A stretch of 64,000 nucleotides of DNA from a virus (lineage: Duplodnaviria; Heunggongvirae; Uroviricota; Caudoviricetes), in IMG/VR virus record IMGVR_UViG_3300035501_000173; one strand, given 5' to 3'. The position numbers and the translations under genes are program-made. The notes beneath the pieces were generated by a model, which worked only from the letters and a program-made list of their open reading frames with translations, was not told where the DNA came from and made no database searches. This document shows positions 1 to 64,000 of this stretch, one piece after another (within the stretch, counting starts at the first letter, position 1; the number at the start of each line of letters is the position of its first letter).

Positions 1-3000
1 GATGCTTTTATAGAGATTTTAGAAAAATCAGAAGAGCCTGTAAAAAATGTACAGGCTCTTCTGACTACGTTTATTTAGAAAACATTTAGGACGGAAGAAC
101 TTAATCCTATTAAAGATGAAGTTATTAGGGAGTTTAATTTAAGTAAAAGATCGGATCAAATATCAGATTATAGAGATTTATTTGGTAATGATGCAGTAGC
201 AAATGCTATGGACTCTGTAAATGAGGAAATGGTTAATATTATTGTAGGAAAATATTTAAATCCAGAAGCCTATACTTAGGAAGATGATATTAAATCAAAA
301 ACAGATGAACTAGAGCATAGTTCAGAAAAGAAAGCTATCTTAAAAAATTCTAGTACATTTATCGATGATACTTATGGCGGACAATCATTAGCTAAAATGG
401 ATATGATGCAAAAGTTCCAATCTTTAATTGGAAATAGTACAATGTTCATGAAAGATTCTAATGGTGATGTCATAGAAATTGCTACTGGTAAATAGTTAAG
501 CTAGAATTTATATCGTTTACAACAAGAATTATATTCTGATATTATAAGAGATTTAAAAGAACTTCGAAAGGTAGATTTACCTGAAAATGTTTTTGATGGG
601 TTTGAGTAGGTAAAAGCCATTATGGATCAATACTATAATTGGAATCCTACCATCATTAATAATTCTAGAAGCCGTAACACCGCTCTCTTCCAAAAAAGCT
701 ATAGAACTTTTAATAACTACTTTATATTAAGTCATTTTGATCAACTTCTACAATCTCAATGTCCTGGACTTGTAGATATAGACCAAAGATATTTTGGATA
801 GCTTCGACAAATAGCTGATGGTAAATATTTTGCCCATAATAAGAATGAAAATTTGGGAACTAGTTGGGGAGATGATACAGAATTATCTGATGGTGTTGGG
901 GAGTTAAATCAAAGTATGAAAACCTTCTTAGGTAATCTTTGGTTATTTAGTAAGGATGGTACTAAAACTCGTTTACTCAAAGTACAAGAAATTGCAGATG
1001 CTTGGTGTGATTTAAAGAATCTTGTATTTCACCCAGAACTAAGATAGCTGGATGTTAATGGTAAAATAGTATGGGGATTTGCCAATACAACAGATGGTAG
1101 AAAGTTTATTAAAGAATATCTTACCGATTCTGCTGGAAACGTACTTACAGTACATGACTTAGTAACTGATATGGTAGATGATCCTACTAAATTAGACATG
1201 TTGCTTAAACTAGCTACATCTGATGTATTTGCAAAAAGAATGCAATTACCCATTACTAAACAGTTAATATATAAGTCTATGTACGCTTAGATGTGTGATA
1301 TTAACTTAGGCGCTGGAATATATCCTTAGAAACTTGACCTAGATGGTAATGTCTATCAAGCATTTCATAATAGCAAGGGACGAAATATAATTACAATCAA
1401 TGATAAAACTCCCGGATACTATAACCATCTACGTCAATTTTTAGATAATATTGAACGTATGAATATGAACCAATTACGTATGAAAGATACAGGTGAGTAT
1501 GAAAATGTTCGATTAAGTTAGGGAGCTAAAGACGCAAACACATTATAGTATATAGGTAATATAGCTGCTACATATTCTGCATTATTAGGAAGTAAGCATG
1601 GTTTATACAGTAATGCAGAATCTGATTATTCTAATGAAATTAAATTAGGAACTATAACGATTGATCGTTCGGGATTATCACTGGAGAAACGTAGTGATAA
1701 GTATATTACCTTCACAGATGGTAAAGTTACTTTTAAAGTTGGAAGTAACTTAAAGGTTTCTATTAAATAGAAAAATGGTAACTTTACTAACTTTTCAGAT
1801 TAGTCAACTTTAGCTGATGCCCAATGGGACGTAATTAAAGAAATACTACAAATACAGGACTATCCTAAAGAAGCTTTTATAAACCAAAGCGCTTCTAATC
1901 TTATCACTGCAGAAACTTTGATAAGTCTTGCTGGAAATGTTATGTATAATTATGGAGTATCCAGTATATTACAAAATCGTAATGATCTTGATGATTTTAA
2001 TATTGATGAGGAAGTAAAAGGATATTTTACTACTGAGGGTACTTATAAGTTAACTAAGGATAAGCAAGAATTACAACCATTTAATCCTAAAAATAATACC
2101 AAAATTAATAATCTAATGGATACCATTGACTAGCTCAATGGTAAGATTAGAGATGCTGTTACAAAAGGAGCTGATGGTAAGATGATTAATACTATTACTA
2201 CATCATAGTTGGCTTCTAAAGCTACACAACAATGGCATCGTGATGCTAAACAATTGGGAGATGATTATGCTTGTAAAGATTTCTCTTTACATGATATATA
2301 TAAAGGATTTGAAATAGCTCGTGATGTAAAACAAAACCTTGATAGTAAGAAAGTAATTGAATTTAGTCCTGCTGAAAACTTTGCTTTTGGTTTTATTTCT
2401 GATTATGCAACTCCTATGAATGATACGGATAAAACTATTAGAGTCCTACCATTAATTATTTCAGATAAGGAGCGCATTCTTAAAATAAAACTAGATCTAA
2501 ATAAAAAAGTTTAGTTTAAGAACTCTAAAGGATAGTCTGTAGAAGAACAACTTTGCAACCTAACTTAGGAAGATTTGTACGACTACATTAAATAGCAACT
2601 AGGAGGTTTTTATGAGCATTAGTATAATCAAATAAAAGGGCGTTACGATAGATTAAAAAATTATGTCACCAATCCAGATGGTACTATTAATTTAGCACAA
2701 TCTCAAACCTTTGCAAGTCAAACTGAAAATTAGGATTTAAGAGAAATGCTCATAATGTTAGATGGTAATGATACATCTGGTGTAAATTATAATACTCTAT
2801 TTACTGAAAATGGTATTCTTAATTTTAAAGGAATTAATCAATTAATAGACTAGTTTATTTCAGACCACTCTGATGAAGCTCAAAATTTTGATATAGACGA
2901 AGAGGCTGTAAAGTTAGCAAGAAAATATGATTTAAATTATCCCACTACTTAGCTATTACTTAAAGGGGTTATTAATGAAATTAAATTAGAGGATGATACG

Positions 3001-6000
3001 ACTTTAGAAAGACAAAAGATTATAGACAAAATAATCAAAAGTCGTAATGATGATTTATAGGATCGAGCCATTGAAGCTGCTAAAAATCTAATTAAAGAAT
3101 TACAATTAAGAGCGCAACTTAAAGGTGATTCAATTGATATTGTGGAAAATTCATTCTATAATATTGATAAAGGTCACTTTGTTCCTAATTATGGTTTAGT
3201 TGATCAACTATACCGTTGGGGTAAAATTGATTAGGTTGCGGCAGAAAGTATGTTACCTACTGGATTACTGGCAACTTCACATAGTTATGGTGCAGAAGCT
3301 GGTAAAGAGCATTTGAAATTCTTTAAAGCTAAATCATTCCAAGTTGTATCTGATATACTTCAAGAAAATGGATATATCAACTTATTTGCACCTGATGGCA
3401 AAAGAATTCCTGGAGCATTACGTAAGTTAGGAAACAAGGAAATTGCGGGGACATTAGATGCGAAAAACGGTTTAGGAAAATGGTCACAAGGTGGAAAACT
3501 AGCTTTAGCAGCTATTCGTTATAGAGAACTTTATGAAGGTGGTATTAAAGAGAAAGCACAACAAATTACAGACCTTAATCAATTAAGTGATATAGGACTT
3601 GTTTAGCAAGCTTTTAAATTTATTAAGTATCTTAATTCTTATAAGTACGGTGTTGTAACGGGACTTACGATAGACGAAGCGGCAAAAAGTATTAGTGATA
3701 ACTATTCTACTATGCGGGAATGCTATAGTTTAGATGATTATTTACGTAATCCTAAATTTAGTTTACTGACTTTAGAGAATGCTATTAATGACTACTTTAA
3801 ATGGTAGGATATTGAACGTGGTATAGCTAATTACAATTCTGATAATGGGAATGTAGATATGTATGCTGAGGTTCGCAAAAATGTTTTCGAGAACGATAAA
3901 ATAGAAATCGAGAAACAGTACAATAAGCGAATTGAGGATAGCAATACTAAATATGATAGTAATATTGCCAGCATAGATGAACAAATGGGGCTTATTACTA
4001 GTGTTGAAGAGTCTGAACGATCCGATGCTGAAAAAGAACGTCTTGTCGATTTAATTGCGGAAAAAGAGCAGTTAAAAGAAGCTAAAGCCGAAGCCGAAAA
4101 GAAATTAAAAGAATCACTTAAAGAAACAATTACTAAAGTAACTGACCGTTATAACAAAGTATTAGAGCAAGTTCCTGCTTACATAAAAGCTGTTTAGGCA
4201 AATCCTAATTTTGCCCATACCGCTGAAATAGTAATTAATCCTGATTTGGAAAAGTATAATGCTTTTAGTTTTCTGTATGGTCAAGAATATACTATAGCTA
4301 CAGTAGGAACGCACTTAAACCATCCTGGTATGAAAAATAAGGATGATTTAAAAGCTTTTGAAAGTCTTTCTTGGGCACAGCAAGTAAAACGTAATGTATC
4401 TTTAACCGCTGCTAAACATTTATATTCTTTAAACTCTTTAAATGGTTTTGGAACTTATTGTAAAATTGCACAGATAGTTTCTGAATCTGATGCAGTTTAT
4501 AATCTTACAGGAGCATAGGATGAAATGCTTAATGATGATGGTGCTAACTACACTAATGGTGTTACTCACCGTCTTGAAAATTATTCATTAGGTAGTGACG
4601 CTGTAGGAGTTGATAAAAAGAACTTTTTCCACATGGAAGATGGTGCTTCTGGTACTGGATTTATTGGCAAGAATGCAACTTTCGTAGGTACGAATTTACG
4701 TATCAGAAACTCTAAGGCCTATAGATTATAGAATTTCCAAATGCTTCGAGGAGCTGTAGGTTACTTAAATCCTTACTTAACTAATGGTGGTTTAAATATT
4801 ACAGAAAGCTTTGAAACTTATTACGATAGTAATACTAGAAAGTGGGAGTTCTCTAAAATGAACTACGAGGACTTTGATTATAAAATTCCCACGTCTTATA
4901 AGCCACATATTTAGTATGAAGTTTAGCTTGAGGATGGTTCTTGGACTGCAGCTAATGGGCTATTACAAGGTTATAATGTTCGTGTAATAGGAGATTCTAT
5001 TAAATTTAAGGATGGTTATACAACTTTTAAATTCTCTAATGTATCTTAGATTGATTCTACTGGAGAGGTTAAATCATTGCCTAATGCGGCAAGCTTTAAT
5101 TTTAGAGTTAAATTGGATAATGTACACGATATTTGGGAATTTTTTGGTGGTGCTTATTCTGGAAAAGCTAAAGAACAGGTTATAAATGGAGATTTGATAT
5201 TAACAATGGATGAAAATAGTTATGATGAATCTTCATTTGATTTAACTACATGGGTTGTAAATAATGTAGGAAAACGAAGAGAAGGTGTTGGTATGGATGT
5301 TAAAGTAGAATCACAAACGCAAGTAGACCAATACTTAAAAGATTCTATGATACATTATTTATCTTCCATTGAAACTATTAAATAGGGTTAGAATAAAATC
5401 AATAAGCGTTCTGATATACGAAATGAAAACTATATTCCATTATTTATGGAAATGGATATGCACGATGCAGGAGTGCAATTAAATGCAGAACACCATTCCG
5501 ATGATTCAGTTCTTTCCATGATGACTTAGGTTTTAAATGCCTTAGGAGCTAGAGGTTATACTTCTTAGGAAGCAGATAAAACTTATCAAGCTTTGCAAGG
5601 TCTTACTAATGCTGCATTGTAGGAATACATTGATTATTCAAGAGCTGGTGATTCGCCACAAAAACGTCAACACTTAGAGAATTTCATAGCACATATAATT
5701 GGTGATACTATTCAAGCTAATAGTACTTTAGATGAAGGTACTTTAGCTGGTGCTTTAATGCACCAAGCATAGAAGTTATTAAGTCGTAATAAGAACTTTA
5801 AATTTGAAGAAGTTCGTTAGTACTTACCTATTGATGATCCAGCCTTACTTAGAAATATGATTTCTAAATTAGCTTCTGGGTTAACAAAAAGATGTATTCG
5901 TGTTAAATTCCCAGGGTCTATGGATGTCATGTCCCCGTCAAACTCTATCTATAGATTATATGACGGTAAAATGTTATCCGAGTATAATGGAGATTTAACA

Positions 6001-9000
6001 GCTTTAACAGAAGCTGATAAAAAGGCTCCTATATTAAAACCCCATGAAATAAAAATAGACAGAGTATATCATATAGAAGGTTGTCCCGGAGCTGATAGTA
6101 GAGGTTATATAAAAATTAATTACCCTACCGATTACTGGCAAGTTCGTCGTTTCCTAGCAACTGCGGAAGGGCAAAAAGTAGAAGTCAGAGAAGTTCTTTC
6201 AGAAGGAAGAGAGCTTGCTTCGTTTGGTATAACTTTTGAAGCTATTGACGAAAATGGTCATAGGAATACTTATAATATGTGGGATTTAGCTACAGCTCGA
6301 GATATGTTTATTAAAGACAAGCTCGAATTGGAGAATGGAAATTCCGATTATAAGTAGAATCATGCACAAAGAATGCAAGATTTGCAAAATGCTTTATTTG
6401 CTTTAAGTGATAATCCAAATGTTAAAACCACTTAGGTTATTGATTATGATGCTAATGGTAATGTAATCTATAAAACAGTACGTATTGCAAAGGAAACTGT
6501 TAAGAAACAACCTTATGAAATTATTATGTCTCAGCTTTATAAAACTACTTTTGGTTTAAGGGCTGGGGATTCTATAGGAAATATTATTAATGATAAGTTA
6601 TTCTTCTTTAAGAGAGCTGTTGAGAATTGGGAGAATGATAAGAACAGACTTCCAGAAGAAGCTTATGATGTGCAACTAAAACAAATTAGTGGTAAGCACA
6701 TTAATTTACTATATGATACAGAGTCTAATAATCCTGATGGTTTTGAGGAGTTACAATTTGATCCTTATATTGATTAGCAAGGTACTATATGGCTTACTAA
6801 CAATAAAGGTGATAAAATAATGAAATTGTCTTCTAAAGATGATGTAGTTCTAAGTAATGGTTCTGGTGATATTATTATTAAAACCAAAGATTTAAAATGG
6901 TATTGTGATAATAGTAAATATGTAGACTTAACTATATCTTCTGGGCGTGATGAAAATACTCTACAAGAAATACTTGGTATATTAAGAGAATCTGATAGTA
7001 AGCAATTAAAGAGCCTGTTTAACCGTCTTGATACTTTATGGGAGTCAAGAGATAGGAAAGAAGCTTTTGAAGACAAAACTCCAGAAGAGCAAGCAGAAGA
7101 AAGGGCTAAATTTGACCATAAGTTTATATCTGTAGGACGTTATAATTTTGAAAGCACTAAAAAAGCTTTACATAACTTTTTAAATAATCGTTATATAGAT
7201 GATGAAATAAAGTATGAATTATTGGATTATGCTCTTAATAGTGATAAGGATACTTTTAATGAGGATAAGTTACGTGAAGATGTTGAATCTTACGGATTAC
7301 GTGACAGTATTGCAGACCAACTTATTAAAATGCGTAAAGGTCATATAGGTTCTATCTTTAGAAATTCTAAATATATAGGAACATCTTTCCAAAAATCTTT
7401 GGAAGTACTTGCAGCTCGTATTCCCGCACAATGTATGCAATCCTTTATGTCTATGAAGGTTGCTGGATTTGATACTAGTGGTTTGAATACAGCTTATGTA
7501 AGCCGTTTCTAGACTTGGTTACAAGGTTCTGACTACGATATAGACAAGGTTTCATTGCTTGGATTTAAATTTAGAAATGGGCACTTCATTACGTGGTCAA
7601 ATTTCATGGATTTAACTTCTACAGCAACTCTTAAAGCTTCTGAAGAACTTTCTTATCCTACTAACCTAGCTGCAGAGGTTCTTGAAAATGATGCTATTAA
7701 TAAAACAAGCCTAAATGAGGATGCTCTTGAAAATGTTAGACTTGATACTAGTATTGATAAAGAAAACCGAGAAGGGGTTAGAACTTTATATGTTCAAGTA
7801 GGAGCAGAAGAAGTACCTTTATTAGAAGTACGTGATGCCTTTAAATAGAATAAAATTAAAGAGTTTACTGATACTTATAATGATATTAAATCTGAATATG
7901 ACGATATAAGTATAGAGAAGGGTGATGCAGAAGCAAAAACTTACTTAAAAAGTAAATATAAAGAAGTACTTGGTTAGGAAGCAGGTCGAAAATAGGTTAA
8001 AACTCTACTTAAAGAGTTAGAAGACCATTATAAGTTCGTAGGGCAAAAGGAATAGGTAAAAGAAAATAAAAAAGCTGGAATTTTCACAATAAATCCTATA
8101 GCAGATGCTGAAACTCTTGCTAATTACGAAACTCAAATTCAAAGAGTTGTTTATGGAGTTATCCCAACTGGTGGTGTAGTATCTATAAATGGTGCTGATA
8201 GTACAGTTATTAATGATATGTTAGTAAAGTATGGCTTTTCTCTTAACCAAAACGTACTAACATAGACTGGTGAGAATGTTTCTGTAGCTAAAGACTTCTA
8301 TGATTATATTACACGTGAGGATTAGATTGCAGGAATTCCTGTCAGTGAGAATTTGGATTCTAGAATTATTATTAAAAATGAATCTGGTTACACCCTTAAC
8401 TACTATCCTGGAGAATTTGCGGATGAGAAAGTACAAGTTGCTAAAATTAAAGCCCTTGCTAAATTTATTGATGCTGTAAATAAATTTGGTGGTATTCCTA
8501 AACTATCTATTACGGAAGATTTAGACGAAGAAACTAAAGAAGCTTATGAGGAACATAATAATGCTTTATAGCAATTGATGGATGAAATCAATGAGCATAA
8601 CTTGTATTTAAAAGATGGCAAAGACTATAGTCAAGATGCTCTTTTAAACTTCGTATCTTCTAATATGTATAATGTGGGCACAAACCCTAGTAACCTTATC
8701 TAGGGTACACAATCCGTAGATGCTAAAGATGGTTCTGTAAATAGAATTAAAAAATTAGCTAACGAGGGCGACTACAAAACTAAGCTTAAACGCTATGATC
8801 CAGGTTCTATTACTAGCTTATGGAATATGGAAGCTTTAACTATTGGTGGTAAAAAGAATACTGGTATTGTTGCTGCCAATCTAAAAGTATTTGAAGGATT
8901 AACTCAATATACTAACATGCTTCTTAATGAGGGTACTCATGAAGAGTTACAAGACTTGCTTGCACATCGTAATATTGCTGGAAAGGATATTCATTTACTT

Positions 9001-11733
9001 GCAAATGTTTACCAGCAGAATAAACATAATTTCACTACTCGTGAAATTTAGGAAGCTCTTGATGCTGTTGACCAAACTCTCGATGCTTACTTGGAATATT
9101 CTGGATTCTTGTCATTGTCTACCGACAATGCTAAAGACCCTACACTTGCCAAAATTAACGCTGGTGAGAAATTATTAGGTTTATACTTATGTGGTGTAGC
9201 AGTAGGTATTGATGTTCCCAGCTTAGTTAAAATATTAACATCTAAAGCAGCCGCAGAATCTGTAAAATTATTAACTAGTAATATGTTTAATAATGCACAA
9301 GGATTCTTTGATGTTAATGCTTTAGATCGGTATCTAGCATCTGGCCCAATTTAGGTGGTAGATGAGTTTAATGTTAGTATGCTTAACTAGCCAGTTCTTA
9401 AAGCATGGATAATAAGTGTTTGGAATAGAGAACACAAAAAGGCAGATTCCCAATTAAGTGCTAGTAGTAAAATAGGTAGAAAACACCTTTCTCATGCCAT
9501 ACAAAAGGATGGATGGCAAAAGTTTAATGACGCTTTAGTAGATTCTCTTAAAAATATTACAAAGGAAGTACATAAAGGTGATGATGCTTTAGAGGTAGCT
9601 GAATAGTTAGAAAATGGTAATCAAAATAATGATTCATCAGAAGTAAAGGAAGAGAGTGCAACTACTGAAAAAGCAAAAGAGAATCTTTGGGCTGTTTACA
9701 ATCTTCTGAAAAAGGTTCAAACTTAGGTAAGAGATTTTGCTAAATCCTAGGAAACTATTAAAGATTGTTGGGTATAGTTACCTAATGGTAGATGGGTTCA
9801 AGCTTGGAGTCAAATTAGACGTTTAAATTAGGTAGCAAATGAATTTAAAAGATTCTCTCAAGTAGCTAAATTAAATTAGCAACTTCCTAATGCTATGGAT
9901 GAGCAACTTGCTTGGATTCGTAAATTTGAAAAAGGTATTGCATCACGAATTTCTGAAATAAGTAAGTAGGAGTTGGACAATCACCCCGAAATGTAGCAAG
10001 CTATAGACGAATTAGAATAGCTAAATAAAGAGTTATATGCTTAGATGATGCAATAGGGAATACTTTCAGGAGAATAGTTTGACCGTTTGAAATATTCCGT
10101 AAGTTTGAGTAAATTTGTAAATGATGCAGAATACCAAAAAAAGATATGTAGTATCTATGGTAAGTTAAAGTATGTTGTAAATGTTTATGATGCAATGGCT
10201 AAACTTCCACATTACTTAGGATATGCTAGAACTCTTGCAGCACTTAGTGAAACTATGGGAGAAACATCTAAAATATACCAAACTGTAAATTACATTTCTC
10301 AAAATGTTATAAAGAGTCTTGGTGATGAATAGCATCGTAAGAAAGAACTTACTCGTTTAATAGACTGGGTTAATGATTGTCTTACTAATGATTTCTTGTT
10401 AAATCGAGGAACTAATCTTACAATTAAGTCTGGATCTAAGTATTATGAAAAAAGTTATGGTCTTACTACTGGTATAGACCCTACTTTAAAAACAGTTGGT
10501 GAGGGTGCTACTTCCACCATACAATTAGGAACTTTGGAAGGCAATATGTCATTTAAATATATAATGGAAAATGAAGTATTGCCGGATTTAAAAGAGAAGT
10601 ATCCTGCATTTGATTTAATAAGAGACTTAAATCAAATTAAGTTTGATAAAACTAATGATAGAAATACATTAGTAAAAATGGCAACTAAGTCTACTATGCT
10701 TCCTAGATCTGAACAAGAAATACAAACTTTAGCTAAGTACAAGGAAGATCTCATAACTTTATCTAATATTAGGTTATCTCAATTTAACGGAGAAATTAAT
10801 TTAGTAGATGCTTTATTTGCTTACAATTTAATTGTAAATAAAGGTAAGGTATCTGGAAATTCTCTTACTAATTTGTTTGAGGATTATGCAATGAGTTAGG
10901 GTAAGTAGTAGACTGATGGGTAGCCTTCTGCTTTTATAGAAGATTATTATAATTCAAGACGAGTTCCAAACGAAAGCTTACTTGAAGAATTAGCATTTTC
11001 TGATAACTAGGTACAGAACTTCTTAATGGCTACAGCATAGTATGATCCTACTTATAAATCTAAAGCAGAGTATATCTACATACGAAATCCTTTTACTAGA
11101 TAGTATGTACTAGCTCAGAAAATAAACAAAGAGGAGATTAGAGCGCAATACACTGATGAGGATTTAGGTGTAGAAGATTACGGAATTGATGATGTTGCCG
11201 AAGATTATATTAATGAGGATTATTCTGATTATGATGACGATGATTACGAAGGTTCAGACTCATCAAATTATAAGAATCAGCGTGCTTGGGAGGCAGGAGT
11301 TGAAGTATAGGGTTATAAAATACTTGGAGTTTCTTCTACTGTGGACGCTTTTAATAATTTTGCAACAGCAATTTATGGAAAGTAGGAAGTCGAAAAAGTC
11401 TTTGATAATATAGAAATTAGTGAGGATGGTAAATAGATAAAATCTATTACTTATAAGTCTGGTGATGATCCAGACGCTCGCACTCTTACGTATGATGATT
11501 TATTTGAAGGTACTTCGGATATAAGATCTGAAAGACGTAAAGCCTTAGAAAAGGAATTAGGAATCAAAGCAAAAGATACTCCAGAATCTAAGCTAGAAAA
11601 AGTACTTATTAATTTTGGTTTAGTAACTAAAGATGCTGATGGTAACATACAACTAGTTTAGAATACTAATGCAAACCCTACAGTAACTTTAGGAGATGTT
11701 ATAAAAATGATTAAAACAGGTAAACCATGCTAA
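1..11733 (+). CDS. Giant protein, 5'-partial in window (>3,900 aa). It is translated with TAG as a sense codon (likely Gln) and ends at TAA 11731-11733. Function unknown; plausibly a virion, cargo or tail-associated protein.
   Basis: Frame 1 is open from nt 1 to 11733 with no TAA or TGA but about 80-100 in-frame TAG codons. All track ORFs 853..10899 lie in this same frame (start mod 3 = 1). The translation is coherent and protein-like across the TAG positions. No canonical RNA polymerase DxDGD motif was seen by eye. Confidence 0.7.
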
Positions 11734-11734
11734 T

Positions 11735-12820
11735 ATGGCAGGATGTATGAATAAAAATGATAGAGGATACCAGTCGTTAAGTAGAATGGCTGGTATCCCT
11801 TCTATGGTATTAGACGTTTATTGTCAAAAGTATTTAGATTCATTTAATAGATTACCTAACTTAGATGAATTACCCCTTGTGGATTCATCTAAGCATTTAA
11901 ATGAATCTTTAAAAACAAAATAGATTGGAGATTCAAGTTTTGCTAGTAATGAAGCTATACAAAAAACTACAGGAGCACAGTCCTTAGGAGAAGCGCAAGT
12001 AAAGCTTAATAATACGTATAGAGATTTACAAGTAAACTTAGTGGAAGTTACAGATAAATCATCTTTACTTGAAGTATAGCATAGACCTAGTGTATTTAAA
12101 GAACTTAATCAAGAATATACAGGGGAAAATTTTGATGTTCAATCTGATACTGACAAACGTGTAGTTCTGCGAAATATGCTTGGTAAACTAAAAGATTTTT
12201 ATGGCATTAAAATTAATGAAGTTACGTCTAAACAATTATGTGAAGGTGACTTTGCTAATATAATACCAGATGCTAAAACCGCTAAAGCCTTTATTTATAA
12301 TAACGAAATATATATAAATACGGATATTGCAGATATAGATGCACCTATACATGAATTAATGCACATATTTTTAGGTGGTATGCGCTATACTAATCCGACT
12401 ATATATTTTAATTTAGTGTCTAAAGCATAGCAGTTTAAGAATTTACAAAGTCTAAGTAAGGTATATCAAGATAGAACTCAATCTGATTTTTTAGAAGAAG
12501 CTTTTGTTTCAGAGTTTTCTAAGCTTTGCGCTGGTATGCACAGTGAATTTGATTCTTGGTCTGCTGAGGATCTTAACCCGTTATTATATGAAGTCCGTAG
12601 AAATATGGACTCAGCTTTAATGGGTAATAAAAGTGTTAATAGTATTGATCCTAATGAACTTTTTAAAGCAAGTTTCTTAGATATTGCTATGCGCACAAAA
12701 TCTCCTGAATTAAATAGAAGCGATTTTAGTATTCTAAATCTCGCTGAATTACATAGACAGAATGCGAATATTAAATCTAAGATGCTAAAAGATGGTGACT
12801 TAGTTGAAAAATGTGATTAA
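11735..12820 (+). CDS. 361-aa protein with an HExxH zincin-like motif (…DAPIHELMHIFLGG…). It carries 3 in-frame TAG codons and a TAA stop. Possible metallopeptidase.
   Basis: The ATG lies 1 nt after the gene-1 stop. Track ORFs 11735, 12176 and 12536 share a frame and are separated only by TAG. The HELMH motif was seen in the translation. Confidence 0.55.
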
Positions 12821-12822
12821 GT

Positions 12823-15800
12823 ATGGCTTGTAAATTTATATATAAAGGCAATAGAGTTTTTAATTCTGAAATTGCACTTGATGAGTTTCTTATTAATAGT
12901 AAGAAGTATTAGGAAGGTTCTGATATTGTATTTGAGTTAAGTACAATTTAGAAACAGCGGGGTGCTAGAATTAAACAACGTGGTAAGGCAGCTGATAAGT
13001 TAATTACTCATAATCCTGTAATATTTGATACAGATTTATTCGAGGATTATGAAATGAATGAGTTCGGTTCTGATAACTATGGCGTTACATTCGCTCTTAA
13101 ATAGTATGTAGATGCGGAAGGTCACCCACTTTTTCCTATATTTAATCTGGAAAACTACTGGCAACATAAAATGCCAGACTGGTAGAAACAAGAATATTGG
13201 ACTAAAGGTTATTAGGATGATACAGGTGAAGTACATAAATGTGATAAGTACGAGTATCAAGCTGTTTGGGGAGATAAAGATCCTAATGATATTACAGCAG
13301 CTCCTACTAATGACTAGTTGGAAGTTGGTAAAAAAGTAATGGAGAGAGTTTGGCCTATGCAAGGTTTTATGGGTACTGGTGTACATAGAATGATTGCAGC
13401 TTATTGGAAATGCTAGACAGCTCATAAAGGTAGGGCTAGTGCTACACAAGTTAAAGCAGAAATGACCAAAGCTCTAGATTTTCAATTAATAGGAAGTGGT
13501 AATAACAATCCTTTATTATCAGAATTTAAAGGCATTAAATACTCAGATTTTCTTTCTGATAAAGTAGATGATACTTACTCAAAATGTAGAGCTATTCACG
13601 ATGAACTTAATTCAAAGTTTTTAACAGATGAGTAGCGTAAATCTGGTATGGAATTGTATTTCTTACCTGAAACCGCCATTACTACAGAAGTTGATGACTT
13701 TGAACATCCCGATAAGAAGAGAAACTTATTGGGTAATGTAGACTTATTTGTAATTGATCCGTCTGGTAACATTCACATTATTGACTACAAAACTTCACCT
13801 AAAGAATATAATGAGTACAACTCAGCTAAAATTAGAACATTCTACTATTAGTTAGCTACCTATAGACGTTTGACAGAGCGTATGGGTTTTGCATTAGACC
13901 ATAATTCTAATGTGTATGTAATACCTATTAAGTTTGAAAACTTCTAGATTGATCCAGAACAAACTGATGTTACAAAGCTTTGTAAATTTGATAATCTTAA
14001 ATTACGTGAGGGAAGTTCTGGTATTTTAGAGCGTTTGGAAGTTAAGGCAAGTCTTAGTTCTACAGGTGTAAACTCCGATACTATTAATAGTAACTTGGAT
14101 AAAATCATTCCTATTAAGAATACTAAAATCATGGCTGATGGTGATATTCTGGATGATGTTAAAACTTAGATGAAAGCCTGGTTTCCAAGTTTCGGTAAGT
14201 ACAATGAAATTACTAAAGAGTATGTTGTCAAGATGCTTAAACGTAAAGGTCGTGATAAGATAAATCCGAACAGTTTGAAATATACTTATAAGGTTGGTAA
14301 GAAAACTGTAATTACTGATAGCTTTGAAGCTCTTGTAGATGGGGTATACTAGGAATATTAGAAGATGGAAGAACACGTTATGGATAGAACTTAGGGTGTT
14401 AAAACCATCTTACAAGAAGCTATAAATAATAAGGAAAATGTAGTCATTGATACAGGATATGCTCATAGCTCTCGTAAATTTGCAAGAGAAAGTTATCTAG
14501 AAAATTTGTTAAACCCTTATACTACTGGAGAATATGAAATCCTTGATGATTATAATGAAGCCACAGAACGTCTTGGAATAATATTACTTAAAAATATACA
14601 TACCAATAAAATTGATGTATTAGTAGTAGATACTAGTAAACATGCTTTTGATGATGAAATAGCACTAGGTGGTACTGAGAATAGTCCAGGACGTAATAAG
14701 ACTTTAACAGGAACTTTTATTTCTGATGTTACTGCAAGAAATAAACCTAATGAGCTAGTACTTGATAGTACTTATGGTAATATTAGAATGATGGAAGTTA
14801 TGTAGGCTTTAAATAATATGTCTGCTTTATTTAATAGTGATTCCGCAGGAATGGAATCTACATTAGGAGAGATTAAAATGTTTAATCAATTTCATAATGA
14901 TGGTTGGACAGCTTCTAATGAACAACTTCTTTACAACTTTAAAGAATTACATAAGGCTAATAAAACAGAAGACTAGATTCATTTAGGTAAGGATATAAAA
15001 ATGTGTAGTTAGCTCGATCTTATTAAGCATAGGTGTAATGAGATTATGGCAAATCCAGAACATGATAGAAAATGGAATGGTATTCAAACTGCTATAGATA
15101 ATACACAAAACTTTACAGTTAATCCTATTATACTTAAATCTCAGCTAATCGGATTAGCACATGACATTGAAGAGAAATTTAAGTTAAAGAATGATACTAA
15201 TGCTAGAAACTTGGAAGGTGATAAAGCAGAAGCATATAGTTTCTTAGCAAACTTATATTCTGCTATTGCAGAAATTGATGGTATTCATTTTAAATAGCAA
15301 ATTAAAGACCATTCTGCTTTCTTAAATTAGTCTGGTGTAAAAAGAATTTTCAAAGAGGGTTGGTCTGGAAATAGTCTTGATAATCCAGGAATGCTTGATT
15401 CTGACACCCTTAATAAGATGGGTCAACGTCTTAATGAAGCCTACTAGCTGACTCGTGACGAGATCCAAAATATTTCAAAGAAGATTTATACATTGAGTAA
15501 AAAATTGAAGGAGGAAAACAACTTCGGATATTTGAAATCTCGAACTATCGGAAATGAAGCATCTATTTACAAAAATTTATATGATGATACTTATGAAGAT
15601 GATTTAGTATTTAAAAACCCATTTGATTCTCACGGAGTAACATTGTCTGAAACTGAAAAGGAGTTTTTAAAGCAATCATTGCTTTTAATCAATCATAATC
15701 GTTATGGAGATGTAAATACTATGGATGACCTAGAATTAGCTATTATGCAGGATCCATATAAATATCTCCGAGTACCATTAACTGAGGGTACTAATGCTTC

Positions 15801-17790
15801 TAAAGTTGCATATAAAGGTATGTGGGAAACCATTAAGGAGAAGTTTAAAAACCTTATCCCTACAAAACTTAATATGCAAAGAATGTTTAAAGGTTTGCTG
15901 GTGGATGAAACTTTATTGGATAACGAGGATGTTCGTAATAAGTATCAAAATAAGGATGCGGAACTTTGGGAAATGAATACTGCATTTGATGCTGGTGAAA
16001 CTGAATAGGCTAGAAAATCCATGTTAGCTAATTATGGTAAGAATTATTTTGAGCATAATCTAGAATTACTTACCATGAAACATGCTTATGCTTATACATT
16101 AAAGAATAATATTAATAAAATATTTCCACTATTTAAAGCATGTGCTTTACAACTAGAAATGGGTGGTGCTATAATGAATACTCGTTTCGCAGAAGACATT
16201 TAGTACTTACATGACTTTATTACTAATAAAGTACTTAATATGTCTATCTAGGATCCTAAATGGAGAACTGCTTAGTACGTATGTGGTAACTTAATGTCTG
16301 GAGCTTCTAAACTAGCATTAGCTTTTAACCCAAAACAATTTTATCAAGCTATTGATGGTTTATGGAAAGATATTTCTTTAGTGATAAGACAAAATGAATA
16401 CGATCAAGCTTTCAGTCAGTAGAATATGAAAGATTCTTTCTGGTGGGTTTACAGAGATTTAACCCATAATTGGGGTGACGGTAAATCATTGGCTTAGGTT
16501 CTTAATGAATAGTATGGTATTAATGATATGGATATGAATTCCTACATTGATAAAACTAAACCTAATCAATTTGGTATCTTTAATTTGGATAATGTAATGT
16601 TCCATTTCGCGTCACGTCCAGACTTCTATAATAGAATGACTATTTTTGGAGCTCAGATGAGACATGATGGTTGCTTTGAAGCACACGACGAAGACGGTAC
16701 ATATCATTGGGAAAAAGACTTGCGCTATAATATCTATGCTAAATATTGTAAGGATGAAAGTGCTGTCCCAGCTTCTTTAAAAGCTGAATATAATAAGCAG
16801 AAAGCTCGTTATAAAGCTGCGGCTACACAATTTCAAGCAGAGGGTGCTAAATTTAAGAATTCTGATGGTGAAATGGAGGATTTTGTTGTAGACCTCTCTA
16901 ATCCAAAGCCATTACCTAGAGCGTACACAGTTAAAGAAGCTGAAAGTATTAAATCTTTAGCAGATTTAATTTATGGATATTATTCTCATGAAAAGAAATC
17001 TATGATTCAATCAACGACTGCTGGAGCTTTATTTATGCAAATGAATACATTCTGGTCTTCTAAGAAAAACTAGTGGTTTTTACCAGGAGGAGTACGTATG
17101 TAGGGTACATATGAACATTATTCTGAAACTTAGGAAGATGGAACTAAAAAGTATTATTACCAAGATGAGAATGGTAATATTACAGATTAGGAAACGGATA
17201 CACCATTCATGGTTTGGAAGGGTCGTTATTAGGAAGGAATCATGGTAACATTAGCTAATATTTTTAATGATACTTTCTATGGTGATGAAACTGGTAAGAA
17301 AGGCTTAGGTAATGCTATTGATAAGTATTGGAACGCAACTGATGAAAACCTTCGTAATGCTTATAGAAATAATTTAAAGTAGTTACTATATGATTTATTA
17401 ATGTTTCTATTCTTAGGAATGCTTATTGCACCTGCTTTAGAGAATGCTGCGAAAGCTCATGCTAAAGAAGTGGGTAATGGTGACTTAGGTGATGCTATGA
17501 TAAATAATGCTACGGTGAATTTAACTTCTATGTTATCTACATCTACAGATGATTTTAACGCACTTAAATCTATTTTTGGTAGAGGTGTACAATGGACACC
17601 ATTCTCTATATCTACACTTACAAACTCTTATTAGAGAGTAAGTTCAGCTGTATCAGGTAATAGTGATTGGTATGATGCTATTGTTAAAATGTCCGCAGCA
17701 GGAAGAACATAGGAGAATATGTTTGATTACATAAAAATAAATACACTCGGTCGAAAGATTGGAGACAATGGAGTAGTAAAAGAGGATTGA
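12823..17790 (+). CDS. Large protein of 1,655 aa translated through many in-frame TAG codons. It ends at TGA 17788-17790 and has a hydrophobic segment near its C-terminus (LLYDLLMFLFLGMLIAPAL). Function unknown; virion or cargo protein candidate.
   Basis: The ATG at 12823 follows TAA 12818-20. The frame is continuous through track ORFs 13648, 14170, 14506, 15046, 15493, 16021, 16528 and 17401, with only TAG interruptions. The first TGA is at 17788. Confidence 0.65.
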
Positions 17791-17840
17791 AAAAAAAATG
17801 GGCGACAACTTAGGAAAAATCCTAAGCTGCCGCCCATTTT
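17790..17840. terminator. Bidirectional rho-independent terminator between the convergent blocks.
   Basis: The sequence is an A-run, then atgggcgacaacttagg (17799-17815), loop aaaaat, cctaagctgccgcccat (17821-17837), then tttt. The stem is 17 bp with 2 mismatches and has A/T runs on both sides. Confidence 0.8.
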
Positions 17841-17851
17841 AATATTTAAAA

Positions 17852-18469
17852 TTACGTTAACAAGTCAAAGTTGTTAATCAAGTCATTTCTTAATAGAAAT
17901 TTATCTAATTTAGAAATGCTTGCATTTAATTCTGTTGCTTTTACAGAAAGATCCTCTAAAGAACCATCATTTTTTACAATAAATGAAAAACCTTTATAAT
18001 CATCTAATTCAGTTTCACTTGTATGTTTTTGCTCACTCTCGGAACCGTCTGAAAAATCGCGATTAACCCGGATTACAAGCCCACCAGCCGATTCAATTCC
18101 TTCGACCTCACTCTTGTACCTTACGTCAGAAATAAAGGCTATATCAGGCTGCTGTGAAGCAATTTCTCCAAACAGCCTTTTAACCCAAAAATTAGTTCCA
18201 AAAGTTTCTCTAAATGCTGTTCCAACCTTTTGTAACAACACTCGATTAGTAGCGTCCCAAAAAAGATTAAAAGACTTTTTAAATTCTCTACTATCGAATA
18301 AACTAGGCTCCACTCCAAAAGCTTCGCCCGCAATGTTCTTTAAGACTCTAGCAAAACTATACTTCTTACATATTATTTCAGGGTGAGTCACTGAAAAGGT
18401 TCCTATTAACATATCAGCAAGAGTATCCTTACCTGCATTCATTTTTCCAGAAATACCTATAATCAACAT
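17852..18469 (-). CDS. Deoxynucleoside monophosphate kinase (T4 gp1-like P-loop kinase).
   Basis: Walker A motif GISGKMNAGKDTLAD. The NFWVKRLF, SDVRYKSE and VKNDGSLEDL segments mirror recalled T4 gp1 regions. Confidence 0.65.
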   Translation of the reverse strand: MLIIGISGKMNAGKDTLADMLIGTFSVTHPEIICKKYSFARVLKNIAGEAFGVEPSLFDSREFKKSFNLFWDATNRVLLQKVGTAFRETFGTNFWVKRLFGEIASQQPDIAFISDVRYKSEVEGIESAGGLVIRVNRDFSDGSESEQKHTSETELDDYKGFSFIVKNDGSLEDLSVKATELNASISKLDKFLLRNDLINNFDLLT

Positions 18470-18708
18470 TTAATTTCCATTTTCTGTTGTAAAGCTATAT
18501 TATCTCCGATACTTTGAGGTTTTATATCTTTAAATGATTGAGGATTGAGATTCCAATCTGGCGTTTCTGTAGGTAAAGAATAACCAGCATCCTGAATATC
18601 TATAATCAAGTCAACTGCTTCTAAAGCAGCCTCTTTATTTCCTTCAAAGAGGATAGTACTAAGCAATTCCCTAACCTTAGCAATTACTTCTTTTTTAGTA
18701 AATAACAT
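18463..18708 (-). CDS. Hypothetical protein.
   Basis: ORF of 81 aa, tightly packed in the minus-strand operon. Confidence 0.45.
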   Translation of the reverse strand: MLFTKKEVIAKVRELLSTILFEGNKEAALEAVDLIIDIQDAGYSLPTETPDWNLNPQSFKDIKPQSIGDNIALQQKMEIKC

Positions 18709-18710
18709 AA

Positions 18711-18893
18711 TTAAAATGAGTCTATATCAGTTATATCATAATCTTTATCTTCATCCACAGAAGCTGTAGTAACAGCTCCTACCCCAGGTAGCAATTTATC
18801 GGATACAGTAATACCTTTATCAGGAAACTGCCTATGAAGCTTAATAATTGCATCCAATTGTGCTACCGTTAAATAAATTTTACTTTCCATCAA
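18711..18893 (-). CDS. Hypothetical protein.
   Basis: ORF of 60 aa in the operon. Confidence 0.4.
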   Translation of the reverse strand: MMESKIYLTVAQLDAIIKLHRQFPDKGITVSDKLLPGVGAVTTASVDEDKDYDITDIDSF

Positions 18894-19284
18894 TTAATTC
18901 ACCTAGTTTTTTACATACATAATTAAGCATAGTTTCATCAGTAAGTCTGTTGATAGCACTGTCATTATCAACAACTTCTTGGAGGATGTCTTCAATACCT
19001 TTAATTATTTCTTTTAAGTTTGGTTCATCTACAAAAGATTCTTTATAATTAACCTTTTGACTAAAATCCCCAATTATTCTTTTTAAGTCAGATATACCAT
19101 CAATCGACCAGTGACCTCCTTCTGGCAAACTTATTCTTATAAAAGGAGATACTCCGTTATTTTCAGTTTCTAATTGAATGGTTTGCCAATTATCATCATC
19201 CTCACAGCAATCCCCCGGTTGGGTATATTGAGCTATTACTTTTTCAACCTCTACACCTTCATACTTATTCTGAAAATCAATCAT
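18880..19284 (-). CDS. Hypothetical acidic protein.
   Basis: ORF of 134 aa. Confidence 0.5.
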   Translation of the reverse strand: MIDFQNKYEGVEVEKVIAQYTQPGDCCEDDDNWQTIQLETENNGVSPFIRISLPEGGHWSIDGISDLKRIIGDFSQKVNYKESFVDEPNLKEIIKGIEDILQEVVDNDSAINRLTDETMLNYVCKKLGELIDGK

Positions 19285-19520
19285 ATTCTTAAATTATTTT
19301 ATGTTTTTGTAACCATGAAACTCTTGCAAAGTAAGCTTTGTTACCATACTCACTTTGTAATATTGAACTATCTATAAAGAAACAATTCTCCAAGAAACCT
19401 TCTTTAGTCATTAATATTCCTTTTGGGTCATTAACAGGAACAAATAGATCGCAATTATTCAAATTCATTTTTCGTCTTATTAGATTATTGTAGTAGTATA
19501 AAGAATATTTATCTAAAACC

Positions 19521-20171
19521 TCAACATTCGTGCCAAGCTCTTAAGAAATCTTCTCTAGATATTCTTTCCACGTGTCCTAGATAATCCCGTACACTACATA
19601 TATTATTTATAGTGAGTTGTTCAAATTCGGGAGTAATAACTTTCACCAATCGTTCGTATTCTTTGCAATCGTAATCAAACTTTTGAATATAAAGTCTATA
19701 CTTTTCAAACTTTGGTAAATAGGGTAAAGTGATTGGAAAGTTTTCATCTAACCAATCCAAGAAAATTAAGTTTACAGATTCTTCTGTTTCAGATACTGTA
19801 TTTATACCAATAGCTCTTTTAAAATCTTTATATACCGTAGTACCATCCTCGCAGTTACATTTAATTATGGGATAATCTCTATTGCAGGGAGTTTCAAATA
19901 TTACACCATCTATATTGGATTTGACTTTAAGATCATCATAAAAGTCTTCTGCTGTAATAGGACTTAATGGTAAATGCAGTAAGAGTCGCCGGAATATATT
20001 AGCCATTCTAACTTTTGTAAAACTAGAAGGGCCGATTATAAAGTTATCGGTTAGTTCTTCATACGCGTTTAAAACCATTTTATAAATATCTTCTGCATGT
20101 ACATCAGCTGTTTTATTATATGTAATAGCTTTAATTACCTCTAATTCTGCCCATTGCTTATTAGTATCCAT
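19521..20171 (-). CDS. Hypothetical protein.
   Basis: ORF of 216 aa. Confidence 0.55.
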   Translation of the reverse strand: MDTNKQWAELEVIKAITYNKTADVHAEDIYKMVLNAYEELTDNFIIGPSSFTKVRMANIFRRLLLHLPLSPITAEDFYDDLKVKSNIDGVIFETPCNRDYPIIKCNCEDGTTVYKDFKRAIGINTVSETEESVNLIFLDWLDENFPITLPYLPKFEKYRLYIQKFDYDCKEYERLVKVITPEFEQLTINNICSVRDYLGHVERISREDFLRAWHEC

Positions 20172-20733
20172 TTTCAGTCTCTATATTTTTTACATTATTA
20201 AATATAATATCTTCTCTAGTCCAGTATTTAGGAATTTTTTGAAGTCTTTCTACATTATACCATAAATAGAGTACTTGACCCTCTCCAATTTCATTCCAAG
20301 CGGTTTCAATTTGTACCGAGTTAGATTCAGAATCTACTTTAGTAACTTTACCTATGTAATCAAACGTATCACTACTATGTATAGGTTTTACAATTACAGT
20401 ATCATCAACCCTAATTTTAGTACGATCTAGAATTTCATTTTCTAAATGTAATTCAAAATCTTTATACCATTCATGTAAAATAGCTTCATAAGGAGAGTCT
20501 TTGTAACCAATTTTTTCTATAAATGATAAGACACTACGTTTGAATCCAGAACTCTCCTCAACATAAAATATAGTAGGGTTATTAATAAGTACGGATAAAA
20601 TATTCCTACTAAAAAATAAACCATTCTTTATGTAGAAGAAAAGTGAGTTTCCCCAGCGTTCAAAATCTATTTCGTAATTATGATTATTAATTGTATATTT
20701 CATACTATGCACATTAAAATTATTAAAGTCCAA
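20161..20733 (-). CDS. Hypothetical protein.
   Basis: ORF of 190 aa with an 11-nt overlap on its neighbour. Confidence 0.55.
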   Translation of the reverse strand: MDFNNFNVHSMKYTINNHNYEIDFERWGNSLFFYIKNGLFFSRNILSVLINNPTIFYVEESSGFKRSVLSFIEKIGYKDSPYEAILHEWYKDFELHLENEILDRTKIRVDDTVIVKPIHSSDTFDYIGKVTKVDSESNSVQIETAWNEIGEGQVLYLWYNVERLQKIPKYWTREDIIFNNVKNIETENGY

Positions 20734-20854
20734 AATAAAACTAATATTGTAGCTAAAGTTACTGTAGACTGGAGATATTCTCCTTTATATATACTATACA
20801 GAAGATCTCCAGTCATAAGTAAAGCCACAACTATATATCCAGATAAAAGTCCTA

Positions 20855-21019
20855 TCATACTAAGAATTTAGCTAGAATACATTCCAAGCATCCCCAGAAT
20901 ACAACTCCCCAATTTATAAATAAGAATAATACTAAAATTGCACTATCTCTAATAGATAATATTAGCATTGCTGCAGTGCCTAATAGTATTGACATTATTA
21001 TAAGTGCTACAAATACCAT
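20855..21019 (-). CDS. Small hydrophobic membrane protein (~54 aa), below the ORF-track cutoff.
   Basis: Manual translation gives MVFVALIIMSILLGTAAMLILSIRDSAILVLFLFINWGVVFWGCLECILAKFLV with a TGA stop. Confidence 0.3.
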   Translation of the reverse strand: MVFVALIIMSILLGTAAMLILSIRDSAILVLFLFINWGVVFWGCLECILAKFLV

Positions 21020-21025
21020 AGTCTT

Positions 21026-21691
21026 TTATTTTATTGGAGATGCAGTTCTGTTACCTACACAATCATCACAGTATGGGGAGATCCAACCTTTAGTTATCCA
21101 TTTAGCAGGTTTACCACACAAAACACAAGTTCTAGAAGATATATCTTCATATTTCTCTACAACTTCATCAGTACCTTTGGTACCATTCACATCATACCAT
21201 CTAAGATAACCAAACTTCTCTTTAATTTGCGATATTCTGTATTTAAATAATCCAGAATACCCTGCATCTTTAATTAAGGCTTCTTTAATTTCTTTACAGA
21301 TTTCCAAACCAAAGGCTTTTCTCCATCCTGTGTCGAGTGCGTCCAGTTCAGTGTAAGAAGGTAAGCAGTGGAAGGTTTGTAGTGGATAATCATGGATCCA
21401 TTCTAATACTTTTGCATAATAATATTTGGGTTTATTCGTAACCAATTTTCTGAAAGGATCTGTTGCGTTTCCAAATTCACCAACCCATTTTGTAGAATCC
21501 TTATATAATCTTTTGATGTATTGTTGCATCTTATAAGAATACCAATGAGTTCCAGTAAAACGATTCCTAGGGTAAAGGAAAGGAAACCGAATACACAATA
21601 TAATATTGTCAACATAAGTCTTAAATTTAGTTTTCATCTTAGATAATGTATTAAAAATAATAGTATTGCTTCTAGCATAGCTAAAACACAT
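21026..21691 (-). CDS. Hypothetical protein with a C-terminal Cys cluster (CVLCGK…CDDC).
   Basis: ORF of 221 aa. Confidence 0.55.
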   Translation of the reverse strand: MCFSYARSNTIIFNTLSKMKTKFKTYVDNIILCIRFPFLYPRNRFTGTHWYSYKMQQYIKRLYKDSTKWVGEFGNATDPFRKLVTNKPKYYYAKVLEWIHDYPLQTFHCLPSYTELDALDTGWRKAFGLEICKEIKEALIKDAGYSGLFKYRISQIKEKFGYLRWYDVNGTKGTDEVVEKYEDISSRTCVLCGKPAKWITKGWISPYCDDCVGNRTASPIK

Positions 21692-21900
21692 AAATTTTGA
21701 TGTTTCTTACAAAAACCTAATGCTTTACCTTGTATTAGCAATACAATAACTATAAGTAAATTAATTACTAAATCAATAATATTTAAAAATATAGTATCAA
21801 ACAGTAAAACCTTACTACCGTAAGTTATGACCATTGTTATAGGCCCAAACTTTACGGATAGTAAGGTTAATTTTTTAGTCAGAATCGTTGGGATCTTCAC
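21634..21900 (-). CDS. Small membrane protein; the true start may be internal.
   Basis: ORF of 88 aa with hydrophobic segments. It overlaps its neighbours. Confidence 0.3.
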   Translation of the reverse strand: MKIPTILTKKLTLLSVKFGPITMVITYGSKVLLFDTIFLNIIDLVINLLIVIVLLIQGKALGFCKKHQNLCVLAMLEAILLFLIHYLR

Positions 21901-22028
21901 GGTTATTAAAAACTATTTTATCCATAAATTCTTTTTGTTGTTTGATGGTTTCTTTTAAATCTTTTATTGTAGTATCTTGTTTAACCATAGGATTTATTAA
22001 TTGTTCCAAATGGTAAATAATTTCCGGA

Positions 22029-22961
22029 TTAGTTTGAGCTATTATTCCCAGTTTCTGGAACAAACTGTTGAGCGGTAGCGTATCCATATTTAATAAGATA
22101 ATCCTTAATTTGTTTTGCAAGAATCTGAGCTTCTGGATGTGGTTTATTACCTTTACTAGGATATGCTCTAAGATTACAGAAGTGAATCCAGTCAGATATA
22201 AAAGCTGTATGATACAATTCAGTTTTAGTATCTAATGGAAGTATTTCTCTAGCCTCTTCTGGTTTAGCTCCTAGTTCAATTAAATGTTCGTAAGCTAAAT
22301 TAGCAGCACAATTAGCAAAGTAAAACCAATCCACTTTAGATAATTTACGACTACCAGTAAGAAGTATATCAAAATACTCAAGTAGATTACACTCTTGCTC
22401 TGTAACCCATAAAGGTTTGTAGATATTTAGAGCACTCTCAGATCCAGATTTAGCATAATTACAGAATCTGGTAGACTCTTCCATAATTGAATTCTTTCTA
22501 TGTCTATTATATTCTCTAGAAATACTTATAGAAGTAGTAAAATGAAATGTAAGTCTTTTTTCAAAGTCTTCTGTAGGCTGTTCTACTAAATATTTAGACC
22601 ACTCAGACCAAGGAATTCTATTCTCTTGCAATACTCTTAGATTAGTTGTAACTAACTTATACATACGATATGTACCCTGTTCATACCAATCTACAACCTT
22701 TGTATATGGATTACCAAGAATATCTATAATAGATCCAGTTAAGGACTGCAATGGTATCTTTAAATATACAGTTCCATGTTCTAACGGCGAATAATGTCCA
22801 GAATTTATAAGATGTTCTACAAAGGGTTTAGCTGATGTTTCAGTAATTTTATCACCACTATTCCAACAACACCTTCCTACACGTTCAATCTGTTTATAAA
22901 TACCATTCTCTCCTAAATCCTGATAAACTACTTCTAATTTTGGTTCAATTAATTTAATCAT
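22029..22961 (-). CDS. thyX: Flavin-dependent thymidylate synthase ThyX.
   Basis: The ThyX signature RHRxxSxxxxSxR is present exactly as NRHRKNSIMEESTR. The HYSPLEHG-type N-terminal region is also present. Confidence 0.75.
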   Translation of the reverse strand: MIKLIEPKLEVVYQDLGENGIYKQIERVGRCCWNSGDKITETSAKPFVEHLINSGHYSPLEHGTVYLKIPLQSLTGSIIDILGNPYTKVVDWYEQGTYRMYKLVTTNLRVLQENRIPWSEWSKYLVEQPTEDFEKRLTFHFTTSISISREYNRHRKNSIMEESTRFCNYAKSGSESALNIYKPLWVTEQECNLLEYFDILLTGSRKLSKVDWFYFANCAANLAYEHLIELGAKPEEAREILPLDTKTELYHTAFISDWIHFCNLRAYPSKGNKPHPEAQILAKQIKDYLIKYGYATAQQFVPETGNNSSN

Positions 22962-22965
22962 ACGT

Positions 22966-23184
22966 CTAATAAGTATATTTAGTTTTTGCTAAAATCCAAC
23001 CCTCAGCATCAGGAAGATCTGATTGCCTTAGAATTTCATCTACAGTAAAATTATTTGCTTTAATAGAATCTTTTACAGTGGATTCTGTCCAATCCACCGT
23101 AAAAGTTTTCCGTAAAGTCATTTCTATAGTTACCTCTATTGGATTTTTCATAGTAATTATAAACTTAGAAATGTTAAAACACAA
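22966..23184 (-). CDS. Hypothetical protein.
   Basis: ORF of 72 aa. Confidence 0.4.
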   Translation of the reverse strand: MCFNISKFIITMKNPIEVTIEMTLRKTFTVDWTESTVKDSIKANNFTVDEILRQSDLPDAEGWILAKTKYTY

Positions 23185-23195
23185 GTTAATAAATA

Positions 23196-23498
23196 TTAAT
23201 CTGAAACACTTTCTTGTAGAAGTTCTGCCACTACATCAATATTGTTCATGATTTGCCAAAATATATCAACTTTTTCAGATTCAGTTTGTGAAGGCCAATC
23301 AGATAATACTATTTCGTATTCACAACGTGACCACCATTGATAACGAGCATGTCTTTCCACAAAAAGTTTAAAATCATCAAGAGTTCTTGGCTTATCACCC
23401 TCTTCTTTATAACATTTTACTAAATAAGGTATTACGTTATAAGTTTCAAACTTCTTATGATTTATATTATAAATAATTGTATTAAATGTTCTTTTCAT
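23196..23498 (-). CDS. Hypothetical protein.
   Basis: ORF of 100 aa. Confidence 0.45.
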   Translation of the reverse strand: MKRTFNTIIYNINHKKFETYNVIPYLVKCYKEEGDKPRTLDDFKLFVERHARYQWWSRCEYEIVLSDWPSQTESEKVDIFWQIMNNIDVVAELLQESVSD

Positions 23499-23499
23499 A

Positions 23500-23961
23500 T
23501 TATTCCGAATAATTTTCTAAATTACAACAAACATCATCAACAGTCCAACCAGAACAATCTTTTAACATAAGTTCTTTTTGAGAATCTGTAAGATACTTTT
23601 TCTCCTTTAAGTCTTTAGCTAATTCATGTGGTAATTCTATCTGCTCTTGCACTAGCTCTTGCAGGTCACAATCATCGAAGTTATAACTCTTATAACAAGT
23701 ACCATCTTCGTAGTCTTCCTCTACATCAACTGCATAATCTGTAGTATATACCTTAACAGTTTTACTAATAGTTAAAGACACTGTGACCTCAAGTTCTATT
23801 TCAGGTTGCTCATGCCAATTATAAGGAGCATCAGGGTCATTCCACGCCCCTGCAGGATAATAATCAGATTCTTTCATATTAAATTTAGAAGTTTTAGTAA
23901 CTGGTGTAATGTTATAAGTATTAACACAAATATTAAGTAATCTCCAGAATGTTTTTTCCAT
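23500..23961 (-). CDS. Hypothetical acidic protein.
   Basis: ORF of 153 aa. Confidence 0.5.
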   Translation of the reverse strand: MEKTFWRLLNICVNTYNITPVTKTSKFNMKESDYYPAGAWNDPDAPYNWHEQPEIELEVTVSLTISKTVKVYTTDYAVDVEEDYEDGTCYKSYNFDDCDLQELVQEQIELPHELAKDLKEKKYLTDSQKELMLKDCSGWTVDDVCCNLENYSE

Positions 23962-24129
23962 CTATCTTCATCGTAGAGACTAAAATATATAGCACTACAA
24001 CATATTATAATATATGTAATTAACGTTATCATAATTTTATTTTATAATATGCCCACACTAACAAAGCAATTGGTGTTGTAAATACCCCTAATAAAAATCC
24101 TACTATAAATCCTACCATATTTAAAGTAA

Positions 24130-26166
24130 TTAATGTATCCAATGATAACCGATTTCTGCTTCTGCTGGTATTGGAAGTTTCTTACATAGCGCCGCAGTTG
24201 CATTTTCCATACATTCCTTTAATTTACTAAAGGCAGCATCCGCAATTTCTTTAGGAGCCTCTACAACAGCTTCATCATGTACTAAATCACATAGTAATAC
24301 AGTTCCAAAATAATTATTTTCAAGTATCCATTTAAAATACAGACTCATAGCTAACTTTAAACAAGCTATTCCAGTACCTTGTGTAGGAGAATTAAGTGCC
24401 AATCTATCCCACTTAGAAGCTGCCATATTATGCTCTGCTAATTCTGTTAAAGAATACTCTCGAATTCTTACATATTCAGGTAGATCTTCGATTGCTCGCC
24501 ACTTCTTAAAGTCTTGCCAATATATTTTATGACCTGTATATTTACAAATAACTATATAACCATGAGTTCTTACAAAAGCAGAACCTTTAGCTTTAAAAGC
24601 TGCAATACCTTTAAAACCATCATTATAAGCAGCAGCAATCTCCTTAGCTTCTTGCATAGAACAACCTAAAGAATTGCTAATAGCTTTAGCAGAACCACCA
24701 AATTGTTGTGAAAACTCTACAGGTTTAGCCTTCTTTCTAAGATCAGGTCTCAGAGCTTTAATATCCTTTACTTCAATATTAGCTAAATCTTTTGGAAAAC
24801 ATGCTTTTGCAGTTAGAGAATGTATATCCCCACTACCATGTAAATACTCTTCAATCATTGCAGGTTCATTGTATATATCTGCACCTAGTCTACTTTCTAG
24901 TGCTGAATAATCACAAGAACACATTAGATTTCCAGGTTCACATACAAAGGAACTTCTAGTAGGTTCATCTGCTGGTAAGTTTTGTATTTGTACATAGCAA
25001 CATCTATCGGGAGATATATGCTTATATTTAGCTAAATCTGTGTTTTTAGACATTATACCACCTCCACAAGACATTCGTCCTGAGGAAGCACCTAATTGTT
25101 TAAATTGGGTATGTATACGTCCAGTAACAGGATTAATAGCATCTATATAAACTTTACCATAAGTAGAACAAACTTTTTGTGCACCTTTATAATCAAAATA
25201 GTGTTTAATAAAATCATCACATATTCCCTTCTGCTTAGACAGAACACCTTCCACTATAGAATCCTTTTTACCACCAGTAATTTTATCATCTACTTTGGTA
25301 TTAAATCCCAGTAAATGAACTAACTCCATTACTTGACTTGGACTATTCCAATTAATAGTAACAACAGGATCAAATTGGTCATTAAACATATTCATAGGAT
25401 CATAAGAAGTAAACTTTCTAAGAGCTTCTTTAGTTACTGATTCGTCGAGTAACCATTGATTAAGCTCCTTTAAAGATTTATTCATAGATTCTTCATCTAA
25501 TTGCATCTTATGTTCCCATTTAGTAACATCCAGTTTAATACCACACCATTCCAAATAAGCTATAACAGGTACAAAAGCATTTTCTAATTTAGCTGCATTT
25601 ATACAAGTTTTTTCTGAACACTCTGATAATTGTTGCTTATAAATATCTTCAAGATAAACAACATCTCCAGCAGCATATTTAATTACAGCGGGATCTAAAC
25701 CTCTCCAGATGATTTCACCTCTAGTGGTTTTATCAATGTCTACATTTAATCTTCTAAGAGCAACATCTTTAAGACTATATCTAAAGTAACGAACATCATA
25801 TCCTAGATGTAATAATTGTTCTACAATCATTGTATCCCAGCATTTTCTAGGAATGATTTTGAACTTGTATAGGAATTGAATATCAAACTTTAGATTATGC
25901 CCAATTAAGAATTTAGTTTCTAGAAGTGTTTTATAGCTTAATATATCTACAGTAGTGGTATCTACAACTATTTGAATATCAGCCTCTCTATTACCAAATT
26001 GTACACACAATATATCACATAAATGAGGATCTCTTCCTGAAGTTTCGGAATCAAATTGAACCGTACTCCAAGAAGAGATCATTTTTACAGAGTCTTCTAC
26101 ACTTAGTTTTTGGTATAAATCATCCTGCTTGAATAATTCGTCTTGTCTACTTACTAAGTATATCAT
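24130..26166 (-). CDS. DNA polymerase I-like (family A) with 3'-5' exonuclease domain.
   Basis: Exonuclease motifs QFDSETSG and LIGHNLKFDIQFL. Polymerase motif A DYSALESR, motif B RRKAKPVEFSQQFGG and motif C LVHDE. Confidence 0.9.
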   Translation of the reverse strand: MIYLVSRQDELFKQDDLYQKLSVEDSVKMISSWSTVQFDSETSGRDPHLCDILCVQFGNREADIQIVVDTTTVDILSYKTLLETKFLIGHNLKFDIQFLYKFKIIPRKCWDTMIVEQLLHLGYDVRYFRYSLKDVALRRLNVDIDKTTRGEIIWRGLDPAVIKYAAGDVVYLEDIYKQQLSECSEKTCINAAKLENAFVPVIAYLEWCGIKLDVTKWEHKMQLDEESMNKSLKELNQWLLDESVTKEALRKFTSYDPMNMFNDQFDPVVTINWNSPSQVMELVHLLGFNTKVDDKITGGKKDSIVEGVLSKQKGICDDFIKHYFDYKGAQKVCSTYGKVYIDAINPVTGRIHTQFKQLGASSGRMSCGGGIMSKNTDLAKYKHISPDRCCYVQIQNLPADEPTRSSFVCEPGNLMCSCDYSALESRLGADIYNEPAMIEEYLHGSGDIHSLTAKACFPKDLANIEVKDIKALRPDLRKKAKPVEFSQQFGGSAKAISNSLGCSMQEAKEIAAAYNDGFKGIAAFKAKGSAFVRTHGYIVICKYTGHKIYWQDFKKWRAIEDLPEYVRIREYSLTELAEHNMAASKWDRLALNSPTQGTGIACLKLAMSLYFKWILENNYFGTVLLCDLVHDEAVVEAPKEIADAAFSKLKECMENATAALCKKLPIPAEAEIGYHWIH

Positions 26167-26438
26167 TTATTTGAATACATTAAAGTGTCAGTCCATTCAC
26201 CCCATTTATAAACTTCAAATGTAGGTAAATTATCACCTTCATATTTTAACTCAGTTTCTGGTAAATATTCATACTCACTTATTTCATATGATATACCTTC
26301 TGACATTAGACAATCTTCAAAATCATATAAAGCTTTACATTCTTTAGCGATTTCTTTGATCTTTTCTTCTGTTACATCATCAACATCAATTTCAACTCGC
26401 TTCCAGATTTCTACCTTTTCATCAACACATATTTTCAT
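26163..26438 (-). CDS. Hypothetical acidic protein.
   Basis: ORF of 91 aa with an ATGA overlap. Confidence 0.45.
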   Translation of the reverse strand: MKICVDEKVEIWKRVEIDVDDVTEEKIKEIAKECKALYDFEDCLMSEGISYEISEYEYLPETELKYEGDNLPTFEVYKWGEWTDTLMYSNK

Positions 26439-26697
26439 CCAAGTACTCTTTTAACGAATCCATAATAGTATTAATAATATCCCAGTAATCATCATCCGAT
26501 ATATCATAATAATCCTCTATAATTTCAGCTAAATAAAAATCACTATTATTATCAAGTTCATTTATAATAGATTTTTTACTTATTTCTGTACCATTATTGT
26601 CTAGTTCTTCTGTTATTCTATTAACCAATTTAGCTAAATCAATAATTGCAGATGTATAAACAAGGACAGAATAATCAACTATAATTTCAGATTTCAT
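26422..26697 (-). CDS. Hypothetical acidic protein.
   Basis: ORF of 91 aa. Confidence 0.45.
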   Translation of the reverse strand: MKSEIIVDYSVLVYTSAIIDLAKLVNRITEELDNNGTEISKKSIINELDNNSDFYLAEIIEDYYDISDDDYWDIINTIMDSLKEYLDENMC

Positions 26698-26714
26698 AAT
26701 AATTTAATTTTAAT

Positions 26715-27020
26715 TTATACTTCAAAACATTGTTCTGGTAACCAATGACCATTCTTAAATACATTACAAGCAAAGTAATCATCCCCAGGCTCTTCTGATA
26801 AACACCTAAAATAAATATCTTTAGTGCCTTCTGGGATAGCATCAAGAACTCTTTCTGGAAAATCCCAATTAGAGCAAAATTCGCCTTCTATAAAGTTTAA
26901 ACTTTCATCCTCAAATGTAATTTCGTAATAAGCTAAGGATAAATCTTCAAAAGTTTGTTTCCATTGAGCTATATTTTCACTTTCTAGATAAAATCTATTT
27001 GTACATATATTTGCCATCAT
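26715..27020 (-). CDS. Hypothetical protein.
   Basis: ORF of 101 aa. Confidence 0.45.
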   Translation of the reverse strand: MMANICTNRFYLESENIAQWKQTFEDLSLAYYEITFEDESLNFIEGEFCSNWDFPERVLDAIPEGTKDIYFRCLSEEPGDDYFACNVFKNGHWLPEQCFEV

Positions 27021-27253
27021 TTTACTATTTTATAAGTTACATTTTCTTCATTCCAACCTTCTAAATCAGTTCCTGATATACCAATACCTCTAGACTGTAG
27101 AAACTTTATTAAAGTATTTATTATGTCTTTAGGCTTTTGTATATTTTCAGAATATCTCTTTAAAAAGTCTTCATCCGATTCTCCTTCATTTTGTTCAAAA
27201 TAAAGGGTTCTATTCATATTCAAGCTTACTTGAATTCCTTTATACATACTCAT
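27017..27253 (-). CDS. Hypothetical protein.
   Basis: ORF of 78 aa. Confidence 0.4.
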   Translation of the reverse strand: MSMYKGIQVSLNMNRTLYFEQNEGESDEDFLKRYSENIQKPKDIINTLIKFLQSRGIGISGTDLEGWNEENVTYKIVK

Positions 27254-28110
27254 AACAACGCTTCAAATTTAGTTCTGTCTTTAGTTTGAAAATCCTTAAT
27301 AAGTTTATGATGAATTTGTCTAATCCTCTCAGAACTTAATGCAAACTTACGGGATATTTCATTATAATCCATTTCATTACACCCTTTAAGACCATACAGC
27401 ATACAAATAATATCATGGTCACGACTACTTAATTTCTCAAGTATTTGCGATATTCTATCTGCGATATAATTATTATTAGTAATAGCTTCTGGATTATCTG
27501 AAATTGGATTAGGAATGCAATCTCCAATAGTGCAATCTTCTGAATCATCAATACTAGGAGCATCAATACTTACACAGTTATTTGTAGAAGTTTGTACATC
27601 TCTAATCATATCCTCGGTAAATCCTGATAATTCTGAAAGTTCTTCAACAGAAGGCTCACGTTCATTTAACTGCTTAAACTTAGCTGTTAATTTATTTAGC
27701 TTAGTTTTAGGTTCTATTTGAGAAGTCGGAAGTCTTACATTATTTCCTGTATAATAAATAGATTTTAATATAGCTTGTCTAATCCACCATACAGCATAAG
27801 AAATAAATCGAAAGCCTCTTCTTTCATCAAACTTTGTAGCTGCTACAACCATTCCAGCATTTCCCTCAGCAACTAAGTCTTCCAAAGGAACACCTCTACC
27901 TTGATACTGTTTAGCAACAGTAATAACAAATCGAAGATTGGCAGATACTAATTTATTAAGAGCATTCTTATCACCCTCTCTAATTCTTTTAGCTAATTCA
28001 CACTCCTCTTCTTTACTAATCATTTCAATATGACTTACATCTTTTAAATACATATTAAAAGATTCCGTATTTCTAGGGGTGATACTTTTAGTTATATTAA
28101 TAGCTTTCAT
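27250..28110 (-). CDS. Sigma-70 family RNA polymerase sigma factor, phage-encoded.
   Basis: Region 2 reads LEDLVAEGNAGMVVAATKFDERRGFRFISYAVWWIRQAI and region 1.2/2.1 reads EEECELAKRIREGDKNALNKLVSANLRFVITVAKQY. The C-terminal region 4 helix-turn-helix reads MDYNEISRKFALSSERIRQIHHKLIKDF. Confidence 0.85.
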   Translation of the reverse strand: MKAINITKSITPRNTESFNMYLKDVSHIEMISKEEECELAKRIREGDKNALNKLVSANLRFVITVAKQYQGRGVPLEDLVAEGNAGMVVAATKFDERRGFRFISYAVWWIRQAILKSIYYTGNNVRLPTSQIEPKTKLNKLTAKFKQLNEREPSVEELSELSGFTEDMIRDVQTSTNNCVSIDAPSIDDSEDCTIGDCIPNPISDNPEAITNNNYIADRISQILEKLSSRDHDIICMLYGLKGCNEMDYNEISRKFALSSERIRQIHHKLIKDFQTKDRTKFEALL

Positions 28111-28355
28111 TCGTTCCTATAAATTTTAGTAGTATGCCAATTATTTTTACGATATGTGTCACGTACTTGTTCTATATAATCTCTAGCTAGTGCTACACTT
28201 GCAAATTCACGTGTGCGAAGGCAAGCTGGTATATCATACGGAGTTGGGGTACACTCAAGTTTCCAACCATTCCAATGGTGACGCTCTACTAAATAACGAG
28301 CGTCACCATTATCATTTACTTGTCTAAGTATTCTAAATTTAAGCATTATCCTCAA
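28107..28355 (-). CDS. Hypothetical protein.
   Basis: ORF of 82 aa overlapping both neighbours. Confidence 0.4.
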   Translation of the reverse strand: MRIMLKFRILRQVNDNGDARYLVERHHWNGWKLECTPTPYDIPACLRTREFASVALARDYIEQVRDTYRKNNWHTTKIYRNE

Positions 28356-29715
28356 TATTTACAGAATTGTCAGCAAGTTCTTGTTTAACAAAAGCAAAAC
28401 ATTTTAACTTAAAAGCTTCAGAACGCATATTTTCTACCTTAATAACTAGTCCTTCATGAGGAACTTTATTATTACAACTAGGTGAAGGTTCTTCCATATA
28501 AAAATCTTTGTTATTAGTGAGGAAATTTATAAAATTCTCACAATAACTTAGATTATCATCATAGCCATTCATACCCCAAGTAAGCTTACCAGCTTCTCCG
28601 TAGTAATATTCAGTTACTGGAATTAAACCATTATTCTTACACCATTGTTGTACTTCTTTAGCAGAAAACTCATGTACTTTACCATCCTCATTAGTTAAAG
28701 TAATTCTATATACTCGTACTTTAAAGTTTATTTCTGGTTCGAATGATACTTTACCATTTTCATCAGTTTTTGGAGGGCAACATCCATAATCATAATTCTT
28801 CTGAATGAAATTACCATTAGGTAAGTATCCAACTATCTCGTAATATAAGGACATACCTTTCCAGAGTTTGTCTTTAACATACTCATGTGCATACTTCCAT
28901 ATATCACAAGTTTCTTCAACACCTTGATATCTATTCTTAATTACATTCTTAGAAGAATATAAATATTCATAGCTTCTCCAGTTAATACACCAATCACCTA
29001 TTGTATTAGATAACCAGTTTATTAGCTTATCTCGCCAAGATAACTTGCTCTTACAAAGTAAATATGCTGACACTCCGCTAGTACCATGAATTTTCTCAGT
29101 AATACTAACTATATCATCATAATTTACTACATAAGGACATTTTTTAATAAGGACTGTTTGATAGTGTAGTCTAAATTGTCCATCAAGGAGGAGGTCAAAT
29201 CCTCCGGAATCCTTAACTTCTTTAAATTTAGATACTTGTACTTGGTTTCTTGCTTTCTTACATATCCAGATTGATCCTCCTTTAAATTCGATTGTGTCGA
29301 ATTCTTTGTTTTCGTCTTTACTTGACTCATAATCACTTATAGTTGTATAATTTTGTAACCATTCTAAGAGTATCTTATACTCTATTAAAAAGCCTTCTGA
29401 AACTAAACCCTTCAATTTAATAGCAGTTACTTTACCATTATCCTCAAAGAATCCTTTCTTACTAGTATCTGCATTAAGATTAGAATGCCTATACAAGTTT
29501 GTAAATTTCAGAAAATCAGGATTAATAGTAGATAAAGTTGGAAAATATACATACAAACCAGTAGGAGAATCAACACTAACAATAACTCTATAACCATCAA
29601 CAGTAGCAACCTTTAATTTAGTTACTTCGGGATTTGGATGATTAGAAAATTCTGTAATGTTAATAATCTTAGCAAGATAGTTAATATCTGCATTAGTACT
29701 TTTTATTAATTCCAT
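28339..29715 (-). CDS. Rnl2-family RNA ligase with an N-terminal extension domain.
   Basis: Nucleotidyltransferase motif I EKIHGTSGV, the KxHG form specific to the Rnl2 family. Motif IV reads HEGLVIKVE and motif V reads KLKCFAFVK. Confidence 0.55.
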   Translation of the reverse strand: MELIKSTNADINYLAKIINITEFSNHPNPEVTKLKVATVDGYRVIVSVDSPTGLYVYFPTLSTINPDFLKFTNLYRHSNLNADTSKKGFFEDNGKVTAIKLKGLVSEGFLIEYKILLEWLQNYTTISDYESSKDENKEFDTIEFKGGSIWICKKARNQVQVSKFKEVKDSGGFDLLLDGQFRLHYQTVLIKKCPYVVNYDDIVSITEKIHGTSGVSAYLLCKSKLSWRDKLINWLSNTIGDWCINWRSYEYLYSSKNVIKNRYQGVEETCDIWKYAHEYVKDKLWKGMSLYYEIVGYLPNGNFIQKNYDYGCCPPKTDENGKVSFEPEINFKVRVYRITLTNEDGKVHEFSAKEVQQWCKNNGLIPVTEYYYGEAGKLTWGMNGYDDNLSYCENFINFLTNNKDFYMEEPSPSCNNKVPHEGLVIKVENMRSEAFKLKCFAFVKQELADNSVNIEDNA

Positions 29716-29717
29716 AT

Positions 29718-30032
29718 TTACCCTTTATTTTCAAAGCAAAGATTATCTAGATTATAAGACGCTAAAGTATTAAACCAAGCCATATAACTTTCATCTTCCA
29801 ATTCTTCTGGAGTTAGTTTATTAACATTTATGTTAACCCAATAATCATCGTTACCTTCTAAATCCTCGTACATCCCATATTCATCATGTGCATCGTCTAA
29901 GAATTCGTCTGGATTAATATTTAACCTCTCAGTGTGTTCATCTTCTGTCATTTCAGATTCAGAATAACCTGCATAGTGTAAACTAAAACGATCATCACCG
30001 TTCAGTTCAGATGTAATAAGAAATTTATTCAT
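29718..30032 (-). CDS. Hypothetical acidic protein.
   Basis: ORF of 104 aa. Confidence 0.45.
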   Translation of the reverse strand: MNKFLITSELNGDDRFSLHYAGYSESEMTEDEHTERLNINPDEFLDDAHDEYGMYEDLEGNDDYWVNINVNKLTPEELEDESYMAWFNTLASYNLDNLCFENKG

Positions 30033-31224
30033 AATCTCTAATAGATTTTAATACTGGTTGTAATGGAGTACCAGCATCTGAGTAATAAAAATACTTTACA
30101 GTAGCCATTTTACCAATCAATTTATCTAAATTATCACGATATTGTTGCTTAATTTCTCTAGAACCCATAGGTTTTGCTTTAAATGGGATTCCATCGGAAG
30201 TTATTAGCTCAAAACACATATCTTCATCACGAAGACCTTCAGATAATCCTACAATCTCGTATTCAGAATCAAAATAATGCTTGATTTTTATCATATCATT
30301 CGTGCGACCATTAGGTCTATACACTTTTTCAGGATCTCTGATAACAAGACCTTCCCAACCTTCACTTACGTATTGATCGTGTAGTTTATTCATATTATTC
30401 CAGCCAGTAACTTGTACATGAGGAACAAATTGAATAGGTAATTCACCTTCTTCAAAGTCGTAATCAGGTTGAAATTGTAAATTAAGTGTATCTCGGATTT
30501 CCATTAGAACTTTTAGACGCTCTTTAAATGTCTTAGTAGTATCTACAATATCATACAAATAATATTGTAACCAATCCATATCATAAGCATTCTTTTCCAT
30601 TCTAGCGGCACCACTAATCTGCTGCAACGACTTGCCATGTCTATATAATTCTCCGTCTAAAATTAAATTAGGATGTTCAGTAAACAATTTAACTAATCCA
30701 GGATTTTCTGTAATATGATGAGTAGAGTAATCGTAATGCTCTCCGCCTCTGGAAGCAGTATGTATAGCCCCATCTCGGAAGTACATGAGCATTCTAACAC
30801 CATCAATCTTTCTTGAAGCATACCAAACTTTATTATAGATTTTTTGATTAGTCACTTTATCAGCTTGCTTAGCAAGCATAGGTTTCATAACCCCAGCTTG
30901 ATTAGTAGCTTGATCTCCAACAATTTCACGTAATTGATCTGAAGTGTAAGTATCTGGATCATCATCTAGTTCTTTATAACCTTTATCCTTATACTCCTTG
31001 AGTTTAGAATTAAACTGAAGTCTGGCTTGTTCTGTAACAGTTCTATTAGCTTTACCGCAAGTAATTGTAATAGGAGGTTGTTCTGTTAGTTTACCACCAA
31101 ATATTCCCGTAGTTCTATTTAGAATAAATCCATGAACGTCGTCATCCCAATGAACTTCAAGTTGTACTTGTCTTATTTTATTCTTTGAGTCTATAGATAC
31201 TAAATATTTATTAAGTTGATCCAT
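30025..31224 (-). CDS. ATP-dependent DNA ligase.
   Basis: Motif I KIDGVR, motif III LILDGELY, motif IV EGLVIRD and motif V MIKIK. Confidence 0.75.
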   Translation of the reverse strand: MDQLNKYLVSIDSKNKIRQVQLEVHWDDDVHGFILNRTTGIFGGKLTEQPPITITCGKANRTVTEQARLQFNSKLKEYKDKGYKELDDDPDTYTSDQLREIVGDQATNQAGVMKPMLAKQADKVTNQKIYNKVWYASRKIDGVRMLMYFRDGAIHTASRGGEHYDYSTHHITENPGLVKLFTEHPNLILDGELYRHGKSLQQISGAARMEKNAYDMDWLQYYLYDIVDTTKTFKERLKVLMEIRDTLNLQFQPDYDFEEGELPIQFVPHVQVTGWNNMNKLHDQYVSEGWEGLVIRDPEKVYRPNGRTNDMIKIKHYFDSEYEIVGLSEGLRDEDMCFELITSDGIPFKAKPMGSREIKQQYRDNLDKLIGKMATVKYFYYSDAGTPLQPVLKSIRDYE

Positions 31225-31235
31225 TATAAAATACT

Positions 31236-31544
31236 TTATGATTCTGATTCTTTTGTATCTTGTTCGTATACAGACTTAGGTACTAGTTCTATGCCGTTAC
31301 CTGTAAAATCTTTTGGCAAATAAGTAAAGAATACACCTATCTTACCCTTTTGAGCAATATCAAGTATATTCTTCTTATTTTCATCAGATAAATAGCCTTC
31401 TACTAATATAGAATAAGCAGTACGTTCTTTAATAAAGCGTTCACCTACATAAGATGTTACAGCTTTAATACAATCTGGTATTAGATCAAAGGCGTCCGTA
31501 GCTCCCGCTACGAACACCACTTGAATAAATACTAAATCACTCAT
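31236..31544 (-). CDS. Hypothetical protein. Start trimmed to the internal Met (MSDLVF…), which has an ATGA overlap with the upstream gene.
   Basis: Track ORF 31236..31682 overlaps 31537..31794. The N-terminal 46 aa look like out-of-frame read-through. Confidence 0.4.
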   Translation of the reverse strand: MSDLVFIQVVFVAGATDAFDLIPDCIKAVTSYVGERFIKERTAYSILVEGYLSDENKKNILDIAQKGKIGVFFTYLPKDFTGNGIELVPKSVYEQDTKESES

Positions 31545-31794
31545 CCAATTCGTCTTCATCATAATCACCCGGTGTACCACTTTCGTCACTATACCAATCA
31601 TAATCGTAGAAAACTTTAGCATCATTGTTAAGCTCTTTACAAGAAATCCAGATGTTAGGTTTTCCAGCGTTATTACTAACAAAATTATTAATTACTTGTT
31701 TCATTTCTCTTTCAGCATCATCCTTATCAGTGGTAATGTACAAGGGGTTAGGCTCCCCATGAAACATAATTTGAACTGTATATAAAGTCATCAT
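31537..31794 (-). CDS. Hypothetical acidic protein.
   Basis: ORF of 85 aa with an acidic C-terminus. Confidence 0.45.
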   Translation of the reverse strand: MMTLYTVQIMFHGEPNPLYITTDKDDAEREMKQVINNFVSNNAGKPNIWISCKELNNDAKVFYDYDWYSDESGTPGDYDEDELDE

Positions 31795-31824
31795 AATTTT
31801 AAATTTTATTAAATTAATCTTTTA

Positions 31825-32028
31825 TTACCAATCATAACTTTTAATATTTTTATTTACTTTATGGTACTTAAAATTATGGTTAGCAATTATACATTCTAAT
31901 AAATAATTTTCAACATCTCCATCTCTAAGATAAAAATTAATAATATTAAATATATAATCTTTATTTTTAGAGTTGAAATGTTGACCTGTAGAATGTATAA
32001 ATTGATAAAAGAAATCTTCTGCCGTCAT
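31825..32028 (-). CDS. Hypothetical protein.
   Basis: ORF of 67 aa. Confidence 0.35.
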   Translation of the reverse strand: MTAEDFFYQFIHSTGQHFNSKNKDYIFNIINFYLRDGDVENYLLECIIANHNFKYHKVNKNIKSYDW

Positions 32029-32213
32029 TTATCCCCAGTATGTCCGAAACCTCCAGCACCTCTTGTAGTTTCATCAAGTGAATTTACAGGAACCCACTGA
32101 ATCTTAGAAACTTGCTCTAAAGTAATTTGAGCTATACGATCTCCATGACGTACTACAAAATTATTATCAGGATCAGTATTTATTAAAATAACTCCAATTT
32201 CACCGCGATAATC
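32025..32213 (-). CDS. dut: dUTPase, exon 2 (motifs 3-5: DYRGE, GDRIAQ, RGAGGFGHTG).
   Basis: The C-terminal dUTPase motifs are present. This fragment lies in the same frame as exon 1 and is separated from it by a 1.09-kb insert. Confidence 0.7.
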   Translation of the reverse strand, partial: DYRGEIGVILINTDPDNNFVVRHGDRIAQITLEQVSKIQWVPVNSLDETTRGAGGFGHTGDK

Positions 32214-33305
32214 CATTTATGTTATCCTAAAGACTCTTTATTCTTTAGTTCTGCAGTTTCATTAGTTATATCTGCAGGTCGGACTATATCTTCTCCAACA
32301 ATATTTATAATTTGTTGGAGCAGGGCACTCGTGGTAGCATTACTATCCTCGCTAAGGACTCGGCTACTAGTCTCTGAACCTTCAAGAGTATTACTACTCA
32401 AGCTTGGCTGCTGATTGTCCACCTCTGGAGTTTCCAGCAATTCACCCTGTTTTAAGACGCCAATTATCGCTTTATATTTTTCAGATCGTTCATGTGCTTT
32501 AGTATTATGGTATGTAGTATGTTCAGAACGTGTTAGTATTTGAAGATTTTCTAAACGATTGTCTGTTTTTATTTCATTTATATGATGCACATCATATTCA
32601 TCTTTTAGAACAATCCATCCATTAACATTCTCAAAATACTTAGGATCAAACTTATCATGATTTCTTTCAATTACTAATCTATGCTGTCTAACTCTAGATC
32701 CTTGAACACTTTTATCACAGGGTTTTGGATGTCCTGGACAATACTCTAACACGTAACCTAAATTAGAAATTGTTTCTTTACCCTTAAAACTTGCATTTTT
32801 ATCACCAGTAAGTCCATATTGATGATTATTTTCTCCTAAATATGTAGTTTCTCTTAATTTGTTACTACATTCTTTACTACAACAAATTTGCGTTTTAACT
32901 TTTTTTATTCTACTAGGTTTCGCATAGAATTGGTTACCGCAAATAGGGCAAGTACAATTTAACTCAGTCTTTTTTCTAAATAAAGCTGAGCAAGTAGTGC
33001 TACAACATTGATAGGTCTTTGCACGACTCGGAGTAACGTATTCTATTTTACCACAATAAGCACATATTACTTCTATTTTATCTACAGCATTCTTTTCATT
33101 CGGTTTTCCTTTACTGTGTTCATCCGAACATTGTTTACAACAATATTTTCGATGAGCACTTTTCTTTCCTAAGAAAGTTTTTCCACAATTTAAACAAATA
33201 TATTCTACCATACTAATTTTTTTAATATGGTTAAATATAGACAATTTTATTGGAATAACCTAATAAAAATAATAAATTGTGTAGTAACTGTTAATATATA
33301 ATTTT
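32214..33305 (-). mobile_element. Group I intron (~1,092 nt) interrupting dut and carrying an HNH homing endonuclease ORF.
   Basis: dUTPase is split exactly inside motif 3 (…TPGCIDA | DYRGE…). Exon 1 ends in U (GCU), the insert ends in G, and the internal ORF is in a different frame. A stop follows AKIIY immediately after the junction. Confidence 0.6.
32222..33244 (-). CDS. HNH homing endonuclease with N-terminal Cys-rich zinc-ribbon repeats, encoded within the intron.
   Basis: HNH motif HHINEIKTDNRLENLQILTRSEHTTYHN. There are multiple CxxC pairs at the N-terminus. Confidence 0.75.
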   Translation of the reverse strand: MSIFNHIKKISMVEYICLNCGKTFLGKKSAHRKYCCKQCSDEHSKGKPNEKNAVDKIEVICAYCGKIEYVTPSRAKTYQCCSTTCSALFRKKTELNCTCPICGNQFYAKPSRIKKVKTQICCSKECSNKLRETTYLGENNHQYGLTGDKNASFKGKETISNLGYVLEYCPGHPKPCDKSVQGSRVRQHRLVIERNHDKFDPKYFENVNGWIVLKDEYDVHHINEIKTDNRLENLQILTRSEHTTYHNTKAHERSEKYKAIIGVLKQGELLETPEVDNQQPSLSSNTLEGSETSSRVLSEDSNATTSALLQQIINIVGEDIVRPADITNETAELKNKESLG

Positions 33306-33635
33306 AGCGTCTATACAACCTGGCGTGTTAAGAACAGTTATACCGTGTTTAAGAGCTAATCCGCTACGAGGTCTTACTTTTATTTCATAACCTTCTGGAA
33401 TTGCAACGAATAAACCAGTAGGAATAAGTGCTCTACCTCCGGGACGGATAACCACAGCACCACCTTCTGTATAAAATTGATTATCTAAGATACAATCAAC
33501 TCCTTTAACATTAAGTATTCCATGAATATCTGCTCGCACATCCATACCAGCAGAACCATCGGTTTCATAACTAGGAAGTGGATTATTCCATTGTTCATCA
33601 TAATATTGCTTTTGCTTTACTTTTACTTCTACCAT
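33306..33635 (-). CDS. dut: dUTPase, exon 1 (motifs 1-3: [38 protein letters not shown]).
   Basis: N-terminal dUTPase motifs. The track ORF 33291..33635 reads 15 nt into the intron before its stop. Confidence 0.7.
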
Positions 33636-33640
33636 TTTAT

Positions 33641-33892
33641 TTAAGCATTAAAAGTCCATAAATACAAACCTAACCACACAAAAAGACACCCGATTAATAC
33701 AGTTAGCACTTTAAAAGTTTGTACAAACCAAGACATCTCTTCTGGATTACGTTTTATATATTCCCAAATTTCCGGATATTTGTTGTCCGTATCTAATTTC
33801 GCTATATCATCAATACTCATGTTACATACATTAACAGTCATACGTACATACCAGAATATTATAAACAAACCTAAGATTCGTATAACTAACAT
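33641..33892 (-). CDS. Small membrane protein with 2 transmembrane segments.
   Basis: ORF of 83 aa with two hydrophobic helices. Confidence 0.45.
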
Positions 33893-34143
33893 TTATTACG
33901 ATAATAATTAATTATATCATAAATCAATTGTTCTGGATCATTAGCAACATATACTGTTGTATACATTCTACTTATATCACAAGCTAACCCAGATAAAGGA
34001 GCATAATTCTCTTCGTAATCATCAACATGATCTTCAAAGAAATCATCGTCTACAAAATAAGGCTCGCGTGTACTCTCAAGTACTTCACCTATATTTGGAG
34101 TTTGTGTATATTGTACACTACCTAAACTTTTAAAATTAATCAT
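33886..34143 (-). CDS. Hypothetical protein.
   Basis: ORF of 85 aa. Confidence 0.4.
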   Translation of the reverse strand: MINFKSLGSVQYTQTPNIGEVLESTREPYFVDDDFFEDHVDDYEENYAPLSGLACDISRMYTTVYVANDPEQLIYDIINYYRNKC

Positions 34144-34421
34144 AGAAAACCAACATTTAAATTAGAAATTTCTGTAGTTTTAGACACCTCATGATTATTT
34201 CTGTAATAATCAATCACATCTCTTAATGGATTGTAATAATCACTAATATACAGTAATGAATAATGTTGTGCATCACCTGCCCAAAAAATACCACTTTGCC
34301 ATTCCTCACCTTTTTCCTGTTCAAAAATATCTACGTTACCATATATATGATTTCTAATCCACTTTTTATTCACAGCAAACATGGTTATAGCTCCTTTAAT
34401 ATTTCTGGAGTTATTTTCCAT
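34140..34421 (-). CDS. Hypothetical protein.
   Basis: ORF of 93 aa. Confidence 0.4.
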   Translation of the reverse strand: MENNSRNIKGAITMFAVNKKWIRNHIYGNVDIFEQEKGEEWQSGIFWAGDAQHYSLLYISDYYNPLRDVIDYYRNNHEVSKTTEISNLNVGFL

Positions 34422-34469
34422 TTAGGTTTTACTTTTTGCAACTCTTTACAGAATTGTTCTTCAAGTTCT

Positions 34470-34862
34470 TCACAAGTCATTTTGCACTTCGATTGAGGCT
34501 TTAGCCCATTCATCTAAGTCAATATGCAAACAATTATCCAATTTAAAGTAATATTTAGAATTCTGAGTAGTAAAATACTCAGAATTCCAATTAATAGACT
34601 CTATATTAGAAGTTCTATACCACTCACTTCCAGCATCTATGTAAAGAGATACACCTTCGGCAAAGATAGCACACCAACCTTCAAACCTAAAACCATCATC
34701 TTTCCATATAATTATATAACCACAAGAGCTATGCTGAATATTATAGATTTGTTCTGTAGACAAACCCTTTTCAGCTAATTCAATGGAATTACAATGCCAT
34801 AGATTATTAAGAGGTATTAAATTAGATATTGCTATTAAATCCGTAAATTTAAGTTCTCGCAT
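34470..34862 (-). CDS. Hypothetical protein.
   Basis: ORF of 130 aa. Confidence 0.5.
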   Translation of the reverse strand: MRELKFTDLIAISNLIPLNNLWHCNSIELAEKGLSTEQIYNIQHSSCGYIIIWKDDGFRFEGWCAIFAEGVSLYIDAGSEWYRTSNIESINWNSEYFTTQNSKYYFKLDNCLHIDLDEWAKASIEVQNDL

Positions 34863-35136
34863 CCTTTAAGTAATTAATTAAATCTTCTATAGGGTCTTCA
34901 CAAGCTTCTTTGTAAAAGAGTTTATTTAAGTCACCATTCTTCATAACTATAATAAATGGATTTAATCTAGCCCCATACTCACTTTTTAATTTATAAGCAC
35001 TAGTTTTATCCGAGTGATATTCCGTATTTAAAATAGTGAAATAAATAGACTCTTTCTCTTTATTTACAGGTATGATAGCATCTGTAAACTTTTTTGATTC
35101 TTTAGAATTATTGACTACTATAGTTATGTTTAACAT
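34849..35136 (-). CDS. Hypothetical protein, possibly thioredoxin-like without a CxxC motif.
   Basis: ORF of 95 aa. Confidence 0.35.
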   Translation of the reverse strand: MLNITIVVNNSKESKKFTDAIIPVNKEKESIYFTILNTEYHSDKTSAYKLKSEYGARLNPFIIVMKNGDLNKLFYKEACEDPIEDLINYLKDART

Positions 35137-35137
35137 T

Positions 35138-35569
35138 TTAGTCCAAGGGTGTTAAGTAGAAATGATTATAATCTATATTTAAATGATAAGCACCATTAAG
35201 AACATGATCCAGCTCAAAATCACTAAAATAACTAACCCAATCCACCTTAATATAAGGTCTTAAATTAGCAGGTTCTATAACCATAGAGTCTTCATACTCT
35301 TCCTTAAGTTGCTGAATACAATTAAATACTAATTTATCAGCATCTTTACTATCAAGAACTTGAAAGCTTCTAGTTAAGTGCCCATCATTTATAGTTACCA
35401 TATTAGGAAGAATTTCCTCTGTAACTTTTAATGCGTCGAGATTTTCAGTATCAGCATCTATAAATAACAAAGCAGCTACAACTTTATAAGGTTTTTCAAA
35501 TTCCTGCTTTTTAGCAAATTCCATGTAAACTTTAGCTGCTGCCTCATCAACAAAATAGTCTGTAATCAT
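35138..35569 (-). CDS. Hypothetical protein.
   Basis: ORF of 143 aa. Confidence 0.5.
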   Translation of the reverse strand: MITDYFVDEAAAKVYMEFAKKQEFEKPYKVVAALLFIDADTENLDALKVTEEILPNMVTINDGHLTRSFQVLDSKDADKLVFNCIQQLKEEYEDSMVIEPANLRPYIKVDWVSYFSDFELDHVLNGAYHLNIDYNHFYLTPLD

Positions 35570-36006
35570 TTTTGTTTATACTTAGAATCGTTATCAACAT
35601 TTAAAATATACATAGTTTCATAAGTTTCATGAAGCATAACTGCATCATCGCAAAAATCATAAATATCAGGAGAGTTTCTATCCCAGTAATAATCCCAGTC
35701 AATATATTCTCTTATTTCTGCAGGGGTTTTCTCCATTATAGATTCTACAAATTCTTCCTGATATGCAGTTATTTTTTCATCTAGTGCCTCTTCATTAAAT
35801 ACTCTGTAAATATGATCACCATATTCAATATCTTTAGAATTTATATTTAACTCACGAATTTCAAATTTATCATTTTCTTCTAAATCTAAATCGTAAGTTA
35901 AAATTAAAGCAGCGACACATTTATCATAACCGTGTTCATCACACCAATCTAGAATCTCTGTTTCATGCTTTTTCTCTGCTTCTAAATCAATAAGTTCATC
36001 AATCAT
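35566..36006 (-). CDS. Hypothetical acidic protein.
   Basis: ORF of 146 aa. Confidence 0.5.
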   Translation of the reverse strand: MIDELIDLEAEKKHETEILDWCDEHGYDKCVAALILTYDLDLEENDKFEIRELNINSKDIEYGDHIYRVFNEEALDEKITAYQEEFVESIMEKTPAEIREYIDWDYYWDRNSPDIYDFCDDAVMLHETYETMYILNVDNDSKYKQK

Positions 36007-36323
36007 AAGCTAAGTATTATATTGTTTAAATATTCTCTAGTTCCTTTGACGCAAGCTTCTTTTAAATCTTCAATTAAATTTATTATATGTGAAGCTTCAT
36101 CTTCACTCATTTGAATATCTATAGGTTGTAGATGCTCTGGTTCAATTTTTAGATTCCATTTATCTAGTGTTGTAGAAAGCATTCGTAAAACTATTTTTAT
36201 TTTAATGGGATAATTGAATCGAACTTCTTTAACACCTAGAGTTGGAACTTCTGTAACACTTGTCCAATATTTAGTTGGATTCTTAGTAAGCTTTTTAATA
36301 ATAGTTTCTACTGTCTGCAACAT
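36003..36323 (-). CDS. Hypothetical protein.
   Basis: ORF of 106 aa. Confidence 0.45.
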   Translation of the reverse strand: MLQTVETIIKKLTKNPTKYWTSVTEVPTLGVKEVRFNYPIKIKIVLRMLSTTLDKWNLKIEPEHLQPIDIQMSEDEASHIINLIEDLKEACVKGTREYLNNIILSL

Positions 36324-36325
36324 AC

Positions 36326-37705
36326 CTATTGATAAATTAAAACATTCTTTTTAGTTCTAGATAAAGCTACATATTGAAGTTGCCTTCTTACAGCTTCATC
36401 ATTACAACTATTTATATTACGAATATCTACAAATACACTATCAAAGGTACTACCTTGGGATTTATGTGTACTTATAGCATAACTATAGTCAAAAGATTTC
36501 TTTCGGATTAATCTACCATCCACGTATAAATCAATTGGTGTAGTAAAGCTTCCCATCATTTCAAAATATTTTTTCCAATAATAGTTAGCTTTTTGCCTTT
36601 CACCTAGTTGTTTTAGTTGAATTGCTTGTTGTCTGTAACCTTCAATTTTTAAAGATAAAGACTCAAGATAATCTTTAGAAATATCTTTAGATAAAATAGA
36701 TATATTTTCACTACTTTTTGTTAATGAATCATAAAGTTCCATACTAATCCCAGGCAAAGAGCCAAAATTTGGAATATGAATTTCTGTTTTAAAAGGTTCA
36801 TTTACAATAATATAATCCATAGAATTATAAAATTTGAACCCATTAAACTCAAGATTCTCACAACCAATAAGGAATTCACCCTTATGATACTGACAATCTT
36901 TACCAAAGAATGCTTGGTGTATCGCTTGATTGTAAGCCTTAACTCTATCATTCGTATAACATAAAATCTTAGTACTTAATATATCTCCTTTTTTCATAGC
37001 TTTCGCTAATGCAATTTTTGCTTCTTTCAAAAATTCCTTCATATCAGACGTTACAAGAAGACTTCCTTCCTCTCCGATGCAATTATCAAAGTGCTTCATT
37101 GAATGCGTTCTGAGTGTCTGTAACACGTCAATAAAACCATTTTTATCGGACTGTCTGTATATCTTTTGAAGTTCTACACAGGGTTGTGTATGAATAACTT
37201 TTGAAAGAAAATCTTGTTTTACAGGCTGTAATTGTGCAAAATCTCCAGTAAATATAATCTGTGATTCTTGTTCTTGCACTTGTGCAATTAAACAGGAATA
37301 CAAATCATTATTTATCATCGAAGATTCATCACAAATCACAATACCACGCTTAGGAATAGATGTAACATTACCACTACATTTAAACATAAGATTACGAAAA
37401 TCAAGAGCAAAAATGTCGAGATTAGGAGAAAGCGAGAGTAATTTGTGCAATGTAACTGCTTCTCTTTCTGTATATCTTTCAAGCACCAATGCCGCTTTAT
37501 GAGTTGGGGCACATAGTGCGTATTGAATACGATTGCGTTCACACCAATCAATTATATAATTTACTAATACACTTTTACCAGTACCAGCACTACCGTAGTA
37601 GAGACAGGCAGGTTCTTTATGATCATTAATAAATTTTATGACCATATTAAGAGCCTTTTCCTGATCTTCTCCTAAGATAATGCTGGTATCATGTTTATTT
37701 ATCAT
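36326..37705 (-). CDS. SF1 DNA helicase, Dda/RecD-like.
   Basis: Walker A motif GSAGTGKS, a CAPTHKAA motif and the C-terminal motif ISTHKSQGSTFDSVFVD. Confidence 0.8.
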   Translation of the reverse strand: MINKHDTSIILGEDQEKALNMVIKFINDHKEPACLYYGSAGTGKSVLVNYIIDWCERNRIQYALCAPTHKAALVLERYTEREAVTLHKLLSLSPNLDIFALDFRNLMFKCSGNVTSIPKRGIVICDESSMINNDLYSCLIAQVQEQESQIIFTGDFAQLQPVKQDFLSKVIHTQPCVELQKIYRQSDKNGFIDVLQTLRTHSMKHFDNCIGEEGSLLVTSDMKEFLKEAKIALAKAMKKGDILSTKILCYTNDRVKAYNQAIHQAFFGKDCQYHKGEFLIGCENLEFNGFKFYNSMDYIIVNEPFKTEIHIPNFGSLPGISMELYDSLTKSSENISILSKDISKDYLESLSLKIEGYRQQAIQLKQLGERQKANYYWKKYFEMMGSFTTPIDLYVDGRLIRKKSFDYSYAISTHKSQGSTFDSVFVDIRNINSCNDEAVRRQLQYVALSRTKKNVLIYQ

Positions 37706-38040
37706 TTCTTAAATATTGCCGTAATTACGTATTTACCTGATTTAAAAGCCTCAGGGTATCTACCTTCAATTACTTTAGCAGCTTCATCCTTAGAGGCTGC
37801 TTCGCACCATTCACTAAAATCATCCTCAACTTCATGAGTTTCTAAGTTAACAGAATTGACATACACTGTAAACTTAATATTACTCATACTAAGCTTAGTA
37901 GCATCAAACTCTTTTCTCGGAACTTCTTTCTTTTCAGGAATAATATCAGTTTTCTTTAAATAGTATTTCTTACCATTTAAGACATAGTACTTACCACCTT
38001 TAGGGCCTGTAAGAATTTCTACATTTTCTGGAATTTTCAT
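37702..38040 (-). CDS. Hypothetical protein with an N-terminal GPKGGKYY…NGKKYY motif.
   Basis: ORF of 112 aa. Its N-terminus is paralogous to the small ORF at 38970..39140. Confidence 0.45.
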   Translation of the reverse strand: MKIPENVEILTGPKGGKYYVLNGKKYYLKKTDIIPEKKEVPRKEFDATKLSMSNIKFTVYVNSVNLETHEVEDDFSEWCEAASKDEAAKVIEGRYPEAFKSGKYVITAIFKK

Positions 38041-38543
38041 TATACTTTACTTTTAAAATCCGTACAAATAACTCCCCACTTAACATTTGAGCAGGAGTTC
38101 ATTATGATAGTAAGTTTATCACAATCAATACCATCACATCTTTCTAAATAGGGATACTTAGTTTTAATATAAGCATCTAGATTATTTACATTTAGAGTAA
38201 ATGAATCCTTTTCGTAATCGTAACTAATCAGTTTATAAGCTTCGATTATTACTTTATTTAATTTTACAATATCAGAAGGTAACTCTTCTCCTTTACACAG
38301 ATACAAATAATCAATGGCTGTTGGAATAAACAATTCTCCGATAAACTTTGTGTAATATGAGTCTAATAATGCGGGTCTGGAAGGGAAATTTCCAAATAAA
38401 TTATAATTATTGTCTATTAACTCTATTTCATTACCAGATAATCTCCTAACAAAATCCTTTATATACACATAATTATCGTAACCCAAGTAGTGCCCTATCA
38501 GATTATCTAATATATCAACATGATTCATCATTGTATTAACCAT
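38040..38543 (-). CDS. Hypothetical protein.
   Basis: ORF of 167 aa. Confidence 0.5.
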   Translation of the reverse strand: MVNTMMNHVDILDNLIGHYLGYDNYVYIKDFVRRLSGNEIELIDNNYNLFGNFPSRPALLDSYYTKFIGELFIPTAIDYLYLCKGEELPSDIVKLNKVIIEAYKLISYDYEKDSFTLNVNNLDAYIKTKYPYLERCDGIDCDKLTIIMNSCSNVKWGVICTDFKSKV

Positions 38544-38983
38544 TTAAATGTACTATTTGCATTCAGATGATAAGATAACTTATACATATCTACATTAGAA
38601 GTATCTACTTTATAAGAAAGATTACATTCAGTATAAAGTTCATTTATATAAGATAGTAGATCCTCTAAATTAAATAAATACACATTAGTATCTTCTCTCC
38701 GTACAAATACACTATTAGGTAAAGAATCTATGAAAGCACCTTCTAGTTCACCATAAACAACAAAAGAGTTTGATGGTTCATACATAAAATCAAAGAATAA
38801 TTTTACAAGTTCATAATTTACTTGTTCGTTAAGCTTGATTCTAAAAGTATCCAAAGTATCTGCATCTATTTTTACGTAATCCAGAAGATTTAATTCATCC
38901 TTGGACAACGAATCATAGAAGTAAGCAATGTCTGAATAATCCTCAATAAAGTAATCCAGAAATTGATCCTTAGTTAGTTGCAT
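38528..38983 (-). CDS. Hypothetical protein.
   Basis: ORF of 151 aa. Confidence 0.5.
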   Translation of the reverse strand: MQLTKDQFLDYFIEDYSDIAYFYDSLSKDELNLLDYVKIDADTLDTFRIKLNEQVNYELVKLFFDFMYEPSNSFVVYGELEGAFIDSLPNSVFVRREDTNVYLFNLEDLLSYINELYTECNLSYKVDTSNVDMYKLSYHLNANSTFKWLIQ

Positions 38984-39140
38984 TTTTCAAAACGTGTTTA
39001 GCTTGAAACTTAGATTCTGGAGTAGCTTTCTTAGCTACTTTTGCCTTAGCTTCTTTACCTTTTACATAATGTTTCTTACCATTCTCATCCAACCAGTAAT
39101 AACCACCTCTTGGGCCTTTAATCATTTTGTGAGTAATCAT
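38970..39140 (-). CDS. Small basic protein (~56 aa): MITHKMIKGPRGGYYWLDENGKKHYVKGKEAKAKVAKK…
   Basis: Manual translation; the ORF is below the track cutoff. It shares the GP(K/R)GG(K)YY…NGKK motif with 37702..38040. Confidence 0.35.
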   Translation of the reverse strand: MITHKMIKGPRGGYYWLDENGKKHYVKGKEAKAKVAKKATPESKFQAKHVLKNATN

Positions 39141-39146
39141 AATATT

Positions 39147-39659
39147 TTAACATTTAAATTCAACAATTTCTCCACTTTCTAAAGTTGCAGGTACATCTAT
39201 CAGCCTTTGATTACTTGAACCTCTAAAAGGGAGTGATACATCTCTACTATTTAATTCAAATTCCCCATCCACTAGAACATCTATATTGCATAATATTATA
39301 TGCCAATTAGACATTTTAAATATATGCTCAAATGTAAATCCTGTATATACCCAAATATCTTTATTAGGAAATCTTTTTTTAAGTTCTACTAAAAGATCTT
39401 CTAATTCTTGCTGATATTGAGAATTATATAACTTAATAGGCTCTCCTCCAGATAATGTTATACCTTTAATATAAGGTAATTCCAGAATTCTAAATAATTG
39501 TTCTTTAGTTTCTTCTGTAAAAGGTTTTCCATTATCTTCAATCCACGATTCTGGATTATGACACCCTATACAATGATGCGGACACCCAGCAACCCAAAGA
39601 GTTACTCGGCATCCGCATCCGTTATTAATATCAGGATAAGTTATTTTAAGATAGTTCAT
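39147..39659 (-). CDS. nrdG: Anaerobic ribonucleotide reductase activating enzyme (radical SAM).
   Basis: Cysteine cluster VAGCPHHCIGCHNPESW, typical of NrdG. Confidence 0.85.
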   Translation of the reverse strand: MNYLKITYPDINNGCGCRVTLWVAGCPHHCIGCHNPESWIEDNGKPFTEETKEQLFRILELPYIKGITLSGGEPIKLYNSQYQQELEDLLVELKKRFPNKDIWVYTGFTFEHIFKMSNWHIILCNIDVLVDGEFELNSRDVSLPFRGSSNQRLIDVPATLESGEIVEFKC

Positions 39660-39846
39660 AGTCGTGCTCTTCTACGTATTCTTTCATACCTTGTATAACA
39701 GTTTCTGACATAAAAGTTTGCCCTACTAACAAGCCATGTAAAGCTTCTAGTATATCAGTAACTGAACAATCTTCGTAAGCACTTTCCCATGAAAACTTAT
39801 TACTACCTATTTCTAGTGTTAATTTAGTCTTTCTATCCTCGTTCAT
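39646..39846 (-). CDS. Hypothetical protein.
   Basis: ORF of 66 aa with an ATGA overlap with nrdD. Confidence 0.4.
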   Translation of the reverse strand: MNEDRKTKLTLEIGSNKFSWESAYEDCSVTDILEALHGLLVGQTFMSETVIQGMKEYVEEHDYELS

Positions 39847-42800
39847 AGTTCTTTTATATGTTTAACTCGTTGTTCGACCTCCTGTTGCTTACCAACGTTA
39901 AATGACGTCTTGTAGTCTCCGGTTAAATAACCTGTTACACGGCGTAATCGCTTGATATTTTTACTACCACACATAGGACAAGTATCATTCAATTCATCAA
40001 TATAACCACAGTCTTGACAAGAATCATTTGGTACATTAATGGCAAAGTATGGAATATCATGATCCATTGCATAATTAACAATCTCTTCAATAGCTTCTGG
40101 ATTATGCTTAGTAGAAGCAGGTAATTCAACATAAGTTATACAACCTGCACTACTGAAACCAGTAAGTTGTGATTCAATTTCAATTTTCTCAAATGGAGTA
40201 CATTCATGCCATACAGGTACGTGCATACTATTAGTAAAGAAATCACGTTCTGTAATTCCTGGAACTTCACCAAATTGCTTCTTAAATTTCTGCATTGCTG
40301 TGTAACACAAATTTTCAGCAGGAGTATAATAAACACCAAAATTAAGTTTATAAGCTTCTTTGAATTCACTGCACCTCTTCTTAAAGAGAGCTTCTAATTC
40401 TTTAGCTTTATCCATAATTTCTGAATCAGTATGGTCTTTACCGAAAATAATTCTCAAAGCTTCTGATAATCCTAATTGACCAATAGCTAAAGTACCATGT
40501 TTTAATGCTGAACGAATACCTTCTTCAGGTTTATATCCATACATTACATTATTTTGATACATAAACTTAGCTGATGCAGCATCTTGACTACATATCCAAT
40601 CAAATCGTTCAATTAGCATATCTTTTGCTTCATGAATCTTAGTATCCAACAATTCAATAAATTTATTCCATACTAAATCCTTGATATTTATATCTGCATT
40701 ATCCATATTAGATATAGCTTGCAGTTTAGAATTCATTGCAAGTGTAGGAAGTATGATTGTAACAGGACAGATATTACCTCTACCATCTTTAAGTTGACCA
40801 AAACCATTAATATCCCAGCCATTCGCTGTCCTGCATCCCATTGTACTAAAATAAGTGCGAGGATCGTTTATATCATACCCTTCATTACCAGACCAATCTA
40901 CATTGGCATAATTAGGGTATAACCTAAGACTCGTAACCTTAGTAGCTTCTTGGAATATATCATAATTCGGATCTCCAGGTTTTCGATTAACACCTTTCAT
41001 TAATTGAACGATACAGCACGGAAAAATCGGAGTGCTATGATGGCTACCAATACCATTCTTACTTACTTCAAGTAAAGCTAGACTAATAAGACGTCCTTCA
41101 GGTTGTGTACAAGTACCATAATTAATAGAAGTGAATGGTAATTGATTACCACTTCTACTTTGTAAAGTATTTAAATTATGATACATACCTTCAACAGCTT
41201 GATGAATTTCTCGTTTAGTCATATCCAAAGCATATTCATAAGAATTGGGATGCTCTTTATACAAACTATCCTCTATAGACAAATCTGTTTGATCATACTT
41301 CTCATTACGAATATGGTCAATATACTTCAATCCAGTTCTGTAGTGCTTATTAAAAGATAGTCTTACATAAGGAACCATAGTCCAATCTAGATGAGTTGCA
41401 GACACACCACCAAATTGTTGTAAACTTTGTACTTGGAATATTACAGCTAATAATTGAAATGCTGTATTAACACTCTTAGCAGGTCTAACATCAGTTTGCT
41501 TTAGCTTAAACCCGTTAGTAAGTAAGTCGTCTACTGGTATGCTCAAACAGTTTCCTGTTACCATACATCCAGCCAAAGTAAAACTGTGAGTTTCTGGAGC
41601 TTCAACACACCAAGTTACTTGTACAGATCCAGCCGTTATTTTATCTAACCGCCATGGTTTATTTTCTTGCTGTTTAACACATAGTTGAAAATCATAATAA
41701 GTAACATCTTCTTTGTAATTAGTAGATTTTACATGCTCTCTTTTCGACCAAACATGAAACCCTGCAAGAGGTGCGGCAAATTCAATAAATTCTGCTAATC
41801 TACTATCAGTTGTAGAAATAGTATTATTTGCTTTACACCCATCTGCTGAAAAATAGCCTAAGAAAATACTAGCAATAGCATTTTTATCTAGAATATTCCA
41901 AAATTTACCTTCAAGAAAATTTTGTTTATAAGATCCATTACCTCTAGTATGAAGAGTAATATCTCCATTACTATGATGTTGTCGAATACTATAACCAGCT
42001 TTTAAGAAATTACCCAAGTATTCTACTTTATCGGAACATAGTCTTACATTCATTCCACTGTTTGTAATTCTACTTTTATCTTTAGAATACATAAAGTAAT
42101 CACAACCATCGCCTAATACAAATCCAAAACACCATAAAGTATTGTCTAATATAAAATCAGTTGTACTTACAGGCGTTAATATTAGTTTATCACCAACTTG
42201 TATATTATCAGTAATATCCCCATTACTTAAAATCCATCTATGATTTCTAGTACAGGTGACAGTTTTCTTAGTAATTCCAGCACTAAACTCTAAAGTGTAC
42301 ATTTTTTGTTTCTCATATTGATGTACCGTAGCAAATTCCCAATCTCCATTTTTATTTAGAATTTCTACAGGTTGACCGTCTGTAAAACTGTCAAAAGTTC
42401 TTACACCTCTAGAAGTTACAAACTTAGTATCATGGCTATAACAGTTGTGCATCCCCACAGCGTAAGAATCCAAATCATGAATGTATATTTCATTATTTTC
42501 ATGATTATGCTTAGCCATTTCAGACATACAATAATTAAGAGCATAATCTTTAGTTACAACTCTACCTGCTTCACCAATACGTCCACCAAATGAATGCTCG
42601 TCAATATTAGCATTTTGATTTTTTACATTAGAAGCTTCAAGTTTAGATTTAATGCCTTTAATGAGTTTATCTTTTTCAGCACGAAGCATCTTACGTTCTT
42701 CTCTATAAAGAATATAAGCTTTAGCTACATCTGGAAAATCATAATCCATTAAAAGCTCTTCAACCTGATCTTGTATATCCTCAATATTAATCTCATCCCA

Positions 42801-42941
42801 AGTTTGTACTTCATTAGTTATTTCACTAATAACTTTAGAAGCATCTTCGTATCCACACTCTTTAAATGCTGCTGAAATCGCATTTATAATTTTACTCTTA
42901 TCAAATTCAGCTAATGTACCGTCTCTTTTTGTTACTTTCAT
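39843..42941 (-). CDS. nrdD: Anaerobic (class III) ribonucleoside-triphosphate reductase with an N-terminal ATP-cone. It contains a 298-aa intein.
   Basis: ATP-cone sequence at the N-terminus. C-terminal zinc ribbon CQDCGY…CPMCG and glycyl-radical motif RVTGYL. Total length is 1,032 aa, or 734 aa without the intein. Confidence 0.85.
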   Translation of the reverse strand: MKVTKRDGTLAEFDKSKIINAISAAFKECGYEDASKVISEITNEVQTWDEINIEDIQDQVEELLMDYDFPDVAKAYILYREERKMLRAEKDKLIKGIKSKLEASNVKNQNANIDEHSFGGRIGEAGRVVTKDYALNYCMSEMAKHNHENNEIYIHDLDSYAVGMHNCYSHDTKFVTSRGVRTFDSFTDGQPVEILNKNGDWEFATVHQYEKQKMYTLEFSAGITKKTVTCTRNHRWILSNGDITDNIQVGDKLILTPVSTTDFILDNTLWCFGFVLGDGCDYFMYSKDKSRITNSGMNVRLCSDKVEYLGNFLKAGYSIRQHHSNGDITLHTRGNGSYKQNFLEGKFWNILDKNAIASIFLGYFSADGCKANNTISTTDSRLAEFIEFAAPLAGFHVWSKREHVKSTNYKEDVTYYDFQLCVKQQENKPWRLDKITAGSVQVTWCVEAPETHSFTLAGCMVTGNCLSIPVDDLLTNGFKLKQTDVRPAKSVNTAFQLLAVIFQVQSLQQFGGVSATHLDWTMVPYVRLSFNKHYRTGLKYIDHIRNEKYDQTDLSIEDSLYKEHPNSYEYALDMTKREIHQAVEGMYHNLNTLQSRSGNQLPFTSINYGTCTQPEGRLISLALLEVSKNGIGSHHSTPIFPCCIVQLMKGVNRKPGDPNYDIFQEATKVTSLRLYPNYANVDWSGNEGYDINDPRTYFSTMGCRTANGWDINGFGQLKDGRGNICPVTIILPTLAMNSKLQAISNMDNADINIKDLVWNKFIELLDTKIHEAKDMLIERFDWICSQDAASAKFMYQNNVMYGYKPEEGIRSALKHGTLAIGQLGLSEALRIIFGKDHTDSEIMDKAKELEALFKKRCSEFKEAYKLNFGVYYTPAENLCYTAMQKFKKQFGEVPGITERDFFTNSMHVPVWHECTPFEKIEIESQLTGFSSAGCITYVELPASTKHNPEAIEEIVNYAMDHDIPYFAINVPNDSCQDCGYIDELNDTCPMCGSKNIKRLRRVTGYLTGDYKTSFNVGKQQEVEQRVKHIKEL
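41550..42443 (-). mobile_element. Intein with a LAGLIDADG homing endonuclease domain, inserted in NrdD at aa 167-464.
   Basis: Begins with block A-like CYSHDTKF after the extein sequence AVGMHN. Ends with block G-like THSFTLAGCMVTGN followed by the +1 Cys. Two LAGLIDADG-like motifs are present: FGFVLGDGCDYF and LGYFSADGCKA. Confidence 0.7.
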
Positions 42942-43044
42942 AAGTTTATTGTAGTTTATTAATTATTTCGAGCAAATAGAATTAAAATTAACCATTTAAA
43001 GGTTAACTTCAAAACTATTCATAGCTCTTAAATTAGTATTCTAC

Positions 43045-43833
43045 TTATACACCTAGGATTCGTCCAACAAGAAGAGTCTTTTCATAACGAGTAAAGCAAT
43101 CTTTACTCCAGTTATCGGTTATTTGCTGAGTAAAGGCATTGTACACATTCAGCATACTACAGTCATGATTACCTGTAAAATAATCACTATCCTCATTTAC
43201 AAATAACTCCTTATAAGCACTTAATACCATAGTTGTAGCAACCTTCACTTTACCATAACCAGAGGTATAATCCATACCCATAGAGTTACGAATCCAACGT
43301 CCCAAACTTTCATTTATATTTAAATCTGAAGCTTCAAACGTAGTGTCATTAAGCATTCTTAGTGTATTACTGATTGTCTCAGTACGTTCTAGCAATCGCT
43401 TAATAGGTGTAAAATCAAGAGCTGTTTCAGGTTCAATTTCTTGAATATCCAAACCACTAGGAGAGAATACACACAAATTAGTACAAGCAGAGCGTTCTGC
43501 ACCACTGTACAGTTTACAAATAGGCTTACGTACATCCAATCCATATACCATACCAACTACTTGTGTATGACCTTCAAAAGCATACTCATTAGGGAGAACA
43601 GCTTCTATATTAACACGATTAAATGTTAAATCGTCAGTGACTACATTACCAGAATCAGTAAGAGTTATTTGTTCTGGAGTTTTTACTTTAACGGTAAAAT
43701 TATTGGTATACTTAGAAAGTCTATCAATAAAAGGCTCCAAGTAATCAGCAGTCTTAAAATAGTCTTTCTCCTTAATTCTAGTTGCCTTACCTTGAAGAAT
43801 TTCCTCTAAGGTAAATACATGTTCGTTTGTCAT
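43045..43833 (-). CDS. Hypothetical protein.
   Basis: ORF of 262 aa. Confidence 0.55.
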   Translation of the reverse strand: MTNEHVFTLEEILQGKATRIKEKDYFKTADYLEPFIDRLSKYTNNFTVKVKTPEQITLTDSGNVVTDDLTFNRVNIEAVLPNEYAFEGHTQVVGMVYGLDVRKPICKLYSGAERSACTNLCVFSPSGLDIQEIEPETALDFTPIKRLLERTETISNTLRMLNDTTFEASDLNINESLGRWIRNSMGMDYTSGYGKVKVATTMVLSAYKELFVNEDSDYFTGNHDCSMLNVYNAFTQQITDNWSKDCFTRYEKTLLVGRILGV

Positions 43834-43839
43834 AATTCT

Positions 43840-45402
43840 TTAAAAGTTTTGAAATTCACCACGTAAAATGTTATCTCCTTGAATAATATCATAAGACACT
43901 CCATAAGAGTTTCTAGAGAAATTAAATGCACTGTAATCACTTGCACCATACAAACTCAATACATTTCTATAATCGAATTTAAAGCAAGAAGAGTAAGCAC
44001 TTGAATGTAAGTCGCCTTTAATAATGTGAACATTCTTACTTTGTTCATTATTATTATCAAGAACTTCATACAAGAAGCCTCTAGACTTATCATCCAAATT
44101 AAGAGGAAGACCTCTTTTCATAAATTTCTGATCTTTGCCATGAGTTAAATAGAAACTATGAACTCCTTCTTCAAATTTACCTAAGAAAGTATCAAACAGT
44201 ACAGTTTCATACCCAAGAGAATTTAAAGCAGCAAACAATGCTTTAGTAGCAACATATTCAAATGCGCCAGTATGATTACCACATCTTACTGAATAAAAGC
44301 GAATACATGGAGCTACTTCAAGCTTCTTTAATTGCTCTACAAACTTCATCATTACTGAAATATAGACATTAGCTTGTTCAAAACCATCCATATTCTCAGG
44401 CATGTAATGATCAAGTCTATTAGTCATATTAGCAGGCCCACAACAATCCATCATATCACCCATTAAGCAAACATTTAATCTGTCTACTTTACCAAGTGTT
44501 TCAAGTCTTGCTGCAACTTGATGAAGTCTGCGATAAACTTCATTCATTCCATAATTCTTATTTTCATCATATAATGTACCAGATTCTACTGCTGCACCTA
44601 CGTGCATATCAGCTAAGTAAAGATTGAGACTTCTACCATAAGAAGTTTCTTTCTCAACTGCAGGGCAATCTGGAATATTAAGAACTTTGAATGAAAGATT
44701 CTCTTGTTTAGTAAGTTGCTTCTTTAATTCTATATTCTCTTTAGCATACTTCTTACAAAGATTACTTGTATCTCGTATAGCATCCTCTTCTGCTTTACGC
44801 ATAAAGTCATTCTCCTTCTCACGACTTTGCATAGCGCGTAATTCATCAATGCTTAATTCCTCAATCATATGAGGAGGGAATGGAGAACTTGCTTTATAAA
44901 TACCAAAAGCAGAAAGAATTCTTTTAAAATCAACTAAAGATAAATCAGGGAAGTGTCGTACAATTTCACGTTGTGTTAGTGATACTCCGTAATATGAATA
45001 TAATCTATATACAGTAAACATCTCCTCTCTACTAAGTTTACCAATAAGAGGAGTTTTGTTCTTACGATATATCTTATAAGTATAATACACTATTTTACCA
45101 TCGGAGTTACGTTCATAACCAACTTCGGTGGCATTTAGTGATTCTACTTCTTCTACAGAGACCGGTTCTTCTGACTCAATCTTATCATATTGTTCATTCT
45201 TATTAACTATAGAATTATATAAGTTAACTACTTCGTTATAAGATTCTGTAGAGTGATCCATAGTCCTGCGGTATTCGTGCATACGATCATAGATTGACTG
45301 TTTCTTAATATCGTTAGCAGAGCAATATGCAGAAATAGACAGACCACTATCTTTAATAGCTTTAAGAGTTTCAATAAATGATAAAATTGTTTTTTCTTTC
45401 AT
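43840..45402 (-). CDS. Calcineurin-like metallophosphoesterase with an N-terminal domain of unknown function (~250 aa).
   Basis: Motifs LADMHVG (DxH), LMGDMMDC (GDxxD), RCGNHTG (GNH), LTHGKD and IKGDLHSS. Confidence 0.5.
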   Translation of the reverse strand: MKEKTILSFIETLKAIKDSGLSISAYCSANDIKKQSIYDRMHEYRRTMDHSTESYNEVVNLYNSIVNKNEQYDKIESEEPVSVEEVESLNATEVGYERNSDGKIVYYTYKIYRKNKTPLIGKLSREEMFTVYRLYSYYGVSLTQREIVRHFPDLSLVDFKRILSAFGIYKASSPFPPHMIEELSIDELRAMQSREKENDFMRKAEEDAIRDTSNLCKKYAKENIELKKQLTKQENLSFKVLNIPDCPAVEKETSYGRSLNLYLADMHVGAAVESGTLYDENKNYGMNEVYRRLHQVAARLETLGKVDRLNVCLMGDMMDCCGPANMTNRLDHYMPENMDGFEQANVYISVMMKFVEQLKKLEVAPCIRFYSVRCGNHTGAFEYVATKALFAALNSLGYETVLFDTFLGKFEEGVHSFYLTHGKDQKFMKRGLPLNLDDKSRGFLYEVLDNNNEQSKNVHIIKGDLHSSAYSSCFKFDYRNVLSLYGASDYSAFNFSRNSYGVSYDIIQGDNILRGEFQNF

Positions 45403-45482
45403 ATAGTTTATTTATAATTAGGTAGCATTTACGCCGTTATAGTATTTCATCTTTTTATTTAGTTTATCTATATACGAAAATA

Positions 45483-45512
45483 GGGCGGAATCTCACGACT
45501 CCACCCTACTTT
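45483..45512 (-). terminator. Rho-independent terminator downstream of the GC-rich gene.
   Basis: Minus-strand read is GGGTGGAGTCGTGAGATTCCGCCC followed by TATTTT. Confidence 0.45.
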
Positions 45513-45533
45513 ATGATTCAATTTACTTTATAA

Positions 45534-46136
45534 TTAGTTCTCGTTACCAAATACAATCCAACGACCAGACTTAGCTGACTTAGACGGAGTGTACTCGATA
45601 GTAAATGCAAGAGGCTCACCCTCAGCTACAACCTTACCCTTAGTACAAACGAGCTTGCCATGGAAGCCATTAGAAATCAACTCCTTAGCCTTCTGCTTTG
45701 CATCAGCCTTAGTAGTATCAACTACTGCAAGAGTCTTACCACTTGCGGGGTCGATAATGTTATAAACACTCTTCCACTTACGCTTACCCTGCTCATTCTT
45801 AACATCGGTAACAGTCCAAGGACGCTCACGAGTATCCTTAACAGCAGAATCGAGAGTAATGATATAACCCAAACCCGGAGCACACTTGCCCTTAGCCTGC
45901 ATATAATCAAGCATAAACTGCTTAACATCCTTCTCGGTTACTGCACCAGTGAGCTTAGACAAATACTTGCGATATGCCTGAGTAGCATCACCATTAATAA
46001 TAAACTTCAAATCGGCTGCATTGATTGCCTCTTCCTTAGTTGCACCTACGATTTCCAATTTCTTAAAAGACATTACTGAATTTGTTGCCATAATAGTAAA
46101 TAAATTTAAAACATTAACATTAATCATTCCCATCAC
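45534..46136 (-). CDS. Hypothetical Lys-rich protein with atypical GC-rich, host-like codon usage. The true start is possibly at M16 (MATNSVMSF…, nt 46091).
   Basis: ORF of 200 aa. It strongly prefers AAG, CGT, GGT and CTC codons, unlike the rest of the window. Local GC is about 40-43% against about 30% elsewhere. Confidence 0.6.
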   Translation of the reverse strand: MMGMINVNVLNLFTIMATNSVMSFKKLEIVGATKEEAINAADLKFIINGDATQAYRKYLSKLTGAVTEKDVKQFMLDYMQAKGKCAPGLGYIITLDSAVKDTRERPWTVTDVKNEQGKRKWKSVYNIIDPASGKTLAVVDTTKADAKQKAKELISNGFHGKLVCTKGKVVAEGEPLAFTIEYTPSKSAKSGRWIVFGNEN

Positions 46137-46229
46137 TCATTGACAGGTTTTGTATCTGATTATTTAACCAGCGTGATACAATAATACCCATTATCACGAA
46201 TTTTCAAAATCTACTTATGTAAAAATTTG

Positions 46230-46568
46230 TTAAAATGGTAGCTGGTCACGAAGTAGTTTTGTAATTTGTGCAGGCATGTCTTTTGCTTTCATACCCAAGT
46301 CTGGAAACTTTTTACACCCATCAGAAAACCACTCACAAACTAAAGAAAGAACCTCTATTAGATTGTCATCAATAGGTTCTCCCTTAGTACACATGCGAAT
46401 CACTTCGTAATGTGTTATTCCAGGTTTTTTCTGCTTAAGAGCATTTGTAAGATAACAAATAGTACTAATAAGTCCTATTTTATCTCCTAAATCTTCAGAA
46501 GCAGGAATTCCAAAGAATAATTCATGTTTTAGGCGATATTGCCAATCTTTATATCTATTCGTATCCAT
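46230..46568 (-). CDS. Hypothetical protein.
   Basis: ORF of 112 aa. Confidence 0.5.
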   Translation of the reverse strand: MDTNRYKDWQYRLKHELFFGIPASEDLGDKIGLISTICYLTNALKQKKPGITHYEVIRMCTKGEPIDDNLIEVLSLVCEWFSDGCKKFPDLGMKAKDMPAQITKLLRDQLPF

Positions 46569-47598
46569 AAGCTTTATACCAAGCGATTAATTTAAGTAAC
46601 CAGATAAATTCAACTACCCCAGCTTTATACCAGTGCTTTTTCATAGAAACAACACTACTATTAAACTTGTCTGTAGTTTCAACTACTAAAAAATTACCAC
46701 TAACAGAAGGATTTTTCAAATCATACTTATCAGCACCAAGCTGTAATAACCAAGTATAGAAAGCAATCTCTCTATAATAATGGAAATTCTTAACGGCATA
46801 ATTAAATCCATCTAAAGGCTTTCCAGTAGTTTTAACATCATTAATCACAATAGAATTATTTAATTGATCAATGGTGTAATTATCCAGTTTAGCTTTTAAC
46901 TTCATAATGAAAGGTTCTACATCAGGTAGATTTACTTCTACATCTAATAGTATAGTAGTTTCATTATAGCTAGGAAGCTCATTATCTAGAATGTCTTTAG
47001 GATGTAACAATTTCTGTATAGCTTTATTAGCTTCTATAGAACTCATTACATTCTGCAATCTATCTAATGAATTAGCATCCAAATAAATTGGCTTACGAGT
47101 ATCAGTAGAAGATTGCTCAAATTTAAACCTTTCTTTAAAATAAGGCTTGATAGTTGCTTTAACTTTGCTTAATTGATTTGCTGTTAAGAAACCATGATAA
47201 TAATCAACTGTACTAGCAGCATCTCTAATTTTTTCATCGTCAGGCAATTCTCCAGTTTTACTTGCATATCCCCAAAGTAAATCAGCCATCATTCCTACCT
47301 TAGCGGAAGGAGCTTTAACGTCTTCACAAAGGAAAAAGGTGTCAGGTTGCAAGCTGAGTTCATGCACTGCCGAACCAAAAGCTAAACTAGATGAAAACTT
47401 GTTATGTTTTGATAGCCCTTCAAAGAAATCTTTAGGACAACCTCCTTGCATTGGGTTAATTAAACCCATTCTTGAGTTACTAATGTAATCTGCATACTCT
47501 TTACCAAAATATACAGAATCATCAATATCAGTTATCTTTAAAGTTTCTACTAAAGGCTTAATAGTTACTTTAGATAACATTTGCTTATTTGGAATCAT
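46555..47598 (-). CDS. Hypothetical protein, possibly a PD-(D/E)XK (YqaJ or lambda-Exo-like) exonuclease.
   Basis: D…EVN…KLKAKLD…INDVKTTGK arrangement resembling a D/ExK nuclease core. This is a weak call. Confidence 0.3.
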   Translation of the reverse strand: MIPNKQMLSKVTIKPLVETLKITDIDDSVYFGKEYADYISNSRMGLINPMQGGCPKDFFEGLSKHNKFSSSLAFGSAVHELSLQPDTFFLCEDVKAPSAKVGMMADLLWGYASKTGELPDDEKIRDAASTVDYYHGFLTANQLSKVKATIKPYFKERFKFEQSSTDTRKPIYLDANSLDRLQNVMSSIEANKAIQKLLHPKDILDNELPSYNETTILLDVEVNLPDVEPFIMKLKAKLDNYTIDQLNNSIVINDVKTTGKPLDGFNYAVKNFHYYREIAFYTWLLQLGADKYDLKNPSVSGNFLVVETTDKFNSSVVSMKKHWYKAGVVEFIWLLKLIAWYKAYGYE

Positions 47599-48113
47599 AT
47601 TAACGCTCTAAAGTTAGGTAGTATATCTGCCTTGAATAACTCATAGGCATCTTCTATCTCATACTTATCAAGTGAATACACCCTTCCAATAGGCCCCCAA
47701 TCTTCATTAGATTCAGAATCCATAAGAAGACAGGGAACTCCAGCTAAATTCATAGCTATGAAATTAGATACAGAATCGTCTACAAAGACATCAACTCTAC
47801 CTTTAATTACATCAGCTTTGTTTTTTCGCTGGCTACATATTTGATATACAGGAGCTTCTGGGTAAGAATGCTCTTGTAACCATTGCTTTGTCCACGGTTT
47901 CGGATTAACTCGCTTACTGCAATACAAAGCTACATCAAAATTAGGTTTATGTTTTTCTGGCAAACCTAACCAAAAATCTTTGTCTTTAATCAAAACTCTT
48001 TGTACGTGTTTTGTAATTACACTATCACTAGCAGGCATACCAAATCTTTCGATATAGCATCTCCACCAGTAATTACATGTATCATCACAATCTAATCCAA
48101 TGCGTAACTTCAT
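47595..48113 (-). CDS. HAD-like phosphatase or 5'(3')-deoxyribonucleotidase-like protein.
   Basis: N-terminal sequence IGLDCDDTCNYW, with a DxDxT-like motif. Confidence 0.3.
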   Translation of the reverse strand: MKLRIGLDCDDTCNYWWRCYIERFGMPASDSVITKHVQRVLIKDKDFWLGLPEKHKPNFDVALYCSKRVNPKPWTKQWLQEHSYPEAPVYQICSQRKNKADVIKGRVDVFVDDSVSNFIAMNLAGVPCLLMDSESNEDWGPIGRVYSLDKYEIEDAYELFKADILPNFRALI

Positions 48114-48130
48114 AATTTCGTCTACAATGG

Positions 48131-48418
48131 CTAATTAACTTCTATAACTTTAAAATTCTTATTAATATCAGTTTCTACTTCTTTATCGTATGGATATACG
48201 TAAAAAGCGTGCTGCAAATCTTCCCAACAGGATTCATATTCTAATTGAAATCCTTCTTTTGTAGCCCACTTAGAACGTTTTTTATCACGTCTGCACATAT
48301 CCAAATAATGCTGAAATTCCTCCTCGAAAGTTAGAACCTCAGCATTTTGTATTTTAGGTTTACACCTATGCAGTACTAATAATTTATGTTCCTTACGATA
48401 AGTTTCATCAAAGTTCAT
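48131..48418 (-). CDS. Hypothetical protein.
   Basis: ORF of 95 aa. Confidence 0.45.
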   Translation of the reverse strand: MNFDETYRKEHKLLVLHRCKPKIQNAEVLTFEEEFQHYLDMCRRDKKRSKWATKEGFQLEYESCWEDLQHAFYVYPYDKEVETDINKNFKVIEVN

Positions 48419-49433
48419 GTTTTAACAATTGATAAAATAATGTATCAGGTAATACAACTAACTAATGATTTAAATCGTTTTCTACACTTTGCTAAATTAA
48501 AATTTCAACATCTTTTAAATCGTTTATAATATAAGGTATTTCTAACAGTTTAATTTTATTATCTTTGCAGAATTTTCTAATATAATTGTCTCGAATTTGC
48601 TAATCTTCTAATTTTAATTCTCCTCCAAACTATTTAACTGGCACATAATGCTAAATCCCATTATATTCTATAAATATATTACAGTCTGGTAAATAAAAAT
48701 CAACATAACAATATCCAGATACACGAATATCTTTTGGAGCTTGAATTCTATACTGCGAAACATAATTAATATTTAAGTTTTTTAAAACTGTTTCCACTAA
48801 AAATTCACCCTTAGACTAATTACATTTAGGACACCTTGCATGATTATGTAGGTGGTCATGAGCATTCTAAGTAATTTCTCCATGTATAGGGCAAATATAT
48901 GTAATTTTGTTCTCAATTCCAGTATATATTGTATTAGAATAATTATAATCAGGATTTAATTTCTGACATCTAGAAATAAATTCTTCTTGCGACATTAATA
49001 ATTTTTCAGATATACTTTTTCTACCACATTTTGAACATCCTTTCCCAGACAAATGATTTGCAGGATCCTGTAAAAATTCACCATGTTCAGGACATATTAT
49101 TATACCTTTAGTTCTGCAATTAATATAATTAAATTTACTATAATCATACTTATTATTATGAACTGCATTAGCATCTTTTATAAAACTATCTATATCTTTA
49201 GCTCTATCATTACTTAGTTTCTAAAATTTACATTTTGGGCAACCCTAGCCTTTTGTATGAGCATCCGGTGTTTGCCAAAATTCTCCATGTTCATTACCAT
49301 TAACGTCAAGTTCATGACAAATTATACACACTTTATCTTTTTTAGTATGATACTCAGCTTTAGAATAATCATATTTATTACCATGAGCTTCCTAAGCCTA
49401 CTCTACAAATTCAGCGGTTGTTAACTTTCTCAT
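48408..49433 (-). CDS. Freestanding homing-endonuclease-like protein with tandem Zn-ribbon repeats and a C-terminal Vsr/DUF559-like PD-(D/E)XK domain. It is written with about 11 in-frame TAG sense codons.
   Basis: Manual translation through TAG gives MRKLTTAEFVEqAqEAHGNKYDYSKAEY…CIICHELDVNGNEHGEFWQTPDAHTKGqGCPKC, with the repeat (NKYDYSK…HGEF…GCxKC) occurring three times. The C-terminus reads GYCYVDFYLPDCNIFIEYNGIqHYV…IRKFCKDNKIKLLEIPY. There is no TAA or TGA until 48408-10. Confidence 0.55.
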
Positions 49434-49959
49434 TTTTTAATAAATTGTATAAAACCTCTTTGGGCAATATTACATAATCAGTAGATATAGAATTAACTTT
49501 TTGTTTCCTCCAAAATACAACTAATGGTCTATCCTTTAAAGGGCAACCTTCAGTAATGGTTTCAATATTTGGAGTATTTAAAGTTGCTTTACATTGAATA
49601 TAAAATGGAAGTTTATCTTCAGTTTCAGCAATATCTACCTTAGAGTTATCTAAATTTCTATCTTGGGATCTAGAAGATACTAATCCTGCATAACCTAATT
49701 CGGTTAATTCTTTGATAATATCTAGTTCAAATCTATTTCCTTTAGATTTACTCTTTTTTGCTTGATAAGCCCTAAATGTAGTGTTATCAACCCATTTACA
49801 AGAAATTTTATCTTTCTTACCTGTAGAACCTTCTCTAGATTTATTACATCTAATTTTAATAGATGCCTCTGACAATCCAGATTCAGTGCTTGCAGCTACT
49901 AAATTGGGATAAGTTTTTACAACACCATCTTTATAGGTAATAATTACACTGGTATTCAA
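49411..49959 (-). CDS. Hypothetical protein, possibly a nuclease or DNA-binding protein.
   Basis: ORF of 182 aa with the segment KGNRFELDIIKELTELGY. Confidence 0.45.
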   Translation of the reverse strand: MNTSVIITYKDGVVKTYPNLVAASTESGLSEASIKIRCNKSREGSTGKKDKISCKWVDNTTFRAYQAKKSKSKGNRFELDIIKELTELGYAGLVSSRSQDRNLDNSKVDIAETEDKLPFYIQCKATLNTPNIETITEGCPLKDRPLVVFWRKQKVNSISTDYVILPKEVLYNLLKNEKVNNR

Positions 49960-50978
49960 TTCTTTCTATGATTTCTTAGCCATTTTATAAATTGAGTTAT
50001 TAAATCAAGTGTGAGTTGTCGTCCTCTATTCTTATACAAGTCACTAATATCTTTTGCTTCATACTTTCTAGGAATCCATGTATAAATAAGTTCTGGATGT
50101 GCCTGCTTAATTTTTCGCATACCAGTCAAACCTGCTAAATCGTTATCATAAAGTACTACAATATGCTTGAAACGCTTTTTTAATTGTTCCAATACTGTAT
50201 CAGAAATAAAGAGATTTTCACTATTAGGAGCAATAGCATTAATCCCAAACTCATACAACAACATGCAGTCCTTCATAGACTTCGTAATTACTAGCAGATT
50301 ACCTTTCTTAGGAAGCATTTCAAAACCCTGTATTTTCTTAGCAGGCCAATTAGTAAGAAATCTAATACCACTACTTTTATTTTGTGGATAATAGATTCTC
50401 CATAATTCTTTACCGTCTAACTTGCCTCCATAATATCCAAACACTCTCATAGAAGAAGTAACAATACTAAATAAATTATCATTAAGGAATACAGACTTAC
50501 AAGAAAACACTCTAAACTTATTTAGAGTCTTCTTAGTAATACCATATTGTAACCACCAATCTAATTCATCTTTAGTATAGTCCTTTATCTCTACTTGAAT
50601 TTTAGACTTACCTGCATCTTCAAATTTTTTAGTATTTGTCGTGCGGATTCCAGGGTTTACTTGTAAGTGCTTAAACGACTTTAAGCCTAAGTCATTAGCA
50701 ATGGTACACAGAGCTTGATAAAATGTCAAGTCATGTATAGCCATTACTAATGAAAAGCAACTATAAAAATCTCCTGTTGCAAAGTCATGTAAGTATAACT
50801 CACCTTTACTATTGCGATAAAAACCACATGTAGGTTTATTATCATTTCTTAGTCTACTTCGTATCAGTTTCTTACTAATATTAGGTATTCCTAAGTAATA
50901 ACAGAATATTTCTTCCTCAGTAACTTTTGATAAGATAAATTCCTTAGTTATAGATTCTCCAAATGTAAATTCAAACAT
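49956..50978 (-). CDS. DnaG/TOPRIM-like DNA primase.
   Basis: C-terminal TOPRIM DxD motif VVLYDNDLAG. N-terminal Cys/His cluster CGFY…H…C. Confidence 0.4.
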   Translation of the reverse strand: MFEFTFGESITKEFILSKVTEEEIFCYYLGIPNISKKLIRSRLRNDNKPTCGFYRNSKGELYLHDFATGDFYSCFSLVMAIHDLTFYQALCTIANDLGLKSFKHLQVNPGIRTTNTKKFEDAGKSKIQVEIKDYTKDELDWWLQYGITKKTLNKFRVFSCKSVFLNDNLFSIVTSSMRVFGYYGGKLDGKELWRIYYPQNKSSGIRFLTNWPAKKIQGFEMLPKKGNLLVITKSMKDCMLLYEFGINAIAPNSENLFISDTVLEQLKKRFKHIVVLYDNDLAGLTGMRKIKQAHPELIYTWIPRKYEAKDISDLYKNRGRQLTLDLITQFIKWLRNHRKN

Positions 50979-51032
50979 AGTTCATATTAACAATTTAGAG
51001 TAAATATAACTAACTCAGTTTATATTTCAAAA

Positions 51033-51746
51033 TTAGAGTCCTGCGAGCATGTCTTGAAGATCATCTGTAGCTGCAGCATCAATATCAGAGTTATCAGTAG
51101 TCTGATCCAATGCTTTATCAGCAGGCATCGCAGTTGGAGTAGCTGATTCAAACTCCTGACGTTTCTTCTCCTCACTAGGAGTAAAACCGAGTCCCTTCTC
51201 TTCAAGAGCTAAAAAGTTATTGCTTACATAAGCATCACCACTCTCTTTATTAATGGAAGTGTAATATGGAAGAGCGGCGTAAGTCACACCATCTTTTACT
51301 CTACCAACGAGCTTTAGATATACATCCTTACCCTTCTTCTCATTAAGAAGTTTCTGTGCCATAGTAGCTACATCTTTAAAAGACTTTGCATTACCAACAA
51401 CTTTCTTCAACTTCTCAAAACCCTCCTTATTAATAATAGCCAAGCAGTGTGCAAAGAACATCATTGCTCTATCAGCATTAGAAGGATTCTCACCACCCCA
51501 ATTATTAGGAGTACGTTCAACATCTTGACCCTTTACATCAGGGAGGAATAGGTTCTCTTCATAATACCCATGCTCTCCTTCAAAACGTACTTTAAAGATG
51601 TCGTAATCAGTACCATTCTTTTCAGAATGAAGTACATCTACCTTACTCTCTACAAACTTAACCTTGTTAATAGAGAAAGGACGTAAACGCTTATCAGAAG
51701 CAACACCTGTGGTATTAGTAAGACCACCAAAATTAAAACTACTCAT
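51033..51746 (-). CDS. Putative ssDNA-binding protein with an acidic C-terminal tail.
   Basis: 237 aa ending …DIDAAATDDLQDMLAGL, found in the replication module. OB-fold is not verified. Confidence 0.35.
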   Translation of the reverse strand: MSSFNFGGLTNTTGVASDKRLRPFSINKVKFVESKVDVLHSEKNGTDYDIFKVRFEGEHGYYEENLFLPDVKGQDVERTPNNWGGENPSNADRAMMFFAHCLAIINKEGFEKLKKVVGNAKSFKDVATMAQKLLNEKKGKDVYLKLVGRVKDGVTYAALPYYTSINKESGDAYVSNNFLALEEKGLGFTPSEEKKRQEFESATPTAMPADKALDQTTDNSDIDAAATDDLQDMLAGL

Positions 51747-51784
51747 TTTCTTTCTAATTTAAATTAAACTACAAAAATTTTTAA

Positions 51785-52387
51785 TTACAAACTTGCTAAC
51801 ATGGCTTGAAAATCATCACCATCAATCTCTTCTGCATCTTCTGGAATATCATCATTTAATTGATCCAAGTTCTCAGATAAACCTTCTGGAAGATCTACAT
51901 CTTCTACAAGATTATCATCACTTTCTACAGGTTCTGGAGTTTTATCGCCTTTAAGAATAAATGTTCCATCCTCTGTAGCTTCCAAAGTAAATACAGTACC
52001 ATAAGCTGCAAGTGCATCATGATTAGCACCTCTACAAGCTACGGTAAAAGATTTAGTAAGACGATTACCTGACTTACATTTAAATGCTTCATCAGTTCCT
52101 AATACAGGAGTTTGAACCTTATCAATTTTTCTAAACTTGATATTAAGCTTAGCTTCGGGTTCTACACCCATAAGTTCAACAGCTGCTGTATTTAGCGTGT
52201 ACTTATTATCTGCTAGTATAAGTTGAGGTTCAGAAGATTCACCTTTCTTTGCCTTCTTGGGTTTAGCGGCAGTAGCTGGAATCAAGTCTTTAACTTCTCC
52301 AGTATTAGGATTAACTGCTACAAACTTATTTGCACTCTCATCAAACATCAAATTCCACGCTTCCATATTAGTCTTCTCCATTTTCAA
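51785..52387 (-). CDS. Hypothetical protein with an acidic C-terminal tail (…DGDDFQAMLASL) paralogous to the tail of the SSB-like neighbour.
   Basis: ORF of 200 aa. Confidence 0.5.
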   Translation of the reverse strand: MKMEKTNMEAWNLMFDESANKFVAVNPNTGEVKDLIPATAAKPKKAKKGESSEPQLILADNKYTLNTAAVELMGVEPEAKLNIKFRKIDKVQTPVLGTDEAFKCKSGNRLTKSFTVACRGANHDALAAYGTVFTLEATEDGTFILKGDKTPEPVESDDNLVEDVDLPEGLSENLDQLNDDIPEDAEEIDGDDFQAMLASL

Positions 52388-53063
52388 ATTTGTTAATTGT
52401 ATCTATAACGAGCTTCATGTTAGGTTCAATGTACTTATCAGCAAAACATCCAGCAACAGTACGACATGTATCATTACCATTAGTTTTAGTTCTAAATCTA
52501 TACTGAACTTCATCATTTTCATCTTTAACTACGTCTGAGTAAATTATGTAACTGAACAAACCATCCAATACTACAGTTTTATCTAGCATTTTACCAGATG
52601 AATATAGCTTGTAAGTAGGTTCCATATCTGTACCATCATTAATAATATGAGAAATAATTACTACAGTCAAATCATCTCGGAGTTTATCAGCTCCTGTCAT
52701 AAGATCATAATAATTCTTAGCTTGTTGTGTAAACTTCTCAAAACCTTTTACAAGAGCATTCTCCATAATTTCATTACTTAAACAGTAATTAATATCATCA
52801 AGAACAATAACTTTAATATCCTCTCTAGTAGAAGATACAAGTTTCAAGATTTTACCAATATTCTCATAATTATTACTAACATACCAATTTCCTTCAAGCT
52901 TACCTCCATTAGTTGTTACCTTCTTATATTTCTTACGAAATCCAGGTATTTGTAACTGTTTGTTAGTACAGCTAACAATAAAAGTTTCTTCAGGATCTAA
53001 GTATCTTAATGATGTACTCTTACCAGTATTACTGAATCCAGCTACGCAAATTACATTGCTCAT
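52368..53063 (-). CDS. P-loop NTPase.
   Basis: Walker A motif VAGFSNTGKSTSL and a Walker B-like motif IVLDDINY. Confidence 0.5.
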   Translation of the reverse strand: MSNVICVAGFSNTGKSTSLRYLDPEETFIVSCTNKQLQIPGFRKKYKKVTTNGGKLEGNWYVSNNYENIGKILKLVSSTREDIKVIVLDDINYCLSNEIMENALVKGFEKFTQQAKNYYDLMTGADKLRDDLTVVIISHIINDGTDMEPTYKLYSSGKMLDKTVVLDGLFSYIIYSDVVKDENDEVQYRFRTKTNGNDTCRTVAGCFADKYIEPNMKLVIDTINKFENGED

Positions 53064-54182
53064 TTACATTACAAATTTAAAAGGTTGTTTGCTGTTATCT
53101 AATACTACTTCTTTTATCTCTTCTTCTTTATCTATAGAATCTCCAATGATATAGGCTGGACTAGTAAATAGTGACCAGTCATTTACTTCCTCAGGTTTAG
53201 GCATATCATGCCAATAACCCATCTTACCAAAGAAATTCACACCTAATTCAATACTAGATGCTCCATCACGAGCTTTTTGTACTGTAATTACACGAAAATT
53301 ATCTTGCAATATTTTAATATCATACTTACTGTATGTTGCAAGCTTTTCTCTATGTGGATTAAAAATTGAGATAGCTACCTCACAATCCTGTGCTGGATTA
53401 CCAGAATCCTTTATATCGTTCAATGTAAGATTATTTAAACCTTGCTTCCTTCTCTCGATATTAGCGGAATCTCTATTAGTCTGCATAATCACTACGGGAC
53501 TAATACCACAAGCATTTCTCAACATTACTAATACTCTTGATACTGCATCTATTTCATTCTTTAATTGTGAAGCAGATGCTTTTACTAAACCAATATGATC
53601 TATAACCACATTATGAATTAGTTCTGGATCATTAGGAGCATACAGAATTTCTGCTTCGTCCCCTTTACCCTTAATATCAAGCTTACCAGTATTTTTTAAT
53701 TCATTTACTAACTTATTATACAAATAAGTAGCTGTACAAGTTTTATCATAGATTTTCACAATCTTCTTAGCTTGTTGCAGCCAGGGTTTACTCTCTTTTA
53801 GTAGGTCGTAATACTCATCACAGAGTCTATAGTTCTTCTTCCGAGAAAATATCTCTTTAGAAGATAATTCAATACCATAAGTATCGAATATATGCAAGCA
53901 TAATAGTCTTGCCCAAATAGTCTTCTCCGCCATTTCGAGCGAAAAATAAGTTACTTTAAACTTACCATCGTTAAAATGCTCTATCATCGGACTATATACA
54001 TAAGAAAACAAAGTTAATGAACTCTTACCATTACCAGTACCCGAATAGATTAGAGTATATGTTTTAGGACACACTCCATCTACCAAGCCTTCTAGTTTTG
54101 AAAGTCCCATTGAAAAACCTTGATTCTTACCTTCTCTACCTCTATCAATTTCTTGAAAGAGGTCGTCAATTGCGTCTATCAT
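53064..54182 (-). CDS. DnaB-like replicative helicase (RecA-like C-terminal domain).
   Basis: GFSMGLSKLEGL segment, Walker A motif YSGTGNGKSS and the DnaB H1a motif FSLEMA. Confidence 0.55.
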   Translation of the reverse strand: MIDAIDDLFQEIDRGREGKNQGFSMGLSKLEGLVDGVCPKTYTLIYSGTGNGKSSLTLFSYVYSPMIEHFNDGKFKVTYFSLEMAEKTIWARLLCLHIFDTYGIELSSKEIFSRKKNYRLCDEYYDLLKESKPWLQQAKKIVKIYDKTCTATYLYNKLVNELKNTGKLDIKGKGDEAEILYAPNDPELIHNVVIDHIGLVKASASQLKNEIDAVSRVLVMLRNACGISPVVIMQTNRDSANIERRKQGLNNLTLNDIKDSGNPAQDCEVAISIFNPHREKLATYSKYDIKILQDNFRVITVQKARDGASSIELGVNFFGKMGYWHDMPKPEEVNDWSLFTSPAYIIGDSIDKEEEIKEVVLDNSKQPFKFVM

Positions 54183-54787
54183 ATCATTTTAACTGCATTG
54201 TAATCAATGTTAGCAATATCACCATTACGAAGAGCTTCAAGTTCTTCCCAACGACGATCTACTACAAAGCTAGCTAACGTGAATTGAATGAATTGTGTAT
54301 TCTCTTTCGCCCAATTTAATAACTCCATAATCTTATTATGTGTTTCAGTATTCCAATTAATGGCTTTACCATAAGCACGATAAAAATCTTCTAGAGAATC
54401 AAACTTACGTGATATACCTCTAAGAGGCACACACGTTCCATTTATATTACCAAACATAGGATAGTTCTCAAACAATTCTTTTCCTAGCTCAAAAGAAGCT
54501 TTACAAAAGCCTCTCAGGAAAACTTTATTAAATTCAACAGCGATTGGGTCAAATGATTGTCCTTTTGCCGGAATTTTATAAGTCTTGTTGATTATACCTT
54601 TAGTTTGTAATGTAACTAGTATAGAACGAAAGTCACCGCGAACATCTTCGGGCAATGCGAAGTAGCGGTATAAATAAGAATCATCTTCTTCTTGTGCTAA
54701 AAGCAGAATTCGTATGACAAAAAGTTCATTAGGATTTAGGTGATATTTAGTAAATATACCCAATTCCTCATCAATCGTGTTAATCAA
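54179..54787 (-). CDS. Hypothetical protein.
   Basis: ORF of 202 aa. Confidence 0.5.
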   Translation of the reverse strand: MINTIDEELGIFTKYHLNPNELFVIRILLLAQEEDDSYLYRYFALPEDVRGDFRSILVTLQTKGIINKTYKIPAKGQSFDPIAVEFNKVFLRGFCKASFELGKELFENYPMFGNINGTCVPLRGISRKFDSLEDFYRAYGKAINWNTETHNKIMELLNWAKENTQFIQFTLASFVVDRRWEELEALRNGDIANIDYNAVKMI

Positions 54788-54899
54788 AACAGAATATTTA
54801 ACTTAAATAGTATTAATATTCTGTAGAATTGTTTATACCTCTTTCGAGGGCTTAGATACTACATAGTGGAAATAGGGTTATCTTAGACTTAATCTCTAT

Positions 54900-55259
54900 T
54901 TATGCACGGTAGTGCTCTATGGCTTCAATAATTAAATCACGATTCTGTACATCCTGCGGAACGAAACTATCAGGCTCTACAGTAGATGCAACTAATTTAC
55001 TTATTTTTATTTGTGTATCATAGTTGTATTTGCCAAGCCAACACAAGTAAGATGTTAAACATTTACGCCTGTGTTGTACCCGTTCTACTAAGTCTGGCAG
55101 TATCTTATCCTTAAATGCTTTTTCAATGATAAACTTTACATTAACTGATTTAGTCAAATCCCATAACTTAGGATCATCAATATCAAATGTTACTTTCATT
55201 TTAGAAACGGAATGTAAATTTTGAAATTGGTTTCTTATAAGTTTCATAAGGTTCACCAC
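54900..55259 (-). CDS. Hypothetical protein.
   Basis: ORF of 119 aa. Confidence 0.45.
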   Translation of the reverse strand: MVNLMKLIRNQFQNLHSVSKMKVTFDIDDPKLWDLTKSVNVKFIIEKAFKDKILPDLVERVQHRRKCLTSYLCWLGKYNYDTQIKISKLVASTVEPDSFVPQDVQNRDLIIEAIEHYRA

Positions 55260-56481
55260 GTAACACCTTCATAAGGTTATCAGCATCAATAGGAATGGAT
55301 GTAGTATCTTTGTGTGATTTCTCAAACCAAGATGTTTCTACAGTATTATTGAGTACAAAAGTAAATACTTCTGCAATCTTATTACCTTCCTTTCTAATAG
55401 CTCTTCCCTTACGTTGTATGTAACGTGTTGGTGAGGAATCATAACCTAGCATCACTGCTACATTAATTCCTGGAACATCTAGTCCTTCGTCAGCTTTTTT
55501 AACTGTATTAAGCACACCAGAGGACATTTTCGTAAATTCTTCGATAGTGATCCTACCTTTCTTTTTTGAATCTTTCCCTGTATATACATAGCCAATCCCA
55601 ATGGACTCAGCAATATCAGTAGTAGCAGAAAAAGTGATGATCTTTGCATTTGGACGAAACTTGATAATTTCACGAGTTAATTCGATTTTCTTAGGGTGAT
55701 TATTTATATACTTCTTTCTTGCTTGTAGTACTCTAGCAAAAGCAGTAGCATGATAAGTAATCAACTTCAGGGCATCTTTTTTATTTAGTTCTGGATTTAG
55801 AGCACATATATGCTCTCTATAGGCTAAACGAGCTTTATACCCATTCTTACCTAACATTTCCATTGCTACATCAAAATTATACATGAAAAATTCGAAGTGT
55901 TTATTAAACTCTGCTGAGAGATTTTTATACACATCTATATCATCTACATCTAACATTATTTTATATTCAACACTTTCAGCTACCCAGCCATTAGCAATAG
56001 CTTCTAGACTAGTTATTTTATCTACAACAGGACAATACTTATATAGTAATTCATGTTTACCATCAAGTCTTTCCATAGTTGCCGATAAAGCAAGAATAAA
56101 TCTGTATTTCACTTTATTAAATAAGGTGATATTTAAATCACTAGCATAACGATGCGCCTCATCTAATATTAGTAAATCTACATTATATTCATTCTTAATA
56201 AGTGTATTTATAATAACAACCTCAGATGTAAGTCCTAGTCCTTGTTTATCCAACTGTGTTATCCACTGTTTTTGCAAAGTCTCCGTAGGAACGACAACTA
56301 ATATACGTAATCCTGGAAATTTCTTATTAAGAACTGTGGCTCCCATAAGGGCAATTCTTGTTTTACCCATTCCGGTGGGAGCTAATATGGCTCCCTTACA
56401 TTTATTAGCTATCCAATATTTTAAAGATTCTTTTTGACGTTCAGTTCTAGTAAGTTTAGGAAATAAATCCTGTTCTTCCAT
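55201..56481 (-). CDS. SF2 DEAH-box helicase.
   Basis: Motif I APTGMGKT, motif II LILDEAH and motif III SAT. Confidence 0.7.
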   Translation of the reverse strand: MEEQDLFPKLTRTERQKESLKYWIANKCKGAILAPTGMGKTRIALMGATVLNKKFPGLRILVVVPTETLQKQWITQLDKQGLGLTSEVVIINTLIKNEYNVDLLILDEAHRYASDLNITLFNKVKYRFILALSATMERLDGKHELLYKYCPVVDKITSLEAIANGWVAESVEYKIMLDVDDIDVYKNLSAEFNKHFEFFMYNFDVAMEMLGKNGYKARLAYREHICALNPELNKKDALKLITYHATAFARVLQARKKYINNHPKKIELTREIIKFRPNAKIITFSATTDIAESIGIGYVYTGKDSKKKGRITIEEFTKMSSGVLNTVKKADEGLDVPGINVAVMLGYDSSPTRYIQRKGRAIRKEGNKIAEVFTFVLNNTVETSWFEKSHKDTTSIPIDADNLMKVLRGEPYETYKKPISKFTFRF

Positions 56482-56482
56482 T

Positions 56483-57349
56483 TTACTCTAACGCAATATT
56501 CTTTATCTCACATATTTGCTTAATTTCTTTAATCTTTTGCTCCCACAATTCTGCTTGCTTGTGAGCCTCATCCTCCAAACGAGGTAATACTTTATTCTTG
56601 AGAGTACTTAAAGCAATCTCACTAATATTCTCATAACGCTCATTCTTTAGATTATACATAGCTCTAAACTCCAAATAAGACAAACCGCCATTATAATCAG
56701 TATGAAGTTTTGTATCAGGTCTCAAGTCAAGATTATCAATTACTTGCTGAAGTCTATCCAATGGCTTACCATCAGCATCCTTCTTAGATAAGTAATCCTT
56801 AATCTCGTCTTTAGTAAACCAAAGACCCAATTTAGTAAGAAAGTTATTAGTAATATGCTTTCTCTTAAATACTCCTAAAGCAGAAAGACAGGCACTGAGT
56901 ACAATATCAATACTTAGATTCTTATACTCATCTGGGATCTCTATTAAATGGTTGACCGAAACCTTAGAGTAGGCACTTCTAGGAAGCTGCTCTTTTACCT
57001 CATCAGTATTCAAGTAATCAGTAAGAGATTTACGAAAATCGAGTGGAATAATTCCTTGCTTACGCAAATAACGCATGTACAACTCTGCATTACAACGAAC
57101 CTCTTGGTCACGAATGATATTAATCAATTCATAACGTCCTGGATCGTCTTTATCCGTGCTATTAAGCATAGACTGACAATGTGCATAGCATCTTTTCAAC
57201 TCATCTTCAGAAGCGTCTATAAGTTTAAACTCTTCTTGAACTCTCTTACCGTTAACAAACTTCTTAGGGCCTTTCCATACAAAGTTGTTTACATCACTCT
57301 TCTTACTTTCGATAGCTGCGGTCAGCTTATCTCCCAAAACTGTTGACAT
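56483..57349 (-). CDS. Hypothetical protein.
   Basis: ORF of 288 aa. Confidence 0.55.
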   Translation of the reverse strand: MSTVLGDKLTAAIESKKSDVNNFVWKGPKKFVNGKRVQEEFKLIDASEDELKRCYAHCQSMLNSTDKDDPGRYELINIIRDQEVRCNAELYMRYLRKQGIIPLDFRKSLTDYLNTDEVKEQLPRSAYSKVSVNHLIEIPDEYKNLSIDIVLSACLSALGVFKRKHITNNFLTKLGLWFTKDEIKDYLSKKDADGKPLDRLQQVIDNLDLRPDTKLHTDYNGGLSYLEFRAMYNLKNERYENISEIALSTLKNKVLPRLEDEAHKQAELWEQKIKEIKQICEIKNIALE

Positions 57350-57359
57350 ATATTAATTA

Positions 57360-57680
57360 TTATAGTTTATATTCATGATTTTTATCTATTACTTGCTTGT
57401 TAACGAATTTAATAAAATGTATTCCAGTATAATTATATGGTACAAAAGTATTACCATTAAACCAAGTATCTTTACCCGCTTCAACTTCTTTAAAAGTGAG
57501 GAAACCTTCCTCACCATTATACATTTCACGGTGATCCCAGTTAGGAAACTTTGTACACATAATATAACGGCTACCAAGTCTTGTTACTTCGTTATTATCT
57601 AACACATCAAAAACATAAGTAGTATAACCCAAAGAGTCTCCTTCTTGTGCTAATAATCTAACTCTTGTTGTGTAAATCAT
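57360..57680 (-). CDS. Hypothetical protein.
   Basis: ORF of 106 aa. Confidence 0.5.
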   Translation of the reverse strand: MIYTTRVRLLAQEGDSLGYTTYVFDVLDNNEVTRLGSRYIMCTKFPNWDHREMYNGEEGFLTFKEVEAGKDTWFNGNTFVPYNYTGIHFIKFVNKQVIDKNHEYKL

Positions 57681-57689
57681 AACTAAATA

Positions 57690-57860
57690 TTAAGATTCTC
57701 TCGTTTTATCTACATAATCAATACAACCTGCAATAGCAAAATCAGTCTTCATATTCTCAAATCCTCGAAAACATGGAGCCTTTTCACATTTAGCGCAGGA
57801 GCGATTATAATACATAATTTTAGAGGTTCTATTAGTTGGTAATCCTTTCTTTACAGGCAT
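57690..57860 (-). CDS. Small Cys-rich protein (~56 aa): MPVKKGLPTNRTSKIMYYNRSCAKCEKAPCFRGFENMK…
   Basis: Manual translation; the ORF is below the track cutoff. Confidence 0.3.
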   Translation of the reverse strand: MPVKKGLPTNRTSKIMYYNRSCAKCEKAPCFRGFENMKTDFAIAGCIDYVDKTRES

Positions 57861-58225
57861 ATAAGAACAATTAAGACAATGTTAAGAATACAACTACCAA
57901 TAGTAGCACTAGTAGCTGTTTTTACTTTTTTCTTCATCTTACTATTCTCATTTACGAGATTACTATTAATAGCTTCACAGTTATTATAACGCAATATTTG
58001 TAAAGAATCTAATTCTTCATACTGCCTTACTAGCGAATCATTCTTACTAAGTAGAACCTGATTAACAGAGTCTACTTTAGTAAGATAATCATATTGGTTA
58101 AATATGAGATTAGTTTGCTTTAATTGTAAGGGAGTCACCTGAAAACTTTGAGCGTAGGAATTCGGTGTAATACAACCAATCAGAATCACTAGATTGATTA
58201 ATAATTTCTTGAGCTTTTTCTTCAT
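57851..58225 (-). CDS. Lipoprotein-like protein (signal plus LIGC lipobox) with a coiled-coil and a C-terminal transmembrane segment. Candidate spanin-like protein.
   Basis: N-terminus MKKKLKKLLINLVILIGC. It overlaps the next ORF by 116 nt in another frame. Confidence 0.4.
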   Translation of the reverse strand: MKKKLKKLLINLVILIGCITPNSYAQSFQVTPLQLKQTNLIFNQYDYLTKVDSVNQVLLSKNDSLVRQYEELDSLQILRYNNCEAINSNLVNENSKMKKKVKTATSATIGSCILNIVLIVLICL

Positions 58226-58421
58226 ACTTTACTTTAATTAAAGTTTTTGTACTATAAATAGTATCTATCTGCTGTTTTAAGGTTTCTATATTATTATAGA
58301 TTGTATCAAGTACAACCTCTTGAACAACAGTAGGCTTTTTAGAAGCTCGTCCTACGTAATAGAAACTAGTAGCAATAACACACCAGCTTACTAAAACTCC
58401 GATAACAACTTTTGTTTTCAA
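58110..58421 (-). CDS. N-terminal transmembrane plus coiled-coil protein, candidate i-spanin-like.
   Basis: N-terminus MKTKVVIGVLVSWCVIATSFYYV. Confidence 0.4.
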   Translation of the reverse strand: MKTKVVIGVLVSWCVIATSFYYVGRASKKPTVVQEVVLDTIYNNIETLKQQIDTIYSTKTLIKVKYEEKAQEIINQSSDSDWLYYTEFLRSKFSGDSLTIKAN

Positions 58422-58424
58422 GTT

Positions 58425-58913
58425 TTATAGTTTCTTTACAATCTTATATTCCGCCGCAGCCTTTTCTTTAGCTAGCTTAGCCAATAACTTTGTCTCATAT
58501 TTAACTCGTGCATTATTATAGCCAATAACTACAGTTTCTGGATGTTTCTCAAAGAATTCCATCTCATGCTTAAGAATTGCTTCTACTACTGGAGTATTAA
58601 TCAATCCTATATTATTAACATAGAATACATGCACAGGTCTTTTAAGAGCCTTACCAATAGCAATCTCCTTACCTAGAGCCTCATTAAAGTCATCTTGAGG
58701 AGCACATACTGAAAACCCAATGCTAAGTCTTTTCTTAACTACGTCTTCTGGAGAATAATCCCATGCTGTTAATTTAGTAACCTTATACTCAATACCAATA
58801 GGAAGTACTTCACTAACAGCAGCAATTACATACTTACGTTCGTTACCTGCGTAGTCTACAAAAGAACCTACACGAGTCTCAATTGTTGATTTTTTCATTT
58901 TCGTTGTACTCAT
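58425..58913 (-). CDS. Hypothetical protein.
   Basis: ORF of 162 aa. Confidence 0.5.
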   Translation of the reverse strand: MSTTKMKKSTIETRVGSFVDYAGNERKYVIAAVSEVLPIGIEYKVTKLTAWDYSPEDVVKKRLSIGFSVCAPQDDFNEALGKEIAIGKALKRPVHVFYVNNIGLINTPVVEAILKHEMEFFEKHPETVVIGYNNARVKYETKLLAKLAKEKAAAEYKIVKKL

Positions 58914-59041
58914 TAATAAATCGAAATAATCTGTAACCTTTCCCTTTAACTATACGAGTTTTAGTATTCTTTATCTTAGTTTTGGTTTTTATGTATTTAG
59001 ACGAATATAGTCCAATCCAACCATCACCTTCAAAATATACA

Positions 59042-59515
59042 TCAATCTCGTACAACATCAGGATTATCTTTTTTAGCAGCTTTACGAGCTTCTTTACGAG
59101 CTTGCTTTTCTGCTTCTTTCTCTGCGTCTTTAATAGCTTGATTCTCAGAACTTACTGTCAGAATTGCGGATTTAACTTTAACTAAGTCATTCCAAGATTC
59201 TTGTGGTAAATCAAATAAAGCTAGTAACGCATTCTTCTCTCGCACCCAAGCGTTAAAATATTCAACTAAAGAAAGATCTCCTTTGCCAGCATAGATAGAT
59301 TTTTTATTACTTACTCTATACTGGATAATTGCTTTAACAGCACTTACAAGAGGCATACCATATCCATAGATTTTAAACTCTACAGATTCATTATCCTTTC
59401 CTTTATTAACTACTTTTGCTAAGTACAAATCGAACAAGCTACTAGCTTCATCCAACGATTTCAACGCAAAGTCATTACCTTTAATAATAATACCTTTTTG
59501 TTGAGATTCTGCCAT
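59042..59515 (-). CDS. Hypothetical protein with a Lys/Ala/Glu-rich C-terminus.
   Basis: ORF of 157 aa. Confidence 0.5.
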   Translation of the reverse strand: MAESQQKGIIIKGNDFALKSLDEASSLFDLYLAKVVNKGKDNESVEFKIYGYGMPLVSAVKAIIQYRVSNKKSIYAGKGDLSLVEYFNAWVREKNALLALFDLPQESWNDLVKVKSAILTVSSENQAIKDAEKEAEKQARKEARKAAKKDNPDVVRD

Positions 59516-59516
59516 A

Positions 59517-59792
59517 TTAAAATTCTTTAAATAATACTGAATTAACTTTTATCTGCTCATGCCCAGCATAAATAAATCCCCAATGTAAGGATACTACAAA
59601 TATGTTGAGAATAGGCACTAGTGAAGTTAGTACGAGAAATATTGCCAGTACAATAGGAAATTTAAACTTCCTATATACAGGTTGGTTATTCTCGTCCATA
59701 TGATCTAAGAAATAAGTTCTAAACAACAATAGATATGTTGAATAGAGGCAGGCAAAAACACAAACCCACCAAAGAATTATTCCAGCATTCAT
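59517..59792 (-). CDS. Small multi-transmembrane protein, holin candidate.
   Basis: 91 aa with 2-3 hydrophobic helices. Confidence 0.4.
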   Translation of the reverse strand: MNAGIILWWVCVFACLYSTYLLLFRTYFLDHMDENNQPVYRKFKFPIVLAIFLVLTSLVPILNIFVVSLHWGFIYAGHEQIKVNSVLFKEF

Positions 59793-59864
59793 AAGTTCAA
59801 GTTTTCACTGCTAAATAAACAACTGCAATAAATATTACTAAAATAAAAATTTTTAGTACTATCA

Positions 59865-60680
59865 TTACTTAACACCAATCATTAAATTAGTTCCATTAGT
59901 TCCAGTAAGAGTAGTAGGAAGTTTACCATCCCACTTCTCAATCCAGTCTTCCGCTACAATTCTTTCACTTAACGATTCAGCAATAGTACGATTGTAGTAT
60001 GCTTCACCATCAGCTTTAATTCTCATAGCTTCAGCTTTTCCTTTAGCTTCTGCAATAGCTATTTTAGCATTTGCTTCAGCCTCTTTCACTTCATTTTCTG
60101 CTTTAAGAGATGCTTGAACAGCTCTATTCTTAGCATCAATCATTTCAGCTAATGCTGACGGAGGTGTAATTGCTGATGTAAATTCATCTACAATAAAGCC
60201 TTCTTTTTGCATAGAGATTTCCAAACGATGTCTTACATCGGCCTCAAATTGTGCTCTATGGGACATTAATGAATCTGAAGTATAAGCATTAGCACATGTT
60301 CTATATGCTTCATATATACAAGTGCGAATATAACCAGTTTCCAACTCCTCTATAGGCTTACGATACTTTCTAAAAATATCACAAGCTTTTGCAGGATTAA
60401 TGTGGTATGCTATTTGAGGATCCATTGTAAATGTGGACGCATCTTTAGCATTTACCGTAAATGGTTCATAGTGTTTTCTTTGTACAGTAATGGGATACGT
60501 AAATACAGATTCAGCCCAAGGCCAATAAAATACCCATCCACTACATGTTCCTTCTACACCACCATAATTTTCACTAGAGCTAGACCATTTATGAAACTTA
60601 ATTCCTACAGATCCAGAATCTACAGCTGTACAACTAGTTAATGCAAGAATACTTGCAAATGCAAAATACTTAATTTTCAT
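59865..60680 (-). CDS. Lipoprotein (LTSC lipobox), possibly SPFH/band-7-like.
   Basis: Signal peptide MKIKYFAFASILALTSC. The C-terminus is an Ala/Glu/Lys-rich helix. Confidence 0.5.
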   Translation of the reverse strand: MKIKYFAFASILALTSCTAVDSGSVGIKFHKWSSSSENYGGVEGTCSGWVFYWPWAESVFTYPITVQRKHYEPFTVNAKDASTFTMDPQIAYHINPAKACDIFRKYRKPIEELETGYIRTCIYEAYRTCANAYTSDSLMSHRAQFEADVRHRLEISMQKEGFIVDEFTSAITPPSALAEMIDAKNRAVQASLKAENEVKEAEANAKIAIAEAKGKAEAMRIKADGEAYYNRTIAESLSERIVAEDWIEKWDGKLPTTLTGTNGTNLMIGVK

Positions 60681-60834
60681 TCTTCTTTAAATACTTAAAT
60701 GTTCGTCGTCCTCTATCATCTTTATTGTACCACAATACAATACTTCCGTCATCTAGTACATCTACGTACGGTTCATAATACAATCCAAGAATTATCAAAA
60801 CTCCTAGAATTGCTCCAATTAAACATACAATCAT
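60670..60834 (-). CDS. Small membrane protein (~54 aa).
   Basis: Manual translation gives MIVCLIGAILGVLIILGLYYEPY… It has an ATGA overlap with the upstream small ORF. Confidence 0.3.
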   Translation of the reverse strand: MIVCLIGAILGVLIILGLYYEPYVDVLDDGSIVLWYNKDDRGRRTFKYLKKNEN

Positions 60835-60944
60835 TTTCTTTTAACGCTACCAGGTCTTGTTGAAGCTGCTTGATCCTTATTATTCAAACGATCCCAAGCT
60901 GCTTGGCGTGCTTTGAGGCGTGCAACCATTTTCTTGTACTTCAT
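60831..60944 (-). CDS. Tiny basic peptide (37 aa) with GC-rich, host-like codons.
   Basis: Manual translation gives MKYKKMVARLKARQAAWDRLNNKDQAASTRPGSVKRK. Confidence 0.25.
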   Translation of the reverse strand: MKYKKMVARLKARQAAWDRLNNKDQAASTRPGSVKRK

Positions 60945-60961
60945 AAAACGAATTTAATAAA

Positions 60962-61396
60962 TTAGTTAATAATCTCATGACTTGCTTCTACAGCTAATCT
61001 ATCACAATAGTTATTCCAGTAAGTATGTTCTTTATCATCTTTCTGGTGTCCACGTATATGAACACCAGTAATATTAGGACATAGCTTACTAAGAGTTTCC
61101 CAATCCTTATCAAATAATTGCCAAAGTTGTACATTTCTCTTTCTTTTGAAATTTTTGAATATACAACCTAAACAATATTCTGAATCAGAATAGATTGTAA
61201 TGGATTCTACAGGCTTTTTAAATGCTCTTATAGCCATTAAAATAGCTAAGATTTCGGCAGTATTATTAGTGCCACCTTTCCAACCTTTAGAAAACTCCAT
61301 TACTTTAACTCCATTCTTTAGAATAACGAATGCGCTCCCACCTTGTTTGCGGGAAGACGAATATGCTCCGTCTGTGTATATAACATAATCGTTCAT
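60962..61396 (-). CDS. rnhA: Ribonuclease H (RNase HI family).
   Basis: YTDGAY…GGSAFV, TNNTAEILAILMAI and YSDSEY motifs. Confidence 0.75.
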   Translation of the reverse strand: MNDYVIYTDGAYSSSRKQGGSAFVILKNGVKVMEFSKGWKGGTNNTAEILAILMAIRAFKKPVESITIYSDSEYCLGCIFKNFKRKRNVQLWQLFDKDWETLSKLCPNITGVHIRGHQKDDKEHTYWNNYCDRLAVEASHEIIN

Positions 61397-61647
61397 TTTA
61401 AAAACATTTTGGCTTCACTCATATTACTACGATGTTTCTCTACAAATGCAGCTCTATCCTCAGAACTGTAGAAATATAACACACAGTCTGGTTCATCCAA
61501 ACCATCTCCGTACAACCAATCATTGATTCTGTTATACCATTGTACCGTATAATAACGATTTCTAGGAGTAGCATTATTAATATACTTCTGCCAAGCTTCA
61601 ATTACTTTCTCTAAACAGTACAAATTACCTTTAAGATTTTCTTTCAT
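61393..61647 (-). CDS. Hypothetical protein.
   Basis: ORF of 84 aa. Confidence 0.45.
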   Translation of the reverse strand: MKENLKGNLYCLEKVIEAWQKYINNATPRNRYYTVQWYNRINDWLYGDGLDEPDCVLYFYSSEDRAAFVEKHRSNMSEAKMFLK

Positions 61648-61694
61648 ATTATTTTAGTTTATATAAAAATAGCTGGATGTTACTCCAGCTTTAG

Positions 61695-61766
61695 TTGAAT
61701 ACAGAGGAGTCGAACCTCTACTAGTAGAACCAAAATCTACTGTGCTAGCCATTACACAAGTATTCA
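61695..61766 (-). tRNA. tRNA-Gln (anticodon UUG).
   Basis: Manual cloverleaf: acceptor TGAATAC/GTATTCA, D-arm GTGT…GCAC, anticodon stem GTAGA/TCTAC with loop TTTTGGT (anticodon TTG), T-arm AGAGG-TTCGACT-CCTCT. CCA is not encoded. Confidence 0.7.
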
Positions 61767-61804
61767 GTTGGGGCTTGATAGGAATCCGCACAAGCCTAAA
61801 TATC

Positions 61805-62329
61805 TCAGTCTTTTTCGTACTTTCCATTTCGCATAAGCTGATATTCTCTAGCTCTACGAATTTTATGTCCTCTTAATGGACATTTAAGAGTTTTGACTGC
61901 TGCTAAAGCATAGTCTAAATCCTCTTGTTTGAAAGTACTATCATTGACAGTTCTACAATTAAGTAGACGGTGGTAAAATGTTGACCTCGCTACACCATAC
62001 TCTCCACAGTTGTACACTAAACTTCCAAGGCCGTCAATAAAACCTTGTGAATATTTAATTTTACTGGGTAACTTACTAAGAAGCCTATCCACCGATTTGT
62101 TAACCGCTGCAATATCCTGAACGAATAATTGCTCTGCTTTCTCTTTGCTAATTCGTTTATAGGTTTCACCCTTCTTTAAAAGGTGTCCATAACCGATTTG
62201 ACGATGATTGTCTACGACTAATAACAGACCTTCATGCTCTTTAATGAACTTTTGTCCATTAGGAGAGATTTGATGAGCACTAGCGAATAAACAAGTTAAG
62301 AAAAACAGGATAATTAATTTCAATTTCAT
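61805..62329 (-). CDS. Endolysin, GH24 (T4-lysozyme-like) muramidase with an N-terminal signal or SAR sequence.
   Basis: Catalytic motif EGLLLVVDNHRQIGYGH. N-terminal hydrophobic segment MKLKLIILFFLTCLFASA. Confidence 0.7.
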   Translation of the reverse strand: MKLKLIILFFLTCLFASAHQISPNGQKFIKEHEGLLLVVDNHRQIGYGHLLKKGETYKRISKEKAEQLFVQDIAAVNKSVDRLLSKLPSKIKYSQGFIDGLGSLVYNCGEYGVARSTFYHRLLNCRTVNDSTFKQEDLDYALAAVKTLKCPLRGHKIRRAREYQLMRNGKYEKD

Positions 62330-62361
62330 ATTATTTGTAGTTGGTTATTATCTAAAGCTAA

Positions 62362-62416
62362 GTTGGGGGAAGTGTGGGAATCGAACCCACATTATATACC
62401 ATACTTCCAAAATACC
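62362..62416 (-). ncRNA. tRNA-like acceptor/T-arm minihelix or a tRNA 3'-half remnant. It is not a complete tRNA.
   Basis: Minus-strand read is GGAAGT-ATGGTATATAAT-GTGGG-TTCGATT-CCCAC-ACTTCC. This is a perfect T-arm with the TTCGATT loop and a 6-bp acceptor-like stem. No D-arm or anticodon arm lies within a plausible distance. Confidence 0.3.
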
Positions 62417-62566
62417 TTTCTGCCTAGTATTTCTACTATTCTGATACCTATTTAAATTGCGCAATTTTCTCGGTCAGTACCAGTAAAAGACTCCCTACGA
62501 TTTAAAGCTTATTACGTAGTTTACCGTCTTTGCAATGCCGTATGAGATTTCCCAGCGATACCCTTA

Positions 62567-62785
62567 TTAATACAACTGTGCTGAATCCAATAAAATAGAA
62601 TCAACAACTGTTGAATCGACTTGAACTGTGTCTACTGGAATATCACACGTAGTATGAGTCTTAGTAGGAGTCTTAGTATTACAGCTTAACAAAGTAAAAC
62701 CTGCAAACATGCAAAATGCTACACAAAGTGGAGTCCAGTTAAGAATGTTCTCTTTAAAATTCTTTTTCATTTTCCTTCTCTTCAT
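62567..62785 (-). CDS. Small lipoprotein (LLSC lipobox), o-spanin-like candidate.
   Basis: 72 aa with a signal peptide and a cysteine lipobox. Confidence 0.4.
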   Translation of the reverse strand: MKRRKMKKNFKENILNWTPLCVAFCMFAGFTLLSCNTKTPTKTHTTCDIPVDTVQVDSTVVDSILLDSAQLY

Positions 62786-63017
62786 TAATGCTAGAAATTC
62801 TTACTACAGCACCAAAACCTTCTAGCTTTTTATTAAGATGCTGCCATATGTCATAGGATTCTGGGAAGAAGAAATCCCGACAATCTTCAGGAACACAATA
62901 ATTACTTATAATCTGACCAAATCTTTGATTAGGGAAGACATTAATTAAAGCTTCTAATTGCTCTAAAATTAGTAAATTGTACTCTTTTCTAGTTTTAATC
63001 TTTTCCTTATATTCCAT
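62754..63017 (-). CDS. Hypothetical protein.
   Basis: ORF of 87 aa. Confidence 0.45.
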   Translation of the reverse strand: MEYKEKIKTRKEYNLLILEQLEALINVFPNQRFGQIISNYCVPEDCRDFFFPESYDIWQHLNKKLEGFGAVVRISSINEEKENEKEF

Positions 63018-64000
63018 ATCTAAAAATTAATTTAATTAAAGCAAGCATACAGCATAAATACAAGGCTTATAAAAATTATAAGCATTTGTACAATATGCTT
63101 TCACAGCTTTCTTCGCAAAATTTAATACTCTAGTTGTCATAAAAATTCTTTGAATTTAACAATTAACATGGCTATCATTTGAGATAGTCTTTTATCTAAC
63201 CTAGGGAATTTTGTACCGCTAACAGGGAACGATCCTGTGTTTAAAGAATGAAAATCTTTTGTCCTGACCTCTAGACGATAGCGGCTTAGTGGCTTACCTT
63301 TGCAGATAAGCCCCACCTTTTACCAGTTATGCTGTTGGCAAGCACCAGTTATTCTTGTTGAAAACTGACAAAAAAGTCGGCAGTAGTTTTTTGTAGATAA
63401 ACCTGCGAAAACATTTAAGGAATTCGATTATATATTTGATCTTCGAACTCATCATAATATTTGTCCTTACATGGACTATAAGACTCTCTATTAAATGTTT
63501 GATTTCTTCTATTCTTGTGTGAAGAATGTTTACTTGAATGCTTGAGAGCTTCTTGTTTCTTCCTATTCCAACTCATTTTGTTCTTCTATTATATCTAGTT
63601 TTATTAAATCCACTAATACTTCTACTATCTTGGTAGTGAAAGCCTTTAGGCACATCTGTTACCTCTAAAAAATGATTTGCATAGATAGGTTGTGCATCAC
63701 AGCCTACACCTACACAGTAGCTTATTTTTTGAACCATAATAAATTTAAATAAAACTAACTATCTTCACAGACTGTTAGTTTAGTAACTAAAACAATAAAT
63801 ATATATAAAATGACAGTATATTTAGGTGGCACTGCCCCACACTCATTAATCGTAGTACTCCGAATTAACGCGAGTTTCTAATTACTCCTAAACACCTTTA
63901 TAGTTAACAAATACAAGGTTTCTCACACCCTTCATACTGTATTGTTACTAACAGCTAATTTCCCTGTGTTAGTCAGGATACTAGCAAATCACCTACTACT

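Follow-up and report, generated by a model that had tools for sequence, protein, structure and literature searches.

The reassignment of TAG to glutamine in late genes, the transcription block included, has been described for crAss-like phages (PMC7886860), the use of code 15 in these phages has been confirmed by metaproteomics (PMC9523058) and a temporal-switch model has been proposed for recoded phages (bioRxiv 10.1101/2021.08.26.457843). The window, i.e., the whole 64,000-nucleotide stretch of IMG/VR record IMGVR_UViG_3300035501_000173 analysed here, in all likelihood derives from a large crAss-like gut phage with a code-15 late block, a standard-code early block and the published temporal switch of code. 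The TAG-to-Gln recoding of its late genes is solid and is not new, adding one more lineage to the published crAss-like pattern, and the first-pass annotation of this DNA had correctly placed the recoding with the type that these three publications report for crAss-like gut phages.

In recoded Crassvirales, and the large-genome Zeta group in particular (PMC7886860; PMC12386605), recoding is likewise found mostly in late genes. These phages further resemble the present one in having a giant transcription block whose RNA polymerase carries DxDxD, a PD-(D/E)XK nuclease in the late block, a large replication and dNTP module (PolA, primase, DnaB, Thy1, dUTPase, RNR), homing endonucleases together with group I introns, a tRNA cluster at one end of the early block, a genetic code that varies among relatives and some recoded genomes without a detectable suppressor tRNA; the genes for TerL, MCP and portal lie outside the window and its flanks. 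The present phage differs from them in that its giant proteins match no PHROG or Pfam family and that its early block encodes a sigma-70-family factor. As with the Lak, crAss, Jade, Sapphire, Agate, Garnet, Amethyst and Topaz phages (10.1101/2021.08.26.457843), the structural and late genes are recoded while the early genes can be read with the standard code, and as with the recoded gut phages of Borges et al. differing codes occur among relatives of one clade. However, unlike the latter phages, no suppressor tRNA or RF2 is seen here in approximately 75 kb, and a homing-endonuclease gene within the early module is recoded. The phages phAss-1/Phassvirus (PMC10607447) are also gut phages, approximately 136 kb in size, and many of their characteristic ORFs contain TAG, but they possess three suppressor tRNA genes, only their NrdD is similar (39%) and they have no match to the giant proteins.

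The genome measures 140 kb or more, as judged from a 115-kb JGI contig and the remainder of the window, the contig being 100% identical across the 13.6 kb compared and covering the window to approximately 41 kb. The DNA of the window itself had no copy in IMG/VR as searched and apparently none in the metagenome set that could be searched. Of the top 20 matches of its PolA, with identities of 35-47%, most are annotated as Crassvirales or belong to phages named after crAss; the best match of its NrdD is in a Thomasclavelia phage. Gene order and convergent layout are those of g067-g066-g065 of Cellulophaga phage phi14:2, and this order is also kept in the related contigs L001 (a 171-kb IMG/VR contig), L018 and L019 as well as in the standard-code relative MT835470. 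In phi14:2, the virion-packaged RNA polymerase gp66 is likewise encoded by the second-last gene of the late operon, with giant virion proteins on either side, and converges on the early genes. Differences are that phi14:2 uses the standard code and that gene 1 here, with 3,921 aa, has almost double the length of gp66. On the basis of this homology and synteny, the plus-strand block appears to be late, and the window appears to belong to a crAss-like gut phage with a crAss-type transcription block at the end of its late operon, with a giant DxDxD protein, a location at the late-operon end beside the replication module and a PD-(D/E)XK nuclease all being present. What had been put down in the first pass as a late or virion block would thus be the crAss-type virion RNA polymerase block. 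Coordinates are collected in Table 1.

Table 1. Features of the window (positions in nucleotides, counted from its first letter).
Feature	Position	Strand	Remarks
Gene 1, giant late RNA-polymerase-like protein	1..11733	+	3,910 aa in window; 79 sense TAG; stop TAA (11731-11733)
Gene 1 RIPAQ...GSDYDIDK segment	7417..7548	+	aligns to phi14:2 gp66 residues 1314-1374, including DFDID
Gene 2, 361-aa protein	11735..12820	+	3 sense TAG; stop TAA; HELMH (HExxH) motif at 12350-12364
Gene 3, 1,655-aa protein with N-terminal PD-(D/E)XK nuclease domain	12823..17790	+	35 sense TAG; stop TGA
Gene 3 PD-(D/E)XK motifs VDLFVID, IIDYKT, YYqLATY	13738..13863	+	holds the TAG at 13849-13851
Early/replication/nucleotide-metabolism block	17852..63017	-	50 genes with 0 in-frame TAG
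TAG stop of Dda-like helicase gene	36326..36328	-	next gene begins 3 nt on; read-through would add 43 codons
TAG-ATA-TAA at end of exonuclease gene (46555-47598)	46549..46557	-	TAG stop, back-up TAA two codons on
Homing-endonuclease-like gene (phrog_559/DUF723 type, 341 aa)	48408..49436	-	11 sense TAG
tRNA-Gln(UUG), ordinary Gln tRNA, not CUA suppressor	61694..61766	-	
tRNA-Glu(UUC), first of tRNA cluster	63213..63285	-	cluster runs past window end: Asn, Ala, Met

The three genes of the plus-strand block (1-17790) possess 117 in-frame TAG codons and not a single TAA or TGA among 5,926 codons. The 3,910-codon run of gene 1 is not a product of chance, because the remaining two plus-strand frames of the same 17.8 kb hold 188 + 52 and 497 + 356 TAA + TGA codons, respectively. 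TAG accounts for 39% of the Gln-type codons of the block and approximately 2% of its codons overall, whereas the 50 early genes have none in 12,121 codons (Fisher p = 1.4e-47). These counts agree with the first-pass description of a frame at 1-11733 free of TAA and TGA, containing about 80-100 TAG codons and ending in TAA, followed by two further genes read through TAG. The product sizes given there also stand, with that of gene 1 (more than 3,900 aa) being 3,921 aa in full, as its true start lies 33 nt upstream of the window on the identical JGI contig (MACSLDINEKV followed by DAFIE...). On that contig, gene 1 is preceded by one more giant ORF, at least 2,227 aa long and containing 45 TAG codons.

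Under code 11 the block is translated as pieces of no more than 230 aa, which might be taken for the remains of pseudogenes, for errors of assembly or for many short genes each with a start of its own, but this reading has next to no likelihood and is refuted by the comparative data, given the length of the run free of TAA and TGA, the identical sequence obtained in the independent JGI and Logan assemblies, a three-gene architecture retained at 25-55% identity across several relatives and an alignment that continues collinearly across the TAGs to the unbroken homologous giant ORFs of MT835470. That the fragments are not separately initiated genes, as had been claimed, follows from this collinearity. 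With code 11, four giant virion proteins are broken up into dozens of "hypothetical" pieces and the annotation of this genome, like that of its relatives (80-240 kb contigs from the guts of humans and animals), is badly wrong; gene calling therefore needs code 15.

The product of gene 1 carries the segment R-I-P-x-Q ... G-S-D-[FY]-D-I-D-K in common with the catalytic segment of phi14:2 gp66, and similarity at the level of this motif suggests that it bears the DxDxD motif of a two-barrel RNA polymerase. A gene 1 profile compared to gp66 residues 1314-1374 using hhalign gave E = 3.8e-4 and a probability of 36% over approximately 60 aligned residues. Sequence and profile searches of the gene 1 core against solved structures in the PDB, of which we take entry 6VR4 to be phi14:2 gp66, returned nothing real, and an AF2 model from gene 1 fragments was unusable (pLDDT 40). 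A homolog search with a 112-aa core of the protein yielded six short code-11 fragments only, and one with a 1,200-aa segment had no return, its candidate list probably having been swamped. Neither gene 1 nor gene 2 had a match among PHROGs and Pfam, and tblastn of the giant proteins against the phage collection gave matches in three unannotated records only. The synteny of gene 2 is kept in L001, L018 and L019. Gene 3 matches PF12705 (E = 4.9e-7), a match that is also precomputed for 12 of 13 homologs; its comparison with phi14:2 gp65 was not significant (hhalign, E = 0.07).

Comparison with relatives shows that TAG is a sense codon meaning Gln in the late block, as in code 15, with TAA and TGA as stops. 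The alignment set consisted of four TAG-recoded relatives (L001, L018, L019 and L017), which have the same three-gene synteny and in which the TAG positions mostly differ from those of the window, and one standard-code relative (MT835470). Between the window and L001, Gln is found opposite 34 of approximately 166 TAGs against a background of 2.8%, with the log-likelihood of Gln 60 units above that of the next best residue, Glu. In a six-sequence alignment of gene 3, the commonest TAG partners are Gln (111), Lys (55) and Glu (55), with Gln ahead by approximately 190 log-likelihood units, or by 23 with the standard-code relative alone. The first-pass claim that TAG is read as Gln is supported by this test of TAG against Q in relatives, Gln being by far its commonest partner, and also by conservation at single positions, as TAG occurs in invariant Gln columns of three unrelated protein families, namely nuclease, RNA polymerase and endonuclease. 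In the QxxxY nuclease motif of gene 3, TAG 13849-13851 takes the place of the invariant Q; TAG 7510-7512, seven codons 5′ of the DxDxD motif of gene 1 and before GSDYDIDK, corresponds to Q in four homologous fragments that had been called with the standard code; and TAG 48651-48653, in the homing-endonuclease-like gene, aligns with the Q of EYDGIQHF that is invariant in four enterobacterial jumbo-phage homologs (Salmonella, Klebsiella, E. coli and Yersinia). These are clean cases of TAG at catalytic-motif glutamines, and leave the overall picture unchanged. That TAG stands for another residue (Lys, Glu, pyrrolysine, Tyr or Leu), or is read heterogeneously, is highly improbable: Lys and Glu are indeed its second most frequent partners, but these are the usual replacements for Gln anyway, and neither the likelihood lead of Gln nor its invariant columns would agree with such a reading. 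Pyrrolysine decoding was rejected, with neither pyl genes nor tRNA(CUA) in the window and with TAG both aligning with Gln and making up 2% of late codons.

The early block is written to read correctly under the standard code. Its genes include those for dNMP kinase, ThyX, PolA, a sigma-70-family factor, RNA and DNA ligases, Dda helicase, NrdD/NrdG, primase, DnaB, Sak4 and lysozyme. The first-pass statements that the early minus-strand genes are free of TAG and that recoding is confined to the late block hold for the 50 genes counted above, but not for the homing-endonuclease-like gene, which is the sole recoded gene of the early block. TAG serves as a terminator in at least two early genes, those for the Dda-like helicase and the exonuclease. 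These features bear on whether the host itself uses a code in which TAG is sense, the phage having merely adapted to it with no temporal switch. This is very unlikely, although marginally less so than a different residue at TAG, in view of the complete avoidance of sense TAG in the early codons against its large share of late Gln-type codons, of the two TAG terminators, followed at once by the next gene in one case and by a back-up TAA in the other, and of the standard code of the Bacteroidales infected by the closest characterised relatives (PMC7886860). A Shine-Dalgarno motif was found in the leader of just 1 of 42 genes, an absence that speaks for a crAss-like identity and is compatible with Bacteroidota.

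Under the temporal code switch, early genes would be translated by the unmodified host machinery, and a phage-supplied UAG decoder, as a rule a Gln-charged tRNA(CUA) and perhaps assisted by interference with release factor 1, would later allow full-length late proteins to be made. Before the switch, translation of each late mRNA would end after no more than a few dozen codons, with TAG first met at codon 26 of gene 1 (37 in the full protein), codon 63 of gene 2 and codon 30 of gene 3, and through such termination the recoding would act as a translational lock on virion proteins. What the decoder is has been inferred, because no tRNA(CUA) occurs in the approximately 75 kb of this phage that were read, and so have the timing and the regulatory purpose of the recoding.

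Neither the window nor its flanks (2.5 kb to the right and 6.7 kb to the left) encode a tRNA(CUA), a release factor or an aminoacyl-tRNA synthetase (GlnRS included), the genome extending for at least 67 kb beyond the sequence read. Searches using ARAGORN (default and relaxed) and Rfam (gathering and E-value thresholds) covered the window, the flanks taken from identical contigs, the early regions of relatives and contigs retrieved with the HDV-like ribozyme core, and none of this material yielded a tRNA(CUA) that could be assigned to this phage. MT835492, a TAG-recoded distant relative with a record of 121.6 kb, also gave none with ARAGORN or at the Rfam gathering score. Calls of "tRNA-Pyl(cta)" by relaxed ARAGORN were false positives inside coding regions, and an oddly called tRNA (UCU/ACU) in the relatives L029 and L033 was rejected as a shifted CUA, its 7-nt loop being canonical.

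The best surviving alternative, although an unlikely one, is that the reading of UAG as Gln needs no canonical CUA suppressor tRNA and comes about either by inactivation of host release factor 1 together with near-cognate Gln tRNAs or by a non-canonical tRNA-like RNA. It would fit with the lack of tRNA(CUA) both in the sequence read and in the whole MT835492 record, with the tRNA-Gln(UUG) encoded by the phage, with the odd tRNA-like elements beside its tRNA cluster and with reports of recoded crAss-like genomes having no detectable suppressor (PMC7886860; PMC12386605). However, such phages usually carry suppressor tRNAs, a large part of the genome lies beyond the searched sequence, MT835492 may be incomplete, and near-cognate reading of 79 UAGs in one mRNA is hard to credit. 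A broader version, to be regarded as slightly less probable again, is that a clade of large crAss-like phages decodes UAG as Gln with no conventional tRNA(CUA), the recoded early-block endonuclease being a deliberately late-gated mobile element. Here release factor 1 may be disabled and UAG read as a near-cognate codon by the abundant tRNA-Gln(UUG) of the phage or by host tRNA-Gln(CUG), or an aberrant tRNA-like RNA may be involved, which may come from the cluster of tRNAs and HDV-like ribozyme. If it is true that complete genomes lack tRNA(CUA), these phages would be good material on how some recoded phages switch code. The temporal switch with a phage-supplied decoder is nonetheless the preferred reading.

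The odd tRNA-like elements adjoin the tRNA cluster, and an HDV-like ribozyme is present within it. Translation of the late block under code 15 predicts TAG-spanning peptides with Gln, examples being ...VSRFQTWLQGSDYDIDK... and ...TFYYQLATYR....

Frame 1 of the window is free of internal TAA and TGA from 1 to 11733 (gene 1), contains 79 TAG codons and terminates at TAA, in line with the first-pass annotation, which had estimated about 80-100 TAG. The next two plus-strand genes, gene 2 (11735-12820) and gene 3 (12823-17790), likewise read through TAG as proposed, with 3 and 35 in-frame TAG and with TAA and TGA as their respective terminators. With the standard bacterial table (code 11), the late block (1-17790) breaks into pieces of at most 230 aa, whereas with TAG as a sense codon it gives products of 3,921, 361 and 1,655 aa, which are also the existing gene calls in Logan assemblies of the same phage and agree with the lengths first predicted (more than 3,900, 361 and 1,655 aa). 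The two off-frames across the same 17.8 kb contain hundreds of TAA and TGA. A JGI contig with 100% identity to the window over 13.6 kb places the true start of gene 1 33 nt upstream of the window, giving the full length of 3,921 aa, and has a further giant ORF upstream of gene 1 (at least 2,227 aa, 45 TAG).

The same three genes are found in the same order in the 171-kb IMG/VR contig L001, with 55, 4 and 24 TAG at positions mostly differing from those of the window, and the gene 3 relatives on contigs L017, L018 and L019 are also TAG-recoded. The homologous giant ORFs of relative MT835470 are uninterrupted in the standard code. As large-database proteins have been called with code 15 (TAG read as Gln) and already carry Q at TAG, examination of TAG partners was restricted to sequences analysed at the DNA level. 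When the window and L001 are aligned pairwise, Gln stands opposite TAG in 34 of about 166 cases (background 2.8%), and the log-likelihood of the Gln model exceeds that of the runner-up residue by 60 units. Gene 3 aligned across six sequences gives Gln as the TAG partner 111 times and Lys and Glu 55 times each; Gln leads by approximately 190 units with all sequences and by 23 units with the standard-code relative alone. The TAG at 13849-13851 (gene 3) corresponds to the invariant Q in the PD-(D/E)XK QxxxY motif (YYqLATYRR), while that at 7510-7512 (gene 1), seven codons upstream of GSDYDIDK, is Q in four code-11-called homologous fragments. The expectation that TAG is read as Gln and aligns to Q in relatives is thus borne out by the top partner, the likelihoods and the invariant columns.

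Yutin et al. 2021 (PMC7886860) reported TAG-to-Gln recoding of crAss-like late genes, the transcription block among them; Borges et al. (bioRxiv 10.1101/2021.08.26.457843) generalised the finding, and Peters et al. 2022 (PMC9523058) confirmed it by metaproteomics. The phage of the window is a clear and well-supported further case. The occurrence of TAG at catalytic-motif glutamines is a minor addition to the known pattern.

No match to gene 1 or gene 2 was identified among PHROG, Pfam or PDB sequences. A gene 1 profile of four homologs, KSLEVLAARIPAQCMQSF...GSDYDIDK, aligns to phi14:2 gp66 1314-1374, KALRAIGYRIPNQGQSS...GSDFDIDK (hhalign E = 3.8e-4, probability 36%), a region including the DFDID motif of gp66, by which crAss-like RNA polymerases are marked as having the catalytic DxDxD signature. 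The gene order of phi14:2, namely g067 (virion protein), g066 (RNA polymerase), g065 (polymerase-associated protein) and then convergent early genes, is identical in layout to that of the window. Gene 3 possesses an N-terminal PD-(D/E)XK domain (PF12705, 4.9e-7), a nuclease that is a distinctive trait of crAss-like late blocks (Yutin et al., PMC7886860). Gene 2 has an HExxH motif and nothing further, and its putative nature is read from this motif. The best matches of PolA are Crassvirales (35-47% identity). A Shine-Dalgarno sequence occurs in the leaders of 1 of 42 early genes, compared with 9% of random 17-mers, and leaders without it are typical of Bacteroidota and their phages. The phage is therefore called crAss-like, and it probably lies near the large-genome Zeta group.

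The giant late proteins begin with M-A-C or M-A-G-C, these being MACSLD, MAGCMN and MACKFI (window 11735 and 12823; contig L011, 6719); MT835470 homologs begin MACTNF and MACSYS, other relatives have MKC, and Cys4 is invariant across 13 gene 3 homologs. This start may be a common N-terminal processing, modification or packaging signal. In MT835470, which has the standard code, an insert of about 1 kb (16966-18003 of locus L016) splits the RNA-polymerase-like gene exactly within DYDID (...WLQGSDY / DIDKAYIMGY...), the site of strongest conservation; the insert is presumably an intron or some other mobile element.

Products of the early block include dNMP kinase, ThyX, PolA, a sigma-70-family factor, RNA ligase, DNA ligase, Dda-like helicase, NrdD/NrdG, primase, DnaB-like helicase, Sak4, DEAD helicase and lysozyme. 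In-frame TAG is found in 0 of 12,121 codons of 50 early genes versus 117 of 5,926 in the three late genes (Fisher p = 1.4e-47), where it makes up 39% of CAA+CAG+TAG. The early genes terminate with TAA (34), TGA (14) and TAG (2); the Dda helicase gene ends in TAG with the start codon of the next gene 3 nt on, and the exonuclease gene has a back-up TAA two codons downstream of its TAG. One genome thus uses TAG both as sense codon and as terminator, a minor addition to the known pattern. Gln content with TAG counted is 5.0% in late and 3.0% in early proteins, CAG is rarer in the late than in the early genes (8% of Gln-type codons, TAG counted, vs 22% of CAA+CAG), and GC skew changes sign exactly where the convergent gene blocks meet (~17.8 kb). 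The sigma-70-family factor, conserved in relative L019, may steer the RNA polymerase of the host towards promoters of middle or late genes.

Early-block features of the window
Feature	Coordinates	Strand	Remarks
Early block	17852 to ~63000	-	replication and nucleotide-metabolism genes
Sigma-70-family factor	27250-28110	-	regions 1.2-4
HNH endonuclease ORF carried by group I intron	32222-33244	-	
Group I intron	32251-32536	-	Rfam RF00028, 70.3 bits, full-length match; not among matches of second, E-value-based run
Putative N-terminal exon of dUTPase gene	33291-33635	-	apparent; precedes group I intron
Homing-endonuclease-like gene (phrog_559 / DUF723 type)	48408-49436	-	341 aa; 11 in-frame TAG

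The first-pass view that recoding is limited to the late block holds for the 50 early genes and fails for the homing-endonuclease-like gene with its 11 TAG, which occupies the sole early-block stretch without code-11 ORF cover. Its product matches phrog_559 (1e-65, residues 1-314), and the TAG at 48651-48653 lines up with the Q that is invariant in the EYDGIQHF segment of four homologs from enterobacterial jumbo phages (Salmonella, Klebsiella, E. coli, Yersinia). It may be a mobile gene whose translation awaits the code switch, or one taken from another recoded phage, and its position within the early block is a further minor addition. Many assemblies break directly beside it, which hints at presence/absence polymorphism. 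A 115-kb JGI contig of the same phage stops inside nrdD (39843-42941), at window ~41200 by coordinate mapping, and an HNH endonuclease interrupts NrdD in its nearest homologs, those of Thomasclavelia phages, together suggesting strain-level presence/absence of a mobile element there.

The early/late TAG pattern is consistent with the published temporal code switch, in which early genes would be readable by host machinery and late genes would be TAG-locked until a UAG decoder appears. The tRNAs inside the window are tRNA-Gln(UUG) and tRNA-Glu(UUC) only, with the cluster running on past its right end (Asn, Ala, Met). The decoders initially suggested for a search were an amber suppressor tRNA(CUA), a release factor and glutaminyl-tRNA synthetase; no release factor or aminoacyl-tRNA synthetase was found within the window, nor any tRNA(CUA) in ~75 kb of phage at default and permissive thresholds. 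A tRNA(CUA) was likewise not detected in the distant relative MT835492 (121.6 kb). The ~75 kb scanned belongs to a genome with at least 67 kb more, and UAG decoding by a suppressor-independent mechanism is a minor possibility. Recoded crAss-like genomes without a detectable suppressor are already on record (PMC12386605; PMC7886860).

MT835492 is cleanly split into a standard-code part (1-50 kb) and a TAG-recoded part (50-121 kb), ORF coverage of the latter being 0.18-0.21 in code 11 and increasing to 0.89-0.93 once TAG is taken as a sense codon. Just past the right end of the window, an HDV-like ribozyme (RF02682, 28.5-28.9 bits, under the gathering score) lies directly 3′ of tRNA-Met in contigs L009 (1082-1220) and L010 (1580-1718), and MT835492 has the same pair at 12403-12540. 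Among other contigs, 8 from metagenomes and most of 15 from IMG/VR have the ribozyme core next to a tRNA-Met, and one (L067) has it next to a tRNA(CUA). These elements agree with the 'theta ribozymes' published for recoded gut phages (PMC10879173). A 53-nt tRNA-like element (L010 1180-1232; L009 ~672-735) sits upstream of the tRNA cluster, with acceptor, D and T arms and without an anticodon arm (Rfam tRNA 30.8 bits), followed ~250 nt on by a second T-arm-like hairpin and then a T-run. In the tRNA cluster of relative L027 (IMGVR_UViG_3300045608_000056; 44% identity in DEAD helicase), a tRNA with anticodon UCA (opal suppressor) at 1250-1321 suggests that the code may differ among members of the lineage.

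Follow-up and report, generated by a model that had tools for sequence, protein, structure and literature searches.

Phage T4 carries group I introns in td, nrdB and sunY (nrdD). The ORF lies in a loop of P6a in td and nrdB and of P9.1 in sunY, and is not known to overlap the core helices. I-TevI and I-TevII are GIY-YIG enzymes and I-TevIII is an HNH enzyme; the td intron has a P2 helix. I-HmuI, which belongs to the DNA polymerase intron of Bacillus phage SPO1, is an HNH nicking endonuclease with a helix-turn-helix. The psbA intron of Synechococcus phage S-PM2 is not known to contain an ORF; a free-standing endonuclease mobilises it.

The closest described arrangement is that of the crAss-like phages. 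In record BK010471 (Carjivirus communis, crAssphage), KP06_gp34 is annotated as 'putative Dut dUTPase, contains intron insertion', with its two pieces joined, and KP06_gp35 as 'putative intron-encoded HNH endonuclease'. The intron split of this dUTPase was described in PMC7551546, and the annotations of the crAss-like phages cr1_1 (MT774380) and cr50_1 (MT774375) show the same split or a similar one. When we searched the literature for other dUTPase introns, we found only the crAssphage reports, and no publication on the ribozyme structure of crAss-like dUTPase introns. The Bacillus phage papers retrieved by this search concern terminase and polymerase introns.

Here we analyse a 64-kb window, the 64,000-nt stretch of the Caudoviricetes record IMGVR_UViG_3300035501_000173, in which an earlier note had proposed a dUTPase gene split by a group I intron. 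All features described below lie on the minus strand. This dUTPase intron with its HNH gene is a new example of an arrangement already annotated in prototype crAssphage and its relatives. Judged from its sequence, the insert is very probably a mobile self-splicing group I intron of the phage type, with P7.1/P7.2 and no P2, placed in motif 3 of the dUTPase of a crAss-like phage.

The interrupted dUTPase gene

Exon 1 (33306..33635) spans 110 codons, carries motifs 1-3a and ends in GGT TGT ATA GAC GCT. Exon 2 (32025..32213) begins with GAT TAT CGC GGT GAA and carries motifs 3b-5 and a TGA stop. As the earlier note had proposed, the two ORFs share one frame and are split by an insert of about 1.09 kb: exons 33635-33306 and 32213-32025 have 1092 nt between them, a multiple of 3. 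The break falls within motif 3, between an Ala codon and the conserved Asp codon (I-D-A|D-Y-R-G-E). The Pfam dUTPase profile PF00692 matches exon 1 at profile positions 24-70 (29.8 bits) and exon 2 at positions 71-129 (49 bits), which indicates that the dUTPase halves abut exactly. When the exons were spliced in silico, the resulting 172-aa protein matched positions 24-129 of the 129 in one stretch (90.5 bits), and it matched the PHROG dUTPase family (PHROG 135) with 187 bits. Both exons are open, and all motifs are retained.

We compared the joined protein with intron-less dUTPases. It aligns over its full length to uninterrupted phage dUTPases; homologues lacking an interruption occur in over 1400 phage records, and in intron-less relatives the motif runs continuously as PGC(I/V)DADYRGE. 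The nearest dUTPases in IMG/VR are intron-less and at most 55% identical. A degenerate junction-peptide pattern for an intron-less allele of the same phage lineage gave 0 matches in JGI metagenomes. A candidate intron-less dut target for the enzyme would read ...GGTTGTATAGACGCTGATTATCGCGG... or GGTTGTATAGACGCTGATTATCGCGGTGAA, and the predicted ligated exon junction is ...ATAGACGCT|GATTATCGCGG....

The insert itself occupies 32214..33305 (1092 nt), with the 5' end AAAATTATATATTAA... and the 3' end ...CATAAATG. Its first nucleotide is A (33305) and its last is the omega-G (32214); exon 1 ends in U and the insert in G, as had been noted earlier. A TAA in the exon-1 frame at 33291..33293, intron nucleotides 13-15, stops ribosomes entering from the exon. 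The sequence supports assigning the insert to the group I introns, and this early stop bears directly on whether the insert could instead be an intein, removed at the protein level. An intein would suit an insert whose length is a multiple of 3 and which sits in a conserved catalytic motif, a typical intein site, and inteins are frequent in crAss-like phages. However, the in-frame TAA at insert nucleotides 13-15 is not a TAG, so TAG recoding cannot rescue reading, the long ORF lies in another frame, and a Hint/intein domain is absent, with HNH_3 alone matching. The in-frame TAA and the lack of a Hint domain refute the intein, in agreement with the earlier note, and leave it virtually no chance of being correct. 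TAG recoding is seen elsewhere in the window.

Guide sequence and ribozyme core

The earlier note had suggested a search of the insert with the Rfam group I model RF00028. The covariance model matched 32251..32536 over its full length (1-253) with 70.3 bits, above the gathering score of 50 bits. The E-value was 3.5e-17 when 2.7 kb were searched and 8.4e-16 for the whole window, which had no other group I match. A 15-nt guide sequence, GCGATAATTGGCGTC, also occurs once in the 64 kb; together with the E-values, this indicates that the match is not due to chance. A nhmmer family profile found no second copy of the ribozyme family in the window. The first two Rfam hairpins (32477-32536) were considered as P1/P2 and rejected, as they lie upstream of the guide and inside the HNH coding region; we take the 5' ~60 nt of the match to be coding sequence onto which the P1/P2 positions of the model were forced. 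At the gathering threshold, Rfam gave no match on the cr1_1 locus despite 77% core identity. The generic model therefore fits this intron family only moderately.

An internal guide sequence had also been called for; the one found pairs with the ends of the two exons and places the junction exactly where the earlier note had put it, at GAC GCU|GAU UAU. It lies at 32455..32470 and reads, over 16 nt, 5'-GCGAUAAUU-GGCGUCU-3'. In P1, guide nucleotides 32461..32455 (GGCGUCU) pair with the last 7 nt of exon 1, AGACGCU (33312..33306), forming 7 bp in which the last exon-1 U stands opposite a guide G (U·G) at the splice site. In P10, guide nucleotides 32470..32462 (GCGAUAAUU) form 9 bp with the first 9 nt of exon 2, GAUUAUCGC (32213..32205). 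The P10 strand lies directly 5' of the P1 strand, making one contiguous guide, and the same bases encode the endonuclease residues A-I-I-G-V. A guide close after the 5' splice site, with the ORF in a P2 loop, was rejected: the single GGCGTC of the intron lies 845 nt from its start.

The pairing with the exon was then compared among relatives. Automatic splice-site assignment over 94 distinct loci was consistent in 39 and clearly wrong in some; because it was only partly reliable, the P1 and P10 comparison rests on 13 curated dUTPase introns. Four exon/guide variants of P1 occur in these homologous introns, GACGCU/GGCGUC, GACUCU/GGAGUC, GACUAU/GUAGUC (crAssphage) and GACGGU/GCCGUC, and all four retain 6-7 bp and the U·G. 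The guide thus co-varies with the exon, which indicates ongoing selection for P1. P10 has 4-6 bp in 11 of the 12 relatives and 2 bp in crAssphage.

The ribozyme core occupies 32227..32449 and comprises P3, P4, P5, P6, P6a, P7, P7.1/P7.2, P8, P9 and P9.1. P3 is formed by strands 32449-32443 and 32327-32321, in a pseudoknot with P7 (32374-32368 and 32286-32281). We aligned 33 non-redundant related introns by sequence only, using MAFFT. Across the 65 core pairs, 90.2% of cells are paired in these relatives versus 32-42% with the partners slid, and 42 pairs have changed in both partners. Covariation scores 0.433, versus 0.06-0.09 in the slid controls, and none of 500 shuffles reached this value. 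P7 pair 104-197, for example, switches between AU (18 sequences) and GC (15) and is never mismatched. The fold from P1 to P9 that the earlier note had asked for is thereby backed by covariation for the core helices P3-P9.1.

Five contiguous P7 pairs are invariant among the aligned relatives. The window copy keeps the invariant P7 and J-region nucleotides and has two U·U mismatches in P6a; minimum-energy folding of its core yields P4, P5, P8, P9 and P9.1 (z = -3.0). Between the P7 5' strand and the P3 3' strand, the P7.1/P7.2 hairpin (32367-32334) forms two helices, with double changes at 10/10 pairs and 74-85% of cells paired. The P1 guide strand is followed after just 5 nt (UAAAA) by P3, a spacing identical in all 33 aligned relatives, and there is no P2 helix between P1 and P3. 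Because P2 is missing, we did not assign the intron to IA2.

We infer ribozyme catalysis, endonuclease activity and homing for this locus. In the pre-mRNA, guide 32470-32455 would pair with the end of exon 1 to form P1, with the U·G wobble at the cleavage site, and exogenous guanosine held in P7 would attack after the exon-1 U. The guide would then align exon 2 via P10, the terminal G (32214) would move into the G-site, and the exons would be ligated as GAC GCU|GAU UAU to encode the 172-aa dUTPase. By analogy with other phage intron HNH enzymes, the intron-encoded enzyme of 329 aa may nick or cut intron-less dut alleles during co-infection, and repair of the nicked or cut allele would copy the intron in.

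The gene could also be naturally bipartite, with two genes flanking a free-standing homing endonuclease (mobE-type) and the halves associating as proteins without RNA splicing. Split nrdA of Aeromonas phage Aeh1 is a precedent, and both gene callers and the GenBank records of cr1_1 and cr50_1 give two separate 'dUTPase' CDSs. The crAssphage record, however, joins both pieces, and a complete group I core, with P1 and P10 to match, sits precisely between the two halves. Furthermore, the break is inside catalytic motif 3, and the sole ATG available to exon 2 is made by the last three intron nucleotides, with no other start codon or initiation context. We regard a bipartite dUTPase as extremely unlikely. 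With the insert read as a group I intron, the source metagenome's calls, two 'dUTPase' fragments with a 'hypothetical protein' between them, should become one joined dut CDS, an intron and an HNH gene.

The HNH endonuclease ORF and its overlap with the ribozyme

The earlier note had described an out-of-frame HNH endonuclease of 340 aa. The HNH domain and the separate frame were confirmed; the length probably was not. The maximal ORF (33244..32222) has a TTG start and encodes 340 aa, but homologues of 328-332 aa begin at the position of ATG 33211, and so the endonuclease is likely 329 aa long (32222..33211). Its TAA stop sits 8 nt before the 3' splice site. Pfam HNH_3 (PF13392) matches the protein with 33.6 bits (cut-off 24.8), and PHROG 1271, an HNH endonuclease family, with 69 bits. 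The catalytic motif (…DVHHINEIKTDNRLENLQILTRSEH…) lies at 32519..32608, and H220, H221, N229, N233, H242 and H246 are invariant among 15 homologues; 673 homologues of the protein were found. The zinc-ribbon repeats noted earlier are present as three tandem CxxC...CCxxC modules in an N-terminal region at approximately 32858..33202, where relatives have two. This N-terminal part weakly matches TRASH and FCS-type zinc fingers. PDB sequence searches with the HNH protein and its family profile returned no endonuclease structure, only weak FCS zinc-finger matches.

The ORF occupies the P1 loop, with the 5' splice site on one side and the guide on the other, and its frame stays open across the guide and P3-P9.1. 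The core RNA consequently also codes for the C-terminal ~75 aa of the endonuclease, and across the intron lineage the doubly used RNA encodes a conserved C-terminal tail of ~80 aa. ORF-core fusion occurs in 30/73 non-redundant family members, and within the intron lineage the read-through is always in the same frame, across some or all of P3 to P9.1. Several homologues, the most distant with 53% identity, keep the reading frame open up to the same point close to the 3' splice site.

The entire catalytic core lies within the ORF, and ribosomes translating it would therefore unfold the ribozyme. If the overlap were functional, translation and ribozyme folding could be mutually exclusive on each molecule, forming a switch between splicing and production of the homing enzyme. 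Alternatively, the core-encoded tail might act in its own right, for example as a maturase-like RNA-binding segment or a DNA-binding segment. We consider it rather doubtful that the overlap is functional rather than incidental. A regulatory or protein-level role of this systematic read-through is nevertheless the only question raised by the locus that has some reach.

The same overlap, together with the P6a U·U mismatches, could suggest that the insert is a splicing-dead group I relic, in which case the dUTPase would be a pseudogene or expressed as two fragments and the HNH gene a selfish free-standing one. Fragmented genes are common in crAss-like phages (PMC7886860), which we counted in favor of such a relic. 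In contrast, the insert preserves every core helix, the U·G, P10, the omega-G and the invariant nucleotides of P7 and the J regions, and its RF00028 score exceeds the Rfam threshold. Both exons are open with all motifs, and the guide co-varies with the exon in relatives. Given this conservation, we judge a dead relic to be very unlikely and a splicing-competent intron to be the better reading of the insert.

Relation to other phage introns

The annotated crAss-like introns are the nearest counterparts. In crAssphage and cr1_1, the two annotated counterparts whose sites we compared, the insertion falls at the same position as here, after the codon following the first Asp of motif 3; the crAssphage site is LD(Y)|GYRGE and the present one ID(A)|DYRGE. 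Overall, introns have entered dUTPase motif 3 at two sites, 7 nt apart. The core is 71-78% identical to the annotated crAss-like introns over 91-94% of its length (crAssphage, 71% over 91%; cr1_1, 77%), and the HNH protein is 40-52% identical to its annotated counterparts (crAssphage, 40% over 86% of its length). In crAssphage and cr1_1 the ORF also lies between the 5' splice site and the guide, and in these two and cr50_1 it also reads into the core. The counterparts likewise have an A-rich intron start and an early in-frame stop.

The present locus differs from its crAss-like counterparts in several respects. The host phage is distinct, its PolA being 37-47% identical to that of any catalogued crAss-like phage. 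P1 and the guide fit a GCU Ala codon here versus UAU Tyr or UCU Ser in the counterparts, and the endonuclease has three zinc-ribbon modules versus their two. The ORF ends 8 nt from the 3' splice site, whereas in the counterparts it ends in or soon after P8. Megablast queries of 2.1 and 24 kb, run on 50,697 phage records, found similarity to nothing but the ~148-nt ribozyme core of cr1_1. The ribozyme family is present in at least 117 viral contigs of IMG/VR.

The earlier note had likened the architecture to that of T4 td or nrdB, and this comparison did not hold in full. The T4 introns td, nrdB and sunY (nrdD) are likewise group I introns in phage nucleotide-metabolism genes, at conserved catalytic regions. 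They also have a P7.1/P7.2-type extension between P7 and the P3 3' strand, an early in-frame stop and an encoded homing endonuclease. However, the T4 ORFs are separate from the core, whereas the dUTPase-intron ORF starts in the P1 loop and reads through guide and core; and td has P2, whereas here 5 nt connect P1 to P3.

The SPO1 DNA polymerase intron with I-HmuI is also a phage group I intron with an HNH endonuclease promoting homing. It differs from the dUTPase intron in host gene and ORF position, and the DNA-binding modules are zinc ribbons here versus a helix-turn-helix in I-HmuI. The S-PM2 intron sits in psbA rather than in a dUTPase gene, but the P3-P6 part of its core is 76% identical over 90 nt, which places both in one broad ribozyme lineage that has spread among phages with unrelated hosts. 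The dUTPase intron leaves the known picture of group I introns unchanged. It points to one conserved ribozyme lineage that has spread through gut and environmental phages, including the most abundant human gut phage.

The split dUTPase gene and its insert

The dUTPase (dut) gene lies on the minus strand in two pieces. The first ORF (33635..33291, minus strand) encodes 110 residues to ...NTPGCIDA before running through five further codons to a TAA, and the second (32216..32025, minus strand) encodes DYRGEIGV...GFGHTGDK. The pieces match positions 24-70 and 71-129 of the Pfam dUTPase profile, respectively. Because these positions abut, no dUTPase residue is lost or doubled. When exon 1 (33635..33306) and exon 2 (32213..32025) are joined at GAC GCT|GAT TAT, they encode a 172-aa dUTPase that is matched in one stretch (Pfam, 90.5 bits; PHROG dUTPase, 187 bits). 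The comparison with intron-less dut genes proposed in the earlier note gives the same picture, with PGC(I/V)DADYRGE unbroken in intron-less dUTPases. The insertion point directly precedes the D-Y-R-G Asp codon, whose residue is probably the one that is catalytic in E. coli Dut; homing endonucleases typically target invariant catalytic sequence.

The insert (33305..32214, minus strand) is exactly 1092 nt long, with a G+C content of 31% overall and 41-44% across its last 290 nt. Its ORF, in a frame other than that of dUTPase, encodes a protein in which Pfam detects an HNH_3 domain and which also has three zinc-ribbon-like modules (CxxC...CCxxC). The ORFs, the abutting Pfam positions and the HNH_3 match thus bear out the split dUTPase with an HNH insert described in the earlier note. 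Of the 340-aa zinc-ribbon HNH endonuclease that it proposed, the domains are confirmed and the length is probably shorter: HNH homologues, 328-332 aa long, have their start at the position of ATG 33211, which makes 329 aa the probable size of the predicted protein.

Guide sequence, ribozyme core and relatives

The group I intron model RF00028 matches 32536..32251 with 70.3 bits (Rfam; E = 3.5e-17; gathering score, 50), and this is the sole group I match within the 64-kb window. An nhmmer profile of the ribozyme family found no second copy in the window. An internal guide, 5'-GCGAUAAUU-GGCGUCU-3' (32470..32455, minus strand), pairs with both exon ends. Through its 3' half it pairs with the 7-nt end of exon 1 (AGACGCU), where the exon-terminal U faces a G; the 5' half forms P10 with nt 1-9 of exon 2 (GAUUAUCGC). 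The last intron nucleotide is G, and the guide-internal 15-mer GCGATAATTGGCGTC occurs once in the window.

On the sequence of the window we drew helices P3, P4, P5, P6/P6a, P7, a P7.1/P7.2 extension, P8, P9 and P9.1, with P7 pseudoknotted with P3. Their pairs were then counted across 33 non-redundant relatives, aligned by MAFFT with no structure fitting. Standard pairs filled 90.2% of cells (32-42% with partners slid), both sides changed in 42 of 65 pairs (20-27 with partners slid), and the covariation score was 0.433, against 0.06-0.09 with partners slid; none of 500 shuffles matched the observed value. At the bulge-adjacent P7 pair, 18 sequences have AU and the other 15 have GC. Helices P4, P5, P8, P9 and P9.1 also appear when the core is simply folded for minimum energy (z = -3.0). 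We are highly confident that the insert is a group I intron, as the earlier note had read it, with the junction GAC GCT|GAT TAT. It would most likely be removed by standard group I splicing chemistry and then spread by HNH-mediated homing; the anatomy, covariation and intact exons are observed, and catalysis, endonuclease activity and mobility are predictions from sequence.

Relatives support the guide assignment. Among 12 curated dUTPase introns at the same site, exon and guide change together (GACGCU/GGCGUC, GACUCU/GGAGUC, GACUAU/GUAGUC in crAssphage, and GACGGU/GCCGUC). Every variant retains 6-7 bp and the U·G, which is independent support for P1 and, to the nucleotide, for the 5' splice site. 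A sister lineage (loci L008, L022, L038, L053 and L060, on IMG/VR contigs) interrupts dUTPase 7 nt upstream, at ACGAU|A GAC GCA GAU UAC, with a guide matching its own site, indicating that dut motif 3 has been struck at two positions.

At least 117 IMG/VR contigs share a 19-mer across J/P3-P4; among the matches listed, the intron's gene is dUTPase in about 30 contigs and other genes in the rest. Introns of 321-447 nt (L060, L032 and L110) are too small for an endonuclease gene, including the 321-nt L060 of the sister lineage. The cr1_1 intron (L001; MT774380 23080-23313), which carries an intron-encoded annotation and shares 77% core identity with the window's copy, is missed by RF00028 at the gathering threshold. 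Scans made routinely with Rfam probably undercount the family.

Overlap of the endonuclease ORF with the core

The guide lies 845 nt past the 5' splice site and just 5 nt ahead of P3, which places the endonuclease ORF in the P1 loop and leaves no P2. The ORF crosses the guide (as A-I-I-G-V) and all core helices, ending 8 nt short of the 3' splice site. The exon-1 frame reaches its TAA 13 nt inside the intron; such an early exon-frame stop, as in the T4 td intron, is the usual means of excluding exon-translating ribosomes from the core.

ORF-core fusion is systematic: among 73 non-redundant family members, 30 have an ORF, 150 codons or longer, that runs into the core in one shared frame (AAA CAG GGU GAA UUG CUG) and extends 8-78 codons inside it. 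In frame +2, a stop always follows after two codons. The aligned proteins share a core-encoded tail (...GVLKQGELLE.PEVDNQQPS...EGSET..R...). RNA constraint accounts for much of this conservation, and we consider it unlikely that the overlap couples translation to splicing or encodes a functional tail.

Host phage and known counterparts

The intron resides in a crAss-like phage, whose family A DNA polymerase is nearest to those of Kolpuevirus frurule (Crassvirales, 47.5% identity), IAS virus and other crAss-like genomes. Around dut lies a replication module of the crAss type (Thy1, PolA, ligases, SF1 and SNF2 helicases, NrdD, primase and DnaB). Genes for an RNA-ligase-like protein (458 aa; 28339-29715, minus strand; weak Pfam match) and an ATP-dependent DNA ligase (399 aa; 30025-31224, minus strand) adjoin immediately downstream of dut. 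A 286-aa protein with sigma-70 regions 1.2, 2, 3 and 4 (Pfam; 27250-28110, minus strand) is encoded between PolA and the RNA-ligase-like gene; to our knowledge, a full-length sigma-70-type factor is unusual in a crAss-like phage.

The plus strand of 1-17790 holds no ORF of at least 250 aa in the standard code. Reading TAG as sense yields three: 1-11733 (at least 3911 codons, running off the window start, 79 in-frame TAG), 11711-12820 (370 codons, 3 TAG) and 12817-17790 (1658 codons, 35 TAG). CAG is scarce in them relative to CAA (14/5/6 versus 117/10/31). In this late gene block TAG looks recoded to Gln, as crAss-like phages are reported to do (PMC7886860). Standard code applies to the early block on the minus strand, with dut and the HNH gene. 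The window, part of a source contig of about 73 kb, encodes tRNA-Gln(UUG) (61694-61766, minus strand) and tRNA-Glu(UUC) (63213-63285, minus strand) and, despite the apparent recoding, no amber-suppressor tRNA.

The prototype crAssphage (BK010471) is annotated with KP06_gp34, a joined CDS named 'putative Dut dUTPase, contains intron insertion', and KP06_gp35, 'putative intron-encoded HNH endonuclease'; the uncultured crAss-like phages cr1_1 and cr50_1 carry equivalent annotations, and interruption of the dUTPase by an intron-encoded HNH endonuclease has been described (PMC7551546). The dut intron is therefore already known from crAssphage, and the window's copy is a further member of this type. 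We found no published account of the ribozyme structure, the P1-loop ORF placement or the ORF-core overlap; these points add detail to a known type and are not unexpected. In crAssphage the intron sits at this same site; its core shares 71% and its HNH protein 40% identity with their counterparts in the window. The window's core also resembles that of the S-PM2 psbA intron. The likeness to T4 td and nrdB suggested in the earlier note fails on architecture: unlike the textbook T4 introns, this one carries its ORF in the P1 loop, lacks P2 and is read through the core.

What the first reader, a model, noticed from the sequence alone, without database searches (positions are those of the whole stretch)
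41550..42443. LAGLIDADG intein inside the anaerobic ribonucleotide reductase NrdD
NrdD is 1,032 aa. Residues 167-464 begin CYSHDTKF (Cys1, block A), contain two LAGLIDADG-like motifs (FGFVLGDGCDYF and LGYFSADGCKA) and end …HSFTLAGCMVTGN followed by Cys+1. These are the hallmark intein termini. Removal leaves a normal-size ATP-cone NrdD with its C-terminal glycyl-radical motif RVTGYL. Together with the dut intron and the freestanding homing endonuclease gene, three different homing-endonuclease families (HNH, LAGLIDADG, PD-(D/E)XK) occupy this replication module.
Basis: partly seen in the sequence, partly recalled or inferred. Interest (0 to 1): 0.55.

Follow-up and report, generated by a model that had tools for sequence, protein, structure and literature searches.

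The report
Mobile LAGLIDADG intein in phage NrdD
The anaerobic ribonucleotide reductase gene of this phage carries a real, apparently functional self-splicing intein with a homing endonuclease, placed just before an essential active-site cysteine, and its catalytic residues mix the hallmarks of two known splicing mechanisms.

Summary
NrdD (39843-42941, minus strand, 1032 aa) carries a 298-aa in-frame insert (41550-42443), CYSHDTKF...MVTGN|C. A related nrdD allele in two IMG/VR viral contigs has the same site empty (AAC|TGT), so the insert is exactly 894 nt. An AlphaFold model matches the intein endonucleases PI-PfuI and PI-SceI and the LAGLIDADG enzyme I-DmoI. The +1 Cys aligns with Prevotella copri NrdD Cys171 (T4 Cys79), the second cysteine needed for catalysis.

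- The termini are not fully canonical. The penultimate residue is Gly, block F position 4 is Cys rather than Asp, and with Trp B:12 and Thr G:5 this forms the class 3 "WCT" triplet. Cys1 and Cys+1 are nevertheless retained.
- The signature C1-T-H-W-C-T-G-N occurs in 151 of 162 relatives.
- The family is large: 335 cluster representatives at E<=1e-30. It sits in NrdD, class II RNR, RecA and DnaB, almost always after an Asn.
- Two diverged members have Pro1, the class 3 prototype's state.
- dN/dS is 0.14, and the intein is more conserved than its exteins, which indicates selection and lateral transfer.

It is a new member of a known kind. The splicing chemistry (class 1 or class 3) is unresolved.

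The parts
39843..42941 (-). nrdD precursor gene (1032 codons plus stop): N-extein, intein, C-extein
   Evidence: ORF list and translation. Pfam ATP-cone, NRDD and Gly_radical hits; NCBIfam NrdD equivalogs split into two stretches.
42444..42941 (-). N-extein, aa 1-166 (ATP-cone plus start of the barrel), ending ...DSYAVGMHN; the -1 residue is Asn
   Evidence: The -1 residue is Asn in nearly all family members, including those in unrelated hosts.
41550..42443 (-). Intein, 298 aa (894 nt), Cys1 to Asn298
   Evidence: Exact boundaries come from the empty site in L015/L016 (AAC|TGT). AF2 model pLDDT 81.9. Foldseek top hits PI-PfuI and PI-SceI.
42159..42443 (-). Hint (splicing) domain, N-terminal lobe, intein residues 1-95 (approximate inner boundary)
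   Evidence: All-beta in the AF2 model. This part is retained in natural mini-intein alleles P0021 and P0023. It aligns to gp41-1, DnaE and DnaB mini-inteins.
42405..42443 (-). Block A, CYSHDTKFVTSRG, with Cys1 (codon 42441-42443)
   Evidence: Cys1 is present in 171 of 171 aligned relatives with that position. Pro1 occurs only in P0156 and P0163.
42234..42251 (-). Block B, TRNHRW: Thr B:7, His B:10, Trp B:12
   Evidence: The profile alignment to engineered gp41-1_WCT (6riz) places family H68 and W70 on its H-x-W. Counts: T 191/192, H 188/192, W 177/190.
41670..42158 (-). LAGLIDADG homing-endonuclease domain, intein residues about 96-258
   Evidence: Alpha/beta region of the model. Foldseek I-DmoI E about 6e-7 and PI-PfuI. 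dN/dS 0.13 against L008. The domain is deleted in mini-intein alleles.
42105..42137 (-). LAGLIDADG motif 1, LWCFGFVLGDG (catalytic Asp112)
   Evidence: aligned with the PI-PfuI and I-OnuI motifs. D112 is invariant in A2 and A4.
41838..41867 (-). LAGLIDADG motif 2, IFLGYFSADG (catalytic Asp201)
   Evidence: D201 is invariant in A2 and A4.
41550..41669 (-). Hint domain, C-terminal lobe, intein residues 259-298
41580..41612 (-). Block F, WCVEAPETHSF, with Cys279 at position F:4 where standard inteins have Asp
   Evidence: Aligned to Cys107 of gp41-1_WCT and Asp107 of wild-type gp41-1. C in 164/167 relatives.
41547..41564 (-). Block G, MVTGN, plus Cys+1: Thr G:5, Gly G:6 (penultimate, not His), Asn G:7, Cys G:8
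   Evidence: TGN in 135/147 and +1 Cys in 147/147 full-length relatives. The terminal Asn aligns with the DnaE intein terminal Asn.
39846..41549 (-). C-extein, aa 465-1032, starting with the active-site Cys and containing the finger-loop Cys (MGCR), the Zn-ribbon cysteines and RVTGYL
   Evidence: Cys+1 aligns with chain position 175 of 8p23, which is PcNrdD Cys171, and with T4 NrdD Cys79 (PMC11226230).
39147..39659 (-). nrdG, the radical-SAM activase of NrdD, immediately downstream (functional context)
   Evidence: Pfam Fer4_12 1.2e-43 and Radical_SAM.

Best explanation
The segment is a functional, mobile intein: a Hint-fold protein-splicing domain with a two-motif LAGLIDADG homing endonuclease inserted in it.

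It is translated as part of a 1032-aa NrdD precursor. [quoted passage not shown] That Cys corresponds to P. copri Cys171 and T4 Cys79. The precursor therefore cannot be an active reductase until the intein excises itself and joins ...GMHN to CLSIP..., giving a normal 734-aa NrdD. This step is inferred from the anatomy.

For the chemistry, I consider the most likely route to be:
1. An N-S acyl shift at the invariant Cys1.
2. Transfer of the N-extein to Cys+1.
3. Cyclisation of Asn298 without help from a penultimate His.
4. An S-N shift that restores the peptide bond.

In this scheme Cys279 at block F position 4 replaces the usual Asp in the catalytic centre. The same residue set (Trp B:12, Cys F:4, Thr G:5) is the class 3 signature, so initiation or relay through Cys279 is a serious alternative, listed among the rivals.

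At the DNA level, the endonuclease is inferred to cut intein-less nrdD alleles at or near the AAC|TGT junction during mixed infection. Repair then copies the intein in. This would explain its patchy presence among closely related alleles.
For: Shown:
- The 894-nt insertion is exact relative to an allele that is 88-97% identical (L015/L016). Flanks differ at 1 of 45 and 2 of 45 nt.
- It is absent from the closest annotated phage NrdD.
- The spliced sequence aligns seamlessly to solved NrdDs.
- The AF2 model (pLDDT 81.9, pTM 0.75) matches PI-PfuI at E=7.5e-10, PI-SceI at about 5e-7 and I-DmoI at about 6e-7.
- The Hint-only family profile hits gp41-1, DnaE and DnaB mini-inteins, best E=2e-6.
- 8 of 18 family members hit Pfam Intein_splicing.
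- All catalytic positions are conserved: C1-T-H-W-C-T-G-N in 151 of 162 relatives, and both LAGLIDADG Asp residues are invariant.
- Purifying selection acts on both domains: dN/dS is 0.14 overall and 0.13 for the endonuclease domain.
- The intein is more conserved than its host gene when compared with L008. Nucleotide identity is 80% against 68-72%, protein identity is 79% against 53%, and dS is 0.89 against 1.3 or more.
- Natural mini-intein alleles have lost only the endonuclease domain.
- nrdG lies adjacent and is intact.
- Cys+1 is the second catalytic Cys (PMC11226230).

Precedent: a functional phage intein with a penultimate Gly is known (PMC5050341).
Against: - No splicing or cleavage experiment exists for any member of this family.
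- The window sequence alone fails the Pfam and NCBIfam intein and LAGLIDADG thresholds.
- The penultimate His and the F:4 Asp, both helpers in standard class 1 chemistry, are missing.
- Grafting WCT onto a class 1 intein (gp41-1) gave mainly cleavage, not splicing (PMC7664689). A Cys1 plus WCT centre therefore does not automatically behave as class 1.
- The last 8 residues of the model have low confidence.
Confidence: 0.9

Rival explanations
1. Same element, different chemistry: it splices by a class 3-type route. [quoted passage not shown] The N-extein is then passed to Cys+1, and Cys1 is dispensable, redundant or regulatory.
For: - The WCT triplet is complete and nearly invariant. Its positions were confirmed by alignment to the engineered gp41-1_WCT structure.
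- WCT co-varies with class 3 chemistry (PMC2807308).
- WCT inteins that keep Ser1 or Cys1 exist, and MP-Catera Gp206 is treated as class 3 (PMC3196547). My recollection of Tori & Perler 2011 is that the N-terminal nucleophile was not required; the paper was not retrievable.
- Two diverged family members (P0156 and P0163, 48% identical) have Pro1, the state of the class 3 prototype MP-Be DnaB. They keep H, W, C, T/S, G, N, Cys+1 and the LAGLIDADG Asp residues.
Against: - Cys1 is invariant in at least 160 relatives that are as little as about 30% identical. This implies selection on it.
- Thr B:7 is also invariant, whereas the B:7 residue was not required in MP-Be DnaB.
- No solved class 3 intein sequence is hit by the family profile at E<=10. 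The structural match to class 3 Msm DnaB1 (E=4e-3) is no better than the match to class 1 Ssp DnaB.
- Class 1 inteins with Cys at F:4 exist and are polyphyletic. The unrelated c-st NrdD intein also has Cys at F:4 together with ...THN.
- Only 2 Pro1 sequences were found among about 190 examined.
Confidence: 0.4
2. The splicing domain works, but the endonuclease is no longer an active homing enzyme. The intein would then be a vertically inherited passenger.
For: Endonuclease decay is the usual fate of inteins, and mini-intein alleles exist in this family. The window HE domain does not reach the Pfam LAGLIDADG_3 cut-off.
Against: Both catalytic Asp residues are invariant. dN/dS of the HE domain is 0.13. 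The intein is more similar than its exteins to the copy in L008. Presence or absence varies among alleles that are 88-97% identical.
Confidence: 0.2
3. The intein is splicing-dead, so this nrdD is a pseudogene and the phage relies on host RNR.
For: Non-canonical G:6 (Gly) and F:4 (Cys). Inactive inteins in prophage remnants are documented, for example Arsp-FB24 Arth_1007 (PMC3196547).
Against: The 1032-codon frame is intact, and all essential NrdD motifs and nrdG are present. The same non-canonical residues are conserved in hundreds of clusters under purifying selection. That conservation is not expected for a dead element.
Confidence: 0.05
4. The insert is a native, non-excised accessory domain of this NrdD lineage.
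For: None beyond the uninterrupted reading frame.
Against: It is absent from close and distant NrdDs at exactly this point. It splits the first barrel strand next to a catalytic Cys. It has an intein-endonuclease fold. The same module occurs in RecA, DnaB and class II RNR.
Confidence: 0.01

Closest known systems
PI-PfuI (Pyrococcus furiosus ribonucleotide reductase intein, PDB 1dq3) and PI-SceI (yeast VMA1 intein)
   Same: Two-domain architecture with a Hint splicing domain and an inserted double-motif LAGLIDADG endonuclease. These are the best structural matches (E=7.5e-10 and about 5e-7), and 1dq3 is the best, though non-significant, PDB sequence hit. The PI-PfuI host is also an RNR.
   Different: Only 10-17% identity. 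The window intein is much smaller (298 aa against 454) and lacks the extra DNA-recognition region. It has Gly rather than the canonical penultimate His, Cys rather than the canonical Asp at F:4, and Trp at B:12. Its host is class III rather than class II RNR.
Clostridium phage c-st / D-1873 NrdD intein (reported in PMC3653736)
   Same: A LAGLIDADG-type intein inside a phage anaerobic RNR, placed immediately before an active-site Cys that serves as +1. It also has Cys at F:4 and Thr at G:5.
   Different: A different site: it precedes the finger-loop thiyl Cys, 'SC|C...THN|CRL'. A different NrdD subclass (Thermotoga-like). It scores only 14.7 bits against the family profile. It has a canonical penultimate His and no Trp at B:12.
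Class 3 inteins (prototype mycobacteriophage Bethlehem DnaB; also Msm/Mch DnaB1, and MP-Catera Gp206, which keeps an N-terminal nucleophile)
   Same: Trp B:12, Cys F:4 and Thr G:5 at the same spacing (H68/W70 here against H65/W67). Phage-borne. Some hosts of the wider family are DnaB and RecA-type ATPases. Rare Pro1 relatives exist.
   Different: Cys1 is invariant, +1 is Cys rather than Ser or Thr, and the penultimate residue is Gly rather than His. The main hosts are RNRs, not helicases. No detectable sequence affinity to solved class 3 inteins. The branched intermediate at F:4 has not been tested.
gp41-1_WCT (engineered class 1 mini-intein carrying a grafted WCT motif, PDB 6riz)
   Same: Best PDB sequence hit of the Hint-only family profile (E=2e-6). 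W and C align to the family's W70 and C279.
   Different: It is an artificial construct with Cys1 mutated to Ala, and it mostly cleaves rather than splices (PMC7664689). The natural family keeps Cys1 and is evidently maintained by selection.
Mycobacteriophage Bethlehem RDF (gp51) intein
   Same: A phage LAGLIDADG intein with a natural penultimate Gly that splices. Changing Gly to His increased precursor accumulation (PMC5050341).
   Different: An unrelated host protein. It scores only 10.7 bits against the family profile. It is treated as class 1 in PMC5050341; its B:12 and F:4 residues were not read here.

Membership tests
Intein (Hint-fold protein-splicing element) | In-frame insertion that is absent from orthologues at the same position | tested here: met
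   The site is empty in L015/L016, AAC|TGT, in TR-TP1, and in T4, P. copri and S. thermophilus NrdD.
Intein (Hint-fold protein-splicing element) | Hint fold of the terminal segments | tested here: met
   Foldseek matches PI-PfuI, PI-SceI, Ssp DnaB, Msm DnaB1 and a BIL domain. Profile hits to mini-inteins, best E=2e-6. Pfam Intein_splicing, Hint_2 or Hom_end_hint hits in family members. The window sequence alone is below threshold.
Intein (Hint-fold protein-splicing element) | N-terminal Cys/Ser, block B TxxH, C-terminal Asn, and a +1 Cys/Ser/Thr | tested here: met
   Cys1, T65-x-x-H68, Asn298 and Cys+1. These are conserved family-wide.
Intein (Hint-fold protein-splicing element) | Penultimate His (G:6) | tested here: not met
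   Gly297 in the window, and G in 149/160 relatives. This feature is known to be dispensable in phage inteins (PMC5050341), so it does not exclude membership.
Intein (Hint-fold protein-splicing element) | Actual excision and extein ligation | not testable with these tools
   Requires expression followed by western blotting or mass spectrometry.
LAGLIDADG homing endonuclease (single-chain, two motifs) | Two LAGLIDADG helices, each ending in a catalytic acidic residue | tested here: met
   LWCFGFVLGDG with Asp112 and IFLGYFSADG with Asp201. Both are invariant in A2 and A4. They align to the PI-PfuI and I-OnuI motifs.
LAGLIDADG homing endonuclease (single-chain, two motifs) | Alpha-beta-beta-alpha-beta-beta-alpha fold, and a family profile match | tested here: inconclusive
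   The fold criterion is met: I-DmoI at E about 6e-7, TM about 0.55 normalised to the target. The Pfam LAGLIDADG_3 score is only 12.9 bits against a cut-off of 22.5.
LAGLIDADG homing endonuclease (single-chain, two motifs) | Site-specific cleavage of the intein-less allele | not testable with these tools
   Support is indirect only: presence/absence polymorphism, and an intein more conserved than its exteins.
Class 3 inteins | WCT triplet: Trp B:12, Cys F:4, Thr G:5 | tested here: met
   W70, C279 and T296. Positions were verified by alignment to gp41-1_WCT and by counting back from the terminal Asn. The definition is taken from PMC2807308 and PMC3196547.
Class 3 inteins | No N-terminal Cys/Ser/Thr nucleophile (original definition) | tested here: not met
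   Cys1 is invariant. Exceptions that retain a nucleophile are known. Pro1 occurs only in relatives P0156 and P0163.
Class 3 inteins | Ser or Thr at +1 (typical) | tested here: not met
   Cys+1 in 147/147. Bvi IcmO is the one cited class 3 exception.
Class 3 inteins | Membership of the monophyletic class 3 clade | tested here: inconclusive
   No solved class 3 sequence is hit at E<=10 by the Hint profile. The fold match to 6bs8 is no better than to class 1 6frg. The InBase block phylogeny could not be run.
Class 3 inteins | [quoted passage not shown] | not testable with these tools
   This is a biochemical criterion.
Class 1 (standard) inteins | Cys1/Ser1 together with Asp at F:4 and His at G:6 as helpers | tested here: inconclusive
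   Cys1 is present and invariant. F:4 is Cys and G:6 is Gly. Class 1 inteins with Cys at F:4 are documented.
NrdD (class III ribonucleotide reductase), host protein | ATP-cone, ten-stranded barrel with two catalytic Cys residues, Zn-ribbon, C-terminal glycyl-radical motif, and a partner activase | tested here: met
   Pfam and NCBIfam hits. Full-length alignment to 8p23 at E=2.6e-122. nrdG is adjacent.

The most novel reading that the evidence does not exclude
The window intein belongs to a large clade of phage LAGLIDADG inteins that I did not find described in the held literature. The clade has at least 335 clusters (at 50% identity) with E<=1e-30. Its hosts are class III and class II RNRs, RecA, DnaB and others. 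Members combine the full class 3 catalytic triplet (WCT) with an invariant Cys1, Cys+1, a -1 Asn and a penultimate Gly, and the clade has produced Pro1 derivatives.

[quoted passage not shown] That would bear directly on whether class 3 arose by divergence from a phage class 1 intein or by convergence. With three thiols in one catalytic centre, it could also make maturation of the oxygen-sensitive NrdD dependent on reducing conditions.
Probability: 0.35. Interest if true: 0.7.

Novelty: new member of a known kind. Interest (0 to 1): 0.5.

Why it matters
For annotation: this intein family is missed by standard profiles. The same-site inteins in Morganella phage MP1, Vibrio phage PVo5, Klebsiella phage FBKp34 and Vibrio phage V6Aob are annotated simply as NrdD or as a hypothetical protein. 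The MP1 and PVo5 genome papers never mention an intein. Long 'NrdD' genes in phages should therefore be re-read.

For biology: the element sits on a catalytic cysteine of an enzyme that only works anaerobically. Splicing is thus an obligatory maturation step that could be condition-dependent.

For mechanism: the family offers a natural set of sequences for testing how class 3 splicing relates to class 1. It includes Cys1 plus WCT members, Pro1 plus WCT members, full-length inteins and mini-inteins. The origin of class 3 is an open question (PMC7664689 argues for convergence; PMC3196547 and Tori & Perler argue for a phage class 1 ancestor).

For tools: compact 298-aa and roughly 132-138-aa inteins with Cys+1 and a tolerated penultimate Gly may be useful in protein engineering.

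Tried and rejected
- Pfam and NCBIfam scans of the insert alone gave no significant intein or LAGLIDADG hit. A PDB sequence search gave only E=0.14 to PI-PfuI.
- Megablast of the gene against phage records found nothing. An exact-protein look-up of the window NrdD found nothing on record.
- The word-indexed homologue search suggested a tiny family of 7, then 23 proteins. This was misleading, because the exhaustive profile search found thousands.
- Rfam did not recognise the gaps that split nrdD in L008 and TR-TP1 as introns. It also did not recognise the 294-nt insert in L015.
- I tried to recover the class 3 prototype MP-Be DnaB intein from the Bethlehem record for a direct comparison. The part of the record I fetched (25000-52250) shows a 273-aa DnaB-like gene without an intein. 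Only the RDF intein scored, and weakly.
- The Tori & Perler 2011 paper (PMC3133030) is not held, so its result is cited from other papers and from memory.
- I tried to show that the class II RNR insertion site is the structural homologue of the NrdD site. The alignment to L. leichmannii RTPR (1l1l) does not cover the junction, so this is inconclusive.
- Literature searches for T4 'Cys79' found nothing. The equivalent P. copri Cys171 statement was used instead.
- The native-domain and pseudogene readings were considered and rejected (see rivals).
Full report
**1. The observation**

The minus-strand ORF 39843..42941 encodes a 1032-aa protein. Residues 167-464 (nt 41550..42443) read CYSHDTKFVTSRG...WCVEAPETHSFTLAGCMVTGN and are followed by Cys465.

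Deleting the 298 residues leaves 734 aa. These carry an ATP-cone (1-84), the NRDD domain and a glycyl-radical domain. The Pfam and NCBIfam NrdD profiles are broken into two stretches exactly at the insert. The spliced sequence aligns end to end with the solved NrdDs of Prevotella copri (8p23, E=2.6e-122), Streptococcus thermophilus (9d3x) and phage T4 (1h78), with no gap at the junction.

The insert on its own is not recognised by Pfam or NCBIfam (LAGLIDADG_3 E=0.13). Its best PDB sequence hit is a non-significant E=0.14 to PI-PfuI. The motif reading therefore needed independent support.

**2. The insert is an insertion, with exact boundaries**

The closest annotated phage NrdD is in Thomasclavelia phage TR-TP1/TP2 (64% identity). 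It reads ...DSYAVGMHNCLSIPFD... with nothing in between.

More decisively, two IMG/VR viral contigs (L015 and L016) carry an nrdD allele that is 88-97% identical at the DNA level. In them the site is empty:
- Window: ...GGGATGCACAAC | [894 nt] | TGTTTGAGCATACCAGTAGA...
- L015: ...GGGATGCACAAC|TGTTTGAGCATACCAGTAGA...

The flanks differ at 1 of 45 nt on one side and 2 of 45 nt on the other. Because Asn-Cys occurs at both junctions, the boundary is formally ambiguous by two residues. Only Cys1...Asn298 fits intein chemistry.

**3. Fold**

An AlphaFold2 model built on the family alignment has pLDDT 81.9 and pTM 0.75. It shows beta-rich ends and an alpha/beta middle.

Foldseek against the PDB ranks the matches as follows:
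- PI-PfuI, an intein endonuclease from an archaeal RNR: E=7.5e-10.
- PI-SceI: about 5e-7.
- Many I-DmoI entries (single-chain, two-motif LAGLIDADG): about 6e-7.
- Mini-inteins and a BIL domain: 3e-3 to 6e-3.

A profile of the splicing domain alone was built from 18 family members, including two natural mini-inteins. It hits solved gp41-1, DnaE and DnaB mini-inteins (best E=2e-6). Eight of the 18 members individually hit Pfam Intein_splicing.

**4. Insertion site**

Counting along the alignments, Cys+1 corresponds to chain position 175 of 8p23. The glycyl residue shows that chain numbering is offset by 4 from the paper's numbering, so this is P. copri Cys171. The same residue corresponds to T4 Cys79.

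[quoted passage not shown] The intein therefore splits the active site and uses a catalytic Cys as its +1 nucleophile, which is the classic intein location.

The previously reported phage NrdD intein, in Clostridium phage c-st (PMC3653736), is different in several ways:
- It lies before the other catalytic Cys, on the finger loop: 'SC|C...THN|CRL'.
- It is in a Thermotoga-type NrdD.
- It scores only 14.7 bits against this family's profile.

**5. The family**

The word-indexed searches found 7 and then 23 relatives, nearly all in NrdD.

tblastn found the same intein at the same site in six distinct phage records (a seventh row is the RefSeq copy of MP1): Morganella phage MP1 (T4-like), Klebsiella phage FBKp34, Vibrio phages PVo5 and V6Aob, and two gut-virome contigs. 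None of them is annotated as containing an intein. The MP1 and PVo5 genome papers never use the word.

The exhaustive profile search changed the picture. It returned 2323 cluster representatives at E<=1e-3, 1357 at E<=1e-10 and 335 at E<=1e-30.

Among the best 150 plus the earlier hits, the hosts are:
- NrdD: about 90.
- RTPR-like class II RNR: about 48.
- Single cases in RecA, DnaB, ferredoxin-like proteins and unidentified proteins.

In almost every case the intein follows an Asn and precedes a Cys.

**6. Catalytic residues**

Across 162 complete rows, 151 share this set:
- Cys1
- Thr B:7
- His B:10
- Trp B:12
- Cys F:4
- Thr G:5
- Gly G:6
- Asn G:7

The block positions are not assigned by eye alone. 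The family profile aligns its H-x-W and W-C onto H63-x-W65 and Cys107 of the engineered gp41-1_WCT structure (6riz). It aligns onto F65 and Asp107 of wild-type gp41-1 with a weaker score.

Trp B:12, Cys F:4 and Thr G:5 make up the WCT triplet that defines class 3 inteins. In those, the block F Cys, not residue 1, attacks the N-terminal junction (PMC2807308, PMC3196547, PMC7664689).

Unlike typical class 3 inteins, this family keeps Cys1 in 171 of 171 sequences and has Cys rather than Ser or Thr at +1.

Several precedents are relevant:
- WCT inteins with Ser1 or Cys1 exist, and MP-Catera Gp206 is treated as class 3.
- Class 1 inteins with Cys at F:4 also exist.
- A penultimate Gly occurs in a splicing-competent mycobacteriophage intein.

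Two family members, P0156 and P0163, are 48% identical to each other and sit in class II RNRs. They have Pro at position 1, as does the class 3 prototype. They retain H, W, C, T/S, G, N, Cys+1 and both LAGLIDADG Asp residues. Cys to Pro needs two base changes, and the two sequences are far apart. I therefore read this as a persistent lineage that splices without Cys1. That is an inference.

On the other side, the family profile finds no solved class 3 intein at E<=10. The structural match to class 3 Msm DnaB1 is no better than the match to class 1 Ssp DnaB.

I conclude that the chemistry cannot be settled in silico. Invariance of Cys1 tips me slightly towards class 1 initiation with an unusual F:4 Cys. 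I give a class 3-type or relay route about 0.4.

**7. Function and mobility**

The comparison is between the window and its nearest intein relative, P0001 on JGI contig L008.

| Measure | Intein | Flanking exteins |
|---|---|---|
| Protein identity | 79% | 53% (N-extein) |
| DNA identity | 80% | 68-72% |
| dS | 0.89 | about 1.3 (N side); saturated (C side) |

dN/dS by intein segment:

| Segment | dN/dS |
|---|---|
| Whole intein | 0.14 |
| Hint N lobe | 0.19 |
| Endonuclease domain | 0.13 |
| Hint C lobe | 0.10 |

Both activities are therefore under purifying selection, and the intein is younger than the divergence of its two host genes.

This fits the homing-endonuclease life cycle when taken with two further observations. 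The site is empty in L015 and L016. Natural mini-intein alleles have lost only the endonuclease domain: P0023 against full-length P0014 in near-identical exteins, and P0021.

nrdG, the activase, is intact immediately downstream. This argues that the phage needs a working NrdD.

**8. Comparison with what is known, and novelty**

By architecture and fold this is an ordinary LAGLIDADG intein in an RNR, a host class long known as an intein refuge. For the window element I therefore file it as a new member of a known kind.

The following appear not to be documented in the literature I could search:
- This insertion site in NrdD.
- The size and host range of the family.
- The near-invariant combination -1 Asn, Cys1, WCT, Gly-Asn, Cys+1.

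InBase itself could not be consulted.

A redox-gating idea is speculation. Precedent exists for a class 3 intein whose F:4 Cys forms a reversible disulfide (PMC6195587), and the host enzyme here is oxygen-sensitive.

**9.

A group I intron (Rfam 70.3 bits) with an HNH ORF interrupts the dUTPase gene at about 31.2-33.6 kb. I did not examine the PD-(D/E)XK free-standing endonuclease.

Noticed in passing
window 32222-33635 (-), Rfam hit at 32251-32536: The dUTPase gene is interrupted. A 114-aa 5' exon (33291-33635, Pfam dUTPase) is followed by a 340-aa HNH_3 ORF (32222-33244) and a group I intron core (RF00028, 70.3 bits).
   Followed up: partly
L015/L016 (IMGVR_UViG_3300035522_000061 and 3300043108_000047), L015:4212-4505: The intein-less sister nrdD allele carries a 294-nt insertion immediately before the finger-loop (thiyl-radical) Cys codon, ...FSTMG|[294 nt]|CR.... 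This is the same site that the c-st intein occupies. Rfam does not recognise the insert at E<=0.01. The window has the intein but not this insert, and the sister allele has the reverse.
   Followed up: partly
L015:7406-7636: A group I intron (RF00028, 67 bits) lies downstream of nrdD/nrdG in the sister contig. It is 78% identical over 79 nt to the window's dut intron core. The shared modules are in a different order in the two phages.
   Followed up: no
L008 (P0001 locus) 4700-4959 and 5656-5860; also P0002, P0008, P0009, P0011, P0013-P0017: In many relatives the NrdD ORF stops a few codons after '...QSLQQFG', about 50 aa past the intein, on long contigs. In L008 the gene continues in two further ORFs after gaps of 260 and 205 nt. 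These are probably small introns, but Rfam finds nothing at its gathering scores (the evalue threshold was not tried on L008). In these phages nrdD carries an intein plus at least two other interruptions. The window gene has only the intein.
   Followed up: partly
P0156 (L017) and P0163: Two diverged members of the same intein family, in RTPR-like class II RNRs, begin with Pro instead of Cys ('QFN|PGRRTTKF', 'QFN|PLKKTEKF'). They keep H-x-W, W-C and (T/S)-G-N|C, which is the class 3 prototype signature.
   Followed up: partly
P0021; P0023 (L012) versus P0014: These are natural mini-intein alleles of about 132-138 aa that lack the whole LAGLIDADG domain but keep all splicing residues. P0023 and full-length P0014 sit in nearly identical exteins. 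The L012 nrdD is further broken by a NUMOD4 ORF and an HNH ORF.
   Followed up: partly
P0007 (L011:1584-2501); similar-length hits P0080, P0135, P0168: P0007 is a free-standing 305-aa ORF homologous to the whole intein. It lacks Cys1, has Lys in place of His B:10, has lost both LAGLIDADG Asp residues and has no TGN end. It lies next to PhoH and ClpP genes and is not inside any host gene. It could be a domesticated or decaying intein derivative.
   Followed up: partly
P0087 (1812 aa): This protein seems to consist of head-to-tail mini-inteins of this family with no extein between them (...TGN|CFAGDTKI...THN|CFSGDTEF...TGN|CLSGDTEF...). There are 8 matched stretches.
   Followed up: no
family-wide: P0055 (RecA), P0126 (DnaB), P0115, P0139, P0143, P0149 and others: The residue before the intein is Asn in almost every host, including unrelated proteins. 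In RecA the junction is 'WKHN|C...|CSVRL', where, from my memory of the E. coli RecA sequence, the intein-less protein reads '...FYA SVRL...'. This suggests either a -1 Asn requirement of the splicing centre or co-conversion of flanks during invasion.
   Followed up: no
window 39646-39846 (-): A 66-aa ORF with no Pfam hit lies between nrdD and nrdG. Klebsiella phage FBKp34 and Morganella phage MP1 also have a small hypothetical gene in this position.
   Followed up: no
window 61695-61766 and 63214-63285 (-): Two tRNA genes (Rfam RF00005).
   Followed up: no

Follow-up and report, generated by a model that had tools for sequence, protein, structure and literature searches.

Freestanding homing endonucleases of the T-even phages (segA-G and mobA-E) home independently of introns and co-convert flanking markers. 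They are GIY-YIG or HNH enzymes written in the standard code, with promoters and mRNA structure controlling when they are made. Among Vsr-like nucleases, I-Bth0305I (PDB 3r3p, "EDxHD") is encoded by a group I intron and equipped with another DNA-binding region. In Agate phages, a TGA-recoded homing endonuclease is carried by a group I intron in an early gene (Borges et al. 2021/2022, bioRxiv 10.1101/2021.08.26.457843), and from this one TGA case it was proposed that no endonuclease is produced until the code switch (10.1101/2021.08.26.457843). In crAss-like phages, the genes reported to prefer TAG comprise only those for lysis, the tail tube, and one family of unknown function (Borges et al., 10.1101/2021.08.26.457843).

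Here, we describe an endonuclease gene at 48408..49433 on the minus strand of a 64,000-nucleotide stretch of viral DNA (the window), located in the replication (early/middle) block of a large Zeta-type crAss-like gut phage. The gene probably encodes a freestanding, mobile homing endonuclease of a DUF723/DUF4379 and Vsr-like family, whose translation depends on amber suppression and which is hence made late. Like the Agate case, it is a selfish endonuclease with many in-frame recoded stops inside the standard-code early region of a late-recoding phage. The two differ in that the Agate gene is intron-encoded and reads TGA as Trp, whereas the window gene is freestanding, reads TAG as Gln, has a predicted Vsr-like fold, and belongs to a Zeta-type crAss-like phage; in addition, direct evidence that the window gene is mobile comes from a near-identical strain lacking it. 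Similar to segA-G and mobA-E, the gene lies between conserved genes that it overlaps, is sporadic in close relatives, and was transferred together with a flanking allele, but, unlike in T-even phages, the genetic code would determine when it is made.

An amber-rich gene in the replication block

The gene extends from ATG 49433 to a TGA stop at 48410-48408, and translation of the minus strand yields 341 sense codons, in agreement with the original prediction. Whereas about 11 in-frame TAGs had been predicted, the count is exactly 11, at codons 12, 14, 63, 71, 189, 206, 261, 268, 278, 314, and 324 (first bases 49400, 49394, 49247, 49223, 48869, 48818, 48653, 48632, 48602, 48494, and 48464), and an open frame across the full length requires all of them to be sense codons. 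An independent Logan assembly contains the identical 341-residue protein (P0001), predicted there with TAG = Q. A search for near-identical DNA among cultured or GenBank phages found no match, and hence no annotated genome to serve as reference. If the TAGs were instead real stops, the gene would be a decaying pseudogene left by a past invasion, as the standard code breaks the frame 11 times and homing endonuclease genes commonly degenerate once fixed. However, a search for TAA or TGA stops and frameshifts, which had been suggested as the test of this reading, found none in 341 codons of 27%-GC DNA where about 25 stops would be expected: in 20,000 shuffles of the region, the frame was never free of TAA and TGA (mean 25 stops), and the other five frames contain 13-50 each. 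Furthermore, each of the stops is the single codon that the phage reassigns, TAGs are found at near-invariant Gln columns, the zinc ligands and conserved nuclease residues are all intact in a confident structure model, and the presence or absence of the gene between 99%-identical strains indicates recent mobility. A pseudogene is consequently very improbable.

The start codon overlaps by 23 nt the 3' end of a rusA-like/PDDEXK_15 nuclease gene (49411..49983, minus strand; 190 codons from ATG 49983; PHROG 244 at 1e-11), which encodes a Holliday-junction-resolvase-like protein directly upstream. At the other end, the stop overlaps by 11 nt the ATG (48418) of a small downstream gene (48110..48418, minus strand) that encodes 95 aa up to TAG 48131, or 102 aa up to TGA 48110 with read-through. 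The GC content of the endonuclease gene is 27%, compared with 29-34% in its neighbours. Searches for a dedicated promoter returned sigma-70-like sites at chance level (23 versus 21.7 expected), the Bacteroidetes -7 motif TAnnTTTG was likewise at chance level (91 versus 94 expected), and no terminators for the gene were detected, again at chance level; all three results are uninformative.

The block encodes a primase, a DnaB-like helicase, PolA, NrdD, and ligases, and it is this gene content, together with the avoidance of TAG, that suggests an "early" status. Leaving aside the endonuclease gene, the other 69 minus-strand ORFs contain 408 CAA/CAG and 12 TAGs in total over 13,558 codons, and of these 12 TAGs, 11 fall either within spurious 5' extensions or within short tails read through past a genuine TAG stop. 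The TAG to CAA/CAG ratio of 11:9 in the endonuclease gene is clearly distinct from that of these 69 replication-block genes (Fisher p = 7e-11). The original description of the gene as lying among standard-code genes therefore needs one amendment: the neighbours are essentially TAG-free, and several of them use TAG as their stop codon, yet the rusA-like gene has an in-frame TAG at codon 6. Apparent amber gates at codon 7 of ORFs 22029-23009 and 23196-23537 were rejected as spurious 5' extensions, as a proper ATG follows each TAG. As a separate observation, ORF 22029-23009 appears ThyX-like, as judged by eye from its motif.

Amber suppression is implied by two recoded ORFs of 3,841 and 1,655 codons, which carry 78 and 35 TAGs, respectively. 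A suppressor tRNA was not found in the 64-kb window, where tRNA-Gln(UUG) and tRNA-Glu are the only tRNAs and beyond which lie ~100 kb of the genome. Likewise, neither 25 related loci nor three loci that share a gene of the tRNA region of the window contained an amber suppressor tRNA.

TAG as a glutamine codon

The original prediction proposed checking whether the TAG sites align to Gln, and in homologues they align mostly to Gln residues rather than to gaps or stops. At TAG codon 189, Gln is found in 116 of 126 aligned homologues, and at TAG codon 261 in 109 of 113; the homologues with Gln at these two codons include proteins of the cultured standard-code phages Munch, KP13-7, fHe-Yen9-04, FpV4, and ECO103. 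Over all TAG sites, Gln accounts for 27% of homologue residues versus 2% at background sites. A syntenic orthologue in a related genome (L001) has CAA/CAG at five of the window TAGs and TAG at one window CAA/CAG. As in genetic code 15 (TAG = Gln), the in-frame stops of the endonuclease gene are all TAG and align to Gln in standard-code homologues, and on these sequence grounds TAG is read as Gln in this gene.

Protein architecture and family

The original prediction of three zinc modules followed by a C-terminal nuclease was borne out, as the quoted motifs are present: three NKYDYSK...C..H...GC.KC modules and a DFYLPDCNIFIEYNGIqHY segment (q, TAG-encoded). Zinc module 1 (49230..49385, minus strand, as for all features of this protein; residues about 17-68) has the ligands C39, H49, C65, and C68, with TAG codon 63 inside it in the motif G-q-GCPKC. 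Zinc module 2 (49026..49160; residues about 92-136) has the ligands C114, H117, C133, and C136, and zinc module 3 (48822..48956; residues about 160-204), which contains TAG codon 189, has C181, H184, C201, and C204. The ligands of all three modules occupy invariant or near-invariant columns in the alignment of homologues, and each module, of the CHCC treble-clef-like kind, is modelled as a beta-hairpin and a helix with pLDDT above 90. The nuclease domain (48480..48812; residues about 208-318) has conserved residues D245 (DFYLP), E254 and N256 (IEYNG), and q261-H262, the first of this last pair being encoded by TAG codon 261.

The protein had been called homing-endonuclease-like, and this is consistent with a full-length profile match to PHROG 559 (1.1e-65, residues 1-314). 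Members of PHROG 559 in cultured phages, such as Salmonella phage Munch gp274 and Yersinia phage fHe-Yen9-04 g123, are full-length homologues with 32-40% identity (tblastn, E down to 1e-56) and display the same layout of repeated NKYDYS...C..H...GC.KC modules followed by DFYLP...IE.NG.QH. Their genes follow the standard code and specify the Gln sites by CAA/CAG, whereas the window gene uses TAG. Genes of this type are often found as several copies in one genome, which is the pattern expected of homing endonuclease genes. Phage endonucleases of this kind are associated with the Pfam families DUF723 and DUF4379, and also with CapR. In total, phmmer identified 7,865 homologues, and of 50 aligned homologues, 49 match DUF4379 and 48 match DUF723. 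Membership of these Pfam families rests on the homologues, since the window protein alone has no Pfam match at E ≤ 0.01.

Sequence searches of Pfam, NCBIfam, and PDB with the window protein gave nothing significant, and a profile of 50 homologues did not match any PDB sequence; the nuclease domain was identified by fold comparison only. In the structure model (pLDDT 91.6), the C-terminal domain is predicted to adopt a Vsr-like alpha/beta nuclease fold of the PD-(D/E)XK type. PF04480 (DUF559) does not match the window protein and is carried by one distant homologue (P0112). The protein also has no HNH Pfam match, and its sole nuclease-like domain is PD-(D/E)XK by fold rather than an HNH beta-beta-alpha-metal motif, so that the database label "HNH endonuclease" for PHROG 559 appears to be a misnomer as judged from the model. 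Compared with I-Bth0305I, the window protein is freestanding and has three tandem DUF723/DUF4379 zinc modules, and sequence-profile searches against PDB found no link between the two.

Mobility of the endonuclease gene

Comparison with a near-identical relative (L009) delimits a 1,517-bp tract (48455..49971, minus strand) that was swapped by co-conversion and contains a foreign rusA-like allele and the endonuclease gene. In L009, the counterpart is a 497-bp segment of the resident rusA-like gene without the endonuclease gene. On the left, L009 1-3352 aligns to window 53323-49972 at 99.1%, and on the right, L009 3850-4907 aligns to window 48454-47396 at 99.4%, with no alignable sequence between these flanking blocks (all blastn). 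The left junction falls in the last codons of the TAG-free primase gene (49956..50978, minus strand; PHROG 12622 at 7e-51; Toprim), while the right flank includes the downstream small gene, which is 99% identical in L009. The rusA-like protein of L009 is 80-87% identical to the alleles of its sub-clade, whereas that of the window is only 41-47% identical to the same alleles, marking it as foreign.

The junction on the right has also left a trace in the endonuclease itself. Its C-terminal tail (48411..48454, minus strand; LPDTLFYQLLKHEL), comprising the last 14 codons, stems from the 3' end of the resident rusA-like gene, fused in frame as a remnant, and lies outside the endonuclease fold. The rusA-like gene of L009 closes with IPDTLFYQLLKHEL*, and the endonuclease ORF has the same last 13 residues; the tail falls in the right-hand flanking block, over which the window and L009 are 99.4% identical, and has a pLDDT of 47-61 in the structure model. 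In L001, the tail of the orthologue shares 79-83% DNA identity with rusA-like 3' ends in other genomes, and a resident rusA-like 3' remnant is fused to the endonuclease ORF in both carrier genomes. Homology between the nuclease domain and the rusA-like protein was considered and rejected, as the similarity is confined to this recombination remnant.

A homing gene is expected to be sporadic at a fixed site among close relatives and to co-convert flanking host sequence. As for the first, a comparison of relatives for presence or absence, which had been proposed as a check on mobility, revealed a sporadic gene: it is missing at this site from the 99%-identical L009 and all other relatives examined and present only in L001. 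As for the second, the tract includes the foreign rusA-like allele. The 1.5-kb tract is hence the footprint expected of gene conversion driven by an endonuclease, with cleavage itself putative. The prediction that the gene is freestanding also held, as it is a separate ORF whose ends overlap both neighbouring genes rather than part of an intron or intein, and Rfam shows no group I intron at 47-51 kb, the only one in the window being at 32251-32536.

Since the gene did come by recombination, its TAGs could reflect recent import from a relative reading TAG as Gln throughout, in which case they would not yet have been removed and the gene would effectively be mis-coded here; the GC content, slightly under that of the neighbours, points the same way. 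However, the co-imported rusA-like allele has a single conserved TAG and four CAA, and none of about 85 related loci has a generally recoded replication block. Moreover, in four other genomes of the clade, orthologues and paralogues of the gene are TAG-rich beside TAG-free neighbours, and removal would be unnecessary in a recipient that itself reads TAG as Gln. Such an origin is unlikely. Of the proposal that the gene was acquired from a fully recoded relative, the acquisition by recombination stands, but the donor does not appear to have been fully recoded: one TAG in the co-imported allele and replication blocks otherwise free of TAG in relatives suggest a donor with the same two-code architecture.

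Other homing endonuclease genes and the origin of the TAGs

DUF723-type genes occupy at least four distinct insertion sites in the replication blocks of relatives, and all five contain several TAGs (11, 3, 10, 9, and 4, the last in a partial copy). The idea that recoding extends to every homing endonuclease gene of these blocks was nevertheless rejected, as the intron-encoded HNH_3 gene of the window (32222-33211) has no TAG among 13 Gln codons, and of nine LAGLIDADG genes in relatives, internal TAGs occur in only one. A 631-aa ORF with two TAGs in L028 was likewise dismissed as a spurious N-terminal extension. With HNH_3 and most LAGLIDADG genes free of TAG, late gating is no general rule for selfish nucleases here.

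These observations bear on whether the TAGs were selected or passively accumulated. Neutral permissiveness would arise if the gene is dispensable and not needed before suppression: changes from CAA/CAG to TAG would go unpurged and drift to the equilibrium of late genes, and late-only synthesis would be a by-product and no adaptation. Accordingly, TAG makes up 11 of 20 Gln-type codons in the endonuclease gene, and this fraction of 0.55 is statistically the same as the 0.39 of the plus-strand late giant ORFs (p = 0.24). The window gene and its L001 orthologue have codon 12 as their only TAG position in common, indicating free interchange of TAG and CAA/CAG, and with positions so poorly conserved, neutral drift fits as well as selection. 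A copy in L081 has no TAG before codon 120, and the mostly TAG-free state of other endonuclease classes is contrary to a general selected rule. Conversely, a TAG occurs within the first 14 codons of four out of five full-length DUF723-type genes, as well as of one GIY-YIG and one LAGLIDADG gene, and random placement would produce such early TAGs with a probability of about 3e-3, although this is a rough estimate in which the window and L001 count as one lineage. A further argument against neutrality is the single amber codon of the rusA-like gene, kept in 30 of 33 alleles, which indicates that selection for amber gating operates here. We regard neutral accumulation as a serious possibility, with doubt marginally ahead of belief. 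Whether the TAGs are a selected timer or accumulated passively, late-only synthesis would be the same consequence.

An amber codon in the rusA-like gene

The rusA-like protein of the window matches Pfam PDDEXK_15 weakly, and its gene has a single in-frame TAG, at codon 6 (49968-49966). The 30 of 33 distinct alleles noted above carry one TAG at codons 3-9 and almost none elsewhere, while the 33 alleles are diverged, with 39-55% identity to the window allele. In 22 of the 30 TAG-bearing alleles, no ATG, GTG, or TTG is found within 20 codons past the TAG. A tentative speculation, at slightly less than even confidence, is that in this clade of large crAss-like phages amber codons serve on purpose as a translational time-lock, holding back DNA nucleases whose genes are transcribed alongside those for replication. 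The core rusA-like/PDDEXK gene, and not the endonuclease gene, would illustrate such a time-lock best; the DUF723-type gene, whose start overlaps the rusA-like end, would share the same amber lock. That recoding is not strictly late-gene-specific, as the original prediction offered among its readings, is true as a description and extends to the conserved amber codon of the rusA-like gene.

Proposed mechanism and significance

Before suppression, host RF1 would terminate translation of the endonuclease gene at codon 12, so that only an 11-residue peptide is released. Once suppression is on, presumably through a tRNA-Gln(CUA), the full 341-residue enzyme would be made. The three zinc modules would then bind DNA, and the enzyme may cut rusA-like alleles without the gene in co-infecting relatives, after which double-strand-break repair would copy the endonuclease gene and the adjoining rusA-like allele into the cut genome. 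Expression only once suppression is on, as also suggested at the outset, is the best-supported mechanism, with the late timing of synthesis inferred.

The gene provides an independent example of an early-region selfish endonuclease in the late code, with another stop codon, phage order, and nuclease family than in the Agate phages. The 99%-identical strains with and without the gene, together with the precise junctions, form a tractable pair for studying homing timed by a code switch. For annotation, gene callers for mixed codes that apply a single code to each block would fragment the endonuclease gene and truncate the rusA-like nuclease. If the amber codon of the rusA-like gene is a real gate, it would show, more directly than any sequence evidence to date, that selection keeps recoded stops in a regulatory role. 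Finally, if the time-lock is true, recoding would, beyond a block-level property of the late module, act as a gene-by-gene post-transcriptional timer within an "early" operon.

Two coding regimes in the window

The window holds two coding regimes, a TAG-recoded plus-strand block and a minus-strand DNA-metabolism block of ~70 genes (17852-63017). The plus-strand block (208-17790) is presumably the one for the crAss-type virion RNA polymerase and transcription; its giant ORFs of 3,841, 361 and 1,655 codons are open only with 78, 3 and 35 TAGs read as sense, and TAG makes up 0.39 of the Gln-type codons. The frame of the first of these ORFs stays open upstream of its earliest ATG, as far as the end of the window. 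The minus-strand block encodes a DnaB-like helicase, primase, PolA, NrdD, DNA and RNA ligases, a Dda-like helicase and an exonuclease VIII-like protein. The closest named relatives of PolA are Crassvirales, and related contigs span 150-180 kb. The phage is consistent with the Zeta group among crAss-like phages, whose genomes of 145-192 kb have many introns, inteins and endonucleases and reassign TAG or TGA, mostly in late genes (Yutin et al., PMC7886860).

Several replication-block genes end in TAG on the minus strand (36329, 46555, 48131, ~33886 and ~22963). Four of them have a TAA or TGA 2-8 codons further on, so read-through after the code switch adds just a short tail, while the Dda-like helicase (stop at 36329) is an exception to which 43 residues would be appended. 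The NrdD-like anaerobic ribonucleotide reductase (39843-42941, minus strand) is 1,032 aa long against ~718 positions in the PHROG profile, which it matches in two stretches; together with a weak Intein_splicing match in the orthologue from L001, a syntenic related locus, this points to a likely intein. TAG is absent from the NrdD ORF, which fits an element carried in frame within an early gene.

A recoded endonuclease gene in the replication block

The original prediction described a minus-strand endonuclease gene in this block that is open only if its TAGs are sense, and translation confirmed a frame of 341 codons from ATG 49433 to TGA 48410-48408 with exactly 11 in-frame TAGs (codons 12, 14, 63, 71, 189, 206, 261, 268, 278, 314 and 324). 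A scan of all 341 codons found no TAA, TGA or frameshift. The region has a GC content of 27%; in this frame, 20,000 shuffled versions carry a mean of 25 TAA/TGA and not one was open, while the remaining five frames contain 13-50 each. With 11 TAG against 9 CAA/CAG, the gene differs from the other 69 minus-strand ORFs (12 TAG against 408 CAA/CAG; Fisher p = 7e-11), where inspection attributed 11 of the 12 TAGs to spurious 5' extensions or short read-through tails past a genuine TAG stop, and its TAG share is not different from that of the late genes (p = 0.24). As its ATG sits 23 nt within the 3' end of the upstream gene and its stop overlaps the ATG of the downstream gene (48418), the gene forms part of a compact series of co-directional genes, and since an Rfam scan found no intron nearby, it is freestanding.

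The protein was aligned with 126 homologues, including six from the annotated DNA of cultured standard-code phages (Salmonella Munch, Klebsiella KP13-7 and BUCT_47333, Yersinia fHe-Yen9-04, Flavobacterium FpV4 and Escherichia ECO103). Gln accounts for 27% of aligned homologue residues at TAG sites versus 2% at other non-Gln sites, without gap enrichment at TAG sites in this alignment; 116 of the 126 homologues have Gln at codon 189, and 109 of 113 have it at codon 261, which lies within the nuclease motif NG-I-Q-H. In the L001 orthologue (57% identity), CAA/CAG stands at window TAG codons 63, 189, 206, 261 and 278, and window Gln54 is in turn TAG. These comparisons show that TAG in this ORF is Gln, and both alternatives, a pseudogene with other stops or frameshifts and TAG sites aligning to gaps or stops, are thereby contradicted.

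The protein matches PHROG 559 over residues 1-314 (1e-65), and a search of a large protein collection returned 7,865 homologues. Among 50 sampled homologues, Pfam detected DUF4379, described there as a 'probable treble clef zinc finger', in 49 and DUF723 in 48, with CapR in some. An alignment-based AlphaFold model (mean pLDDT 91.6) shows three hairpin-plus-helix zinc modules, with conserved ligands C-x2-H...C-x2-C, followed by an alpha/beta domain, so the proposed Vsr/DUF559-like PD-(D/E)XK assignment is right as far as the fold is concerned. The database label 'HNH endonuclease' is unsupported for this protein.

Mobility of the endonuclease gene

Using the neighbouring primase as a probe, 86 related loci were gathered. 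A 5.8-kb IMG/VR contig, L009, is near-identical to the window on both flanks, its positions 1-3352 corresponding to 53323-49972 (99.1% identity) and 3850-4907 to 48454-47396 (99.4%). Between these flanks the endonuclease gene is absent, and L009 has just 497 bp encoding a rusA-like (Holliday-junction-resolvase-like) nuclease 47% identical to that of the window. The L009 allele is of the resident type, 80-87% identical to sub-clade alleles, whereas the window allele is only 41-47% identical to them and is closest, among the alleles compared, to that of L001 (52.6%), the only other genome with the endonuclease gene at this site; the gene was absent there from all other related loci examined. The last 14 residues of the endonuclease ORF (LPDTLFYQLLKHEL*), which lie inside the 99% identity block and have low model confidence, match the closing residues of the L009 rusA-like protein (IPDTLFYQLLKHEL*), the last 13 being common, and this tail is a remnant of the replaced resident gene. 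Likewise, the tail of the L001 orthologue matches rusA-like 3' ends of other genomes (79-83% DNA identity). The L009 comparison and the remnant tail thus identify the mobile unit as the rusA-like allele plus the endonuclease gene, in place of the resident allele as far as ~45 bp short of its stop. Such a pattern would be expected of endonuclease-induced double-strand-break repair with co-conversion of flanks.

Paralogues of the same family occur in the primase/rusA-like interval of L032, inside the L009 exonuclease gene and at another site in L081. In L009 (4705-5769), another DUF723-type endonuclease gene, which has 4 TAGs, interrupts the exonuclease VIII-like gene after residue 75, and in L033 (9028-10296) a 237-nt gap splits the exonuclease VIII-like gene at that residue; Rfam gave no intron at the gathering score, and the window gene (46555-47598) is uninterrupted. 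L033 also encodes (7049-7615) a rusA-like nuclease in which a DUF723 zinc module replaces the usual N-terminal domain, suggesting that this module may be an exchangeable DNA-binding domain.

Recoding among selfish nucleases

All DUF723-type endonuclease genes found in the replication blocks of relatives contain several TAGs in frame: the window gene has 11, that of L001 has 3, that of L032 10, that of L081 9 and the partial copy in L009 4. Across 626 non-redundant block genes, the rusA-like/endonuclease cluster has by far the largest number of TAGs. Judged from these sequences, recoding is a property of the DUF723-type family within the clade. It had also been proposed that the gene was acquired from a fully recoded relative; the co-imported rusA-like allele has one TAG only and no generally recoded replication block was found among the related loci, both of which argue against such a donor.

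The TAG-rich pattern is not universal among selfish nucleases. GIY-YIG genes carry 0-3 TAGs, with at least one in four of five, and one of nine LAGLIDADG genes has internal TAGs. A GIY-YIG/NUMOD3 gene between primase and rusA-like gene in L015 (8831-9499) has TAG codons 5, 75 and 84, and a LAGLIDADG_3 gene in L036 (3590-4654, equal to L038 1094-2158) has TAG codons 12, 105 and 263. The window itself supplies a counter-example, a 329-aa HNH_3-type endonuclease ORF (32222-33211, minus strand) with no TAG among 13 Gln codons, located in a group I intron (32251-32536, minus strand; Rfam RF00028, 70 bits).

Proposed timing of endonuclease production

The ORF needs TAG to be read as Gln, TAG is a sense codon in the giant late ORFs of the phage, and the gene is a mobile nuclease. 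As no promoter or terminator signal setting it apart from its neighbours was found, the gene is assumed by default to be co-transcribed with the replication genes. At the early stage of infection, host RF1 would halt translation at codon 12; once the phage suppression machinery appears, full-length enzyme would be produced, which could then cut gene-less alleles in co-infecting genomes. The TAGs may have been selected as a timer, for which it speaks that a TAG lies within 14 codons of the start in four of five full-length copies, or they may be neutral and simply reflect that the gene is dispensable early on, for which it speaks that its TAG fraction matches the late-gene value and that TAG positions differ between orthologues. 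No suppressor tRNA is present within the 64-kb window. Between tRNA-Glu and tRNA-Gln, in non-coding 62330-62566, lies a minus-strand tRNA-like minihelix (62374-62420) consisting of GGAAGT, 12 nt, the T-arm GTGGGTTCGATTCCCAC and ACTTCC-CCCA. ARAGORN made no call on it, and Rfam gave only a 17-nt tmRNA T-arm match below threshold (15.5 bits); possible identities are a fragment, a divergent element of tmRNA type or something connected with the code switch.

The proposed delay in production has a precedent in TGA-recoded Agate phages, where a group I intron endonuclease in an early gene prefers the recoded stop and in-frame stops were proposed to hold back its production until late (Borges et al., bioRxiv 10.1101/2021.08.26.457843). 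While the logic is the same, the present gene differs in stop codon, phage order, nuclease fold and organisation, being freestanding. In the crAss-like set of that study, only lysis genes, a tail tube gene and one family of unknown function were TAG-preferring (bioRxiv 10.1101/2021.08.26.457843), and we found no paper on a recoded endonuclease gene of this kind in crAss-like phages.

A conserved amber codon in the rusA-like gene

The rusA-like/PDDEXK_15 nuclease gene (49411-49983, minus strand), directly upstream of the endonuclease gene, starts MAKKS-TAG-KELNTS, with the TAG at 49968-49966. Of 33 distinct rusA-like alleles, 37-55% identical to that of the window (relatives L001, L010-L037 and L050-L079), 30 carry one TAG at codon 3-9, in every case shortly before the conserved LNTS motif, and the alleles taken together contain no more than two further internal TAGs. 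For 22 alleles, the 20 codons after the TAG include no ATG, GTG or TTG. The TAG is kept even where the gene and primase do not overlap; the L009 allele has CAA at this position. Such conservation of position possibly reflects selection for an 'amber gate' that controls a core nuclease of the standard-code block, and this amber codon, as read from sequence, is the most novel lead of the analysis.
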